From a virus (Duplodnaviria > Caudoviricetes), in the IMG/VR virus record IMGVR_UViG_3300021559_000001, positions 1 through 56,029 of that record: a stretch of DNA of 56,029 nucleotides; one strand, 5' to 3'. A program made the position numbers and the translations under genes. Shown piece by piece: positions 1 through 56,029 of this stretch. The notes below the pieces were generated by a model. It was given only the letters and a program-made list of their open reading frames with translations. It was not told the origin of the DNA and did no database searches. Numbering within the stretch: the stretch's first letter is position 1; every line of letters starts with the position of its first letter.

Positions 1-29
1 CATCCGCTGAAAATCGCTGAAGCGCTGCC
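1..29. repeat. Terminal 29-bp direct repeat (identical to 56001-56029); circular-contig overlap
   Basis: catccgctgaaaatcgctgaagcgctgcc occurs at both ends; an ORF crosses the junction in frame. Confidence 0.95.
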
Positions 30-464
30 GGAGTTGGGATTGGTTTTGAATCCGTGAACCTCCGCAACCAGGTAGCCGGTTCCTGTGGTTGTGATCTGAA
101 TTCGCACGTAGGGGAAATAGCCCGTTGCGCGAATCTCTCCTTGGGTGGTTGCTGTTGTCGGATTGGTGAATGGGGATACGATCGTGCCGGCGAAGTTGAC
201 GAAGGTTCCGGCAATGCCTCCTGTTCCCAAGGGAGCATCCTGCAGGAGCACCGAGACTGTTGCGAAGCCGTTGGAAGAGTAGGTCACTACGAAGCCATCG
301 CAGCCCGCGAATCGATTGTCTATATTCTGGCTGGTGAAGGTTCCTGCTGTGGTGATGGGGGGATTTACGAATTTACCGCAGTCTGGCTGTTGTGAGGTGA
401 CGGGGGTGAGTTGCTGGGCTTGGAGGAGAGTACCTAAGAAGAGTGTAATTAGAGTGAGTTTCAT
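1..464 (-). CDS. N-terminal part of a ~332-aa secreted/virion protein that spans the circular junction (continues 56000->55466)
   Basis: ATG at 464 gives MKLTLITLFLGTLLQAQQ... (signal-peptide-like); reading through the junction (..FSG-C-TAGSPCV-VDGPT..) stays in frame with ORF 55466..55978. Confidence 0.8.
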   Translation of the reverse strand, partial: MKLTLITLFLGTLLQAQQLTPVTSQQPDCGKFVNPPITTAGTFTSQNIDNRFAGCDGFVVTYSSNGFATVSVLLQDAPLGTGGIAGTFVNFAGTIVSPFTNPTTATTQGEIRATGYFPYVRIQITTTGTGYLVAEVHGFKTNPNSGSASAIFSG

Positions 465-521
465 GATAAACCGCCGTCGTGCTGTCCAGCCGGTTCGGAA
501 TGCCAGTGCGCGGGAAATGTC

Positions 522-550
522 TTGACCCATTCGGGCCGGCGTAGTACAAC
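522..550 (+). promoter_or_regulatory. sigma70-type promoter for the tRNA
   Basis: TTGACC-17 bp-TACAAC, 6 nt upstream of the tRNA 5' end. Confidence 0.65.
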
Positions 551-556
551 TTCAAA

Positions 557-628
557 TGCGGCGTGGAGCAGAGGCAGCTCGGCAGGCTCATAACCTGTAG
601 GTCGCCGGTTCGAGTCCGGTCGCCGCAA
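557..628 (+). tRNA. tRNA-Met(CAT), initiator-like
   Basis: Acceptor TGCGGCG/CGCCGCA, D-arm GAGC..GCTC, anticodon loop CTCATAA, T-arm GCCGG-TTCGAGT-CCGGT; no encoded CCA. Confidence 0.9.
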
Positions 629-671
629 TTGGGAAAACTTGGATAAACCCTGCATAGCGAGGGACGGTCCA

Positions 672-736
672 TCCGGCGCGAGAGCGCGATTGTTGGTGGT
701 TGTGAAAAGGGTCCGGCGCGAGAGCGCGATTGTTGG
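672..736. repeat. 25-bp direct repeat x2 (40-bp period)
   Basis: tccggcgcgagagcgcgattgttgg at 672-696 and 712-736. Confidence 0.9.
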
Positions 737-764
737 CCCAGCCGTCCAGCCTCCCGAAAATATC

Positions 765-793
765 TTGACCGCTTCCCGGTCTTCCGTTACACT
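765..793 (+). promoter_or_regulatory. sigma70-type promoter
   Basis: TTGACC-17-TACACT upstream of ORF 806. Confidence 0.6.
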
Positions 794-805
794 GAATCTC
801 CCCGC

Positions 806-997
806 ATGAACGTTCACATTATGAACCAACCTACTGTGTACGAACTGTACGCCACACTGGCGCGCCTGGTTGACGGCGGCCATGGAGCGAGGCCGATCAT
901 TATCTGTCACGGTCGCAAGAAGTTGGATATCATCCAGGTTGCAACTCGCCCGAATAATCCCGACGCGCCGGCCGAAATCGACACGCGGGAGAGGTAA
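806..997 (+). CDS. Hypothetical cassette protein (63 aa)
   Basis: ATG ORF after a promoter, followed closely by ORF 1001. Confidence 0.55.
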   Translation: MNVHIMNQPTVYELYATLARLVDGGHGARPIIICHGRKKLDIIQVATRPNNPDAPAEIDTRER

Positions 998-1000
998 AAT

Positions 1001-1252
1001 ATGCCAGGGTTGCTGAAACCAAGTGCTTGCTGTCCATGTTGCGGAGTCCCGTTGATGGGGCTCGCCGATTTGACCACATCGACGACAGTGACACGCGAGT
1101 ATTTCCACGAAAAGCAAAACGGGGAGCTGCGGCGTTCCAAATGTACGAAACGCTTCACGGATTTGCGGGCCGCTGCCAACGAACGGAGCGCTCTGGAAGT
1201 CCACTGCGCACTGGCGAGCACAGGCCGTCGCGGACAGTATCACCCAAACTAA
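1001..1252 (+). CDS. Hypothetical Cys-cluster cassette protein (83 aa)
   Basis: GAGGT RBS; CCPCC; ends inside motif B. Confidence 0.6.
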   Translation: MPGLLKPSACCPCCGVPLMGLADLTTSTTVTREYFHEKQNGELRRSKCTKRFTDLRAAANERSALEVHCALASTGRRGQYHPN

Positions 1253-1260
1253 AGTCATTT

Positions 1261-1812
1261 TCATAGCCACGGATACTCCGTTCTTGGCCAGATATACCCT
1301 GTAAGCGCGCAGATCGTTTTCCCTGCTGGGTCTAGGGGTCCGCTTCCTGGGTTGGCGAAGTTCACGAAATACTGAAGCAATTGCCCGGAGAGCAGCGGAA
1401 TTCCTTGCCCCACAACATCGAAGGGCACGGTTAAGCTTCCGAGAGAGGTGCGGATATTGTCGAAAAATGGAATGTAGCGCCGGTCCTGCTGGACTCTCCA
1501 CACGATATCCCCGGATTCCTCGACGAAGCCGAACGAGTTCCAGACGTTCGTCATGCTGATTAAAAGGCCGTCGTAGCCCAGTGGAATGCGTTCGGAGAAT
1601 ACCAGATGGTCGGCGCCGTCGATGAGCCCCACTGAGGCGAGAGCTTTCCGCGGCTGCCAGCGCTTCGAGGTTTCGGGCGGCTGCAGAAATGGCGTGAGCC
1701 GGTTCGATTTCGGCCGGTTGGCCACGATCCTGCAGAACTCGCGTTGGGAGTGTTTCAGCCATTGAGAGGCTTGAATCAGATCAGTGTCACATGCTCCAAG
1801 GTTTCCTAGCAT
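1261..1812 (-). CDS. Putative minor structural beta-sandwich protein (183 aa)
   Basis: AAGGA RBS after motif A; lies in the structural operon; beta-strand pattern. Confidence 0.6.
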   Translation of the reverse strand: MLGNLGACDTDLIQASQWLKHSQREFCRIVANRPKSNRLTPFLQPPETSKRWQPRKALASVGLIDGADHLVFSERIPLGYDGLLISMTNVWNSFGFVEESGDIVWRVQQDRRYIPFFDNIRTSLGSLTVPFDVVGQGIPLLSGQLLQYFVNFANPGSGPLDPAGKTICALTGYIWPRTEYPWL

Positions 1813-1961
1813 AGATTGTTCCTTTGGGGTAAACCGCCGTCGTGCTGTCCGCCAAGGCTTCCGGGTGTCCTTCGCGCGGTGAAAGTACCAGTACAGAATG
1901 CCGCTTGAGAATGTTGGGAAACCCTTGTTTTCGATATTCTGACCGAGTATTCTATAGACCC

Positions 1962-2477
1962 ATGATCACCGCCGAACTGCAAAAAGAAATCGACAGTGCC
2001 CTTGAAACCACTCTGATGTTTGCGCCTAAGGGTGCAACCCTCAAAGAACTTGCCGCGCGAGCTTACAATTCCAATCGTCCGATATTCGATCAGGCTCAAC
2101 CCACCTGGATGCTGGATCGTATTGAGTGGATGATAGCGAGAAAGCGTAGGACGATAATTTCTGTTGATGCTGAGGAGCCCGCCCAATTCATGCTCCCTGG
2201 TTTTGAACGTATCCCCCGACGCCTCACAATGAAAAGCGGGAAACGTGTTGCTTTGCAGAACGCGATTCTTTCTCAACTGCGCGAGTATAGAGCCGCCCTG
2301 ATCGTGCAACTGACGAATTACCGGAACACGCTCGCTTCGAAAGATCCGGCCCAACATCCGAGAGTTCTCGCCCTCGACCGGCTGATTGAGTTGATGGAAG
2401 CCCACTCCGTCAAAGGTAAGACTGTCACAGTGGGCGACGTTATGGCCGCCGAGCGCAAAAAACAGGAGTGGCGCTAG
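1962..2477 (+). CDS. Cassette hypothetical protein (171 aa), paralog of 51509..52156
   Basis: Promoter TTGTTT-17-TATTCT (1925-1953); shares FERIP..L.NA.L..L..RA..L.RLI.LM.A with ORF 51509. Confidence 0.75.
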   Translation: MITAELQKEIDSALETTLMFAPKGATLKELAARAYNSNRPIFDQAQPTWMLDRIEWMIARKRRTIISVDAEEPAQFMLPGFERIPRRLTMKSGKRVALQNAILSQLREYRAALIVQLTNYRNTLASKDPAQHPRVLALDRLIELMEAHSVKGKTVTVGDVMAAERKKQEWR

Positions 2478-2536
2478 AGCCTCCGCGCAATGCCGACTCC
2501 GAAGCCGCGTCGATAGTCGAGCCCAAACTAAAAGCA

Positions 2537-3103
2537 TCACTTTGGCTCCAAAAAAAACATCGCCAGTTGACAGGACACATTATTATCCGACCCTGGCTGG
2601 GAATCGTTGGACACTTCACAATGGATCTGGCCCGGTTCCAATATTAGCCGCGGCTCATCTAGCAACTCGATCGGCGGGTTCAGCGTGTTGAACGTGGTCG
2701 TCACCGTCGAACCGCCCTTGATTCCTTGCCCTGCCTGCGGACGGTCGTAGATTCCCATCCCTGTGAACGATTCACGTATCATGACGCTGAACTTGGATTG
2801 CACGATCCCATCGTTGTTTACCGCGAAGGTCAAGCCCCACAGGTAGGAGCCGGGGCGTACCTGGAACTCGAGAAACTCCGTCTTGCCGGGTGGAATGTTC
2901 GTCGAGTTGGTATTGTTCGGGTTGGTGAATTGCTTCGGGCAGATGAAAACGCGCGGCCGGTAGCTGTCGGCCGCCAGTCTCAAATTCTGCATGGTCTCGT
3001 TTTGAAGGCAGTTCCAATACCAGTTCGATCCTTGGAGGGGGCGGGTTCCAAAGATTGATCCATAGCAGAAGCCGTCGAGTATTTGGGGGTAGTTTGTTAG
3101 CAT
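2537..3103 (-). CDS. Putative minor structural beta-sandwich protein (188 aa)
   Basis: AAGGAG RBS before ATG 3103 (MLTNYPQ), just downstream of motif A. Confidence 0.65.
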   Translation of the reverse strand: MLTNYPQILDGFCYGSIFGTRPLQGSNWYWNCLQNETMQNLRLAADSYRPRVFICPKQFTNPNNTNSTNIPPGKTEFLEFQVRPGSYLWGLTFAVNNDGIVQSKFSVMIRESFTGMGIYDRPQAGQGIKGGSTVTTTFNTLNPPIELLDEPRLILEPGQIHCEVSNDSQPGSDNNVSCQLAMFFLEPK

Positions 3104-3162
3104 GAGGCTCCTTGGAATCTTGGGGGTAAACCGCCGTCGTGCTGCGGAGGAAGGTTTCGGGT

Positions 3163-3190
3163 TTGACTTCGCGCGGTGGAAGTGTATAAT
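3163..3190 (+). promoter_or_regulatory. Strong sigma70-type promoter inside a cassette
   Basis: TTGACT-16-TATAAT. Confidence 0.65.
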
Positions 3191-3195
3191 CGTTT

Positions 3196-3283
3196 CGGCA
3201 GCTTGACGATCCGTGGTTCTGTTGGGCGCTTTATTTCGGGATACTCTCCGAGGCCCACGCTTGACCTTGCGCCGATCAAGCCG
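3196..3283 (+). ncRNA. Candidate small structured RNA
   Basis: Follows a consensus promoter; no ORF; ends pair (CGGCAGCTTGA/TCAAGCCG) with inner stems TGGGC/GCCCA and TCGG/CCGA. Confidence 0.4.
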
Positions 3284-3450
3284 TTCAAACTGGCCCCCGC
3301 GCAATGCCGATTCTGAGCCTGCGTCGATCCTTCAGCCCAAACTAAGGTCCTCATCCTGTAAGTACCTAGAACCAACGGCCTAGGTGAAGAAATAGAACCG
3401 AATTCGGACACGCTGGGACTGTTTCCCGCGTCTCTAAGGCAGGAGAATAA

Positions 3451-4014
3451 ATGTATGAAAACTTTCTGGATAGCAATGTTATACTTGGCGATGCTCTGGC
3501 CTGGTTGGCAGTTGAGATCGAGCGTTCTGACATCCACGTCCGCCATCAATGGCAAGCCGTTGTTTACTTCCACGTCCCCTGCGGGGTTTGTCAGGAAATG
3601 ACGCTGCACGATCAGTACGGAGAGGTCGAGGTTGGAATCGGCGATCTGTTTGAAATGAAGACGGGTCCCGCACAGAATCAATTCTCCGCTACGCTGGCTG
3701 TTGTCTGTCCCGAGCCGCTGACATTCAAGGGCCAACCGATTATCTGCGTACGTCTGAAACAAGGCGTCCTTGAGCATAACGGATCGAGATTTGAATACTC
3801 CGAAGAGCGGAACAATCTGCTTTTCAACCTCACTGGCGATCAGGTGGCGCGCCTGATCCGTGAGCATCGCCTGATGACCTTCGATATTCCCGCGCCGCAA
3901 TTGCCGCAGTTGCCGCAGAATATCTTGGACGAGAAAGTAATCAAGCCTCGCCGCGCTTCCGACAGCAAGAAACCCGCACGAAAGCATGAGCCAAACCAAA
4001 GCAGCCTGTTTTAG
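3451..4014 (+). CDS. Hypothetical cassette protein (187 aa, CxxC)
   Basis: AGGAG RBS, ATG start, antisense to the structural operon. Confidence 0.75.
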   Translation: MYENFLDSNVILGDALAWLAVEIERSDIHVRHQWQAVVYFHVPCGVCQEMTLHDQYGEVEVGIGDLFEMKTGPAQNQFSATLAVVCPEPLTFKGQPIICVRLKQGVLEHNGSRFEYSEERNNLLFNLTGDQVARLIREHRLMTFDIPAPQLPQLPQNILDEKVIKPRRASDSKKPARKHEPNQSSLF

Positions 4015-4073
4015 CCATACCAAACCATGGCAGAGGCTCTGGCGATTCGTTGTAGGGCTTCCTTTGGTGGCTG

Positions 4074-4202
4074 TCATAGCAGCAATCCCAGATCCTCGCA
4101 GAGTTCGCGGTATTCCCGATAGTTGTCGCCGCGGTCAGAACTTTTCCAGAATTCCTCTTCGCGAAACTCACGCATGATGCGCTGGGCCTGAGTTTCCGGC
4201 AT
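4074..4202 (-). CDS. Small hypothetical protein (42 aa)
   Basis: RBS (GGGGGA) supplied by the inner end of motif B at 4208. Confidence 0.45.
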   Translation of the reverse strand: MPETQAQRIMREFREEEFWKSSDRGDNYREYRELCEDLGLLL

Positions 4203-4269
4203 GAGTTCCCCCGCGCAATGCCGACTCCGAGCCTGCGTCGAATATTGAGCCCAAACCATAAAAACCCTG

Positions 4270-5166
4270 TTACCCGTTTACCGGCCCACTCACTGGAATT
4301 CGTTCCATCCCATCAAATATAATCTGCCACACATTCCCTTGAGCAACTGATTGCACCGCGTACAGATCGACTAGAATCTGACTCTGCCGCGGATAAAGGA
4401 TCCCTGGACAGGGGAACACTCCAGGCATCGGCGCCGGATCGGCCTGAAAGATCGGGGAAATCTGGTCGATGATGTAGGAATCCGGCACGGGCGCATTGGA
4501 AAGCGGATAGCCGCTCGAATCGTACAGCCAGTAATTGAAGACGCCCACGCGATCGGTGGTGACCAGCGGGACGCCTCCCGACAATGGCGGAGTGGCCGTT
4601 CCCGTGTCGAGTTGAATGATCCGATGGAGCTCGAAGTCGAGCCCGGCATTGATTCTTACGCTGAACCGCTGGTGATTCCCTCTCGTCCACGTTACAGGCC
4701 CCACGTTGAGCACGTACTGATAGCCGCGGGTGATGTAACCGGGACACGGATACGGCGCCTTCTCCCACGGAAACCGCTTGACCCCCTGGAATGCAAGGTA
4801 CGCAAGGAAGTCGGTTCCACCCGAGACCGCTACCGCTTTCGTAATCGTGGCGAGGTCGAAACGGATCTGGCTTTCCCGCGGGTAGTGTTTTTCAGGAACG
4901 ACGCTGATGTCCGCTTGTGGCCCTGCGATCGCCGCGGCCGGCAGCCAGGCGTAGGAGTTGCTGTAGTTGCGATAGGCGAAGAATTGCGCGATCGACGACG
5001 CGCCCGCGATCCGTCGAAGGATAAATTCCGCATCTCCATCGAGTTTGGTCGAGAGGGTATTGTTGACGCTGGTTCCATTCGTCAACCCGGTTCCGTCGAA
5101 CATGTAGATGTAAGGCACGTCATGGCAGCCTGGGGGGGTGATGTAGGGGGAGTATAGGTTGCTCAT
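4270..5166 (-). CDS. Putative two-domain jelly-roll-like minor capsid/vertex protein, paralog of 6744..7598
   Basis: Closely similar to ORF 6744 throughout (MSNLYSPY.TPPGCHD.PYIY.FDGTGLTNGT); internal two-repeat structure. Confidence 0.7.
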   Translation of the reverse strand: MSNLYSPYITPPGCHDVPYIYMFDGTGLTNGTSVNNTLSTKLDGDAEFILRRIAGASSIAQFFAYRNYSNSYAWLPAAAIAGPQADISVVPEKHYPRESQIRFDLATITKAVAVSGGTDFLAYLAFQGVKRFPWEKAPYPCPGYITRGYQYVLNVGPVTWTRGNHQRFSVRINAGLDFELHRIIQLDTGTATPPLSGGVPLVTTDRVGVFNYWLYDSSGYPLSNAPVPDSYIIDQISPIFQADPAPMPGVFPCPGILYPRQSQILVDLYAVQSVAQGNVWQIIFDGMERIPVSGPVNG

Positions 5167-5302
5167 GAGGATGCCTTTTGGGGTGAACCTCGGTCGTGCT
5201 GTCCGCCAAGGTTACGCGCGGCCGTGCCCCCGGTGGAAGTGATTTCCCCCGCGCAATGCCAGCCGCGAACCTGCGTCGATAATCGAGCCCAAACTAAAAA
5301 CG

Positions 5303-6508
5303 TCATGACGGTAGCAAGCACCTCTTAACGGGTCCCGGACTGCTGGGCGACAGAAGCATGACCAGTAGACTATGAGCGGTGGCCGGAGCATGGGCGGCAT
5401 CCTGCTCGGTCCAGGTGATACCGTCTGCTGATTTGAAGATGCGAATCTGATAGCTGATCGGCAGCCCCTCATGGAAAAACAGCGTTACGTAGAGCGGATT
5501 ACCAGCCCCGCCCGGCCCGACGTAGTAACCGGCATCGGTCGCGCCGTTTTGGGATAGCGCCGTGACAATCCCGAAAGCTCCGCTTGCGAGCTGCGCCGCC
5601 GATAGAGAGAAAATAAATTGGCTAGCGGCAGGCACGCCAGGCACGGGATTAGCTACCGCGTCATAAAACAAAGCCGGCGCGCTCCAGACTCCCGCGATTC
5701 GCGTGCTCTTGAACACGCTAATCACCGTCGGCGAGTTGTTCGTGTTCCAAAAGAGATTCAAATTGCCGGAATTGTCCACAACCAGGTACTCATCCTGATC
5801 GATATCGGTATTCGGGAGCGTGGTGTCGACCTGTTCAAATGTCCAAACCGGAGTAATCGAAGTGGCTGGATTTCCGAACCATACCCCAACCGGAAACGGC
5901 GATACTGTCGAGAAATACCCGAAAGCGATCTGACCGTTCCATAGCACTGGCGTCGAAATGAAACCACTCGGCGCACCCGCATCCGCCAGGATGACTTGAC
6001 CAAGATTCACCACGCCGCCCGTCGATAGAGTGCCGTGCATCATGATAGTAGGGCTCAGAATATTAGTTTGGTGCTGAAAGTAGATGACATGGATTAAATT
6101 GTTCTGATCTACGATTGCCTGAACGAAGCCCGGCTCATTGCTAACGTTGACCACACTTGGAGTGAAAACAGTTTGAGGTCCCCAGACGCCGCCGCTGAAG
6201 ACCCGGTAAAACAGGTTGCTTCCGCTGCCCGTCCCGCCCCCGAAGAACACGTAAACATCGCCGCTCGCAACCTGACAGCTAGCTCGAAATGTTCCATTGG
6301 CAGGCAACGTAAACCCGGCATCGGGAACTCCGTATGCATCCGTCACCATGCTGTAGTTGACCACATGGATATGGCCTGGAAAGATGGGGTCGACGTAGAC
6401 CAGGCGGATGAAACCGGCTGCTGGCTTCTGAAATGGCCCCATAAAGCCATTGCTGGCGTTATTCTGCAAGCTCAGGTTTGTAGGGTCGATCAGGTTTGGG
6501 CTGGGCAC
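5303..6508 (-). CDS. Beta-propeller (BNR/Asp-box-like) putative spike/receptor-binding protein
   Basis: Repeated blades (YRVFSGGVW, VDQNNLIHVIY, VDNSGNLNLFW) and the Asp-box KSADGITW. Confidence 0.6.
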   Translation of the reverse strand: MPSPNLIDPTNLSLQNNASNGFMGPFQKPAAGFIRLVYVDPIFPGHIHVVNYSMVTDAYGVPDAGFTLPANGTFRASCQVASGDVYVFFGGGTGSGSNLFYRVFSGGVWGPQTVFTPSVVNVSNEPGFVQAIVDQNNLIHVIYFQHQTNILSPTIMMHGTLSTGGVVNLGQVILADAGAPSGFISTPVLWNGQIAFGYFSTVSPFPVGVWFGNPATSITPVWTFEQVDTTLPNTDIDQDEYLVVDNSGNLNLFWNTNNSPTVISVFKSTRIAGVWSAPALFYDAVANPVPGVPAASQFIFSLSAAQLASGAFGIVTALSQNGATDAGYYVGPGGAGNPLYVTLFFHEGLPISYQIRIFKSADGITWTEQDAAHAPATAHSLLVMLLSPSSPGPVKRCLLPS

Positions 6509-6577
6509 GGTTCAGAGTACTCCTTGTGTTTGAATCCGTGCTGGCTGCGCTATGATGAATGGTGCGAGCGCGATCCT

Positions 6578-6736
6578 ATGCCCTGTCTGGAATACGTGCA
6601 AATATGCGTCTGCGGTCATACCTACAGCCTTCACACGCACACAGTATGCCCGGTTTGTTTTCGATGGCCCGTTAAAAGCGTGCCCCGCGCAACGGCAAGC
6701 ACGGAGCAGCCGTCGACAAATAAGCCCAAATACTAA
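6578..6736 (+). CDS. Small Cys/His cassette protein (52 aa)
   Basis: ATG directly after motif C'; CxCxH..CPVC; ends in motif B (RATASTE). Confidence 0.5.
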   Translation: MPCLEYVQICVCGHTYSLHTHTVCPVCFRWPVKSVPRATASTEQPSTNKPKY

Positions 6737-6743
6737 GCCCATT

Positions 6744-7598
6744 TCAGATCACCCCCTCATCCGGAACCCGCTCCACTCCATCAAACACAATCTGCCAGCA
6801 ATCCCCGTTCGGCGTGCTCTCGGTCGCGTAGAGGTCTACTACGATTTGAGAGAACCGCGGATAGAGCAAACCGGGAACCGGGAAAACTCCCGGCATGGGA
6901 CTAGGGTCCGCTTGGTCGATGGGGGAAATTTGATCGAGGACGTAGGAATCGGGAACCGGCGCGTTTGAAACCGGATACCCGTTGGCATCGTACAGCCAAT
7001 AATTGAAAACTCCGACCCGATTTGTCGGGACGTTGGTTCCGTTGCACTGAATGATTCTCATCAACTCGAAATCGAATCCTGCGTTGACGCGCACGCTGAA
7101 CCGCATGTACTGGGGTCGAGTCCAGGTGACCGCTGGCACGTTGAGCACGTACTGAAAGCTTCGCGGCGTGAAAGGGCAGGGACGAACCGGACTGCTCCAC
7201 GGGAAGCGCTTGACGCCCTGGAACGCGAGATACGACAGGAAATCCGTTCCACCCGAAATTGCCACGGCCTTTGCGATCCCGCCGAAGTCAAAGCGGATCT
7301 GGCTGTCTCGCGGATACACTTTCTCCGGCGCCACGCTGATATCGGCCTGCGGACCTGTTACGGAAGCCGCCGGAAGCCACACATACGAATTGCTGGCGTT
7401 GCGGTAGGTGAAGAATTGCGCGATCGAGGACGCGCCGGCGATTCGTCGAAGAATAAAATCCGCATCCCCATCGAGTTTCAGCGAGAGCGTGTTATTGACC
7501 GTGGTTCCGTTCGTGAGGCCCGTACCATCGAACACGTAGATATAGGGCGCGTCGTGACATCCAGGAGGGGTTAGGTAAGGCGAGTATAGATTACTCAT
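6744..7598 (-). CDS. Putative two-domain jelly-roll-like minor capsid/vertex protein (284 aa)
   Basis: GGAGG RBS before ATG 7598; paralog of 4270..5166. Confidence 0.7.
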   Translation of the reverse strand: MSNLYSPYLTPPGCHDAPYIYVFDGTGLTNGTTVNNTLSLKLDGDADFILRRIAGASSIAQFFTYRNASNSYVWLPAASVTGPQADISVAPEKVYPRDSQIRFDFGGIAKAVAISGGTDFLSYLAFQGVKRFPWSSPVRPCPFTPRSFQYVLNVPAVTWTRPQYMRFSVRVNAGFDFELMRIIQCNGTNVPTNRVGVFNYWLYDANGYPVSNAPVPDSYVLDQISPIDQADPSPMPGVFPVPGLLYPRFSQIVVDLYATESTPNGDCWQIVFDGVERVPDEGVI

Positions 7599-7631
7599 GA
7601 AACCTCCGAGTATCGCCACGGCGCGCCACAT

Positions 7632-8090
7632 TCAATATCCCCTCCGGTAGCGGTTCGGACCCCGGAAAACCACTTGCACGTTTTGATTGACCGCGGCCAC
7701 GTTGATGATGTCAAAGTGGATCGCTTGCCGCTGCCCAGGTCCTCTTCGATAGCTTACGGCCGGAAATTGCGGGAAGGGATTAGCCCACGTTCCCGGCGTG
7801 TTGTTCGAGTACAGAAAGCCGTCGCTGATGTAGTTGCCGGCGTCGTCCTGGACACGATAGAGGAAGCCCGGTCCTGAGACAGCGAAGATGAACGCGCGCC
7901 AGATAAATTCGTCCGCATCGCTGAGCACGATTACCTGATTGTTGAGCACCTGGTTCCCTGTCATCACCTGGAATCCGCCAGAGGGGGGCCAGATCATAGC
8001 GGCGTCCACGTCTTCGCAGCCTTGGGGGGAGGCTGGGTTGAACCCGTTCAAGTAAGGTGGAGCTGCCGGGTTGAAGATTTCTTGGCTCAT
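7632..8090 (-). CDS. Putative single jelly-roll-like structural protein (152 aa)
   Basis: Shares GNQ.L..DAD.F.W..F...QD..GNY.S with ORF 8574 and the repeats of 4270/6744. Confidence 0.65.
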   Translation of the reverse strand: MSQEIFNPAAPPYLNGFNPASPQGCEDVDAAMIWPPSGGFQVMTGNQVLNNQVIVLSDADEFIWRAFIFAVSGPGFLYRVQDDAGNYISDGFLYSNNTPGTWANPFPQFPAVSYRRGPGQRQAIHFDIINVAAVNQNVQVVFRGPNRYRRGY

Positions 8091-8164
8091 AGGATGAGTG
8101 GGGGTAAACCTCGGTCGTGCTGTCCAGACGATTCGGAAATACCCGAGCCCTGATACAATGTGCA

Positions 8165-8393
8165 TGTTAGCGTCGGCGTGGTGGCAAGCACGCTCGGAAG
8201 TGTGAGAACGACGGGGTTACTACAGGGGTTCTGATATGCGCGTGATGAGTGACAGCAGGGGGAAGCCCCCGGGATCACATGCACCAAGTCACGGCTGTTC
8301 GGTCCGGTATACTGCGAAGTTAAGCCCTGCTTGACGGTCGATCTGCGCTCACTGCTGAGGGTCGAAAGCCGGTTCGAATCCGGCACGCTAACA
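8165..8393 (+). ncRNA. tRNA-like RNA with ~160-nt expanded anticodon arm
   Basis: Acceptor-like helix TGTTAGCGT/ACGCTAACA, D-arm GCGTG-GTGGCAAG-CACGC, perfect T-arm GCCGG-TTCGAAT-CCGGC; extended -10 TGaTACAAT at 8151-8159. Confidence 0.7.
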
Positions 8394-8573
8394 ACGGCTG
8401 AACTATGACAAGAAAACAGCGCAAGCAATGAAATGCAAACCGGCGCTACCGTGTGCGGCGCAAACAAAAGCGGCAGAAGATGCGAAATGCCCAAAGGCCT
8501 ACCGGGAGATAATTCCCCCGCGCAATGCCGATTACTAACCTGCGCCGATAGTCGAGCCCAAACTAAAAGCATT

Positions 8574-8996
8574 CTACCTAATCCCCATCCGAGTGCTCAT
8601 CGCCTCAGGTCCACAAACAGGAGGTGGAACCACAAATCTCTTGATCCCGACGAATCCAAGCTGAATAATATTCTGAACTCCGCTCTGCTCCTGCAGGTCC
8701 GCTGTGATCTGAGAGCCAGGCGGGAACACGCGGGGCTTGCCCATGAAAGTGTAAGGTAGCGGCCCTTGTGCGTTGATGTTGGCCGCCAGAATCGGCGAAC
8801 TCGAGAAATAGTTACCGCCTGAGTCCCGGAACTGCACCGTGAACAGGATCGAAGTGAAGGCGTTCAGGATGAGCCCCAGCAAGAGAAAGTCAGAATCGGT
8901 GTCGGTGCGTACGCCGTCGCCTGTCAGCAGTTGATTGCCTACCATTGTCACGTCGTAGTTGTAGGTGAAGCTTAAGTCTCCGAAGTATCCGTTCAT
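8574..8996 (-). CDS. Putative single jelly-roll-like structural protein (140 aa)
   Basis: GAGG RBS; DTDSDFLL..VQFRDSGGNYFSS pattern homologous to ORF 7632. Confidence 0.65.
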   Translation of the reverse strand: MNGYFGDLSFTYNYDVTMVGNQLLTGDGVRTDTDSDFLLLGLILNAFTSILFTVQFRDSGGNYFSSSPILAANINAQGPLPYTFMGKPRVFPPGSQITADLQEQSGVQNIIQLGFVGIKRFVVPPPVCGPEAMSTRMGIR

Positions 8997-9112
8997 AGCT
9001 GGGCCTCTTGAATCTTTGGTGATAAACCGCCGTTGTACTCTCGTCTCGCTTCGGAGATACCCGAGCGCTGGGGCCGGTTGCGCGGGCCATGCTGGACCGC
9101 TACAGTGAGCGC

Positions 9113-9499
9113 ATGGGAACGTATTACCGCATTGACAATCACGACAGGTGCGAAACCATCGATCTGTACCAGGTCACCAACATCAAAGGCGGCGCGTTTC
9201 AACGGTGGTCTTTGCAACAAGCCGTACTGAATGTCTTCCTGGGTTTCGGCCGCGATTACCGCTGGCCGGAATGGACAGGCCGATGGGAGTTGAACCGCAT
9301 CCGCATCCATAACGACGGGGAGGACGATGCGCCGTGTGACGAGTGGCCCGACGCTGGCATTCTGTTTTTGGCCGATCTCGATACAAGGGGCGTGCTGGAA
9401 GGATGGATATCCTACATCGGGTGGACTGATACCTGGGTTGCTATGCATGGAACGGAGGATTTGCGCAAGTGGATCGCTGAGCAACGCGCGGTCCAGTAA
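9113..9499 (+). CDS. Cassette hypothetical protein (128 aa), probably leaderless
   Basis: TTGCGC-17-TACAGT (9078-9106) with ATG 6 nt later; sits between motifs A and B. Confidence 0.7.
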   Translation: MGTYYRIDNHDRCETIDLYQVTNIKGGAFQRWSLQQAVLNVFLGFGRDYRWPEWTGRWELNRIRIHNDGEDDAPCDEWPDAGILFLADLDTRGVLEGWISYIGWTDTWVAMHGTEDLRKWIAEQRAVQ

Positions 9500-9579
9500 C
9501 CCGCAGGCTCCCCCCGCGCGAAGTCCAGCCCAGAGCGTAATCGTTAGTACGACCCAAACAAAAAGCATTTCCATAAAAG

Positions 9580-9625
9580 CGAAAGAGGAGGCGGACTCCC
9601 CCGAGAAAAGAGAAGAGCCCGCCTC
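9580..9625 (-). terminator. Intrinsic terminator after the putative major capsid gene
   Basis: Stem GAGGCGGGCTC/GAGTCCGCCTC followed by a pyrimidine/T-rich tract on the minus strand. Confidence 0.65.
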
Positions 9626-9659
9626 GAAACATCAAATCACCCCAAGAATCCAGAAAGAA

Positions 9660-10358
9660 TTACTGGATACCGCGGGCGTGCAATCCATCCAGAATCACGG
9701 CAGAGATAAAGTTTCCGGTCCCCGTGATTGTGTAGGAAGGTCCATACATGCCGGCGAAGAACTGAACGCCCTGCTCCAAAACGAGCGTAATGGCGATCGG
9801 CCGAATAGCGTCTTTCGAGGGCCAGCCGTTGGACAGAATCGAGGTACCGGACGCGGTCCCCAGGAAGTTCAAGCCGCCGCCCTGCGGAATCATCCACAGC
9901 GGAAGAGTCTGGTACGGCTTCCTCCCCATCGTAAAGACGAAGGCAAAGCCGGCCAAAACCGCCTCGGTGTCCACGATGCTATTCCGTGGATCGAGGTAGT
10001 AACGGTAGCAGTAGATAGCCAGCGCTTCCGGGTTCATGAGCTGGTTCGGCTGCGTCATGTTGGTCAAGTTCAGCGTCTTGTTCGCGGTGTTCTGGAAGAA
10101 CAAGGCTGTCGTCGTGTTTTCGGCGATGGTCTGCGCGCCGCCCGCGGCTCCGGTGCCGTTCACGGTCACCGTGTCGTAGACCGGCTCCGCTTGCACGTCC
10201 ATGGTGTCCTGAACGTACTGCTGAGCGCGGAAGGCTTCGAGGATCATGCGCTGCTGCTGGGTATACTGCCCCTGTCTTACGCCGCCTGGTCCGCCGCCGA
10301 CTTGATTAGCCTGATACACGTTTCGTGACAGGCCGAGAGGGTTTGCTTGAGTGGACAT
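9660..10358 (-). CDS. Putative major capsid protein (232 aa, inferred single jelly-roll)
   Basis: Strong AAGGAG RBS, followed by a terminator and preceded by a basic core protein; EPVYDT..FFQN..TL..TNM.QP.QL.NPE motifs; paralog at 29838. Confidence 0.6.
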   Translation of the reverse strand: MSTQANPLGLSRNVYQANQVGGGPGGVRQGQYTQQQRMILEAFRAQQYVQDTMDVQAEPVYDTVTVNGTGAAGGAQTIAENTTTALFFQNTANKTLNLTNMTQPNQLMNPEALAIYCYRYYLDPRNSIVDTEAVLAGFAFVFTMGRKPYQTLPLWMIPQGGGLNFLGTASGTSILSNGWPSKDAIRPIAITLVLEQGVQFFAGMYGPSYTITGTGNFISAVILDGLHARGIQ

Positions 10359-10443
10359 CGTTATTTCGTCTCCTTGACAGTTCATTCGAATTTGTCAGGG
10401 AGAGGCTCCGGTCTTTAAGGTCGAAAACTCTCCCGTCCTGCTG

Positions 10444-11433
10444 CTACCAGGCGCTTCCCCACGCGCCCATAGTCACCTGCGCGCCACGCTGCATCGCCGT
10501 GGGGCTTTGGGCCGGAGGCGCGAGCTGCATCGGCGCGCGTACCGGAATTGTCGGCAAGGGGAATCCTGCCGGGGCGAAATCGCCCATGCCGCTGAGCGCG
10601 AACTGGCTCAACGGTCCAAACGAAAGGGCGTTGATGGCGACATTGATGGTCTGCGCGATGCCGCCGCCCCAGACGCCTACCGCGAACGGTCCAGGCATCC
10701 ATTTGTGCGCCGCCCATCCTGCGGCAAAGGCAATCGCGCCCGTGGTCAATACCGCCATCCAGGGATTAGCGATCGCTTGCGGCACCATACCCCCGATGAC
10801 GGACGCGCCTTTCTTGGCCGCGAAAACTCCCAGCAGAATGCCGCCGCCGAACTTCACGGCCTGAGCCGGGGTCTGCCCGAACGGATTACGCGATCCGCGC
10901 GGTGAGTGACGATGACTGCGCGCGGTTGCTCTCTTCTTATAGTGGCGATGCGGATTCGATGATTTGGCCCGGCGTCGAGAGCTTTTAGCCGAGGCCCGTT
11001 TCCTCTTTGTCATGCTCTTTCTCCTGTGTGGATTTACCGGACCTGCGGTTAGAAGCCAGTAGGGACCGGGGTTGCTGCGTTTCCGCTTTGAATTGGCCTT
11101 AGCTCGTTTCTTGGCGGGTGGTCTGGACTTGTAGACGATGCGGGTCTTGTACTTGGTCTTATAGACCGTTCTCGTCTTGGGATTCGAGCGCGCCCGTTTG
11201 CGCGTTCGATGGGAATTGGCGGCCGCCCTTTTACGGGGACGGTGCGAAGCGTGCGAAGCCGAAACGCGATGTTTCTTTGGCCGGTGAGTATTGGCCTTGG
11301 CGCTGGCCTTTCGTTTGCGAGCGGCCTTGAGTCCCGCCCGCTGGCGCGCAGTCCCGAAGAACTTGATCTGTTTCGCCGTCAGTTTCTTGCGGTGCGGATT
11401 GGCCGCTCTTGTCTGGAGTTTGGTTTTGACCAT
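10444..11433 (-). CDS. Highly basic core/DNA-condensing protein with Asn-Pro repeats and C-terminal hydrophobic segments
   Basis: K/R-rich N-terminal ~185 aa punctuated by NP; C-terminal TM-like helices; GMGDFAPAGFPLP motif. Confidence 0.7.
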   Translation of the reverse strand: MVKTKLQTRAANPHRKKLTAKQIKFFGTARQRAGLKAARKRKASAKANTHRPKKHRVSASHASHRPRKRAAANSHRTRKRARSNPKTRTVYKTKYKTRIVYKSRPPAKKRAKANSKRKRSNPGPYWLLTAGPVNPHRRKSMTKRKRASAKSSRRRAKSSNPHRHYKKRATARSHRHSPRGSRNPFGQTPAQAVKFGGGILLGVFAAKKGASVIGGMVPQAIANPWMAVLTTGAIAFAAGWAAHKWMPGPFAVGVWGGGIAQTINVAINALSFGPLSQFALSGMGDFAPAGFPLPTIPVRAPMQLAPPAQSPTAMQRGAQVTMGAWGSAW

Positions 11434-11449
11434 TTTGTTTCTCTTCTCC

Positions 11450-11800
11450 TTACTGCAAAATAGTGTGCGGCTGCATAGCGTAGAGTTTGGCTATGATCGT
11501 CGTGCCGGCTACCGCACCGCCTGAGCCGGCCGCGTTTGTCTTTGTCAACGTGATGTTCGTTGCCGTCACCGCCACTCCCCAGTTGGGAAGCGCCGCATTC
11601 GCGTAAGTAACCACGTTTTGAAGAAGCGCTAAATCGGGCGCGACCGAAACGGGTCCCGCCGCGGTCTGGATTACAAAGCCGTGCGGGAAGGTCACGGTAG
11701 TATCGGCGTCGAGCGCCGTGATGTTCCACGATTTGTATTGCGGACTCGCCGGAGCAACGATTCCCGATCCGCTTATAACTGGTGTCGCTACGATTGCCAT
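11450..11800 (-). CDS. Small spike/decoration protein, paralog 1 (116 aa)
   Basis: PVISGS..PQYKSW..NWG..GSGG..PHTILQ shared with the next two ORFs. Confidence 0.7.
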   Translation of the reverse strand: MAIVATPVISGSGIVAPASPQYKSWNITALDADTTVTFPHGFVIQTAAGPVSVAPDLALLQNVVTYANAALPNWGVAVTATNITLTKTNAAGSGGAVAGTTIIAKLYAMQPHTILQ

Positions 11801-11818
11801 TTCATTTCTCCCTTTTGT

Positions 11819-12799
11819 TTACTGCAAAATCGTGTGGGGGCGCCCGGCTACCACTTTCAAAACGTTCGTGCCGCCCGATCCAGTGGCGGATTGTTTGACC
11901 AGGATGATATTGTTGGCATCCGCCGTGATCCCCCAATTGGCAAGCGCCGCATTGGCCGTGCTCGGAATCACGGTGCCGTTTACGAAATCCGGCTGGACAC
12001 TGACTCCCCCGGTGATTCCAAACTGCAAAAATCCATGCGGGAAAGAAAAGCCGGTATCGGTGTCGCAGCAGGAAATCAGCCAGGATTTATATTGAGGCTG
12101 ACCCGGTGGTGGAATCTGCGATCCGGTTATGACCGGCGTAGCAATGAAACACCCTGACGCTCCGTTCGTACCGCCCGCCGTAAATGTATTGGTGATGGTG
12201 TTGGCTTGTAAGGTGACTGCGCCTGTCCGCGCCATCGCTCTCCCACTGAGCGTGGCGCCGGTGTTGATCGTGACCGAAGCTTGGGCCATGATCGTGCCCA
12301 GCATGGTTGCAGTCGTTCCGATAGTGGCCGAGCTTCCCACTTGCCAGAAGACATTTGCCGCCAGTGCTCCATTTGCCAAAACTACAGAAGCGGCGTTGGC
12401 TACCGTGAGAGTGCTCGGAATCTGGAAAATCCAAACTGCTGCCGCATTGCCTTGGGCGTCGAGGGTGAGAACCCCCGTGAGGCCTACGGAAGAATTGGAT
12501 TTGTAGACCCCAGGCGGGAGAGTTTGTCCACCCAGGTCGCCCACGATCAAAGTACCGCCAGATCTATTTGCCGCGTCGTTGAATGCGGTGGTTAAATCCA
12601 GTTGAGCCTGAGCCGCGGCCGCGTTGGCGATATCTTGCGCGCCGGTGACAGTTCCAGGAGGGAAGCCGGTGACCGATGTTCCAGGACTTAAGCCGAGCTT
12701 CCCGGTGATAGCCGTGGCCCCTGTGCTGGTGACAGTTGAAGCGGCTAAAACGGGATAACCGGATGCCGATCCGAGTCCTACAGTCGGTACGATGGGCAT
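11819..12799 (-). CDS. DUF3494 ice-binding-domain protein fused to the spike/decoration domain
   Basis: Typical DUF3494 motifs (LGLSPGTSVTGFPPG, DLGGQTLPPGVY, LTLDAQG..AVWIFQI, ANVFWQVGSSAT, GRAMARTGAVTL); C-terminus PHTILQ. Confidence 0.9.
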   Translation of the reverse strand: MPIVPTVGLGSASGYPVLAASTVTSTGATAITGKLGLSPGTSVTGFPPGTVTGAQDIANAAAAQAQLDLTTAFNDAANRSGGTLIVGDLGGQTLPPGVYKSNSSVGLTGVLTLDAQGNAAAVWIFQIPSTLTVANAASVVLANGALAANVFWQVGSSATIGTTATMLGTIMAQASVTINTGATLSGRAMARTGAVTLQANTITNTFTAGGTNGASGCFIATPVITGSQIPPPGQPQYKSWLISCCDTDTGFSFPHGFLQFGITGGVSVQPDFVNGTVIPSTANAALANWGITADANNIILVKQSATGSGGTNVLKVVAGRPHTILQ

Positions 12800-12815
12800 A
12801 GATGATGCTCCTTTG

Positions 12816-13205
12816 TCATTGCAAAATCGTGTGCGGCACCATGGCTACGAGCTTGGCTGCCGGTGTACCGCCCGATCCTGTCGCGGGTTGTTTGGCCAGA
12901 ATGATCTGGGTTGGAGTCACCGTGATTCCCCAATTTGCTAAGGTTGAGAGGGCTCCACTGGTAATCGGCTGTATATCGACCAGATCTGGCGCAATCGGGT
13001 TGTCATTGTTGTCTTCAAAATCGTGAAGGACCGTCAATAACGTATCCGAATCCGCGGCGTTGACAAGCCAGGATTTATATTGAGGCCCGCCCATGCCCGC
13101 GTTACCCACGGGAAGGGATGACCCGCTGATAACTGGAACAATCCCTGAGCCTACTGCGGCCCATTTACCGCTCAGCCAGAAGGCTGCCATTTCAAGCGCA
13201 AGCAC
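12816..13205 (-). CDS. Small spike/decoration protein, paralog 3
   Basis: Same PQYKSW...PHTILQ domain; start uncertain. Confidence 0.65.
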   Translation of the reverse strand: MLALEMAAFWLSGKWAAVGSGIVPVISGSSLPVGNAGMGGPQYKSWLVNAADSDTLLTVLHDFEDNNDNPIAPDLVDIQPITSGALSTLANWGITVTPTQIILAKQPATGSGGTPAAKLVAMVPHTILQ

Positions 13206-13599
13206 TAGAGTCCTCCTTTGGTTCTTCGAGTTTTTGATTCGGGTCTGGCGCTGGGGCCGGAGCTTGCGCTGGCGCAGATTCGGGGTCGCTCTCCCCTTCC
13301 TGGTTTTTCGGATTGGGGAGTTGAACCATGTGGATGGTGGGTGGATCGGCCTGAAGTTTGGCTAGCTGAGCCTGGAGCGAGATAATCGCGTGGCAGTGGT
13401 CATGGGCCAGGCCCGCTCCGGGGACGTTCGCCAGTTGCTCCAAAGTCTCCACGCTGGCGAATACTTCCTTGTTGCAGTGCGGGCAGACTTTTCCACTGGG
13501 ATATCCGAACGCCTCGGTATAGACCCTGTTCTGTTCGAGAATTGTGGACAGCATCGCCAGGGCCGCGCGATGCTGTTTGGATAGAGAGGTCAGCGTCAT
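13192..13599 (-). CDS. Hypothetical protein (CPHC, HDHCH; possible metal binding)
   Basis: Packed in the operon between 13603 and 12816. Confidence 0.65.
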   Translation of the reverse strand: MTLTSLSKQHRAALAMLSTILEQNRVYTEAFGYPSGKVCPHCNKEVFASVETLEQLANVPGAGLAHDHCHAIISLQAQLAKLQADPPTIHMVQLPNPKNQEGESDPESAPAQAPAPAPDPNQKLEEPKEDSSACA

Positions 13600-13602
13600 A
13601 GA

Positions 13603-14259
13603 TTAGCTCGCGTCGTAACCTGTGAAAGCTACGCTGGCGAAGGCGGCAGCAGCGGGAGCCGCAACGGTTTCCATGGTCATCGCGGTAGCCGCTGAGCCGG
13701 CGATATTCAAGCCGCTCAGGAAGAAAGACCAGGTCGTGTTGACAGGCAATGAAACCTGAAGCGCCCAGAGAACCGTACCGGCGCCGGTTGCTCCATCGCG
13801 GAGGTTGAACACCAGCGCCGCTGTCTGCGCCGTGCCGACTGTCGAGATAGCGCCCGCGACGGAGGTGCAATAGTGCTTGACGCCAGCCGCGCCGGCCGCC
13901 TTCGATACCGTCGCCTGGGTAGCCGCGGCTGGAAGGTTGTTGAGGGACCAGTCGGCAGGACGTGTCGCCATCAATGCGCCATTCGCGGCCGTTGCGCCCA
14001 CCGCCAGATTCGCCGCGGATGCGGTCTTCAGCGTGACTGCGTTAGTTCCATCCTGACCGCCGATCAGAACCGGGTTTCCGGTAACAGCCGCGCCGGAGGC
14101 CGCTCCACCGCCGACCGTTGCGGCGCCCGCGGCCGAAATCGCTAGCCCTTGGGTCGGGGTGGTCGCGTCGACCAGAATTGCTTGTTGGAAGTCTTTACCG
14201 CCACTGGTGAGAGTGGCGATGGTTGTGCCCGTTGAATTGGGGGGTAGAATTACCGCCAT
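13603..14259 (-). CDS. Ala/Gly/Thr-rich putative spike/fiber protein (218 aa)
   Basis: GAGGAG RBS before ATG 14259 (MAVILPPN). Confidence 0.65.
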   Translation of the reverse strand: MAVILPPNSTGTTIATLTSGGKDFQQAILVDATTPTQGLAISAAGAATVGGGAASGAAVTGNPVLIGGQDGTNAVTLKTASAANLAVGATAANGALMATRPADWSLNNLPAAATQATVSKAAGAAGVKHYCTSVAGAISTVGTAQTAALVFNLRDGATGAGTVLWALQVSLPVNTTWSFFLSGLNIAGSAATAMTMETVAAPAAAAFASVAFTGYDAS

Positions 14260-14307
14260 CGTTTTTTCTCCTCTGCGCCGTAGCGCCTTTTCAAAAAATC
14301 GTTCCCT

Positions 14308-14386
14308 GAAAAGCAAAAGGGGCTGCCCGATCCGATCCCGTGTTTGGCGAGTGATCGAATCCGAGCAACCCCTTCATGAAGGTTGC
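14308..14386 (-). terminator. Long hairpin plus T-tract with a competing upstream hairpin (attenuator-like)
   Basis: AAGGGGTTGCTCGGATTCGATC/GATCGGATCGGGCAGCCCCTT followed by TTGCTTTT; alternative GCAACCTTCATGAAGGGGTTGC. Confidence 0.55.
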
Positions 14387-14455
14387 TTTCCAGGTGCTAC
14401 TTCCGCTTCCCCCGTCGAGGTCGCGAAATCTTTCCTAATCTCGTTGCGCCGAAAC

Positions 14456-14647
14456 TCAGACGCTCAGATATTTTGCTCTCACTTCGTTAGCCGCTCGTTC
14501 GGCTTCCGTTTCTACGCAGGCCTTATACATCCACGCTGACATCGCGACGACATCTTCGATCCCCGTACCATTGATGGCAGTGTGAGCCCGGCGCAGCGTG
14601 CCTGCCTTCGCGTCGATGACAATTGGCCATAAGCAAAAGACTTTCAT
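14456..14647 (-). CDS. Hypothetical protein (63 aa)
   Basis: Starts immediately after the stop of ORF 14649. Confidence 0.5.
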   Translation of the reverse strand: MKVFCLWPIVIDAKAGTLRRAHTAINGTGIEDVVAMSAWMYKACVETEAERAANEVRAKYLSV

Positions 14648-14648
14648 A

Positions 14649-16169
14649 TCAGTTCACAATCCCTCTGGAAGTCCCCTCTACCAGGTCTTCCATGTCCACT
14701 TTGTACTGTCCTCCGGCGATCTTGAGGCGCTTGTTCAGCGTGTCGTAGAGGATGGTGCTCTTTGCAATTCTCGGGTCTACTTTGCCTTCGAGACCTTCGC
14801 CGGACAGGTGAAAATATTCCGTTGGCGCGAACTTGTGAAACTTCTTGCCGGTCGAATAGGCGTATTTCTTGAGCTCGCCCAGCACCATCAAATCTTTGAA
14901 CCATTCCGGCCCTGCCATGCCCAGCGCTTTCAGGTCGATCTCTTGGTCTCCCCCGCGTAAATAAAACTGGTTCCCGGTTTTGGTGTACATCAGCCAGACT
15001 GTATCTTTTGCATTTCTCGAGAATCGCAGCGTGATTCGTCCCTTGGGACCTTTGATGACCATGTAGCAGAGCTTTCCCAGTGCTGCTAATTTGTCCCGTT
15101 CGGATATCTCTTCATCGATGATGATTTCTTCCTGGACGGGTCTACCGTGGAAGACTTCTGATACTTCACGTGCTTCACGTTCTTCTGGGTCGAGGTCTGG
15201 GTTTCGTGATGAACCTCGGCTCACTTGTCCGCGAGGGTTACGCGCTGTCGTGCCCCCGGTGGAATCGAATCGCACTACCTGCCCGGTCTTTCGGTCTCCA
15301 TAGTTGCCGCCATATCCACCGAGCGGGACTAAGCCGGCGTAAGTTTCTTTGGGCCATCGCTGCCCTTCCCATTCCCACACGATCTTTTTTCGGCCACCGC
15401 CTATTTCTGCACGTTTCACGATACCTTTGCCAACTACTCGCCGCGGCTGATCAGGATTCGGAGCTGCTGCGCCCATCTGCCCGCTATACCCTGCTTGGTA
15501 CGCTTGCTCAAAACTTTCCCATGACGCCGAAGCGCCGAAGTTTGCGGCAAAGCTTGCATGGAGTTCGTCGAGAGTCTTGCGTAGGTTCGCGGCCTGCCGA
15601 TCGGCTTGCCCTAGGTTGTAGCCGAGGTGATATTCGGTCGAAAACTCCATCGCTGGATTCCGATCTTTCGCAAATGCCCGTTTGATGGAATAGCCTTTCA
15701 ATCCCGCTGACCGCGCGTAAGTTTCCGCCGCTGCTTTAGATCGAAAGTGGGCCATCTGCCGAGTGGTGAATCCGGCGCCCTGATAAATACCGTATCCCCA
15801 GGAGGAGGGGTTGCCGACTTTGGCGAGCGCCGCACGCTTGTGCTCCTCTTGCGCCTGAATCTCCCGCTCCATTCGTTCTTTCATGGCTTCAAAGGCCGCT
15901 TCGCTGGTGCCGCCCCTGCCCGCGCCTTTCGTCGATGCTTTAGCGATCTTGGATTCCGCCGCCGCGATCTTCCGATCCGCCGCCGCGATCTTGGCCGCCG
16001 CTACCCGTTCCGCCGCTTCGAGTTTCTTGATAGAGAGACGTTCCCGGCGATCCGAGAAGGCCTGCCGCTTCAGTTCCTTTCGTTCCCCGGCCACGTCACG
16101 GTGATAGGTGACCTTAGATCGGAACACATCGCCGAATCGATTACGTCTGCGAGTCGCTGAAGCGGGCAT
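14649..16169 (-). CDS. Large basic multi-module protein with Asn-Pro junctions (putative core protein)
   Basis: R/K-rich; GNP, RNP, PNP, RNP, RNP separate apparent modules. Confidence 0.7.
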   Translation of the reverse strand: MPASATRRRNRFGDVFRSKVTYHRDVAGERKELKRQAFSDRRERLSIKKLEAAERVAAAKIAAADRKIAAAESKIAKASTKGAGRGGTSEAAFEAMKERMEREIQAQEEHKRAALAKVGNPSSWGYGIYQGAGFTTRQMAHFRSKAAAETYARSAGLKGYSIKRAFAKDRNPAMEFSTEYHLGYNLGQADRQAANLRKTLDELHASFAANFGASASWESFEQAYQAGYSGQMGAAAPNPDQPRRVVGKGIVKRAEIGGGRKKIVWEWEGQRWPKETYAGLVPLGGYGGNYGDRKTGQVVRFDSTGGTTARNPRGQVSRGSSRNPDLDPEEREAREVSEVFHGRPVQEEIIIDEEISERDKLAALGKLCYMVIKGPKGRITLRFSRNAKDTVWLMYTKTGNQFYLRGGDQEIDLKALGMAGPEWFKDLMVLGELKKYAYSTGKKFHKFAPTEYFHLSGEGLEGKVDPRIAKSTILYDTLNKRLKIAGGQYKVDMEDLVEGTSRGIVN

Positions 16170-16480
16170 CAGAAGAACCCTCCCCCGCGCCGAGATGATC
16201 CGCCCCGCTCAATGCGCCGCCGCTCACCTCTATACCGCTCTTCGGCATCTTCGAGCGCCGCCTTGCGCTTTCGGCTCTTCTTGATTGGCCGCGCTACTTT
16301 CCGATACGCTTTCTTCGTCCCGCTGAACAGCGAAGAGAGAACCCAGAGGCCAAGCGCCCCGGCGCCGATCATCATCCACGGGGAGCCGGAGGTGAGACTG
16401 GACAGGTCGATCCCGGTCGCGGATGTGTCTAGCCCCGTAACCGGATCGATTGCGCCCATGCCTCTGAGATTCACTTGCAT
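16169..16480 (-). CDS. Membrane-anchored basic virion protein
   Basis: LRGMGA N-terminus, one TM helix, basic tail. Confidence 0.7.
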   Translation of the reverse strand: MQVNLRGMGAIDPVTGLDTSATGIDLSSLTSGSPWMMIGAGALGLWVLSSLFSGTKKAYRKVARPIKKSRKRKAALEDAEERYRGERRRIERGGSSRRGGGFF

Positions 16481-16484
16481 CGCT

Positions 16485-16838
16485 TTAACTCAGATCGCTT
16501 GAATTGAGGTAATAGAAAACGTACGTCCAGTTGCCGCCGTAGCGTTTCGCCTTGTCCAGAATCAGGCCTACGTTGATACCCGCGCGTCCATTGAAGAAAC
16601 GAAAGTGAAGAAAGAATTCGCCGGTCGCCGGGTCGCTGGGTTCTGGGAACCCTCCCGGCCCGCCGTCCCATGTAGGAACGTAAATGCCCGATGTCTCCGG
16701 GTTAGTCGTTACCGGCATCACTCCTCCGCCCATCCAGAGGCCTGAGGATTCGCGAAAAGCTTCGATCTGGGCTGATAGTGCTTTGGCCTGATCCCAGGTG
16801 GCGAGTTGCGCCGGGTTGAATGTCCAGGTTGTGCTCAT
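16485..16838 (-). CDS. Hypothetical protein (117 aa)
   Basis: AAGGAG RBS, overlapping the stop of the upstream gene. Confidence 0.65.
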   Translation of the reverse strand: MSTTWTFNPAQLATWDQAKALSAQIEAFRESSGLWMGGGVMPVTTNPETSGIYVPTWDGGPGGFPEPSDPATGEFFLHFRFFNGRAGINVGLILDKAKRYGGNWTYVFYYLNSSDLS

Positions 16839-17371
16839 CTTTTGACTCCTTTCAATTTGTCAACATTCTGGAGGGCACGGCTTCGAATATTCGCGAGCGC
16901 GATCCTATCCGATGCGCTGACCTTGAAAGACGGCGCCTTTGCCGCTTTTGCCCCAGAAGAAGCTGTCACTGGCGGTGTGGTGGCATTCGCCAGGAAGTTG
17001 AGAACCGCCTGCGCTACGGCGTCGACTACTGAGACGATTTCCTGTGGAGTACCCGCGGGTACACATTTGCACCCATTTGCCACAGCGGCAAAAGCCTTAG
17101 CAATTTCCGCCGCTTTCTGGGCGCTCGTCCCTGTACCTGCGAGAATGGTCGCCGCTTGCGCTGTTGCAATGTTCACCTCCTGCAAATAAGAGACAATGGC
17201 CGCTGACGTCGCCGGGTTCAAGCCGGTTGCGGCGCCGATCACGGGTACGGCGATTTCAGCCGCGCTGACTACGTTCTCCAAGACCGAGATAAGGGTTGAA
17301 GTCGAGGGACAGCCCACGAGCAATACCAGAATCAGGCATAGAATCGGAACGGTGCTGATGAGGTTTTTCAT
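16835..17371 (-). CDS. Lipoprotein (possible lysis/spanin-like component)
   Basis: MKNLISTVPILCLILVLLVGC lipobox; adjacent to a small 2-TM protein. Confidence 0.65.
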   Translation of the reverse strand: MKNLISTVPILCLILVLLVGCPSTSTLISVLENVVSAAEIAVPVIGAATGLNPATSAAIVSYLQEVNIATAQAATILAGTGTSAQKAAEIAKAFAAVANGCKCVPAGTPQEIVSVVDAVAQAVLNFLANATTPPVTASSGAKAAKAPSFKVSASDRIALANIRSRALQNVDKLKGVKR

Positions 17372-17376
17372 TTTGT

Positions 17377-17586
17377 TTATGGCCTTCGCGGCACGGTTGC
17401 CGGAAACAGACTCGCTCCACCGCCGAATAATTGAACCAGCACGGTGAGCAGCCAGATACAAACAGCCACAATGACAATCACCCGGATAATGCGGGCAATG
17501 GTGGCGTCCATCGGGATTTGCTCGATAACCCAGAGCACCAGGCCGACGATAGCTAAAGCTACGATGACTTGAATAATCCAGGGCAT
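17377..17586 (-). CDS. Small 2-TM membrane protein (Thivi_2564-like; possible holin)
   Basis: IVGLVLWVIEQIPMDATIARIIRVIVIVAVCIWLL pattern. Confidence 0.65.
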   Translation of the reverse strand: MPWIIQVIVALAIVGLVLWVIEQIPMDATIARIIRVIVIVAVCIWLLTVLVQLFGGGASLFPATVPRRP

Positions 17587-18159
17587 CTAGCGTCTCCTTC
17601 CTCTTTTCCCGCCCATCATCATGACTCCGAGAGTCAACACGATGGCCCCGGCGAGGTAGACCGTTGGGAACCCTGTGATGTAGGCGTCGCCTTGTAGGAA
17701 GGTGGGCAAACTCGCTTGCGGAATGATCGTGTCGCTGGTGAGTGTTCCCATCCCGCCGCATCCTCCGCATCCTCCGCCGCATCCGCAGCCGCCCAATCCA
17801 ACGAAGCTTGGAGCCCGCACATGCACGCCGATAAGCGCCTCGTCGAGTCTCCAGGCGGAATTGTCCTCTCGTAACCTTCCGGGATCCGCGGCTGTGTACT
17901 GATCGTTCCCGTACCAGAATGGCCGATCAATTCCAGCGAGCGCCGCGTTCTGAATCGCTTTCTGTGTTGTGACCGGGTTGATTTGAGATTGGTAGATGGG
18001 TGGGGCTGCTACCAGGGAGTTCGGAGAGGTCCCTTGTCTGATTGGGATTTGGGGAAGCGGAAAGCCTGCCGGTACGAAGTCTCCCATGCCTAGATCTCCA
18101 TGAATCAGGGGATTGAAGGGTAGGGGAAATTGGGCAGGTACGAATTCTTGTAAGCTCAT
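17587..18159 (-). CDS. Membrane-anchored virion protein with GCGCGGGCGGC segment
   Basis: FVPA.FPLP repeated twice; GMG/GLG motifs; C-terminal TM plus basic tail. Confidence 0.7.
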   Translation of the reverse strand: MSLQEFVPAQFPLPFNPLIHGDLGMGDFVPAGFPLPQIPIRQGTSPNSLVAAPPIYQSQINPVTTQKAIQNAALAGIDRPFWYGNDQYTAADPGRLREDNSAWRLDEALIGVHVRAPSFVGLGGCGCGGGCGGCGGMGTLTSDTIIPQASLPTFLQGDAYITGFPTVYLAGAIVLTLGVMMMGGKRGRRR

Positions 18160-18331
18160 AAAGTTGCCTCTGTGATGAACCGCCGTTGCTCTGTCGGCGA
18201 CGAGTCAAAATTGCCAGTGCGCGGCGATAGCGTGCGCCGGTAGGATTGCCAGGCTTGGTACTCGATGCGGATCTGGGTCGCTGCGTAAATCACCGCGCTA
18301 CAGAAGTTGAAGAAGGGTTCCATGCCGGTTC

Positions 18332-18949
18332 TCATCGGAGTTTAACCGCCATAAATAGGAAGAAACCGACTGCCGCGATAAGCAGCAGCGTTGAGCCTTT
18401 GGTGAAGTCCAGCACGCAAGTGGTGCAATCGGTGCTCGGGCTCATGAATGAACCAAACACTCCCGCTGCGCAGCTAGCCGCCTGAATGGCGCATAGATCG
18501 CTCGATGCCTGTTTCATGCCCGCCCTGATTGCGGCGTTCTGGAGTGATTGCTGCTGGAGCGCCTGACAGGTCAACAGATCGTTTGCGTCTTGAGCGGTAA
18601 CAACGGGCCGTCCGTCACACGGGCATGGAGAAACCGACGCTGGGCAGGCGAACACGGGAACATTCGCAAATCCCGCCGCATCAATCGGCGGAGGTGGAGG
18701 CGCGACTATAGGGATACTTCCCGCCGCTTGATCCAATGCCGCGAGGTCCTGAGCCACTTTTGAACAATACGAACTGCCCGGAGGTCCAAACATCGCGGCA
18801 TTGGCATCCCCGAAATCTTTGCAGGCCTGCGAGGCGAACGTCGTACCGAACCAATTTCCTTGGCAGCATATTTGAAAGAAGTTGGCAGGCGTGATGTTGC
18901 CGCCCGTATCGACATAGGTTGCCCCCATTCCGCGCAGCGCTACGTTCAT
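18332..18949 (-). CDS. Cys-rich membrane-anchored virion protein
   Basis: LRGMGA N-terminus; C-terminal TM. Confidence 0.7.
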   Translation of the reverse strand: MNVALRGMGATYVDTGGNITPANFFQICCQGNWFGTTFASQACKDFGDANAAMFGPPGSSYCSKVAQDLAALDQAAGSIPIVAPPPPPIDAAGFANVPVFACPASVSPCPCDGRPVVTAQDANDLLTCQALQQQSLQNAAIRAGMKQASSDLCAIQAASCAAGVFGSFMSPSTDCTTCVLDFTKGSTLLLIAAVGFFLFMAVKLR

Positions 18950-19182
18950 TTCTGCAACCTCTCCACCGCCCGTACAATTCGCGTGCCGACTTTTCCCACG
19001 GGAGTATGCGGTCCCAAGTTCTCTTCAAAGCACGCCTGTATTTCTTCCTCGAGAACCGAGCAGCCTAATTTCATGATCGGGTTGCCGTGTACGTCCAGAA
19101 GCTTTTGAAATACTCCATGAGCGAGCTGATCGAGCCGCCCTTGGGGACTGGGATGAGAGGCAGTCAACTTCTGATTCTTCAT
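18946..19182 (-). CDS. Hypothetical protein (78 aa)
   Basis: ATG 19182 (MKNQKL) overlapping the upstream stop. Confidence 0.5.
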   Translation of the reverse strand: MKNQKLTASHPSPQGRLDQLAHGVFQKLLDVHGNPIMKLGCSVLEEEIQACFEENLGPHTPVGKVGTRIVRAVERLQK

Positions 19183-19772
19183 CGCTTGCTCCCCATCATC
19201 ACCAATCCAATAATGACCACCACAGCAACACCCAGCATCGTGTTGCTCACGCCTGGAATGATCGAGGGACTCGGCACGCATGGCCCCGTGGAATATTTGT
19301 AGCCACTGGGACACGCGGTAGCCGTCGTCCTTTGAACCGTTCCCGCCGTCAAACCGGATGCAATTTGCGCCGCCGTCAATGCCAGCGATGCCAGGGTGGA
19401 AGCTTGTGATACCCCTGTCGCACTCACGGGAACATTCTGTAAGAGCCAGGCTGATGCCGAGGTCTGCTGCGCCGCCAGTTGTGCCGGAGTCAATACAGCG
19501 CCAGGCGTTACGGCCCCGGAGGTAATTGTAAAGAGCGTACTCGGATCGACGCCGGCCGCTATGGCCCCAGATGGATCGTATCCATACGCATCTGCCGGTT
19601 GGACGCCTTGAGCAATCAACTGACTATAGAGCGACGCCCCTGGATCGGAACTGGGAGCCGCAAGGGGAGCAATGTCCGTGAAGCCTGCGGGGTCCAGACC
19701 GTTCCCCATCCCGTATTGCGGAGCTCGTAGTTGGACGTTCACATCAGCCACCTTGAAGCGGGGAGGGACCAT
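19179..19772 (-). CDS. Membrane-anchored virion protein
   Basis: YGMGNG motif; C-terminal TM plus KR. Confidence 0.7.
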   Translation of the reverse strand: MVPPRFKVADVNVQLRAPQYGMGNGLDPAGFTDIAPLAAPSSDPGASLYSQLIAQGVQPADAYGYDPSGAIAAGVDPSTLFTITSGAVTPGAVLTPAQLAAQQTSASAWLLQNVPVSATGVSQASTLASLALTAAQIASGLTAGTVQRTTATACPSGYKYSTGPCVPSPSIIPGVSNTMLGVAVVVIIGLVMMGSKR

Positions 19773-20209
19773 CCGTACACTTCATGCGTTGGAATGGGCC
19801 GATACGCGCCTAATCCCGCTCCGCTCGCCAGATTCCACCATTCTTGAAACGTCAACTGTTCAAAGCGATTCGCGGGAGTCAGATAGGTTCCTGGATCGGG
19901 CGCCGCGATTCCTCTCACTCCCTGGTAATACGCTCCCCATTGGTCCGCCGTCCCAATGGTGAAGTTGTCTTTATTGGCTGCCGCAAGAACCATTTGCTCC
20001 GTCGTGAGCGGATTGGTTGGGGGCTGAATCGTGATGCCGGTCGGTACTTGCGTCGAGGGAAGCGTGCTCGCGGGTTGCGTCGGGAGCGGAGGCGCCGTTG
20101 CGGTTCCTCCGAACAAAGCGGATATTCCACCCTTGGACTGGATGTATTGGTAGATCAGATAGGCGCCGATGGCGATCAGTCCATATTTGAGGAGGTCTTT
20201 TTGTTCCAT
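19739..20209 (-). CDS. N-terminally anchored virion protein, paralog of the C-domain of 20663
   Basis: N-terminal TM; DQW..YY...DP...T..EWW..GLGA. Confidence 0.7.
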   Translation of the reverse strand: MEQKDLLKYGLIAIGAYLIYQYIQSKGGISALFGGTATAPPLPTQPASTLPSTQVPTGITIQPPTNPLTTEQMVLAAANKDNFTIGTADQWGAYYQGVRGIAAPDPGTYLTPANRFEQLTFQEWWNLASGAGLGAYRPIPTHEVYGWSLPASRWLM

Positions 20210-20432
20210 CAGAAGCCTCCTTGGGGTTGAATCCGTGCTCTCTGCGCTATGATTGCTGTTGCGAGCGCGATCCTAGGCACATTGGCCGCGCACTGGCAAG
20301 CATAGAGCCGCAACGTACAGATGAGCCCAAACAAAAAGACTAAACTCAGCGCTAGAACGGCAAGTTTTGCAAACGTGCTCCATCCTCGAAACCGGAAGGC
20401 TTGCATCATGGCGCGATAAAGAAAATCCGGCT

Positions 20433-20666
20433 TCATAATGGTTTGGTCTCGACGGTCGTAACAATTTTGGCTTTCGGTAGCGCTGCGGCGATCCGCTCTT
20501 TAATTACTGGCTCCTCGTCGCTGAATCGGTTGATATCGCCTAAGTCGATTTGCGCCTCACCGACATGGTTGATGAGCAGCACGCTGGGATTCTCGGTTCC
20601 TTGCCCGTACTGGACGATCAAGTCCGCTCTCGCCGCTCCGCTCGATAGGCTGATGATGGCGCTCAT
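20433..20666 (-). CDS. Hypothetical protein (77 aa)
   Basis: ATG 20666 (MSAIISL) overlapping the upstream stop. Confidence 0.5.
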   Translation of the reverse strand: MSAIISLSSGAARADLIVQYGQGTENPSVLLINHVGEAQIDLGDINRFSDEEPVIKERIAAALPKAKIVTTVETKPL

Positions 20667-21487
20667 AGCAACCACGGGCTCCCGATCCCGCCTCCTACAA
20701 ATGCCGGAACGAACATGCCGAGTCCTGAAAGGCTGAAGCCCGCCACCTGGTTTTGCATGAGCTGATACCACTGGTCAATGGTGATGGGTGTGGTTCGATC
20801 CCCTATGGTGCCATCCGTCAAATTTGCGCCCACGGCGTTATAGCCGGTTGGGTCGATGTTGCCTGGGTCGACGGGGCAGGCGTTGCCGGAAATCTGCGTG
20901 TAAAAGTAGCACCATTCGTCGGTGCTGAACAATGCGCCACTGGCCAGCGCTGCCATTTTCTGCAACGTGGTTTGAATTGGTGGAGCGGGTACGCAAGCGC
21001 CCGCGCCATTGTCCACTAGGCCGCCAGTGCAAACGAGAGGTTGGTTCTGAGGAGCGGGTTGCACAACTGTCCATCCGCATTTCCCATCCGCTTGCTGGCT
21101 TATGCCGTTCAGTACCGCGACGGTTCCGGCCGCTGGACATCCTTGCGGTCCTCCTCCCAAAATCTTTGCCGCTGCCGCATCCGCTGCTGCCTTTGCGGCT
21201 GCGGCCGTCGCTGCTGCGGCTGCCGCTTGATCCGCCACGGCTTTTGCCGCCGCTGCGTCGGCTGCTGCTTTCTGCGCCGCCGCCTGGGCGGCCGCGTCGC
21301 CTGTATTCTTTTGAGCCGCTGCCGCTAAGACCGCTGCTTTATCGGCTGCCGCTTTCGCCGCTGCCGCCGCTGCTGCCGGATCGACCACCGCTGCCGCCAC
21401 GGTCACATTGAACGGCCACAGCTTTTCTATGTAGGCGTAGGCGAGGTATCCCCCGACGCCGATCAGGAGAATGGTCGTGGTGTCCAT
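20663..21487 (-). CDS. N-terminally anchored Ala-rich coiled-coil virion protein
   Basis: MDTTTILLIGVGGYLAY TM, AAAKAAAD repeats, C-domain DEW..FY..DP..DQWY..GLGM. Confidence 0.7.
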   Translation of the reverse strand: MDTTTILLIGVGGYLAYAYIEKLWPFNVTVAAAVVDPAAAAAAAKAAADKAAVLAAAAQKNTGDAAAQAAAQKAAADAAAAKAVADQAAAAAATAAAAKAAADAAAAKILGGGPQGCPAAGTVAVLNGISQQADGKCGWTVVQPAPQNQPLVCTGGLVDNGAGACVPAPPIQTTLQKMAALASGALFSTDEWCYFYTQISGNACPVDPGNIDPTGYNAVGANLTDGTIGDRTTPITIDQWYQLMQNQVAGFSLSGLGMFVPAFVGGGIGSPWLL

Positions 21488-21498
21488 CTGCTGGGGCA

Positions 21499-22182
21499 CT
21501 ACTTCCCGCCTCCAAATAAAATTGCTCCAGCAATCGCCGCTATCGCTAGTCCAAGCAAACAATTTCCAAGTGTGGTAGTCGCCGGTCCGCAGGGATCGGG
21601 TTGACCGCAAGCCTCCGCGGCCGTCTGTGTAATCGAGGGCATGGGAGCAATCAACATGGCGCGGGTGAGAACCAGCTTCAGCGGTCCTGACTGGGGAGCG
21701 GGCTGCCGGCATCCGGGAATCTGATCCGCCCACGGTGCACATCTTGGATCGAGGCAGGAACTCACTCCCGTGTACCCCGCATTGGCGCAATCGGCGATGA
21801 GTTGCGCCCCTGCTTTCGATTGCGGAACGGCGCCGCACGCGATCTGTAAGCACGTATCCTCGTCCGGTTCGGGCCGGCCGTAATGCGCCATGAAATCCGC
21901 CGGTGATACCGCTCCCATCCCGCAGCCTTGAACCTGAGCCACGCCGATGGTCGGAGAGAGATCCGCTGGGCTGAGCATGCTTGGTTGCAAGGCTGGGGGA
22001 ACTTCAAAATCCGGGTAGTAGGTGAAGCCTGTAGGATGATTGTCGTTTCGCAGCCATCCCATCTCCTGATCGAATACTGGGGAGAGCTGGGTGATGTCGA
22101 AGGTGGATTGAGAAGGGGCTGTAGCATTGGTGATGAAGCCGGAGCCGCCTTCTTCTGTGCAGTACTCGATTACACCCAGCAT
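21499..22182 (-). CDS. Cys-containing membrane-anchored virion protein
   Basis: AAGGA RBS right after motif C'; GMGA; C-terminal TM. Confidence 0.65.
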   Translation of the reverse strand: MLGVIEYCTEEGGSGFITNATAPSQSTFDITQLSPVFDQEMGWLRNDNHPTGFTYYPDFEVPPALQPSMLSPADLSPTIGVAQVQGCGMGAVSPADFMAHYGRPEPDEDTCLQIACGAVPQSKAGAQLIADCANAGYTGVSSCLDPRCAPWADQIPGCRQPAPQSGPLKLVLTRAMLIAPMPSITQTAAEACGQPDPCGPATTTLGNCLLGLAIAAIAGAILFGGGK

Positions 22183-22244
22183 AAATTTCCTTTGGATTGA
22201 ATCCGTGCTGTCTGCGCTATGATTGCTGTTGCGAGCGCGATCCT

Positions 22245-22463
22245 ATGCAGCCTGCTGAAAAGCGCCTCTCCAAAACAATAAAGTCCATGCTTAATCGGCA
22301 TGCGGTGTTTCTTTTCGGAAACCGTTTCGGAGACTGCCCCGAAGTAGCACAGTATATTGTGGTGGCTCTTTGTAATTTTCAACTGCCGCGAGACTGCCGA
22401 ATCGAATTGTCCCGCGCAACGGCAAGCACGGAACCGCAACCGACAGGACCACCCAAACAATAG
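22245..22463 (+). CDS. Small cassette protein (72 aa)
   Basis: ATG directly after motif C', ends in motif B (RATASTE); same layout as 6578. Confidence 0.5.
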   Translation: MQPAEKRLSKTIKSMLNRHAVFLFGNRFGDCPEVAQYIVVALCNFQLPRDCRIELSRATASTEPQPTGPPKQ

Positions 22464-22465
22464 GT

Positions 22466-23410
22466 TCATCGCTTCACCATTAAAAATATCCCTACTCCTA
22501 CAGCCGCTAAGATTGCCCACATGGGAACAGAAGTTCCTCCGAGACTCACAGTCCCAGTGAAGAAACTGGAAGCCGTCGAACTCCCCGTCGCTGGAGTCGA
22601 AGTCGACCCGCCCGGGGCCGCAACCGTGAACCCGAAGGAAGCAACCTGCGTCGGACCCACTTTCCAGACTTCCTGCCAGCTTCCAATCTGATCGGAAGTA
22701 ATTTGCCCGTTGTAGCTGAAGTTTCCTTGGGCGTCTGTCGATCCGGTGTTCCCTACCGCGTTCGCTCCATTCTGCCCGCCTGTCACGGTAACTGGAGCAT
22801 TCGGCGAAGCACCTGAGATTTTCACTTGCCACTTGTCCCCGACTTGGAAGACGCCATTATTGCCGGAGGTCAGATTCGTAAAGGTGAACGATAATGGCGC
22901 CGCCTGGGCCGGAGGATTCGAACCCCCTCCCGGCAATGGCGGCCCGGTATAAACTGGCACGCCGGAAACCGGATTCCCATTGGCGTCGAGAATCAATTGC
23001 GATCCGCCCGGTCCAGCGCCGGCGTCGGACGTGTAACCGCCCGCGGGCGTCAGTCCATAGGTGCGAGAGGCGCAATCGGCTGGAGCGATTCCCTGGTTGA
23101 CGCAGTTGGTATAGTCCACCTGGAAATTCGCGTTGTTCGCCAGTTGCATCCGCGTTTGCTGCGCCTGGTGGAGTAGCGCTTGGCAGGTATCCGAGAATGC
23201 CGTCCCCCCTGGCCCTGCGTCTTGCAAGCACGATGGATTTGCAACTGCAGCCGGGGCAACGTAGGCTGCTCCACCTCCGCCGCCGAATTGCGCTTTGTAA
23301 GCATCCGCCATGGCTTGCTGTGCGGGAGTGTAGCCAGGCGTTAAGCCCATGCCGCGGAACGGGAATAAGGGAAATGGAGCTTGACGGACGGGCCGGAGGT
23401 CGAGGTTCAC
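22466..23410 (-). CDS. Membrane-anchored virion protein with an Ig-like C-domain
   Basis: RGMGL; beta-rich domain; C-terminal TM plus KR. Confidence 0.7.
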   Translation of the reverse strand: MNLDLRPVRQAPFPLFPFRGMGLTPGYTPAQQAMADAYKAQFGGGGGAAYVAPAAVANPSCLQDAGPGGTAFSDTCQALLHQAQQTRMQLANNANFQVDYTNCVNQGIAPADCASRTYGLTPAGGYTSDAGAGPGGSQLILDANGNPVSGVPVYTGPPLPGGGSNPPAQAAPLSFTFTNLTSGNNGVFQVGDKWQVKISGASPNAPVTVTGGQNGANAVGNTGSTDAQGNFSYNGQITSDQIGSWQEVWKVGPTQVASFGFTVAAPGGSTSTPATGSSTASSFFTGTVSLGGTSVPMWAILAAVGVGIFLMVKR

Positions 23411-24093
23411 AGGATCACCGCCGCGATCACCAGGCCGACACCAAGCAGTAAAGGCACGGGAAGCCCGGCCACTGTCGAGGTCGACGCCGAAGAGAGATCA
23501 ATACTGCTGCCCGATGAACTGGGACCGGCGTCTGGAATCACGTTCGGGTCGGTCGCAATCGGTACTCTATACGCTGTGATCCAATCGCATCCCGTGTGCC
23601 CTGGATTCGGACACCATGGCGCCGTACCCCCTTGCACCAGCCGTTCACTGATACACCGTTGGCCGGATGTTCCAAGCGCCGGATTCGAGCATCCCTGCTG
23701 AACCTTGTTAAGCGCTGCGTCGATCAGTTCAAGATAGGCCGCCTGGTTGGTTTGCGTCTTCTGTGAGGCGGGAAGGGATTGCCAACTCGCCTCCAGTTGA
23801 TTCAGTTGCGTCTCGATCTGATCGACAATGTGAGTCGCTTCGATGTTGGTTATATTCGGCGCGAACAAGCTGCCGATGAGACTTGTCAGTGCCCCCACGG
23901 CCGCGACAATCGCGCCGGGGAGCTGCCCGCCCGGTATCATGGCGATCACGCCGCCCGCGCTGAGAAGTCCAGACCCGATGGCGGAAGTGATCGGCCGCAC
24001 ATCACCCAAGCCGCGGTAGTATCCCAAGTCTCCAAGGCCTGGATGCCAGTAGGTTTGAGAATAGAAGGCGCGTTGGATTTGCGATTGCGTCAT
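23407..24093 (-). CDS. Membrane-anchored virion protein
   Basis: GLGDLG..RGLGD; hydrophobic hairpin; C-terminal TM. Confidence 0.7.
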   Translation of the reverse strand: MTQSQIQRAFYSQTYWHPGLGDLGYYRGLGDVRPITSAIGSGLLSAGGVIAMIPGGQLPGAIVAAVGALTSLIGSLFAPNITNIEATHIVDQIETQLNQLEASWQSLPASQKTQTNQAAYLELIDAALNKVQQGCSNPALGTSGQRCISERLVQGGTAPWCPNPGHTGCDWITAYRVPIATDPNVIPDAGPSSSGSSIDLSSASTSTVAGLPVPLLLGVGLVIAAVIL

Positions 24094-24347
24094 CGTTTCG
24101 CCCGTGCAACCTTCTTTAATGAGAAGCGTGTCAGCCCGTGATTCTTGGCATACTTCTTGGCCGCTGTCTTGGTTCGGAAGATCAGCGCCCCTTTCTTCTT
24201 CGGGTTCGACTTGGGCTTGCCCACCGTGCCCCCGATGACGCGGGCGATGGTCTTCGCCGCCCCGCGCGAGCTGGCCTTGACGAAAAACTTGCCTTGGCCG
24301 TCATAGACCCGGTTCGGATTCGCGCGCCGCTTCTTTCGTTTACTCAT
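24090..24347 (-). CDS. Small very basic Asn-Pro protein (putative DNA-binding core)
   Basis: KRKKRRANP..KSNPKKK. Confidence 0.7.
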   Translation of the reverse strand: MSKRKKRRANPNRVYDGQGKFFVKASSRGAAKTIARVIGGTVGKPKSNPKKKGALIFRTKTAAKKYAKNHGLTRFSLKKVARAKR

Positions 24348-24670
24348 CGGTTTTTCGCCATCCAGAATGCTCCTATAGCCAGAGCAATCAATAGAACCGT
24401 GCCGCCCGACATTCCCCCGCTGACTACGCCCGGTTGAACCGCCAGGTATCCGGTTGCTGTATTCGCGTAGGGATTGTAGCTCTGCTGGAGTTGCCCGCTG
24501 AGAAGCGTCGTCTGATAAGCCTGCTGGGCCGCGAGTAATGCCGCGGTTGCCACTTGAGCCGCAGCCGCGTCACTGGCAGCATCTCCAAGTCCCACTGATC
24601 CAACTGCGCTTCCGCGAGGACCGAGGAAAGGCATAGGAGGACGTCCGGGGAAGGGAGTAGCTATGTCCAC
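24344..24670 (-). CDS. Membrane-anchored virion protein
   Basis: AAAGGA RBS before GTG 24670; VGLGDA; C-terminal TM. Confidence 0.6.
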   Translation of the reverse strand: MDIATPFPGRPPMPFLGPRGSAVGSVGLGDAASDAAAAQVATAALLAAQQAYQTTLLSGQLQQSYNPYANTATGYLAVQPGVVSGGMSGGTVLLIALAIGAFWMAKNR

Positions 24671-24930
24671 AATGTTTCCTTTTCTGTGGATAAACCGCCG
24701 TCGTGCTGCCTTTGAAGGTTTCCGGTAATCGAGCCCGCCGTGGTTGTGATTGTGCCTGATGGCGCAATGTGAATGGGTGGCATCACGCAGCCCGTCATCG
24801 TAAATGTGGCTGCCTGAGGTATCGTTTGAATCTGAATTGGTCTGCGACCCACCTGAACAGTCGCGCCGGCCGCCGCGCTCCCGCGATTCAGAAGCGGTTT
24901 CCAAAACAGTAGCCAAAGTAAACGCTTCAT
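24661..24930 (-). CDS. Hypothetical protein ending through motif A
   Basis: ATG 24930 (MKRLLW) overlapping the upstream stop. Confidence 0.45.
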   Translation of the reverse strand: MKRLLWLLFWKPLLNRGSAAAGATVQVGRRPIQIQTIPQAATFTMTGCVMPPIHIAPSGTITTTAGSITGNLQRQHDGGLSTEKETLWT

Positions 24931-25670
24931 CGCAACACCAGCCAGGCAAGAATCCCTAATCCCACCAAAACCAAACCAGACCAATCGAACCCATCAATGG
25001 GCCACTCTCGTTTCTTTCCATACGGATTCGGAGCTTCCCACCCTGGATAAGGACCGTGTGAAACATCCAGAGCGATTCTTCCGGAAGGCGGATAGCAAGC
25101 CGCGTACACATGAGAGTAACGATTCGGGTCTCGAGGGTCGACGGCCACGGTTACAAAGGAACACGGAATGCCAAGAGCTCGTAGCAAGGAAGGCGTGTAC
25201 TGAGCAAAGCCGTCGCAGTCTTCCAGGGGCCGATTCATCTGGGCAAGATCCTGGGGCCGTACCAGCCACTCCACAATCTCTCCGCTGAAATTCCCAGCCC
25301 ACGGCGCCGAGGAAACCTCGTCCCGCTGGAAGCCTACCTTATTCTTCACGTGCCAGAACGCATCCGAGCACGGATCGCCTGAACCATTGGCGGCTACATA
25401 TTGAGCCTCCTGCTGGATCGGAGCCGAGCCCGAATCGGCTTGCACGTACCGCCGCATCATGTCGATGGTCTGCGCTACCTGGGTGTCTGGATCGGCAGAC
25501 AAGGGGATCGCGTGCCAGTTCACTACTTCACCAAACGCGGGATGGTAGGCTGCGCCTGTCATGAATTCCGCCCGGTCAAGCACGGGAGCCTGACCGGGGT
25601 TGCCGGGGAGAATCACATCGTATCGGTTGACATCAGGCCCAAGCTTGGACCGTAACACCTTGACAATCAA
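24927..25670 (-). CDS. Transglutaminase-like (Cys-His-Asp) protein, putative virion maturation protease, C-terminal TM
   Basis: EDCDGFA..LLRALGIP..FVTV..YSHVY..ALDVS. Confidence 0.75.
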   Translation of the reverse strand: MIVKVLRSKLGPDVNRYDVILPGNPGQAPVLDRAEFMTGAAYHPAFGEVVNWHAIPLSADPDTQVAQTIDMMRRYVQADSGSAPIQQEAQYVAANGSGDPCSDAFWHVKNKVGFQRDEVSSAPWAGNFSGEIVEWLVRPQDLAQMNRPLEDCDGFAQYTPSLLRALGIPCSFVTVAVDPRDPNRYSHVYAACYPPSGRIALDVSHGPYPGWEAPNPYGKKREWPIDGFDWSGLVLVGLGILAWLVLR

Positions 25671-25749
25671 GTAGATGTTTTAGTATATATAGGACTCTCG
25701 TATCGAGTAGGGTACATGCTGTCCTATTTCAGTCACGCTGGAGGCCGTC

Positions 25750-27633
25750 ATTCCGGTTGACACTGAGCTTTCCCCGCCGCCGAAACGCGCCCAAGGCAGG
25801 CCAAAGCGCGTATCGAAAACGCCAGGGGATCGACCTATAGAGCCTGCCCGCGCCGAATCCGAATCAACTCCCCCAATAAAACCGCAGGAACCCGCCCCAG
25901 CGCCCGAAACTCCCGCCAAACAGCCTTTCTCCTGGGACCGTACACAAGAGGAAGACCGGCTGAAGCGCGCGCCATTCCCCCCAGTCCCCGGCAATGCAAA
26001 GAAGGTCCCCTTCCCCATCTTCGCCAATTATCGGAACGCCATCCCTACCATTCAGGGTGTACACGCCGTGGTCTATGTGCAGCGCTGGCATCCCGTCATG
26101 AAGCCGGTTACCCGCGTCGATGACGATGGCAGGAAGCATGTCGAGAGGCCCAACTGCCTCAAAATCCATCTGGAGGACGGGCCGATCACAGAGCAACTGA
26201 TTTATCAGCAACTAGGGGCAGGGGATTACTCGTTTCGATTGAACGATTCCCGTATCCGCTTGAATGCCGACCCGAACGCCGCGACCGTGGTTTATTCGGA
26301 GCTTAAGGGTAATCGCAATTGGAACGACCAGCCGCCCACTCTCGATTATAAGCAACTCGATTTGACCGATCCGGCGAACGCCAGTTTTATCACCTGGGCG
26401 CGATCAAGAAACCTCTTACCCCCGGAAGGCGAACAGCATAAACAGGATAGCGACATGGCACAAAGCGCGGTAGTTGATAATCTTCTGGATATGGGCAAGG
26501 AAGACCGCGCCCGCCTGGACCGGCTTCAGCAACAGCAACTCGAAAAGGCCGAACGGGAAGCGCGTGAAGCAAAAGCCCGTATTGAAGAGTTGGAAGCAAA
26601 ACTCAACACTCCAACTCCGGTAGAGGGTAAGAAGGAGGATAACGGCATCGTTGGCACGGTGAGCGCCCTGGTCGATATCGTCAAAGCCATCAAGCCCGAG
26701 CCGGACAACTCCCTATCCGCCTATCTTGCTTTACAGATGGAACGCGAGAAAACCCAGCGGGAACAAGATCGCGCCGACCGGCAGGCCGCGGCCGATAATG
26801 CGAAGATCGAACGGGACCGCGCCGACAAGCTGCAGAACGAGATTTTGGCCGATCTGCGCAACCGGGCCAATGTCGCGCCCGTCGCCCCTCCTGCTCAGAA
26901 AACCCTGCTCGAGCAATTCCAGGAGGTCGAAGCCTTCCAGGGAGTCGCGAAGCGTATCGCCCGCGGAGGTCCCGGCGAAGAGGAGCCGGTCAAGGTTGGA
27001 ATGGCGGAGAAAATCATCGAAGCGATACCCGCAGTGGCCCCGATCATCGGGAATTTGTTCACTTTAGGCTTCCAAACCTTCCAGCAATGGAGTCATAATC
27101 AAGCAGTGATCGCCATAGCCAAAGGCGGTAAGACTCCTGAGCCGACGCCGGCCGCAACTCCAGCCGCAAATGGTCAACCCGCTGCGGTTCCCGCAGATCA
27201 GCCTATGCCCCCTACCCTCACGCCCGAACAAGTAGCCCAGCAGCAGCAGTTCACCTTCTATATGCAGATGTTGAGCATGGCCGCGCCGAAGATGCTCAGC
27301 TTTCTCAAGAAAGATATCGAAGATCCCGGCTTCCAGTTCGCCGCCTGGGTGATCGAGAATGCGCCGCATGAACGCGCGGACTATGACGCCATCCGCGAGC
27401 TAGGGATGGAACAGGTGACCGGAGAGCATGGAACGCTGGTAAAGCAGTTCAACCTCGCGCGGGCGAAAATGAACATTCTGAATCTGGTTCAGCATCACCC
27501 GCAGCTTTCCAGCGCCGTAGGTCCGATCCAATCCCGGTTCGATACGTTCCTGGACCAGTTCTTTAACTATGACGAGATCATGGCCGAGCAAGAGCAGGAT
27601 AATCCAGGACCGGAAGGAGCGCCACTGCAATGA
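25750..27633 (+). CDS. Large coiled-coil protein with a Pro-rich N-terminus and a hydrophobic segment (probable ATT start)
   Basis: Frame open from 25711 to 27633; GGAGG precedes ATT at 25750; first canonical start is 26068. Confidence 0.7.
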   Translation: MPVDTELSPPPKRAQGRPKRVSKTPGDRPIEPARAESESTPPIKPQEPAPAPETPAKQPFSWDRTQEEDRLKRAPFPPVPGNAKKVPFPIFANYRNAIPTIQGVHAVVYVQRWHPVMKPVTRVDDDGRKHVERPNCLKIHLEDGPITEQLIYQQLGAGDYSFRLNDSRIRLNADPNAATVVYSELKGNRNWNDQPPTLDYKQLDLTDPANASFITWARSRNLLPPEGEQHKQDSDMAQSAVVDNLLDMGKEDRARLDRLQQQQLEKAEREAREAKARIEELEAKLNTPTPVEGKKEDNGIVGTVSALVDIVKAIKPEPDNSLSAYLALQMEREKTQREQDRADRQAAADNAKIERDRADKLQNEILADLRNRANVAPVAPPAQKTLLEQFQEVEAFQGVAKRIARGGPGEEEPVKVGMAEKIIEAIPAVAPIIGNLFTLGFQTFQQWSHNQAVIAIAKGGKTPEPTPAATPAANGQPAAVPADQPMPPTLTPEQVAQQQQFTFYMQMLSMAAPKMLSFLKKDIEDPGFQFAAWVIENAPHERADYDAIRELGMEQVTGEHGTLVKQFNLARAKMNILNLVQHHPQLSSAVGPIQSRFDTFLDQFFNYDEIMAEQEQDNPGPEGAPLQ

Positions 27634-27708
27634 GCTCACCCCCCGCAGTCATCTTTCGGACCGGAAGGAGCGCCACTGCAATGAGCTCACCCCCCGCAGT
27701 CATCTTTC
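27607..27708. repeat. 51-bp exact tandem duplication covering an RBS and start codon
   Basis: ggaccggaaggagcgccactgcaatgagctcaccccccgcagtcatctttc x2. Confidence 0.9.
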
Positions 27709-28304
27709 AAAATGTAGGCGATTACATCAAGAGCATGCAGGACCGCCAAGAGGCCATAGATAACCTCTGCCACGCGCTACACGCTTTCTTATCGCAAGGT
27801 ATCCAGGCTGGTATTCAATCGGCCAAGCAGCCGCGCCCGAAGCCGCCCCGCCCCACTATCGAGGATCTGAATAAGGCCCAGGAGAAACTGGACCTGATGC
27901 ACGCCCAACTTGAAGCTCTGCAAAACATGTGCGAGGACATGCCCGATAAGTTCGGTGAGATGATGCGACTCACACAGATGCCGCAGATTCAGCGATGGCT
28001 GGAAGAGGCAGAAAGAGAAGTCGCCTATATCCAAAAAGCGATCGAGGAACCGGAGCCAGAACAGGGTAGCCCATGGGACGGATCTCATCAGCTTTCTGCC
28101 CTTTGTACGATCTGCGCGAAGGGATCAGACCAAGTTGCCTCTTCACCCAAGGTGTTGAATCGCGCAATCATGGAGGCTGGATGGGGCCGTGATTCAGAAG
28201 GTGATTTTCTTTGCCCGGATTGTTTCGCAGCTACCAAAAACCAGCAGCCGTCCGCCGCGCTCCCGTCCACTTCAAACCCAGCCGACAGCACGACCGAGGT
28301 TTAA
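27630..28304 (+). CDS. Coiled-coil protein with a C-terminal Zn finger (CxxC..GW..CPDC)
   Basis: AAGGAG RBS; CTIC/CPDC. Confidence 0.7.
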   Translation: MSSPPAVIFRTGRSATAMSSPPAVIFQNVGDYIKSMQDRQEAIDNLCHALHAFLSQGIQAGIQSAKQPRPKPPRPTIEDLNKAQEKLDLMHAQLEALQNMCEDMPDKFGEMMRLTQMPQIQRWLEEAEREVAYIQKAIEEPEPEQGSPWDGSHQLSALCTICAKGSDQVASSPKVLNRAIMEAGWGRDSEGDFLCPDCFAATKNQQPSAALPSTSNPADSTTEV

Positions 28305-28309
28305 CGCCA

Positions 28310-28615
28310 ATGTTCCTACTAGAAATAGATGATGACGCCTTCCGGGTAGTAAACCCCTCAGGAGAATTCGATGAACCAAGACCCTTTATGGATGTCTCAA
28401 CCATAGACTACCAAGGGAAAGTGTACGGAGCCTTCTTGCAGGGGAAAGAAGAGGAGTTGACTACGGGCAAGGTGTACGATCTTTCCAAGTGGCCAGTGCT
28501 TGTAGAGGTTCCATGCCGGATCGATCCGACAGAATTCGCCTACGACGATGACGAACCAGACGGAGAAGTGATCGACGTAGAGCCCGTTGTAGGAAAGTTA
28601 GGGCCGGTGGAATGA
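28310..28615 (+). CDS. Acidic hypothetical protein
   Basis: RBS GAGGT supplied by the end of motif A. Confidence 0.6.
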   Translation: MFLLEIDDDAFRVVNPSGEFDEPRPFMDVSTIDYQGKVYGAFLQGKEEELTTGKVYDLSKWPVLVEVPCRIDPTEFAYDDDEPDGEVIDVEPVVGKLGPVE

Positions 28616-29841
28616 AACGAAAACAACGAGAACAGAAGGGGCTGCTATCCGACAGGGCCGTTATTGAACGGTTCAACCAGATCACCGGCGCCAATGCCGC
28701 AACTTCAGATGAGTTGAATAAGCGGCAGGAGAGGGATAAACCGCCGTTCAAGAATCCGCCAAGGTTTCCGGCTGTCGAAAGCGCGGAGGAATTGTGAGAC
28801 TGCGCCGAGTCTACCGACGCCGGAATGTCAAACTGACGGCGAAGCAGGAGAAATTACAAGCCGCGCGCGATATCCACGAAATGCGGGCCAGTATTCTATG
28901 TACTGGAGCCGCTCTAGCGCTTGCGAAGTCTTCAGATAATCTGACAGCCTTCGATTATTTGCGCGACATCATCAACACCGAGGTTGCAGAAGCCGTATTG
29001 GATGCGAGCGCCGCCGAGAAGCGTTACGATGAATCCTTTGGGGTTACGCGCATCGATGCGGAATTCGTAAAGCGACATCCACCGCGCGCAGACAAAGCCA
29101 AATCCTCTCCGAAGCAGAAAGCCAAAAACAAAAAGCTTTTATGATGCCACAACCAACCCCCCAGCAGTTAGACCAGATGATTCAATCCTTCCAGTCGCGA
29201 CTGGATGCGAAAGTGTTGGAGCGGGGCTCATTGATGAGCTTACGCGGTCATTCCGGCATGATCGCCGATGGTATCGCATCCTTAGCCGTCAATCGGCATG
29301 TGTCCTTCGAGTCCGTAGAGTCTTTCGTTGGGGCTGATCCTGATCGCAATGGGTTGAAAGACGCGCTATTCAACCTCTGGACAGCCCAAATCGCCACCTT
29401 GGATATCGACATCAAAGAAATATCCTTCAACCTCCAGGTAGCCAAGCAAGCCGCTGCGCAACAGAAAAGCGGGATTCTCCTGGCAGGCACCATGCCGCCC
29501 AATAACCGGAAGGTCTGATGAAGCTGAAACGTCTTTGGTTCCAACTCCTGGACGCCATTCAAAGCGATTGGAACCAGCTCGGTCCGCAAGTCGATCCAAG
29601 CCTGTGGCCCAGGAAACTCCGCCGTCGATGGCTCAAGTGGGGCAGGGACTACGGCCAGTACACCCGCCGCGGTCGAAGGTTCACGCGGTTCGATAATGCA
29701 ACCGATCGCGCCGGCCGTGTGATTTCTCGAGGAAACCGCGGATGGGCCTGGTTCTGCGATAATTGTCACGACTACTCGATTACAAGAAACCCTTGGGATG
29801 GGTGTACAAGATGTAATTTTCTACCAGGAGCGCCGGAGTGA
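28612..29841 (+). CDS. Four coupled hypothetical ORFs (28612-28797, 28794-29144, 29141-29518, 29518-29841)
   Basis: Overlapping start/stop codons; the last has CxxC..CxxC. Confidence 0.6.
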
Positions 29842-30530
29842 AACAAGACAGACGCGGGTTTTTGAAATTGTTTGGTATATCGACGGCGGCAATCGCGGCT
29901 GCCCCAACAGTCGCGGGCGCAGAGCCGACCGTGGAAGTGATTCGGGCTGAGACTTCAGCGCCGCCACCGCTTCCTGGACGCGCGTTCGAACCGTACTTCG
30001 ACCGCGAGCGGACTATGGCTATGGATGTGCGGGACGAACCGCTCTGGAGTCAAGTGCGCATCGAGCGCAATGAGATGCGCGGCGACTACGTTTTATTCCA
30101 GGACTCGGCTGGGAATGGTTCGCCGATGTTCCCCGATGGAGTGACGCTGGCTGAAACCAACATGCTGAGGCCCGGCTGTTTGCCAGAACCGGAGATGTAT
30201 TGCATTCAGAAAATTGGTTTCGTCTTTTCACCATCCACGATTCCGGCGTTACGCTCCGCGTTCATTGACCGCTACGAATTGAATCTGAGCTTGGGCCGTA
30301 AGCGCCACTGGGAAGCGCCACTCTCGCAGGTGTTTTCAGTTGCCGAGCCAGAGCGAAAAGAGGATTTCGCGGAACTGCCGGATGCGGGATTCTACAGGCT
30401 CGATATCCCGCTAATAATCGAAGCTGGCCTCTGGTTCGGGCTTCATCTGATCGGCAACCCGATTCACCCATGCGGCAGAATCAAGGCCTGGGGAGTCTTC
30501 AAAGGCCTGCACGCTTGCGGAATCCAGTGA
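29838..30530 (+). CDS. Tat-signal-bearing paralog of the putative major capsid protein
   Basis: MKQDRRGFLK twin-arginine signal; MDV..EP..TL..TNM..P..L..PE..GRK..GLHA.GIQ aligns with ORF 9660. Confidence 0.8.
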   Translation: MKQDRRGFLKLFGISTAAIAAAPTVAGAEPTVEVIRAETSAPPPLPGRAFEPYFDRERTMAMDVRDEPLWSQVRIERNEMRGDYVLFQDSAGNGSPMFPDGVTLAETNMLRPGCLPEPEMYCIQKIGFVFSPSTIPALRSAFIDRYELNLSLGRKRHWEAPLSQVFSVAEPERKEDFAELPDAGFYRLDIPLIIEAGLWFGLHLIGNPIHPCGRIKAWGVFKGLHACGIQ

Positions 30531-30599
30531 CTTCCCCCGCGCAATGCCGATTGATGGACCCGTGGCGACCCTTGAGCCCAACGCCAAAAGGATTTTCTC

Positions 30600-30950
30600 G
30601 TGTTTGAAAACTTCTCACCTATCAACGATCAGCTACTCATTAAAGTATTACCCTCTCCCTCAGAAGAGAAGGGAATCGTCATCCCGGATTCAGCCAAGCC
30701 GAAAGCCATCTTCGCGGATGTGATCGCAGTCGGGCCGGGGAGGAGGGGCCGATTGTTGCGTTGCGCCAGGTGCGCGGATCGTTTCATCCCCGAGCGTCTA
30801 TCCCTCGACGTGAAACCTGGAGACCGCATCGTCTTCCACCCGGCCGTACGCTCCTACAGGGCAAGAGAAGCGGAAGTAGATTTACAGTCTCAGCAGGAAA
30901 CCATCATCATCCGCGAGGATTCGGTGCTGGCGGTAATTGAGTCCGACTGA
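30600..30950 (+). CDS. groES: Co-chaperonin GroES/Cpn10
   Basis: PINDQLLIK..GIVIPDSAK.K..VIAVGPG..VKPGDRIVF..IIREDSVLAVIE. Confidence 0.9.
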   Translation: MFENFSPINDQLLIKVLPSPSEEKGIVIPDSAKPKAIFADVIAVGPGRRGRLLRCARCADRFIPERLSLDVKPGDRIVFHPAVRSYRAREAEVDLQSQQETIIIREDSVLAVIESD

Positions 30951-31128
30951 CCGCATCGACCAGACGCGGCCCCGGCATCTTCTCCGCATACTTCCGTAAC
31001 TCTTCCGCCATCTGCGCGCAGGTTTTGCAAGGCGTATACGATCCTGATTGCATGATCTTCTCTTGGTAGGCTGAACAGTTTTTAACTAATTGATCGGCTA
31101 TTTCTCGAAGACGGGTGGGGGTCACACA

Positions 31129-31344
31129 TTAGCCTTTTTGTTGGTTTGAATGGAGGCAGTTCTGCGGGTTGTGGTGGGAGGTCCGCGTGCTGAGACTCGC
31201 AAAATAGTGTCTCGCGTATTCCGTAACAATCGCCGAGAGCGAACACGCTTTCATGCCAGCTACCTTGCGGCGAGCCGCTTCCTGTATGAGTTCGTCGTAC
31301 ATGGATGGCGGCATAGTAATAGTCACTTTACGGTAGCCAGACAT
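31129..31344 (-). CDS. Ribbon-helix-helix (CopG/Arc-like) regulator
   Basis: RKVTITMPPSMYDELIQEAARR..SLSAIVTEY. Confidence 0.65.
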   Translation of the reverse strand: MSGYRKVTITMPPSMYDELIQEAARRKVAGMKACSLSAIVTEYARHYFASLSTRTSHHNPQNCLHSNQQKG

Positions 31345-31569
31345 GGCGGCTCACTTCCCCTGATTCAGAGAGCCACTCTGGCCAGCGTCTCTTTGCAATT
31401 CTCAGACAGGAACGGCAGACATTCCCAGCCCACGGACCACCATGAATCATCACAGCCGGATTAGCTCCACAGATGGCCGCACGCTTGCCGAATCCTTCAG
31501 GCAGGATGTGACAGCGTGGTCCACGTTTTGGATTGCGGATAGTTCGCGGCCCTCGGATCACTTTCATGA

Positions 31570-32354
31570 TCACTTTAATATCACTTTCCCGCGAAATTGC
31601 TTCGGCGCGTGTTTGGGACGGCGCGCCAATGCGGGATACACCGGAGTAACCTCGTGTCTCGATTTGGGAACACAGATGCATCGATCCTCGTGGCGATCAC
31701 AGATAGGACACCATCTTAATTGCACGCGGGTGCCGGATGTTTTCACAGCGGCTAATCGCTCATCCATGTCTGGGCAGTTGCATCTCGCAATATGGTTGTT
31801 GCAGACCGTACAGAACATCACTACCTCCATTCAAATGTGACTTTATTTCCCGTTCTCCACAACGGACGAGCGGACCACGCTTCCGAGACCTTGCAGACTG
31901 CCTCCATTCAAACCCTCGGCCTTCTGCTTACCTGCTAACCATCCTAATCTCCATGCTTGTTGTAAATCTGAGAATCCATAAGGGGGATGATCCCTTGTGG
32001 AGTTTTCAAAGTCTGATAAGCCCTGGTCGTACGCTTTGCGCTTCGCCGCGTCAAAAGTTTTAGCTGCCGCGTTTGAAAGTATGTCCAGTGCGATACCGTG
32101 AGTCGTCTTCATGCGCGCGCCTCTTCCGCCGCCTTGATTTCTTCGCGTGCGACCTGGCGCATAAGGCCCATGATCTTTTTCAGTGAGAGCCCGCCGTGGT
32201 GAAACGATTTCTTGCAGGCGTCGTCGTGGAACTTCGGCGGCACGGTCCAACCGTCTGGATGGTCCTTATCCCGTTTATGCCGGGTGAACTTACACAAGCA
32301 TCCTTGGCACTCCCACCGACCGTCCGCAAGTTGCTTCGCATGTATGACCGCCAT
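31570..32354 (-). CDS. Three small ORFs: Cys-rich 31570-31830, Rmf-like 31843-32112, CxxC 32109-32354
   Basis: Coupled ORFs; AYDQG..PPY..AWRLGW resembles Rmf-like phage proteins. Confidence 0.5.
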
Positions 32355-32454
32355 AATTCCACCGCGCAATGCCGAATACGGGCCGTGGCGTACAGATGAG
32401 CCCAAACACTGATTGTCTTATGTCGTCCGACACTACAATAGATGCCGTAGGACT

Positions 32455-32483
32455 ACTCTAACCCTACTCTCTGCGTCTGTCAA
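32455..32483 (-). promoter_or_regulatory. sigma70-type promoter
   Basis: TTGACA-17-TAGAGT. Confidence 0.65.
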
Positions 32484-32520
32484 TACCCTATTCCACTTCA
32501 GAGGGTACCGAGTCGAGGAT

Positions 32521-33447
32521 TTAGGTTGGGTTAGCTTGCATCAATTCCAGCAACGGCGGCGCTTTCTCTTTGTCGCTGACTAGCCGCTCTGCCTTCTTGA
32601 CATTCCGCAACGCCTGGTCGCAGTACGATTCTTTCAACTCGAAGCCGATGGCTTCCCTTCCTTCCTCGATGGCTACGTACGCGGTCGAACCGATTCCCAT
32701 ATACGGATCTAAAACCAGCTCGCCGGGATTGGTCCAGAGTTTGATGCATCGCCGGATGACTTCGAGCTGCAGCGGGCAGACGTGCTTTTCTTCGTCGCTT
32801 TCGCGTGCGGATTTCCAGCCTTCCAACACATCGGTCTCGCGGATGTCGGTCCACACGCCGTGGGCATCCCGGATCCATTCTTCTTGGGTGACCCAGCCGT
32901 GCGGATTCTTGGTCGCGTGCTTCAAGCAGAGCACTGGCGTCGATTCCCCTGGCTTCTGAAACTGGAGTACGTAATCGTTAACGGCCGGCGAAAGGTCGCG
33001 CGCGTTCCGGGAGTGGCCCGTCATAAATTGCAGCGAATGAAGCGACAGGCGCTTGGCGATGATTTGCGGATTCTTCGGGATGACGAACTCGCCCCGGTAT
33101 TCAAATCCGCCCGCGCAGCATAGATCGATCACAGCGCCGCGGAAGTCTCGCCGTCCCATGTAGCCGTGCTGGTTCTGATAGCGGAGCAACTGCTGGATGT
33201 GGATACATACGTTGCAGCCCGGCTTCATCACGCGGTAGAGTTGGTGCACGAAAAAGCGCATGTGCAGCCCGAAGCCTCCGGCCTTCATGTCGGTTCCATC
33301 CTGGTTGTTGCCGACGTCCTCCGGCTTGCCCGAATACATGAAGAGCGCACCGAACGGGATGCTGGTAACGCACAGGTCACACGAATCCGGCATGAGGTAC
33401 TTCGTCATGCCGGGGATTCCATCGCAGTTCCAGATTTGAGCGCTCAT
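32521..33447 (-). CDS. DNA methyltransferase (N6-A/N4-C, beta-class order)
   Basis: Catalytic-like TSIPF near the N-terminus; HVCPLQ; SAM-binding VLDPYMGIGST near the C-terminus. Confidence 0.9.
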   Translation of the reverse strand: MSAQIWNCDGIPGMTKYLMPDSCDLCVTSIPFGALFMYSGKPEDVGNNQDGTDMKAGGFGLHMRFFVHQLYRVMKPGCNVCIHIQQLLRYQNQHGYMGRRDFRGAVIDLCCAGGFEYRGEFVIPKNPQIIAKRLSLHSLQFMTGHSRNARDLSPAVNDYVLQFQKPGESTPVLCLKHATKNPHGWVTQEEWIRDAHGVWTDIRETDVLEGWKSARESDEEKHVCPLQLEVIRRCIKLWTNPGELVLDPYMGIGSTAYVAIEEGREAIGFELKESYCDQALRNVKKAERLVSDKEKAPPLLELMQANPT

Positions 33448-35141
33448 GCGGCTATCAGTCCTTTCAGGGCTTCCAGATAATACTTTTCCTGTTCGTCGGC
33501 GTCTTGCTCGAAGCTGTTTTTCTTTCGGAGCACGTTCTCCATCACTAGACCTTCGAGGTGCCGAATGATCGGAAGGTGGATATGGACGGTGTTGGTTTGC
33601 CCGTAGCGCAGGGCCCGGCGCACGGCTTGATAGAAGCGCTCATAGGAATCGTCCCAGCCGGAGAAGATCATCGACGTACAGCACTGGAAGTTCATTCCGA
33701 AGCCGAGCAGTGACGCCTTACTAATCAGGATATCGAGTTGCCCCTTGCGGAATTTCTCGATCAGTGAGATTCGGTCCTTCTGTTTGACTTTGCCGTCCAG
33801 CAAACATGAGCCGATTCCCCGCGCGGCCAATTCTTCCGCGATCAGTTGCCCTTCCTCGTCGAATACGGTCCAGATGAGCACCTGGCGGCCGGCTTTCATT
33901 TCCGCAATGGCGACATCGGCAACTCTCGCCGGCTTCAGCGAGGGGATGAGCCTGACCGTGGTTTTCTTGCCTGTCTTTTCGTAAATGAATCCCTTGGCGA
34001 TTTGGCTCAACTTGGTCCGCTGAACCACGCCGATATTCTGCGTTCCGAGCAGGCCTGCGCCGGCCTCGAAATAGATGCGGTTCTGTTCGTCGATCTGTTC
34101 CGGCGTCGGGTCGATGTCGTATTCATGGAAAACTGGGGGTGGAATCGACGCGAGATTATCGGACCATCCGTACATTTTCGGATTGCGGAGATAGATCGAC
34201 CATGAAGCCAGAAAGCGGTAGAACCCTTCGCGCGCGTGAGGCTTGATGCGCCATTCCCCTTTCTTGTCCCTGGAAAAGAAGGTCCACAGGATATCACTCT
34301 CGGTTCTGAGTTTCTCGATAAACGCCGCCTGGCTCGCGTACTCCATTACCTCGTTGGGCGCCGGGGTCGCTGTGCAGGAGAGTTTATATTCGATCCCCTT
34401 GGCGGATTTGATCAGGTTCCACTTGATGACGCCGCCGCCTGATTTCAGGATTGAGGATTCATCGCAGATCAGGCCGCCCAGCAACCGGAGTTGCGGTAGC
34501 AAGCCGGGAATCATCTTGTCGTAGTTCGTGATTGCCAGTTCGCAGCCGGGCGCTTCGAGCCATTCTTCCAGTTCCTTACGGGTCTCCAGTTTCTTGACTA
34601 GCAGGGCATCGCCGTAGAATTTCGTGGACTCATCGCAGGTTTGCTCAATGATCTGCAACGGCGAAAAGATCAGCACCTTGCGACCGATCGCTGCCAGGAC
34701 ATGCCGCGCCCATTCCAGGAACATGGCCGTCTTACCTAAGCCGCAATCGGCGTAAATCGCATACCGCTGCGCTTTCAGTGCCTGCTTGACGATGAATTGC
34801 TCATAGTCGAACAGGTACGCGGCGATCTGGAGTTTCTCTGCTGGTGTCGCCGGGGCCGGGATGCCGAGCATTGGAAGAAACCGCGCCGGCGTGCTGATGG
34901 TGTAGGAATCGCTCTCCCAGTCGTAGGTGGTTTGGAATTCTGGAAGCCTTTTGCAGTTCAGGAATAGGTCGTAGTGGGCGAGGTCGAAGGTGTCGAAACA
35001 AATACGGGCCGTCGAGCCGTCGATCTGAATTCCCCCGCGCAATGCCGATTCTGAATCGGGCGGTACCGTCGAGCCCAAACCATCTTGAGTCTGATTTTCC
35101 AAGGTGGGCAGTACAGATGAGGCCAAACTATCCGTTTCCAT
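33444..35141 (-). CDS. SNF2-like SF2 helicase
   Basis: ADCGLGKT, ICDESS, CTATPAPN, GFGMNFQ, QAVRRALRYGQ. Confidence 0.9.
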   Translation of the reverse strand: METDSLASSVLPTLENQTQDGLGSTVPPDSESALRGGIQIDGSTARICFDTFDLAHYDLFLNCKRLPEFQTTYDWESDSYTISTPARFLPMLGIPAPATPAEKLQIAAYLFDYEQFIVKQALKAQRYAIYADCGLGKTAMFLEWARHVLAAIGRKVLIFSPLQIIEQTCDESTKFYGDALLVKKLETRKELEEWLEAPGCELAITNYDKMIPGLLPQLRLLGGLICDESSILKSGGGVIKWNLIKSAKGIEYKLSCTATPAPNEVMEYASQAAFIEKLRTESDILWTFFSRDKKGEWRIKPHAREGFYRFLASWSIYLRNPKMYGWSDNLASIPPPVFHEYDIDPTPEQIDEQNRIYFEAGAGLLGTQNIGVVQRTKLSQIAKGFIYEKTGKKTTVRLIPSLKPARVADVAIAEMKAGRQVLIWTVFDEEGQLIAEELAARGIGSCLLDGKVKQKDRISLIEKFRKGQLDILISKASLLGFGMNFQCCTSMIFSGWDDSYERFYQAVRRALRYGQTNTVHIHLPIIRHLEGLVMENVLRKKNSFEQDADEQEKYYLEALKGLIAA

Positions 35142-35741
35142 TTACTTTTTCTCCGTGTTTGAATTCAGAATCGCGTCACCGTTCAAAAGTGAGGTCCGCC
35201 CACTGAGGATCAATTTCTTTTCAGTGCGCCAGTCGTATAATCCTTGGAGTATCCCGTGGATGTCGAGATTGCCGGCGTACGCCTCTTCGCAGATGCGCTG
35301 TATCTCGCGGTCGCAGCGGGCGAGGTCTTCAGCCATTCGCGTTCTCCTCTGAACATGCTGCCTGATGAAATTCAAGTTGTGGTCCTCCGTAATGTAATTG
35401 CTGCGCTGCTTTGTCTTGGCAGAAGTCTAGCCATCTTCGGATAACTTCAGCTGCGTCCCCCTCGGCTACTTGATAGGAGCCGTCCGCATACGTTAACTCG
35501 ATTCGGACACAGGGTACGCTCATGCGGGAATGTCCTCTGGCAGCATCTTCTGGCCTAGGAGTTTCCGCGCTCGGTCGAGTGTGTCCAGCGCCTTCAATAA
35601 TTCTATTCCCAACTCATCGTATGGCAGTGGCGCTAGTTTGTCGCAGGCTGCTTTGATGTTTAGCTTCGCGGTCTCCAGCGCCTCATCGGCTTCCAATTCT
35701 CGGATGAACCGCTCGCATTCCGGCTTGATATTGTTCGTCAT
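35142..35741 (-). CDS. Small hypothetical ORFs (35142-35375, 35329-35523, 35520-35741)
   Basis: Closely packed minus-strand ORFs between dnaB and the helicase. Confidence 0.5.
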
Positions 35742-37063
35742 TCTAAATCCTCCGCGCGATTTTCAAAGGCTGTAATGTGGCCCAGCCAGGTTAGCTCGAT
35801 TTTGCCGGTTGGTCCGTTACGCTGTTTCCAGAGCAGTAATTCCGCCATGCCGTGCAGGTCCTCACGTTCCCGATGGAGCATCTCTGGGCGCCACACGAAG
35901 GCTACTGCGTCGGCGTCCTGCTCAATACTCCCAGAGTCTCTCAGGTCATGAAGCGCTGGCGCGCGGCGCTCTTTCAGATTGTCCCGGTTTAACTGTGACA
36001 AGAGGTGTACATTCACATCCTCGTCAGCGGCCAGGAGTTTCAATTGCCGGGTGATCTCGGAGACTTCCGCGTTCCGGTTGGCGTGCTTTCCTATCGATTG
36101 CAAAAGTTGAAGGTAGTCGATTACCACCATGAAAACATCCTGCTGCTTGGTTTTCTTCCGCCGAACCGCGGCACGGATCGCGCTCACGGTCGAGATTCCA
36201 TATTCGGCGATCCAGAGCGGCCAACTCAAGATTTGCTGGATGGCTTTCTGTATCCGCGTGCGTTCATCACTGTTTAGATATCCGGCCCGGAGTTTCGCGC
36301 CATCGACTCGGGAAAGGGTGCACATCATCCGCGTGAACAATGAGGCCCGCGACATCTCTAGCGAAAAAATCAGAACACCCAATCCGGCTTGAGCTACAGC
36401 CATGGCAACCTGAACCGCGGCCGCACTCTTACCCATCGATGGATTGCCGGCGAGCAAAAATAGTTCCTTGCGCCTGTACCCCCCGGTCATATCGGTCAGT
36501 TTCACCCAGGGGGTTTTGACGAAGGTCGCGGTTTGGTGGGGATTCAAGAAACGGTCAAGTCCTCCAGACTGTTCGATCACCTGTTCCAATCCCAGCATCT
36601 CGGCGGTCTGCTCCGGCTTGTAGCCGATCTTTGTGAGCGCATCTTCAGCCAGCGCGATCAGTTCCTTTGAGTCGCCTTGCTTCGCTACGCAGCGGTCGAT
36701 GAGATTTTGTGACGCGAAAATTATTTTACGGAGGGCCGCTTTCTCGCGGATGATGTCTACGTACGATTCCACGCTGGGCATCTCCGGCAACCCGACATCA
36801 AGTGAGGTAAGGTAGCCTACCCCATCCACCGAGGCGAGCTGCTGGCGGTCGTTCAGATAACTGGCAATTGTGATTCGATCGATCTCCAGCCCGGCCGTGT
36901 CCATCGCCTGTAACGCGGCATAGATGCGTCGATGTTTCTCGAGCGTGAAATCGTCCGCCGTGAGAAGTTGAAATACTTCGGCGTGCTTCTGATGTTCCAG
37001 GATAATCGATCCTAAAACCAGGCGCTCCGCTGGCAGGTCGCAGGGTAGGGCTATCTCGTTCAA
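35738..37063 (-). CDS. dnaB: Replicative DNA helicase DnaB
   Basis: AGNPSMGKS, FSLEMS, VIDYLQL, LSQLNR, DLRDSGSIEQDAD, KQRNGPTG. Confidence 0.95.
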   Translation of the reverse strand: MNEIALPCDLPAERLVLGSIILEHQKHAEVFQLLTADDFTLEKHRRIYAALQAMDTAGLEIDRITIASYLNDRQQLASVDGVGYLTSLDVGLPEMPSVESYVDIIREKAALRKIIFASQNLIDRCVAKQGDSKELIALAEDALTKIGYKPEQTAEMLGLEQVIEQSGGLDRFLNPHQTATFVKTPWVKLTDMTGGYRRKELFLLAGNPSMGKSAAAVQVAMAVAQAGLGVLIFSLEMSRASLFTRMMCTLSRVDGAKLRAGYLNSDERTRIQKAIQQILSWPLWIAEYGISTVSAIRAAVRRKKTKQQDVFMVVIDYLQLLQSIGKHANRNAEVSEITRQLKLLAADEDVNVHLLSQLNRDNLKERRAPALHDLRDSGSIEQDADAVAFVWRPEMLHREREDLHGMAELLLWKQRNGPTGKIELTWLGHITAFENRAEDLE

Positions 37064-37084
37064 CTGCGCACTCCTCTCCTAAAT

Positions 37085-38092
37085 CTACGCTTCTTTTGTT
37101 TTCCAAGGTGCTTGCCACGGCTTACCAGGAGCCCGTAAATCGGGGAGTGGACCGTCGCGCGCTCGTCCTAACGGCTTTTTCACAGGATTTACAGGTGTAG
37201 GGACTATCTCCACGGGTCCAAAGTACCGGCATTCGTGACAAGTGCCACAAGGTTTACACCAGAACTCCACTGGACTAGCCTTACGCTTGTTTTCAGTTTG
37301 TTGTGGAACTGAATGGATTTCTTGTTCGCTTTCCTTGCGCCCTGGTTTTGGGTTGCCGCCGATCTTCTTCGGCTTGACTCCAGCCTGGGGCCAGGTGTTC
37401 GGAATCGCCCAGTAGGTTTGAACCGAACCGCGCCGGCCACTGGATCCGATGAAGCCGCATAGTTCCGCTTTTTTGAGATCCGCTTCCACCTCGCTCTTGT
37501 TGAGCCCGGTGCGCCGGCAGAATTCCTCAACCTTGATTTCGGCGGGGTGTATCCAGATTTCGCCGGCCCGTCCGTCCTTTCCTGGATTCCAGCGCATCGT
37601 TTCCAGGGCGATCAGGAGCACACACAGGAATGTGCCGCGGTCCACGGCGCGCTGGACGTTGAGAAATAGGCTGTGGGGAATTAGAATGTCCCGGTCCAGT
37701 GTGAAGGAGGTGGTTTTTTTGCACTGCGGGCAATTTCCGAAAGCCTCTGGACCGTCGTAATCTATCTTACGAACTAGGCTGTACTCGTATCCGCGGCCGG
37801 TTTTTGTCCGGTTAATGAGATGGTCTTCGAGTTCCAGGCGTGCTAATGTCTTCTGGCAGGTGCGCTCTTCCTGTCGGCAATGCTCTGCGAAAGTTGCCAG
37901 TGTTAGAGTGTTTCGCGTGTACGTTTTTTGATAGCCGAAAGATTCAATCAATATCAGACTCAGGCATCCGATTTCGCATTGCGTCATCTGGCCTGGACCA
38001 AACAGGGTTAAATCAGCTGCCCGCGTTCGGACCATCTTACCTTTGATACCTGTCGGGAATGGATCAGGAGGTGAGATTGGCGTCGTGCTCAC
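37085..38092 (-). CDS. Putative replication initiator (two HTH-like regions, Zn ribbon)
   Basis: Directly upstream of dnaB; wHTH-like patterns; CPQC and CGTCHEC. Confidence 0.55.
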   Translation of the reverse strand: MSTTPISPPDPFPTGIKGKMVRTRAADLTLFGPGQMTQCEIGCLSLILIESFGYQKTYTRNTLTLATFAEHCRQEERTCQKTLARLELEDHLINRTKTGRGYEYSLVRKIDYDGPEAFGNCPQCKKTTSFTLDRDILIPHSLFLNVQRAVDRGTFLCVLLIALETMRWNPGKDGRAGEIWIHPAEIKVEEFCRRTGLNKSEVEADLKKAELCGFIGSSGRRGSVQTYWAIPNTWPQAGVKPKKIGGNPKPGRKESEQEIHSVPQQTENKRKASPVEFWCKPCGTCHECRYFGPVEIVPTPVNPVKKPLGRARDGPLPDLRAPGKPWQAPWKTKEA

Positions 38093-38703
38093 GGTACAGT
38101 CTCCCTCCGTAGGAATCTGACAACTTCACCGACGCATATAGGATTTTCAGCGCTGGCGGGGAAGGAGCCCACCCAGGAAATCTCCACCTCTTGACCATTC
38201 ACGCTGAGCCATAAAATTCTATATCCACGGGTGGCGGCTTCGCGGGCTGAAAAAAAAGCTAGTTGCAGTTTTGGTTTTCGATGAACCAACTGGAGGGATG
38301 ATTGTTGAGTACTCACTGGGGAAACCCCCAGTTTCTTCTTGTGTTCGCTGATTGGTTATGATATTCTGGCATCGACGTTGACGGCTCGGGCGGAACTCGG
38401 AAAAGTTAAACCGCTTTGGGCCGTTTTCGCTTTCAAGACCTACCCAGCATATTTCAAACGGTGCCTTTCTTCAACATCTTTTTTTCGCCTACACTTCCCT
38501 TTTCCGGTTAAGACTTAAAGACAATATAGATAGAGTTTTCCAGACAGGAACTCCACTGGCCTAGTTGTGTATAGAAAGTGGACTCGTTTTGGAACTGGGA
38601 CTCTCGCAGGGCTCGGGTATCTCTGGATTGGAATGGAGAGGTAAACGGAGGTTTATCCAAAAATCTTATAGTAGGTGTGGTAAACCTCGGTTCACCTGTC
38701 TAC

Positions 38704-39069
38704 TCACTTTACAGTTGGTAATGCGCGGTAAGTGGTTTCACGGCAGAATATTCCGCATGCTTCGGCCCGCAGTTGGGTTTCGGCGATGATTCGAGCGACG
38801 GAAACGCCGTGGTATTCCTCAAACCTGATTCTTCCCAGCGCATGATACGAATACTTCCCCCTGGTGTGGAATTCCCGATGGAGCGGGATGGCGTCGAGGT
38901 CGCTAGCTTTCTGACTAAGCCCGTGCGATCCGGTATGGGCTGATTCTACCCCATAGGTTCGCCCGGAAACCGCGCAAGGTAAGCCCCGGACGAACTTCAG
39001 GTACTTCGGGTGCTGGACTGGCTTCCGGCTGCGTGGTGAGGCGCTAATAGCTACTGAATAGGCTTTCAT
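38704..39069 (-). CDS. DUF968/HNH-like putative nuclease
   Basis: YLKFVRGLPCAVSG..SAHT..KASD..AIPL..FH. Confidence 0.7.
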   Translation of the reverse strand: MKAYSVAISASPRSRKPVQHPKYLKFVRGLPCAVSGRTYGVESAHTGSHGLSQKASDLDAIPLHREFHTRGKYSYHALGRIRFEEYHGVSVARIIAETQLRAEACGIFCRETTYRALPTVK

Positions 39070-40219
39070 TGCTTTGGACTCTGCATTAACTTATCCACCT
39101 TAGCCAGAGCTGATACTAATCCAGCGTCAACCCGCGCTTGACTCGGTGATACTGGCTTCGGTGGCTTATGCAGATCGAGCACGCTGAGGGCTACCCATAC
39201 ACAGGTCAATTCCTCTTCAGTCAGTTCCAAGTTGTATAGAAGAATGGGCATTAGCGGTTCTTAGGTTCGGATTTTTGTTTGGGTTGAAGGCTGGAAACGG
39301 GCTCAGATTTGCCATTGCGCGAGGGTTGCCGCTGATTGTGAAAGCGGGCGCGCGCTATCAGGTACTCCAGTGTCGAGACTACCCGGTCATGGATCGTGTA
39401 GGAGCTGTTACCCAGTTCCCCCACGATTTCGCGGTAGTGGCGTAAGGCCGTGTTTTCCAGGTCAATCAGATCGGCTTCGGTGGGTGGTTTCATCGACGGG
39501 CCTCGTAAGTTTCAGGCTGGGCATGAAAGCGCTGGGCGCGTCTCCGGTCAGTGGTTCTCAGAACGCGAAACGAAAGCGAAAACCAGCGAATAAACCATTT
39601 GCCGGCCGTGGCGCGGTCCAGGTGAAGGCTCAGGCAATCCGGCAGGGTCGCGGTGCAAATGGCGCAGAACGGGCGGTACAGACCAAAACTCGGCTTTGCT
39701 AGGCGCTCATGGCACATCGGGCACTCCTCCGCGTGTAGAATTGCAAACCATGTCATTCGATCAGATGCCCCATGTGCTCGCAAACGCAATTACCCGGAAT
39801 TTTTGGAATGTCGGTTGGTGGAAGTCCTGAATTAGGATCATGCCGGAAGACTCGCTGGCTTGAGCAATCGAGTCCGTTATTTGACTCTGGCGGCCAGAAT
39901 ACCCAGAGGACACAAGGGAATTCGCCAGCCTTTTCCGCATCGACGCCATGTCCAGATTCAGGGCAGGGCCGTTCCACCAAAAATTGCACCGTCCGCCGTT
40001 CGTTCACCCGCGCCGCCTCTCGCCGCCCTCGTACCCCTTTGAAATTTGCAGACTCGTCGATTGCAAATTCTGCATATGCCTTAAAAACTCCAAGTGCCTT
40101 AACCAACTCGCCGATAGAAATAGATCTCGTGATTGTTCCGCATCGTAAAATCCTGCAATTGCTTCTTGTTCTGATTGGCTCATGATGATCTTATCGGCTG
40201 ATGTTAGAAGTAGCGGCAT
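39066..40219 (-). CDS. Cluster of small hypothetical ORFs (39066-39251, 39251-39493, 39490-~39789, 40004-40219)
   Basis: Overlapping start/stop codons for the first three; some starts uncertain. Confidence 0.45.
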
Positions 40220-40282
40220 AGGACTTTAGTTTGAATTCGGCTGCGATGCGGGGTTCTGGTCGGAGGTCCGCGTGTCGGCTGT

Positions 40283-40546
40283 TCATGACGCCTCCACGAA
40301 CACATGCCAAACGAACGCGCCATTAGGCGTCTGAACGGTATCAATAAACGTGAGCGGGACGCTTGGTACGGTGTGTCCAGTCCCGACAATCCAAACGGCC
40401 CGCCTTTCTTGGGGCCGCTCAGGAGCAACAATCGCCCACACCTGCAATTCCCCGTGTTGCCACTGGGCACGCAGAAAGACGCCACCGCCTGGAATCCTGA
40501 TTTCCTGCCGGTCCTGAATCTTTAGCGTGAATTTCCAGATCGTCAT
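40283..40546 (-). CDS. Conserved phage hypothetical protein (MTIWKF..VGTGH..WHVF)
   Basis: Pattern recognised from small phage proteins; lies between motifs B (40629) and C (40225). Confidence 0.65.
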   Translation of the reverse strand: MTIWKFTLKIQDRQEIRIPGGGVFLRAQWQHGELQVWAIVAPERPQERRAVWIVGTGHTVPSVPLTFIDTVQTPNGAFVWHVFVEAS

Positions 40547-40675
40547 TGCGGCCACTCCATCGGAACACCTTGCCCGTAATAGGCAATCCAGAACGAAACC
40601 AGCACCACGAAGCCGCCCAGCACAGCCGCCGCGCACTGTCGAGCACGGGGCAGGGTCGATAGATAAGCCCAAATT

Positions 40676-41374
40676 CTAAGCATTGTTTTTCTCCAACTGT
40701 CTCCGAAGATTCTGAACCGTCTCCGTCATCAACTGGATCATGTCTTGCGGATCTCGAACCGCTAAACGGTACGTCTCTGGAAACAACTGCTCAAAGTTTG
40801 ACCGTAAGCATGCTACTAGGGAGTTGTAATCGTATACTCCGATACGCAACTTTTCAAGCCGATCAATCGAGGCTTTCGCGCATTCGTAAGCGTTGGTTGG
40901 ATCGGGAATGCGTTCTTCCGTATTTGAATCCGGCTGCGCTGCAAGGTCTGGTGTGGGAGGTCCGCTCGGTGGCGGGTCAATAATGCGTGGACCAACTTTG
41001 GCGTAGCTTCGCGGGCACGTCACACCCCAACCAAAAATATCCCAGTCCTCACCATTCCATTCCGCAATGCGCCAGTTATCCTGATACCACACCCAGTAAT
41101 AGCCTTCGCGCAATGCCGACTCTGAACCGGGCGGTACAGATAAGCCCAAACTATCGGCATCTTTTTTGTTTGAATCCGGCTGTGCTGCAAGGTCTGGGGT
41201 GGGAGGTCCGCCTGTTGGTTGGCTCTCCAGTTTATCAAGCCGTGCGTGAAACCTGTTTCCGCGTGCCTCTAGCTTCATGGTCCGGCGCTGCAACTCATCC
41301 AACTCGATCTTGACCAACTTCGCCAGATGGATTACTTCTGGATTAAGAACCACTGGAGGTCCAGGAATGTTCAT
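40676..41374 (-). CDS. Mosaic protein with motif-derived linkers
   Basis: GPPTPDLAAQPDSN x2 (motif C) and LGLSVPPGSESALREG (motif B) flank a Trp-rich mini-domain. Confidence 0.65.
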   Translation of the reverse strand: MNIPGPPVVLNPEVIHLAKLVKIELDELQRRTMKLEARGNRFHARLDKLESQPTGGPPTPDLAAQPDSNKKDADSLGLSVPPGSESALREGYYWVWYQDNWRIAEWNGEDWDIFGWGVTCPRSYAKVGPRIIDPPPSGPPTPDLAAQPDSNTEERIPDPTNAYECAKASIDRLEKLRIGVYDYNSLVACLRSNFEQLFPETYRLAVRDPQDMIQLMTETVQNLRRQLEKNNA

Positions 41375-41610
41375 CGGGGTTTCTCCAGTTGAACAATCCG
41401 CGTGCTCCAACTGGCTTCAACTCGTTGAAGTTCGGCGCGCCAGAGGTCCCGCATGTCATCGAAACGCTGGTTTACCGCTTCAAAGCGCTTATCCACAGCA
41501 TCGAATCGGCTGTTCATGTGAGACCACAGGAGACCAAACAGCACGCCGTTAAAAATCAGATTGGCGATGATCGGCACGCCAATGGCAAGGTACAACTGCG
41601 TGTTGCTCAT
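41371..41610 (-). CDS. Small TM plus coiled-coil protein, paralog of 44193..44396
   Basis: TQLYLAIGVP..HMNSRFDA..RFDDMRDLWRAEL. Confidence 0.75.
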   Translation of the reverse strand: MSNTQLYLAIGVPIIANLIFNGVLFGLLWSHMNSRFDAVDKRFEAVNQRFDDMRDLWRAELQRVEASWSTRIVQLEKPR

Positions 41611-41687
41611 CAGTACACCCCCTCCTTGAACGCCTGAATCCCTCCCGTGATAGCCAGAGCGCAGATATCCCGGCTGGTCAATTCCAT
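41610..41687 (-). pseudogene. 25-codon duplicate of the 3' end of gene 42513..43103
   Basis: MELTSRDICALAITGGIQAFKEGVY vs ..FELTSRDICALAITGGIQAFREGVY. Confidence 0.8.
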
Positions 41688-41688
41688 T

Positions 41689-42513
41689 TCAATTCTCCTT
41701 TTTGTTTGAATTCGGGCCGTCTTCAAGGTCTAACGCGGTAGGTCCGCCTACTTGCTGTGACTCCGGCAGGTCTGGCCATGGACCATCGATTGATATGCTC
41801 ACCACGAACGGGCGGCAACAGTTCGGGCACGTAACGTCGCAGGAATCGACCCTTGTGAGACTTTTGCCGGGGAGCGTTTCCCGTCGCTCTGCGCCGGTTG
41901 CGCCGAGAATTGTATCAATCAGGAGCGCCTGGTCTACATCAGTGAAGTGCTGATGCTGGGCTAAATATCCAGGCGTGAACACCGCCATCCGAACTTGTTG
42001 GAGTTTACTTTCGAGGCTCTCTATCCATAACTGGGGATCGGGAAAAAACCCGCGCACGTTCGGAATATCCCCGCGCTTGGGTATTTCCGAAGCTTCAGGT
42101 GTTGGCGGCGCCGGTGTAGCCGTCGCGGCTTCCGGTGGCGCGGTGGCGTTGAGGATTGGAGCCATTACCGTATCTGCATACTGGCAAATATAAGCGACGG
42201 CTTCTGGGCCTTGCATCCGGTTCTCCATGATGATTTGAGCACAGGCTCGAAGACAGGCCGCAATGCCGGCATGCCTGTTCGCTTCGAGAATCTTCACATG
42301 CTTGTTGGCCGCGTCAAGTTCGCCCTTAACGTGCGCAAGCTCGCCGAGCATGTTCCACCGTTCGCGTGGACCGCCTTCGCGCAATGCCGATTCGGAAGCG
42401 GGCGGTACCGTCGAGCCCAAACTCTGAACTAACCGATCGAATCGCCATTTGAGATCATCAAGCTGATCCTGAAGTGTTGGGCGCGGTGTTTCTGGTAAAG
42501 GATCGTGAGCCAT
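41689..42513 (-). CDS. Mosaic hypothetical protein containing motifs B and C in frame
   Basis: LGSTVPPASESALREG and GPTALDLEDGPNSNKK. Confidence 0.65.
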   Translation of the reverse strand: MAHDPLPETPRPTLQDQLDDLKWRFDRLVQSLGSTVPPASESALREGGPRERWNMLGELAHVKGELDAANKHVKILEANRHAGIAACLRACAQIIMENRMQGPEAVAYICQYADTVMAPILNATAPPEAATATPAPPTPEASEIPKRGDIPNVRGFFPDPQLWIESLESKLQQVRMAVFTPGYLAQHQHFTDVDQALLIDTILGATGAERRETLPGKSLTRVDSCDVTCPNCCRPFVVSISIDGPWPDLPESQQVGGPTALDLEDGPNSNKKEN

Positions 42514-43103
42514 CAGTACACACCCTCTCTAAAAGCCTGAATCCCCCCAGTAATAGCTAAGGCGCAGATATCCCGGCTGGTCAATTCAAATGGGAAATTC
42601 TGAGTCTTGGCGTAGGCGGTCGCGGCGATGCCGGCGTCAATGGCGGCGATCAGTTGCCGAGCCAGTGTTCTCGATTGTGGGGTGGCCAACGTCGGCGCCG
42701 CGGCCGGCATGACGGCTACAGTCTTGCCGGTTGTGATATGCTCAGAGCCTCCCTTTTGGGCAGTGGATTGAAACGTGATAGGCTGTTGGGCAAGTCCGTT
42801 TAGACCCTTAAGCGCCGGACGGTCCTGATTCGCGTTCTCGGGGCCGTCCGGTTGGGTGATCCTCTCCACCTTCCAGACCGCCGCGTTTCCTTGGCCGATT
42901 GTTTTCGTCAGCGTGAACGGTTCGCCTGGGCCGGCGTGGAGTTTCTGTATTTCATCGTGGGCGATCGGCGGAACGAATAGGGCATGTCCACCTTCGAGGG
43001 TGTAGAGGTATTGAAGTCCGTATTGCCCTTGCTTCTCTTTTGCGGAAGCATAGAGCAAGTTTACGGTGAGCGGTTTGTTGGGGATGATCTTTATGATGGC
43101 CAT
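42513..43103 (-). CDS. Hypothetical protein with a possible OB-fold N-terminus (196 aa)
   Basis: AAGGA RBS after motif C; GQYGLQYLY..FTLTK..WKVE. Confidence 0.6.
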   Translation of the reverse strand: MAIIKIIPNKPLTVNLLYASAKEKQGQYGLQYLYTLEGGHALFVPPIAHDEIQKLHAGPGEPFTLTKTIGQGNAAVWKVERITQPDGPENANQDRPALKGLNGLAQQPITFQSTAQKGGSEHITTGKTVAVMPAAAPTLATPQSRTLARQLIAAIDAGIAATAYAKTQNFPFELTSRDICALAITGGIQAFREGVY

Positions 43104-43107
43104 GGGC

Positions 43108-44196
43108 TTAGGAATCCTTTGTTGTTGAATTCGGCTGGTCTGCGGGGTTCGGAGGTGTGGTCCGCGTACTGGATGCGCCTTCCGCTTTGGCGATGGCTGC
43201 CTCACGCTTCCGTCTTCTCCAATCGTTCAACCCTGGAGCTCCGGCAGTCAGGTAAGCGTCTTCCGCATCCGGTCCGATGGCTTTTGCGCTGGCTTTTGTA
43301 TAACCAAACATTTGCAATTGCTGTTCAATGCGGGCCACTTCCAGGAGTTCCGGCGCGGCAGCGTGAAGGGGGCAATAAACCCATCTGAGCCCTCGAAAAC
43401 TGAAGCCATCGCTATCGTTCGTGAGTCGGCAACCACAGGAGTGCGCACGGTCCTCCCCGCGCATTTCCGTCTGTGAATCGGGCGGTACAGACGCGGCCAA
43501 CCTCTCATTCAACCGGCGCTTACGATCTGCTATTTCGTTCTTAAGACTCATATTCCAAAAGCCTCCCTATGCATCCTATTCTCCTGAATCACTTCGATTC
43601 TCCTTTTGTTGTTGAATTCGGCTGTGATGCGGATTTCGGGTCGGAGGTCCGCTTGCCGAGTTTTATAGCGGCCTTTCGATTGGCCCATGCAACGATCCAA
43701 CTCGGCAGCAATCCTCCGGCGAGAATGAGCCATAATCCGCCGCCGACGTGCCCGACGAGTCGAGTAATGGCGGCGCCGTGTTCATCTAAAATGCAAACGT
43801 ATCCGAACGCGACGCTGAAAAGGATCAGCAAGCCGGTCGTAATCATATGCCGAACGCCTCCCGATGGCCGCGCCGTTCTTCCATTTGATTAAACAGGCTG
43901 ATTGCTTCATCCCTTCGCATTGAAGCGAATACGGAGCCTTCACCCTTGCAAGGTGGGCAGGGTTCAGCGGTTCGGAGTGAGCCTGGGTCTACTCCGTCTC
44001 CTCCGCAATTCTGGCATCCGAGGATTTCTCCCCAGAGGTTGCGAAACTCGTTCCTCGCCGATTCGACCCATCGGCAACCGTCTTCAAGTTCTCGCTCGTA
44101 GTCGGCTCGTGTTTCGCAATCGACTACGCGAACCGTGAGGTTGACTGTTCCAGATTCGCCAGATTCGTTTTCGTAATGGATGCGTCCGTACATCAC
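43108..44196 (-). CDS. Hypothetical ORFs 43108-43551 (HAAAPELL), 43589-43846 (2 TM), 43843-44196 (CxxCxGxG)
   Basis: Coupled ORFs; two end in motif C. Confidence 0.6.
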
Positions 44197-44588
44197 TTGG
44201 CCTCCAGATGCTTCAGGCGGGCGTCGAGCACTTCTTCGACCCGGCGAAGCTCGGCGCGCCAGAGGTCCCGCATGTCATCGAAACGGATATTGATGGCGTC
44301 GAATCGGCTGTTCATGTGCGACCACAGGAGGGCATATAAGGCCGCGTTGAACAGCATGGGCACGCCGATGGCGAGATAGAGTTGGGTGTTGGTCATCGGC
44401 TAGACCTTACCCTTACCATTGGTGTGCTCAGTGGCGATGGCGCGGATGAGCGCGTCCAGGCTGGTCTCGATTCTGGTCATGCGTTCATTGGCTGTTTGCA
44501 TATTCTCGCCGAATTTGAGCATGAGCACCGCCTGCTTTTCCAGAATTGTCTCGATCCGGTCGAACCGTTCCTTGGTTGCTTTATCCAT
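44193..44588 (-). CDS. Two small coiled-coil proteins (44193-44396, 44400-44588)
   Basis: RFDDMRDLWRAELRRVEEVLDARLKHLE; ERFDRIETIL. Confidence 0.7.
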
Positions 44589-44594
44589 ACACCG

Positions 44595-44673
44595 ATTATG
44601 CCATTGTGCCTAGCGGCAAGCAAGAAGTATTTCACCTTAGTTACTTGACGGTAGGCAGGAAAGGCTCTATACT
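44595..44673. promoter_or_regulatory. Divergent sigma70-type promoter pair
   Basis: Minus: TTGCTT-17-CATAAT (44623-44595); plus: TTGACG-17-TATACT (44645-44673). Confidence 0.65.
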
Positions 44674-44842
44674 CGCTTTCAGTGAAAAGATTCAACGTAT
44701 GGTTTGATTCGCTTGTTGAGCCCGGTCGATTCCTGGTTTTCGTGGGGCTTATTATGCCTGCGGCAGTCGCACTCGGCAGTCACCATGCCGGTTTCGCGTG
44801 CCTCTGGTTTCTCGGGTTGGGTATTCTGCGGAAGGGGCGGAT

Positions 44843-45049
44843 TTGAAGCGCAAGAATCAGGCAGCCGTCGCGCTCGGTCGCCTCGGAGGGAAAGCGCGCG
44901 CCTCAAAACTCAGCGATCAGGAACGGGAAGAAATCGCTCGACTTGGGGGACGTGCAAAGGCCGCGAATCGAGCAAACGGGACAGCCGCCGCGCTCGAAAC
45001 AGAAACAGAGCTTGCACAATCTACAAGCCAAAAACAAAAGAAACTCTGA
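44843..45049 (+). CDS. Small basic protein (LGGKARA..EIAR family)
   Basis: KNQAAVALGRLGGKARASKLSDQEREEIAR; TTG start with GAAGGGG RBS. Confidence 0.65.
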   Translation: MKRKNQAAVALGRLGGKARASKLSDQEREEIARLGGRAKAANRANGTAAALETETELAQSTSQKQKKL

Positions 45050-45666
45050 TGCTAAACGCTCACTTCAAACCTCTCCATCAATGGTCCGGTCCTCGGACTG
45101 AAAGCCGGAAGTCTGGCACGTTTCGAGCGGACTGGGTGAGCACGTTGGATCTACTGGAATACGAGCTCAGCAAGTTGCGCGCGAAAGATATCGTGATCCA
45201 ACTCGAAGATCCGGAAGCCATCAAGGGCATCCGCAACGATGGCTCGTACCGAATGTTGAGCCGGTCCTACTATCGGAACCAAGCGGGCGTGATCCTTACC
45301 TTTGAAAGTCCGAAGGGCAATATCTCAATGCCATGCGACCGATACGACGATTGGAAAGACAACCTGCGGGCAATCGCTCTTTCCTTGGAAGCCCTTCGAG
45401 CTGTGGATCGCTACGGAGTCACAAGAGGGAATGAGCAGTATCGAGGGTGGACACAAATCGGAAATGGACATGGAAAGATGGATCGGGCGTCGGCGTTGAA
45501 GCTCATCGAGACCCTGAGCGGCGCTTCTGTCAATCCGAATTCCCCGCCGTCCACCTTTCGTGGCCTATGTCGAAAGCTGAAAATACTTCATCACCCTGAC
45601 CATACAGGCGGTTCACATGAAACCTTTGTAGCTATTGGGCAGGCGGAAGAGGTGTTATGCGGGTGA
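45049..45666 (+). CDS. Phage protein with a C-terminal DnaJ J-domain
   Basis: CDRY..W.DNLRAIALSLEALRAVDRYG and C-terminal HHPDHTGGSHETF. Confidence 0.8.
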   Translation: MLNAHFKPLHQWSGPRTESRKSGTFRADWVSTLDLLEYELSKLRAKDIVIQLEDPEAIKGIRNDGSYRMLSRSYYRNQAGVILTFESPKGNISMPCDRYDDWKDNLRAIALSLEALRAVDRYGVTRGNEQYRGWTQIGNGHGKMDRASALKLIETLSGASVNPNSPPSTFRGLCRKLKILHHPDHTGGSHETFVAIGQAEEVLCG

Positions 45667-45722
45667 AGAATGAGGGTTTGAATTCGGCTAGCCGCTCCCG
45701 TTGGGGTGCGAGGTCCGCGTAA

Positions 45723-46085
45723 ATGGCCTGGCTCCCCAATCCAATCGCCTGCGATATGTGCGGAGCTGTCAAGCAACCCTCTAACAACTGGTACTACGCA
45801 GCGTTCGTACCACAGACGGAAGACGATGCGCACCTGACCATCTGGCCGTGGGACTACCCGGCCGAGGATCGCTCGAAACCCTACAAGCACATCTGCGGGC
45901 AAGTCTGCGCTATTCGGCTGTTGAACGAATTTATGAATGGTTTGAATCCCCCGGAGCAGGTCCCAGCCGCGAAACCCGATCCTCCTGGACCGCACTCCGA
46001 TTGGGAGCGAGTCAAAAAATCGGTTCGGGAATCGCTAGCCGATGCCGCGCTGAAATCGACACTCGCCGCGCTCCCCACAGAATAA
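45723..46085 (+). CDS. Zn-finger hypothetical protein (CDMCG..HICG..C)
   Basis: RBS from motif C; bracketed by motifs C and A. Confidence 0.7.
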   Translation: MAWLPNPIACDMCGAVKQPSNNWYYAAFVPQTEDDAHLTIWPWDYPAEDRSKPYKHICGQVCAIRLLNEFMNGLNPPEQVPAAKPDPPGPHSDWERVKKSVRESLADAALKSTLAALPTE

Positions 46086-46127
46086 AACCTTGGCGGAAAG
46101 CACGACGGCGGTTTACCCCAAAAACCC

Positions 46128-46934
46128 CTACGAAACTACACTGATTAAATCCGCTTCCAGTTGCGCTAAGTTGAAATTGTCTGGCGCTTGCCCATTGGCT
46201 TCTATCCAGTCTTGCGACAAAACTCCGTACGCTTCGTCCATGTACCATCTCATGAAATTCCAAGACATGTGAAGCGGCGCTCCCCACGTAATCACCGTGA
46301 GGCCTGCCGGCGAGTAGGCCACGATAGGAACGCAGTGCCCTCCCCAACTCCCGGCCGCGGCGTTCGCGCTTCCGAACGGCCCGCCTGGGTCGACGGTCCA
46401 TTGGCTCATTCCTTGTGCCGTGTTCGGTAGCGCAAGTCCGATGTAGGCGGTGCCGAATAGCCAAACCGCATCCATGATCTCCTGGGAGTTCCAGGTGCTC
46501 TTTGTCCAGGATCCTTTTAGCGGATCGATCGAGACGAAGGCCTGGATCTGATGGCCCGCGATCCCTGTCTTCCGCCAGTAGTTCAGCGCGTCGAGCATTA
46601 CGCAGCCATTGTCCGTATCTGGCCTGCCGGGGATGTAGCCGCCTACTTTTTCGTAGGCGATTTCGATTTGATCGTCCGATGGCATGTACGGTTTGCCGGC
46701 GTTCGCGGTCCATCCCGTTATCATGTGGCCGCTGGCTGCTATTACGCAGTCTCCTAAGTTGTCGTTCAGGAACATCGGCCAGGGAGTTGCAAAGTCTTTC
46801 TCCGGCATAGCGGTCCAGGATTGTGCCTGGGGAGCTGGGGGTTTGATGATGTACTTGGACATGCGGAGGGTTCGCTTGTCGATTCGGGGGGCGAGCTTTC
46901 CTAGCTTACCGTGGGGTTGGGGTTCGTGTGGCAT
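46128..46934 (-). CDS. Papain-like cysteine peptidase
   Basis: NDNLGDCVIAA (Cys), GGHCV (His), VITWG. Confidence 0.75.
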   Translation of the reverse strand: MPHEPQPHGKLGKLAPRIDKRTLRMSKYIIKPPAPQAQSWTAMPEKDFATPWPMFLNDNLGDCVIAASGHMITGWTANAGKPYMPSDDQIEIAYEKVGGYIPGRPDTDNGCVMLDALNYWRKTGIAGHQIQAFVSIDPLKGSWTKSTWNSQEIMDAVWLFGTAYIGLALPNTAQGMSQWTVDPGGPFGSANAAAGSWGGHCVPIVAYSPAGLTVITWGAPLHMSWNFMRWYMDEAYGVLSQDWIEANGQAPDNFNLAQLEADLISVVS

Positions 46935-46942
46935 AGGGTGTT

Positions 46943-48593
46943 TCAATCCTTTTTGTTTGAATTCGGCTGCGCTGCGGGGTTCGGGTTGGAGGTCCGCGTA
47001 CATGCTTTCCGTTTCAGCATCGCGGCCAGCCGGTCGCGCTCGGCGATCAGCTTAAACAGATCCTTTTCGAGCTTCGTGATTCGGTCCAGGAACTTGGCGA
47101 TAGAGTCGCGCCGGTCGCAAATCTTCTTGCGCACCGCCATCAGACGCCGGTAGTCTGGATCGCCGCGGCGCGCGGCATGGTACGCCTGCGACCGGGATAT
47201 GCACCGCTGGCGATATTCGGGATTCGCTTTGTACAACTGTTGCTTGTAGGTCACTTCAAATCTTGACGTTACTTGTCACTTGGATCGTTTCTCCCATGAG
47301 CACCAATTTGCCATCGGGAGAGCCTTGTAGGAATGTTCGATTGTAGCTGGGGTCGATCAGGGTTAATGCTCCGGCGTCAGCCGCTACGAAGGCCTCTTGT
47401 ACGGCGATGGCGGTTGTGGTCTGGCCGTCTGCGCTCTTCTTTGTGGCTGTGACCATGAGGAGTCGTTCACCATCTTTGATGAGGGCTCCGAATTTTAAGC
47501 TGCTGAAGGTTGGTAGGTCCACGTTACTTGCTCCTTTTTTGTTTGGGCTTGAGGCTTGGAACGCTCTGTTTCTTGCCTTTGCGCGGTGGATTTTTGCCCG
47601 GTCTGCCCGAAACGATAACAGTTGAAGCGGCTCGGCCTGGTCTGTCAAATGCTAAATCGTGGGCCGTTTGTGCGAGTCCCAAAGCCTCAACAGCCGCTAC
47701 AAGGCTGGTGTTCACCTCGTTGATTACGGCGCGCATCCCGTCATGGCAGTAACGGGCGTTCTCGAATGCTTTACCGATACCAGCGGAAACGATCTGAACC
47801 CAAAGTTCCGCGCGGTCCAGTTGCGTTCTCGCGAGTTCCTGCGCTGGCGTGTATTCGCGTCTGCGTCTGCGTCGTCTCACTTTACCTCCATGAAATCGTC
47901 GTCCTGATCTTCAGATTCATCGAGCGTCGGACAATCGAGGGAGGTGGCCGTCTTCCGGGTTTCCATCGCAGCATGTGAAATCTCGAGAAATCGGTTCGAC
48001 GGCTGTTAGCGCCTTGGCACCCGGCAGTTTCAACGCGATCAGTGGCCGGCGCTGATTCTCGCGGATGGCCTTCCTTGCCGCCTCTTCAGTGCAAGGGATA
48101 ATCCGATAGATTGATCCGGCTCCGACAAGCACGCTGACAGCTTCGATAGCCCCGCGTTGCACAATCGTTCCGGCCGGTAGTGTGGTGTTTCCGATCCAGG
48201 TCGATTCGGTCAAGGTCTCTTCGGCTTCGGGAATCTCCGGTTGGTCGATGCGAAACAGAACCGCGGCGCCGTAGGCTTCGGTCGTCACGTAACCGACGTG
48301 GGACTGATGCCCCATTACTTCGACGCGCGCCCAGCCTTTGAATTCCGCCTGGTTTGTTTCGTTCATAGTTCCGTCCCAACGTGTTTCTTGAGCCACGCCT
48401 TTTCATCGTCGGACTGAGCGCTTTCTGGCCAGCGGATAGCCTGGGCTGCGGCAAAGTGTGGCGCGTCGAATCGGCGCGGGCATTGGCTCCTGGCGTCTTC
48501 TGGGCTTGTCGCCTCGACCTCTTTCAAGCACGAATACATTGGAACGCCGTTTTCTCTTCCCCGATCATTCGTAAAAATCCGGTACTTGCTCAT
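46943..48593 (-). CDS. Hypothetical ORFs 46943-47254, 47256-~47648, 47524-47880, 47917-48366 (WARVEVMGH), 48363-48593
   Basis: Closely packed minus-strand ORFs; some boundaries uncertain. Confidence 0.5.
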
Positions 48594-48816
48594 TTTGCAA
48601 TTCCTCCGCGCAATGTCATCTCCGAACGGCGCCGACAGATGAACGGCGGTTTATCCCTAAAATCCAATCCATTGCGCGGGGGAAGTCCCGAAATTTCCAG
48701 CCTGGACGGAGCAAATCGAAGAGAAAACAAAGTTTGCACGGTCCCCTGGAGCCTCGTTCCAGAAGTTGCTCTAGCCTGACCTTGTGATTGACCTTCGGGA
48801 CTTGCCTCGCGCAATG

Positions 48817-49920
48817 TCATCGTAATTGCTCAATACGTAGCGCCGTGCCGGTGTTTGTTCCCGGCGGCGTGATCGGAACTGCAACCCACTTCGGACTCTT
48901 GGATACACTCCCATCGTCCGGGATTCCCACCATGACGCGCGGGCCGTCCGCGAATAAGAGAGTATAGAGTTCCAGCCCTGCGCAGGACGGGGGTATCGCC
49001 AGGTTCATGCTAAGCATTTGAACCCGCATGAGCGCCTCGGAAAGATTTACCGCGTCTACGGGTCCGCCGCTGGAAGAGATTCTGAGCGCCCCAAGGCGTT
49101 TTGCGGTTGGGGTGGCAAGGTCGTCTACGCAGACGGAGCGTTGAGTCAAGAGAACGGATGGCGCTTTCACCTGGGGGAAGTCGATGCGCGTCTGGGCAAC
49201 CATCGCCAGTAACAGGCAGAGTGCGACAGCCGACGAGCGGATCACGCTTCTAAAGCCTTGCAGACTAGCTCCCTTCAAATCCATAAATCCTTCAGTACGT
49301 ATAATCCACTAACAGAATATCTCCTGGTTGTGGAATCCCCATTGTCCCGGAGCCCGGTGGAACGACTGGAATCGGCACGAAGACTATTTTGGTCGCGTTC
49401 CAATTCGAGGTATCGAGGTTGTAATCGCAGCATCCAGGCGGGATGCAGGTGGCCGGAAGTACAACCGGGGGAGAGCATCGATATTGCCGTACGCCGTTTC
49501 TCCATAACTTGATCGACGCCCACGGCGCCGGTTGGTGGGCGATCTGGAATATCGTGTTTATGCCATCAAGGACTCCGGCCGGTCTCTCTTCGGACATGGT
49601 GCCGTGGGGTACTTGGGCTTGGACGGTTAGATTGACGACTAGAATGGCGATGCCGATGAAGGCAAAAAGGGCGGCAATGTTATCTGGTCTTTTCATGGTT
49701 TGGGTTCACCTGTCGGCGACGGGTTCGGAGTGGCCGTTGCGCGGGGAATTAGCGCTACGGCTTTCGGCTTCAAATCCGGGTGACTCCATCTTTCCTGATA
49801 TCCGTGACCGCGAAAGGGATGCAATTTCCAGTCGGTTTCAGTGTGCATGGTTTGACGCTGACATGCAAAACAATTTGGCTGAGGGGTCGCCAGAATCAGA
49901 CTGCGTTCGGCGGCCGTCAT
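48817..49920 (-). CDS. ORFs 48817-49284 and 49292-49696 (signal-peptide-like N-termini) and 49693-49920
   Basis: Hydrophobic N-terminal segments; GVLDGINTIF..KLWRNG..DY beta-domain. Confidence 0.55.
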
Positions 49921-51002
49921 GAAGTAGCATCCTCTAACCGGCTTCGGAAGTAACCCATCAGATCGGCGATGAGCTTTTTATTCCTGCCCGTGAGTTGATA
50001 AAGGCCTTGAGCGTCCCGTTTCAGATCCAGCGAAGGGTCAAAATTATTTTCATTGATGATCTGCCAACGGGTGAGGTAGCCGCGATTCTGTTTCCTTCCA
50101 TGCCAGAAATGCGTGAGAAGGCCCGGAACGTAGCCGATTTTCGGCTTGAGGATCTCGGCACGCTCCCCCCAAATCTTCAGTGAATCCTTGAACGGCTGCG
50201 GGGATTGGCCGTGCGCCGAATCCAGAATATTGCCGATGAAACCGCGCGCCATGTGGTGATCGTTGGCGCCGCACACTGACCAGTCGATCAGCCCGCCGAG
50301 GGTATCGAGCGCGTAACGGGTCGCGGCCCAGGCATAACCCGCATGGCCGGGATGCAATCTCATCCGCTGGCCGCGGCCGTATGAATACGGGTTGCAGCCT
50401 TCGGCCCGGATAATGCGCTGATATTCCGCCAGCGTCCCATAGCGCCCGCTCTCGATAAACTGGTGCATCATGCCCGGCATCTGCTCGCCGCCGTCGTCGA
50501 ATCCCACGATTTCATGGTCGATGTTCAAATCCTGGCACATGCTCCACATCTGAACCACGTGGTAGTGCTGGAGTTGGTGCATCGTTTCTTGCGCCCAATC
50601 GGGCCTGGAAAATTGTACGTCGGCGTCGATCCAGGCGAAATACTTCGCCTCTGGATACAACCGGATAGCGTTTGCGATCAGCAAATTGAGGAGATTTTCT
50701 TTTTGCCAGAGTTCCTGCATGTGCTGACGCAACTGCAGGTGGTGTGGGTTGTTCGGGTCGGTCACTTCGAAATGCCGGCCGCCGAATGCAATCTCGCCCA
50801 CGTGGAGAATCGCGGAGCTCATATCGACTCGTCTCTCGAATCCGCGGTAGAGCTCGTATCGGCTTCTGAATCGCTGGGGGTTGATGATGGCGGTACAGAC
50901 GTGGAGCTTATCAGGGAATGGCCAGATGCCTGGTTTTGCATGGGAGGGGTGGTCTATGAATTGTTCTGGGTTAGGGGAGGGTATGTAGCGGGGGTTGAGC
51001 AC
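49917..51002 (-). CDS. Putative GT-A fold glycosyltransferase
   Basis: WQKENLLN..YFAWIDADV (DXD)..HFWHG; GTG start after motif C RBS. Confidence 0.65.
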   Translation of the reverse strand: MLNPRYIPSPNPEQFIDHPSHAKPGIWPFPDKLHVCTAIINPQRFRSRYELYRGFERRVDMSSAILHVGEIAFGGRHFEVTDPNNPHHLQLRQHMQELWQKENLLNLLIANAIRLYPEAKYFAWIDADVQFSRPDWAQETMHQLQHYHVVQMWSMCQDLNIDHEIVGFDDGGEQMPGMMHQFIESGRYGTLAEYQRIIRAEGCNPYSYGRGQRMRLHPGHAGYAWAATRYALDTLGGLIDWSVCGANDHHMARGFIGNILDSAHGQSPQPFKDSLKIWGERAEILKPKIGYVPGLLTHFWHGRKQNRGYLTRWQIINENNFDPSLDLKRDAQGLYQLTGRNKKLIADLMGYFRSRLEDATS

Positions 51003-51003
51003 T

Positions 51004-51261
51004 TCAGTCCTTTGTGTTTGAATTCCGCTGGGATGCGGGGTTAGGGTCAGAGGTCCGCTTATCGGATGCCAGCTTATTTCCGAGATCTTTAATCCGTTGG
51101 GAGACATCAGGATACTTTGTCAGACTTGCGGCAGCGGCTCCGAGGGCCAGTAGCAGCGTCTCGTATTCTTCCTGTGAGAACTGGATCTGTACGCCTACGA
51201 GTACACGGCGGCTTGCCGAACTCGGAGCGTGAGAACTCTTCGATCGAGGTTTATCACTCAT
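51004..51261 (-). CDS. Hypothetical protein ending in motif C
   Basis: ATG overlapping the upstream gene end; C-terminus RTSDPNPASQRNSNTKD. Confidence 0.5.
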   Translation of the reverse strand: MSDKPRSKSSHAPSSASRRVLVGVQIQFSQEEYETLLLALGAAAASLTKYPDVSQRIKDLGNKLASDKRTSDPNPASQRNSNTKD

Positions 51262-51373
51262 CTTTCGGCTTCCCCCACCTGGCCCTTGCCGCCTTCCTTG
51301 CGGACTCTGAGCGTGCTTTTGGTTTCATCTTGGCCGCTCTGGCTTTTCCACCGAGCTGAGCTAATTCTTTCAC
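51254..51373 (-). CDS. Small basic protein (39 aa), paralog of 44843
   Basis: LAQLGGKARAAKMKPKARSESARKAARARWG. Confidence 0.65.
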   Translation of the reverse strand: MKELAQLGGKARAAKMKPKARSESARKAARARWGKPKDE

Positions 51374-51405
51374 GGAAGCTACTTTCTTCTTGGGAATGAT
51401 GATTC

Positions 51406-51434
51406 AGTATGATGCGTGCTGGTACGCATGTCAA
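51406..51434 (-). promoter_or_regulatory. sigma70 promoter with a palindromic operator in its spacer
   Basis: TTGACA-17-CATACT; ATGCGT-N6-ACGCAT between the boxes. Confidence 0.65.
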
Positions 51435-51508
51435 GCCGGAGTTTTGCTAGGGGTAAACCTCCGTCGTAGATTCTGCCCGGTTCGTAGTACCGGGAGCGCG
51501 GGGGATGT

Positions 51509-52156
51509 CTATGCCTGCTTGTCCTTGTCTTGTCGGCGGGCCGTGCTACGGAGTTCCATCGCCTTCTTTACCGTGATGCCGGGGTGCATCTTGTCGTAGG
51601 CTTGCATGAGTTGAATGAGTCTGTTTAGTTGGGGTAGTTCCATCGATTGTTCACCTTTGATGAAGGCGCGGCGTTTTTTCAGATCGGCCAGAGTAGCGTT
51701 CGGCAGTTCAATTTCACGCCCGCGGCTGCTGCGTGTTCTTGGCTCCAAAATTAGGTAATACGGAATTCGTTCAAATTGTTCAGAAAATGGCAGTCGGCTC
51801 TGGTTGGGGTGTCCAAATCGGGGCCGTCCATGCTTAAGGGGATTATGGGTGTTGATGCTGGCGGTTGACTTGGAGAACATTTCCCCTTGGGCCGGTTCCG
51901 GTTTCTCTTGGGGCGGCTGCGTCTCTCGCTCTTTGGTCTTCGAATCCGAAGGTTGCGCCATTTCCCGTCGTCGGATCTCCTCTGAGCAAAGAGACTCGAT
52001 TTTGTCATCAGCTAATTTCCGTTGGTACTGGGCTATGAATGCGGCGTAGTGGTGGCGTGCCCAGCGGACCAAATCAACCGGGCTGGCCGTGGGGTTTTCG
52101 TCTATCGCCTGAGCGATGACGCTGCGCAATTTCGCTTCCAAATCGCTGGTGCTCAT
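51509..52156 (-). CDS. Cassette hypothetical protein, paralog of 1962..2477
   Basis: GAGGT RBS; FERIP..NATL..LNRLIQLMQA..ITV..AM. Confidence 0.75.
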   Translation of the reverse strand: MSTSDLEAKLRSVIAQAIDENPTASPVDLVRWARHHYAAFIAQYQRKLADDKIESLCSEEIRRREMAQPSDSKTKERETQPPQEKPEPAQGEMFSKSTASINTHNPLKHGRPRFGHPNQSRLPFSEQFERIPYYLILEPRTRSSRGREIELPNATLADLKKRRAFIKGEQSMELPQLNRLIQLMQAYDKMHPGITVKKAMELRSTARRQDKDKQA

Positions 52157-52355
52157 CCGTTACCTCAGATTGCTATCCGCATCTCGATCAAGCTGCTAGG
52201 GCGGTCTTTGCACCCTTGTCTGGTAAATTACCAGACGGAAGGCTGATTATGCAGCAATTCTGGCCGGAATGCTATGGTTTTCTCGTAACATCGGTACTTC
52301 CACCGCGGTCGGGTATTTCCTGAGCCTGCGATCAGAGTACGACGGCGGTTTACCC

Positions 52356-52877
52356 CTAATCTGAAAAAAAGTACCAAAGAGCCCATACACCTAATCCTAC
52401 TAATCCAATCGTTGCCCAGTCGATAGATCCTGATTGTGAAGGATCGGAATAGATCGAGTTGGTTGGATCGAGCGCTGGATCTAGGCTCCCGGAGTCTGCG
52501 GCTGGGGAAGCCTGATGAGGGGGGCTGAGATTGTTGAGCGGGGTGTTTGGATCGATTCCTACGTCTGAGGCCACGCGGGCCGCGTAAGTGAGAGGGGTGT
52601 TCGAGTCGGCGCTTGGCGCGTATCCAGCGTAGACTCCCGGCTTGCCGGCGAAGAATTCATTCAGTGTGAGCCCCCGGCTGATGTTCAGATTGATCTGCTG
52701 ATAGAGCGCGTTCCATCCGTCCTGAATGGTCGGAAACTTGGCATAGCCTGAGACGATCGGGTTCGATCCCCAGGAGCGGAGGTTGCCTGGATTGTTGTTT
52801 CGGTACGACAAGGCGTTGGGGTTTCCGCCTGATTCGACATTGGCGATGGATTGGGCTATTTGATCGGTTAGGCTCAT
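52356..52877 (-). CDS. Lysozyme-like virion muralytic protein with a C-terminal TM
   Basis: VESGG..RNNNPGNLR..AKFPT..GW.AL..YAP..D.N..YA..VA. Confidence 0.7.
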   Translation of the reverse strand: MSLTDQIAQSIANVESGGNPNALSYRNNNPGNLRSWGSNPIVSGYAKFPTIQDGWNALYQQINLNISRGLTLNEFFAGKPGVYAGYAPSADSNTPLTYAARVASDVGIDPNTPLNNLSPPHQASPAADSGSLDPALDPTNSIYSDPSQSGSIDWATIGLVGLGVWALWYFFSD

Positions 52878-53383
52878 GGCTTCTCCTTTCCCTTGGTTTT
52901 GGGTGGTGCTGTTGCCGAGGGTTCGGATTGCTGAGGCGCGGTGGTTTTCTCCGGCTTGTGGACCGTCAGATTAACCGTGAGATCGCGCGGCAGGGTCACT
53001 TTTGCTTCTGCCTGACCTTCCGGTGCGTCTTCAAGGCGTTTGAGTGACTCAGCGTCTAGGATCGCGGTGATGGCGGTTTGGCGTATCTTTTCATCCGCAG
53101 CCCCCTTCAATTCTGCTGCGTTCTTGGTGACGCTCAGAAGCTCATCCATGCGGCTGTTGATCGAGAGCTCGATTTTCAAAACCAGCGCTTTCGTTTCGGC
53201 GAGTCCCTGATGAACCTGGCGGGCCTTCAAAAATGTGATGATGCCGCCGATTGCGGAAATACCTGCAAGGGCCACGGTCGCCCATGAGGTAGGAGCCGCG
53301 GTCACGATATCGCCTTCCGCCGCGCTCGCAACAAAGGGTAAGAGGAGTGAAAGTATCAGCCAAAACCTCGTTGAAAAGCTCAT
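52874..53383 (-). CDS. Membrane protein (signal/TM plus coiled coil)
   Basis: Two hydrophobic N-terminal segments. Confidence 0.6.
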   Translation of the reverse strand: MSFSTRFWLILSLLLPFVASAAEGDIVTAAPTSWATVALAGISAIGGIITFLKARQVHQGLAETKALVLKIELSINSRMDELLSVTKNAAELKGAADEKIRQTAITAILDAESLKRLEDAPEGQAEAKVTLPRDLTVNLTVHKPEKTTAPQQSEPSATAPPKTKGKEKP

Positions 53384-53384
53384 T

Positions 53385-55364
53385 TTAGTTCACTATAAAG
53401 TACGAATAGCAAGGCTGATTTGTTGCCGATGTCCCGGTCAGTAACACCGTGAAACTGACACCTGCACTCCGGGTAGTGACTACGATGGGAAGCGCTTCTG
53501 TGGCTGGAGTCGTATTGCAGGTGATACCGAGTTTCGCTCCCAGTGAACTATCCGCCTGAAAGAAAAATTGACTGTTAGCTGTGACCGCAGAAGTGTTCAC
53601 TTGCAGCGTTTGATTCGTCCCCACAGGAACAGCAATCGATCCGGCTGCTGCTGATCCACAAACAGCAGGAGAAGCAGAAGAGGAGCAGTTGGTCGTGGTA
53701 GCATAACCGCCCACCTTCCATACTCCGGTTCCAGTATCGAGGTAGCCAATATCCGCTCCGGCGTTCGTCTGAAAATGAAAACCGTGTCCAGCTCCGTCGA
53801 ACGCCGTGCGCCAGTAGCATTCCCGCCAATCGCAAGAGAGTTTAATATTTGCGTTTGCCCCAGGAGGGTTGAAATTATAAGCTGCTGCGGTTCCATTCGA
53901 ACCTTGGGTAGACAAGGTAACTCCGCCCGCCACCGAATCGACGAAAAAGATGTCTGTGCCCGAATTGTCCTGAACGTGGAATCCATGGCCAGTGAGAGTC
54001 CGTGGTAGCCGCATAAAGCATCCTGTCAAGGTCCAACCGCACCCTAAATAATTGTTGGTTACAGGAGTGCCGGTGTTCGTATTTGGGCTGAAAAACAATT
54101 TAGGAAATGTGCTATTCCCGAATCCCGCTGAGAGTATGGCGTTGCCGTTAAGTGTGTCGATGGTAAAAATGGGGGTTTCCCGATCCGCTTTAGTGGTCTG
54201 CACTGCCGTTGCGCTGTCCGTCCTGGGTGCGATGACCACTGAGCTTGAGGAAACGTATGAGGTTTCAGATGTGGTAATCAGTTGCTCCAGCGTCAAGTTT
54301 GCGATTGCCACTTTGATCTTAAAATTAGTGGTCCCATCAGCAGAAGCCGTGTAGTAATCATAGACTTTCCCGTTGATCTGTACGAGGGATTGGTCGGCCA
54401 CTTGCCCAGTCGACAAACCTACGCCTTCGTCGGCCGTTATTCGAGGAAGCGTGGCTCCGTCCGACTGATTAGGCTGTGGGTTTATTCCCGGTGGATTTCT
54501 GATCCAAGTGTGAAAATCAGGCGATGAATACCGAACACCGTCACTGGGTAAACCACCACAACAATGCGCCCACATCCAGAATGTGCCGTTCAGCGCTTTG
54601 TACAGCGCTGGGCCTTGACCTCCAAACGTAATAAGCGGATTTCCGACATCCCTTGTCCACGTTCTACCATCTGTAGACGAGGCGGCCCCCATCGACCATC
54701 CGGCGGTGCCTGTCCAGTGGCCCTCGTAAGCCATACGCCACGTCGAGCCGTCGATTATGACTGCGAGGTTTCCAAAATTGATTTCAATTCCGGTCGCGGT
54801 CATTGTCCCGGCAGTATCTAGCGTAAAAGTGATTCCGTCCGAGGCCGTATAGAGGTCGATCTGAGTAGTCCCCGAGCACGCATATAGATAGTACGTCGAT
54901 CCATTTTTGAGCAGGTAAGATCCACGATGCCCGTTAAGCACTGCTGTGCTTCTCTTTGTCCAACTTATTCCATCAGGAGACTCGGCGTAATAAATATTCT
55001 GAGGAGATAATCCGCCCGTGTACCACATCTTGAAGCATGGATTTGCAACCAGGGTGCAGCCTGTGGCCTCATAAATGACGGTTGGCTCCTGGACTGCTGT
55101 TGATTCGCCGGCCAGCGTCGGAGTAATCGCTACTTGCCGTGCCCACACTGAGGGGAGAGGGTATGCTGCCGCATCAATGATAGTGGGATCGATAATTGTG
55201 CCAGTTCCACCGGGTAGAACATTGCCGCAGTTGACGGACTGCCCGTTAGCCCTGCATGGCAATCCTCCCCGCGTGAACGTAGCCTGCCCCTGCGCCGATC
55301 CCGCGAAAAGCACCATTCCGAGCACGACAGCCGCCGCGCTCGCGCCAGCATAAAACCTGCGCAT
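53385..55364 (-). CDS. Putative receptor-binding spike with a GH32/GH43-like beta-propeller
   Basis: Signal-like N-terminus; EPTVI, FKMWYTG, YAESPDGISW, ASSTDGRTW, YSSPDFHTW blades; fiber-like C-terminus. Confidence 0.7.
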   Translation of the reverse strand: MRRFYAGASAAAVVLGMVLFAGSAQGQATFTRGGLPCRANGQSVNCGNVLPGGTGTIIDPTIIDAAAYPLPSVWARQVAITPTLAGESTAVQEPTVIYEATGCTLVANPCFKMWYTGGLSPQNIYYAESPDGISWTKRSTAVLNGHRGSYLLKNGSTYYLYACSGTTQIDLYTASDGITFTLDTAGTMTATGIEINFGNLAVIIDGSTWRMAYEGHWTGTAGWSMGAASSTDGRTWTRDVGNPLITFGGQGPALYKALNGTFWMWAHCCGGLPSDGVRYSSPDFHTWIRNPPGINPQPNQSDGATLPRITADEGVGLSTGQVADQSLVQINGKVYDYYTASADGTTNFKIKVAIANLTLEQLITTSETSYVSSSSVVIAPRTDSATAVQTTKADRETPIFTIDTLNGNAILSAGFGNSTFPKLFFSPNTNTGTPVTNNYLGCGWTLTGCFMRLPRTLTGHGFHVQDNSGTDIFFVDSVAGGVTLSTQGSNGTAAAYNFNPPGANANIKLSCDWRECYWRTAFDGAGHGFHFQTNAGADIGYLDTGTGVWKVGGYATTTNCSSSASPAVCGSAAAGSIAVPVGTNQTLQVNTSAVTANSQFFFQADSSLGAKLGITCNTTPATEALPIVVTTRSAGVSFTVLLTGTSATNQPCYSYFIVN

Positions 55365-55465
55365 CGAGCCTGTATTCAATCCCTTAAAGTATTTTGGAAA
55401 TTGAATAGATACTGAATGCTCACGTCTATCCTGTTGCGAGCACGTGCGCATGGTCAAAAACCAGA

Positions 55466-56000
55466 TCAATTCGTGGCTATCCATGAAACAGAGCTCCCTC
55501 CCGCTACTGCTATAACAAAGATCAAATTCGTAGTGGAAACTGGCCCACAGTACGCATCCCCTGGCGCCAGTTCCATCCCTGTTGCTGTGGTGATTCCTGT
55601 GGGACCGATGAAAACGGAGGCTGTGTTGGTCGAAATGGCCTTGATGCAGATGTTTTTAATAGAAAAGCCGCCCGCGAGAACGGTTGCGGCGTTGGTAACG
55701 GCTTGCTGGCCGGATTGTACGGCGACGTTGCCGCCGAGAAGCAGTGCTCCGTTTGCATCTGTTTGGATCGAATGAATAGTTGTACCTTGTGTGCCTGCCA
55801 TACGGACCGGGGGGTCGAGGAATAAATGAAAAGCTTCAGACTGCGATCCGTTAACCGAAACGCCCGCACCGCCAGGACTGAGCGGTATTGGATCAAGGAC
55901 CCCACCAATCGCGTCGAATCCCGCTACGAACACTGGAGGAGTTGTCGGTGGGCTTGCGGATGCTGTTGGGCCATCCACTACACAGGGACTTCCGGCCGTG
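55466..56000 (-). CDS. C-terminal part of the junction-spanning virion protein (starts at 464)
   Basis: In frame with 1..464; C-terminal IKA..TN..VFIG..TG.EL.PG beta-sandwich. Confidence 0.75.
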
Positions 56001-56029
56001 CATCCGCTGAAAATCGCTGAAGCGCTGCC

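Follow-up and report, generated by a model that had tools for sequence, protein, structure and literature searches.

Phage genomes constantly gain ORFan genes. It is seldom possible to see how a newcomer joins a series of genes coupled in translation and leaves the adjacent genes intact; at the locus described here the joint is preserved, and near-identical relatives offer both empty and differently filled alleles for comparison. In the general model of Hendrix, Hatfull and colleagues, illegitimate recombination is said to generate mosaic joints at the gene boundaries of tailed phages.

The closest evolutionary analogue of the blocks bordered by the repeat S1 described below is the promoter-early stem-loop (PeSL) cassettes of T4-type phages, in which short repeats border ORFans in variable regions, as presented in the main text of Arbiol et al. 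(2010, PMC2839356). A related layout is that of the bicistronic design (BCD), outlined in PMC5995908 and bioRxiv 10.1101/2023.02.09.527918, where a short, efficiently translated leader cistron with its own Shine-Dalgarno sequence (SD) is coupled to a second cistron. The SAS and ESAS elements of Cluster K mycobacteriophages are described by Pope et al. (2011, PMC3203893) as having a 13-bp consensus, GGGATAGGAGCCC, located 3-7 bp upstream of starts. The locus analyzed here presents one solution to the entry of a new gene: the last codons of the upstream gene, which hold the ribosome binding site of the next gene and the stop/start overlap, are duplicated and fused in frame to a borrowed start codon.

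Duplicated gene tails in a chain of small genes

The stretch of DNA analyzed (the window) spans 56,029 bp, has direct terminal repeats and a G+C content of 56%, and represents a complete viral record; the sequencing runs that contain it are soil metagenomes. Its only Rfam or ARAGORN match is one tRNA-Met. The locus lies upstream of the replication genes, in a minus-strand block where small genes are closely packed (Table 1). Ten local proteins were tested; none has a Pfam match above the curated cut-off, and nine lack a convincing PHROG match. Single-sequence searches of viral contigs with the proteins of genes A and B found no relatives, and those used below were recovered via DnaB plus alignments of C and A only. 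They comprise four viral records and one metagenome contig (L006, G002/L010, G001/L009, L016 and L008), and the scans of six sequences reported here cover the window and these five.

Table 1 Window positions of the genes, mini-ORFs and repeat copies discussed in the text
Feature	Position	Strand	Remarks
DnaB-like helicase	35738-37063		replication genes
Second helicase	33444-35141		replication genes
ORF with PHROG match	45049-45666	plus	phrog_9210 (function unknown), E=2.5e-30; tenth local protein tested
D2, small membrane and coiled-coil gene, paralogue of D1	44193-44396		MTNTQLYLAIGVP...
Gene A, 117 aa	43843-44196	minus	small zinc-ribbon (CxxCxGxG) protein; from the ORF list
Tail copy 1	43843-43884	minus	last 13 codons of A (MEERRG HREAFGI) and TGA; tail of database allele P0008 identical
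Cargo gene X, 85 aa	43589-43846	minus	two hydrophobic segments (by eye); starts at the ATG of A's ATGA
S1 at the end of X (site C)	43582-43667	minus	nhmmer E=4.8e-18; GCGGACCTCC..CCGCA..CAGCCGAATTCAACAACAAAAGGAGAATCGAAGTG; carries C-terminal codons of X, SD (GGAG) and GTG start
Scar 2 mini-ORF	43548-43592	minus	GTG ATT CAG GAG AAT AGG ATG CAT AGG GAG GCT TTT GGA ATA TGA
Gene B, 147 aa	43108-43551	minus	N-terminal region with repeat S2; C-terminus encoded by another S1 copy
S1 at the B/C junction	43081-43178	minus	TTCAACAACAAA variant, as in the S1 of X
Gene C, 196 aa	42513-43103	minus	conserved in all relatives
Scar 1 cargo gene Y, 274 aa	41689-42513	minus	ends in an S1 copy
S1 at the end of Y	41661-41760	minus	
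Scar 1 mini-ORF	41610-41687	minus	ATG and 24 codons (ELTSRDICALAITGGIQAFKEGVY) duplicating the tail of C; TGATG overlap with D1
D1, small membrane and coiled-coil gene, paralogue of D2	41371-41610		MSNTQLYLAIGVP...
S2 copies	2478-2543, 3292-3357, 4206-4271, 5244-5309, 8513-8578, 9509-9574, 30528-30552, 32353-32407, 35030-35095, 40624-40689, 41101-41166, 42372-42437, 43458-43515		
S3 copies	461-514, 1822-1886, 3119-3183, 5176-5240, 8099-8152, 9017-9070, 15202-15264, 18172-18196, 24683-24747, 28729-28793, 51448-51501		

The product of gene A has a sub-threshold match to Pfam DnaJ_CXXCXGXG (E=1.5e-4, below the curated cut-off). Its family, labelled 'DnaJ-class molecular chaperone' by one source, has 30 database relatives and was absent from the genome contigs searched. 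The gene ends in cat cgg gag gcg ttc ggc ata tga (HREAFGI and stop), and this tail holds an SD, GGGAGG, and an ATGA overlap that now serve X. The cargo gene X has no Pfam or PHROG match and is an ORFan, matching only itself among 5.8 billion proteins; its final ~20 codons are encoded by repeat S1.

According to the initial annotation, the HREAFGI end of A recurs with four synonymous changes in a minigene (43548-43574) that is coupled to the next gene. Both copies are read directly on the minus strand, their four nucleotide differences (c>a, g>t, c>t, c>a) are indeed all synonymous, and the TGA of the second copy overlaps the ATG of B as ATGA. The minigene itself is present but was probably drawn too short. 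Its ATG at 43574 is internal to a frame that is open from a GTG at 43592, and since this GTG has its own GGAG 7 nt upstream and overlaps the stop of X as GTGA, the mini-ORF probably comprises 14 codons (V IQENRM HREAFGI and stop). Tail homology likewise covers 13 codons, beyond the 7 aa first noted. The six extra codons, IQENRM, differ from the tail of the window's own gene A (MEERRG) and match the tails of other A-family alleles: the A' gene of L006 ends in ...LFNQIQENRMHREGFGV, and P0004, one of the 30 database relatives, in ...MQENRMHREAFGI, with 12 of 13 residues as in the mini-ORF. The mini-ORF is thus a 13-codon A-family tail behind a borrowed start codon. It also contains the SD of B (AGGGAGG), 10 nt before B's ATG.

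As a control for chance, exact 7-aa matches directly before a stop codon were counted in the window and in 100 second-order Markov shuffles. The window has four such pairs. A DNA repeat at 20250/22220, read on both strands, accounts for two of them and a 51-nt tandem duplication at 27631/27682 for another; HREAFGI is the remaining one. No pair occurred in the 100 shuffles, either genome-wide or within 2 kb, so a match of this kind is not common in shuffled sequence, and the HREAFGI duplication is homology, not chance.

A second scar (scar 1) lies between C and D1, and the same architecture, proposed earlier for the two, was recovered at both: a gene tail, cargo, S1, a start codon with the duplicated tail, and the next gene. 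Here the order is C tail, Y, S1, ATG with 24 C-tail codons, and D1. Gene C ends in ...ELTSRDICALAITGGIQAFREGVY and a stop within a TGATG overlap, now with Y. The duplicates form repeat family D20 (77 nt, 86% identity); the 75-nt copies differ at 11 positions, which change nine codons, eight of them synonymously. An independent soil run also contains the joint, in a 384-nt match with 2 differences. In a test for tandem duplication at this scar, alignment of Y with D1 and the 244-aa ORF g244 aligned only the common S1 and S2 repeats, and no donor start context was identifiable for the scar 1 joint. Of the two paralogues, D2 precedes A and D1 follows scar 1.

Repeat S1 and the other repeat families

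Repeat S1 is ~60 nt long and spans the last ~17 codons of the upstream ORF, an A-rich stretch and the SD, and some copies extend to the following gene's start codon. With a profile made from six copies, 31 were detected across the six sequences. The 11 copies in the window (E<1e-3) are confined to the minus strand, at 31-51 kb. The first half of the repeat is read in two frames in different genes (RTSxPNPA... and GGPPTPDL...) while the DNA is conserved, which points to a constraint at the nucleic-acid level or to a recent common origin, not to a peptide motif. The TTCAACAACAAA variant is common to the S1 copies of X and B, and the other copies in the window are without it. A strict S1 pattern had no match in 185,579 species genomes, and among viral contigs it matched only the window's own record.

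A role of S1 as promoter, terminator or structured RNA was considered and dropped. None of the eight promoter-like sites in 39500-52000 overlaps S1, and their number shows no excess over the shuffle mean of 6.2; the model used is sigma-70-like and may not be that of the host. No S1 copy contains a gene-strand terminator-like site, and the folds of five copies are no more stable than shuffles (z = 0.06 to 0.58). Most S1 copies (e.g. at 43640-43650) contain CCUCC, the anti-SD core, ~45 nt upstream of the SD. When 43540-43670 is folded, this CCUCC pairs with the GGGAGG of B in both the MFE and the centroid structure, at a stability equal to that of shuffles.

Two further repeat families occur at gene boundaries. 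S2 (~60 nt) encodes, on the gene strand, ...LGSTVPPGSESALRE... within the first ~50 codons of many unrelated genes genome-wide; its hosts include B and Y, and g244 has a mid-ORF copy near residue 90. Where S2 comes directly after S1, the two make up a composite gene junction (e.g. 41135-41230 and 35100-35225). Inside the 244-aa ORF (40676-41410) are two copies of S1 and one of S2, and its 3' end bears another S2; all are read through in frame, and the ORF looks like a fusion of several cassettes. S3 (plus-strand form GGGGTAAACCGCCGTCGTGCTGTCC...) is located at the 3' ends of many minus-strand genes, to which it gives common C-terminal codons.

Elsewhere in the window, a 74-nt intergenic repeat is present in three copies that are 78-88% identical (6509-6582, 20206-20279 and 22176-22249). 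Read on the minus strand, it finishes with an SD and a start, and it is possibly a promoter or leader for late genes. Two paralogous stretches of 207 and 300 nt (73-77% identical, 2.4 kb apart) lie at 4357-5064 and 6825-7496 in the minus-strand block at 1-9.5 kb. The PHTILQ tails, each followed by a stop, of three consecutive minus-strand genes (11452, 11821 and 12818; region 11450-13205) were also considered as scars and rejected, as they are full-length ORF ends. These genes have ~10 similar C-terminal residues and are probably paralogous structural genes.

Filled and empty alleles and the origin of the joint

Gene C of the window is 61-64% identical to its counterparts in the relatives by the best tblastn segment and 62-65% in the alignment, and B, B' (L006) and B'' (L009) have only their N-terminal ~35 aa in common. 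In L006 the slot between A and B is filled. Its A' gene ends in ...IQENRMHREGFGV and a stop, and is followed by two small ORFs (27 and 72 aa) and then by the mini-ORF GTG ATT CAG GAG AAT AGG ATG CAT CGG GAG GGT TTT GGT GTC TAA, the stop of which overlaps the GTG of B'. The 72-aa ORF is hydrophobic and ends in S1. The right joint, ...GGAGAATCGAAGTG followed by ATTCAGGAGAATAGGATGCAT, is identical in the window and L006, and tblastn and blastn detected no similarity between the two cargoes.

Empty alleles are found in three further sources. In G002/L010 the A' tail runs directly into B', without the 326-nt block that is present in L006 and consists of the tail copy, the two small ORFs, S1 and GTG. 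The flanks of these two relatives are 99.4% (351 nt) and 99.9% (3,609 nt) identical, and three SNPs cluster within 60 nt to the right of the joint, which suggests a recombination patch. In G001/L009, with a DnaB 64% identical, A'' is followed directly by B'' and then by C. One contig from an independent soil run has an A'-type gene leading straight into a tail that is 40/43 identical to the window mini-ORF. Apparent joints of 36-41 nt among the sequencing-run contigs proved to be repeat matches and were set aside. The empty state of scar 1, with C directly coupled to the D homologue, is found in L016, L008 and L009. In agreement with the initial annotation, the scar thus recurs in a related genome, L006, and empty relatives exist for both scars.

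Other rearrangements were noted in these relatives. A second difference between the 99.9%-identical genomes (L006 5457-5645 and L010 3924-4284) is an allelic replacement, which extends from 10 codons inside a gene (MKPPTEADLI...) up to the ATG of the following one. In L008 a 299-aa frame (1587-2486) joins the N-terminal domain of A, a D-like fragment in another frame, the zinc finger of A' and a B-like body with a YCPLHAAA motif, indicating deletions or fusions in the same hot spot.

A 23-nt sequence from the 5' side of the scar 2 joint (the 3' end of S1 with GTG ATT) was used to scan the six sequences on both strands. Outside the two scars, matches of at least 17/23 occur only at the S1-to-C start junctions of L016 (19/23) and G001 (17/23), where the stop of the upstream gene overlaps the GTG of C. 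The 5' side of the joint is matched best by the start context of C in the relatives (AAAGGAGA..GTG AT.). Given a C-start-like 5' side and an A tail on the 3' side, the joint would represent an in-frame fusion between the start of C (initiation region and two codons) and the 13-codon end of A.

We lean towards the view that an unequal crossover or local duplication added a slot between A and B and that the scar is the new joint it left, with the cargo swapped later and the mini-ORF coupling B. An unequal crossover at the level of microhomology, equivalent to a local tandem duplication, would have duplicated the slot between A and C. With one end just inside C, behind the S1-borne SD, GTG and ATT, and its counterpart in A 13 codons short of the stop, it would have produced a single novel joint (S1-SD-GTG-ATT / CAG GAG ... 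HRE.FG. stop) and the order A - slot 1 - S1 - joint - B - S1 - C. Gene A would keep its intact end, and the copy of the B start region after it would drive whichever gene fills the slot, here X. Gene B would keep its full native initiation region, with the SD AGGGAGG in a translated ORF and a stop overlapping its ATG. The content of the slot may later have been exchanged by homologous recombination via the flanks (A tail on the left, S1 and tail on the right), and the whole block may likewise have been gained or lost by homologous recombination among near-identical phages. We infer this order of events from the compared sequences.

A duplication of this kind is consistent with fresh, 100%-identical tandem repeats that straddle gene junctions in this phage group. 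At 27580-27681 of the window, two perfect 51-nt copies lie at the junction of a 521-aa gene (26068-27633, plus strand) and the next gene, each spanning 10 final codons, the ATGA overlap and 7 initial codons; L016 has a perfect junction duplication of two 62-nt copies at 5080-5203. The mini-ORF peptide also falls within the natural allelic variation of A tails, to judge from the tail of P0004. Several observations count against the crossover or duplication. The assignment to C relies on ~20 nt of S1-subfamily sequence and the 2-3 nt after the GTG. Both scar joints lie directly after a start codon and in frame, and being in frame alone has a probability of 1/9 for two events; such joints would be rare with random end-points, so that strong selection or a more specific mechanism is needed. 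The predicted parental order A-X-S1-C is absent among the five related records, and since the interior of the slot 1 copy (X) is not homologous to B, a later replacement must be assumed. Finally, B has a strong SD of its own, and the coupling may therefore be dispensable.

The region might also be a gene-slot system, a broader idea that we hold tentatively and consider fairly unlikely. S1, which sits at gene ends and brings an SD and a start, S2 (at gene starts) and S3 elsewhere would supply the homology for swapping ORFans, mini-ORFs would be bicistronic adaptors that admit new genes without disturbing the neighbours, and S1 would be a specific recombination or translation module instead of passive homology.

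The initial annotation had seen in the shared architecture a repeatable insertion mechanism that preserves coupling. This holds insofar as the stop/start overlaps are kept throughout and the scar recurs; a repeatable insertion tied to the sites does not follow. Such a mechanism would make ORF and S1 units mobile, with an S1-dependent insertion duplicating the tail of the target gene, and would resemble PeSL mini-circles or integron cassettes. It would account for the same anatomy at two loci of one genome, with both joints at the 3' edge of S1 after a start codon, for cargo that always ends in S1, for the 3' subtype GGAGAATyGAArTG common to the two scar-associated S1 copies, and for presence and absence between 99.9%-identical genomes. 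However, a systematic look after the S1 copies of the six sequences found a tail-duplicate mini-ORF behind only 3 of 31, which represent two independent loci, and the other 28 are scarless. The duplications, 39 and 75 nt long and diverged, are unlike the short identical target duplications of transposases, S1 has no inverted repeats, hairpin, promoter or terminator, and recombination between S1 copies would add a gene and an S1 without duplicating the tail of the neighbour. That the window and L006 have an identical right joint but unrelated cargo is better explained by a single old event and subsequent cargo exchange than by repeated insertion, and the resemblance of the 5' half of the joint to the start of C is as expected for unequal crossover or duplication. 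A dedicated cassette insertion is thus unlikely.

Three established types of insertion were considered and rejected. A transposon or IS would be expected to leave identical target-site duplications of 2-15 bp, whereas the repeats here are of 39 nt (13 codons) and 75 nt and diverged, and X is an 85-aa ORFan without a Pfam match and, by inspection, without inverted ends. An integron attC cassette does not agree with the lack of a hairpin in the folding of S1, nor a free-standing homing endonuclease with the lack of a Pfam or PHROG match for X.

The mini-ORF could also be the remnant of a full second A copy downstream of X and S1, reduced by an in-frame deletion to a start codon and the last 13 codons. 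The rearranged A pieces of L008 (A N-terminal domain, D fragment and A' zinc finger fused to a B-like body) and the two D paralogues of the window would suit such a history. Nevertheless, the sequence before the GTG is S1- and C-start-like (19/23 to L016), while the A' start context matches at only about 10/19 positions in a manual alignment; two independent and precise in-frame deletions would be needed, one per scar; and no relative has a full second copy of A. We find a deletion remnant quite improbable.

Simulations indicate that the share of synonymous differences between the tail copies far exceeds chance expectation: 4/4 at scar 2 (p about 8e-4), 8/9 changed codons at scar 1 (p about 2e-5) and 3/3 in L006 (p about 1e-3). 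Recombination between diverged alleles explains this pattern, because every copy forms the end of a genuine A or C allele, or did so until recently; selection on the mini-peptide is not shown by it. That the 14-aa (or 8-aa) peptide itself is a selected functional product is highly improbable, as the synonymous excess in its favour at both scars and in L006 arises equally from allele recombination without selection on the mini-ORF, the L006 mini-ORF equals the real A' tail of L010 except for one base, and the window and L006 mini-ORFs differ at 2/13 residues.

Proposed coupling of gene B and comparison with known systems

Stop/start overlaps run through the chain (A/X ATGA, X/mini-ORF GTGA, mini-ORF/B ATGA), each with an SD at proper spacing, and the start context of B at the mini-ORF is the one found in relatives where A abuts B. 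Under the crossover or duplication favoured above, ribosomes that finish X, or that load at the SD of S1, would translate 14 codons and terminate on the start of B. The mini-ORF probably keeps the translation start of B working; it would be a natural bicistronic coupler that makes the expression of B independent of the upstream cargo, a function we infer from the sequence layout. If the mini-ORF buffers the expression of B in this way, it offers a natural counterpart of bicistronic design and a concrete route for moron-like gene accretion without a promoter or terminator of its own. There is also a warning for annotation, in that mini-ORFs and common C-terminal tails can be recombination footprints.

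As in the PeSL system described in the main text of PMC2839356, near-identical phages differ here by an ORFan and one repeat (the 326-nt block that distinguishes L006 from G002/L010), and the shuffling can be explained by recombination via repeats or flanks. In contrast to the PeSL, S1 has no sigma-70-like promoter or terminator stem-loop, is partly contained in the upstream ORF and supplies the following gene with its SD and start (compare PMC2839356). The words 'duplication' and 'translational coupling' are absent from the main text of PMC2839356, which thus does not describe duplicated-tail mini-ORFs.

The layout of scar 2 resembles the BCD, as outlined in the sources cited above, in its sequence: SD1 (GGAG) with a GTG start, a 14-codon leader, SD2 (AGGGAGG) inside the leader, and a stop that overlaps the next start (ATGA). 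It differs in that the mini-ORF is natural, built from a duplicated gene end by recombination, and its function presumed. With the SAS and ESAS, as characterized in PMC3203893, S1 has in common that phage-specific AGGAG repeats stand a few bases before starts, in one orientation, in the non-structural part and at unrelated genes. Unlike these elements it is ~60 nt long instead of 13 bp, unrelated in sequence and translated as the tail of the upstream gene, and it lacks the inverted repeats of the ESAS (PMC3203893).

In a literature search of open-access papers and preprints, no account emerged of phage insertion joints at which a duplicated gene tail acts as a coupler. The scar agrees with the mosaic-joint model in that a novel boundary joint would be kept by selection, with both neighbours functional, and spread by recombination in the flanks. 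It differs from that model in that the joint is visible as an in-frame start-plus-tail mini-ORF which preserves the overlaps, is present at two loci of one genome and has been conserved in a relative. Overall, the locus represents a variant of known phage mosaicism, new in form.
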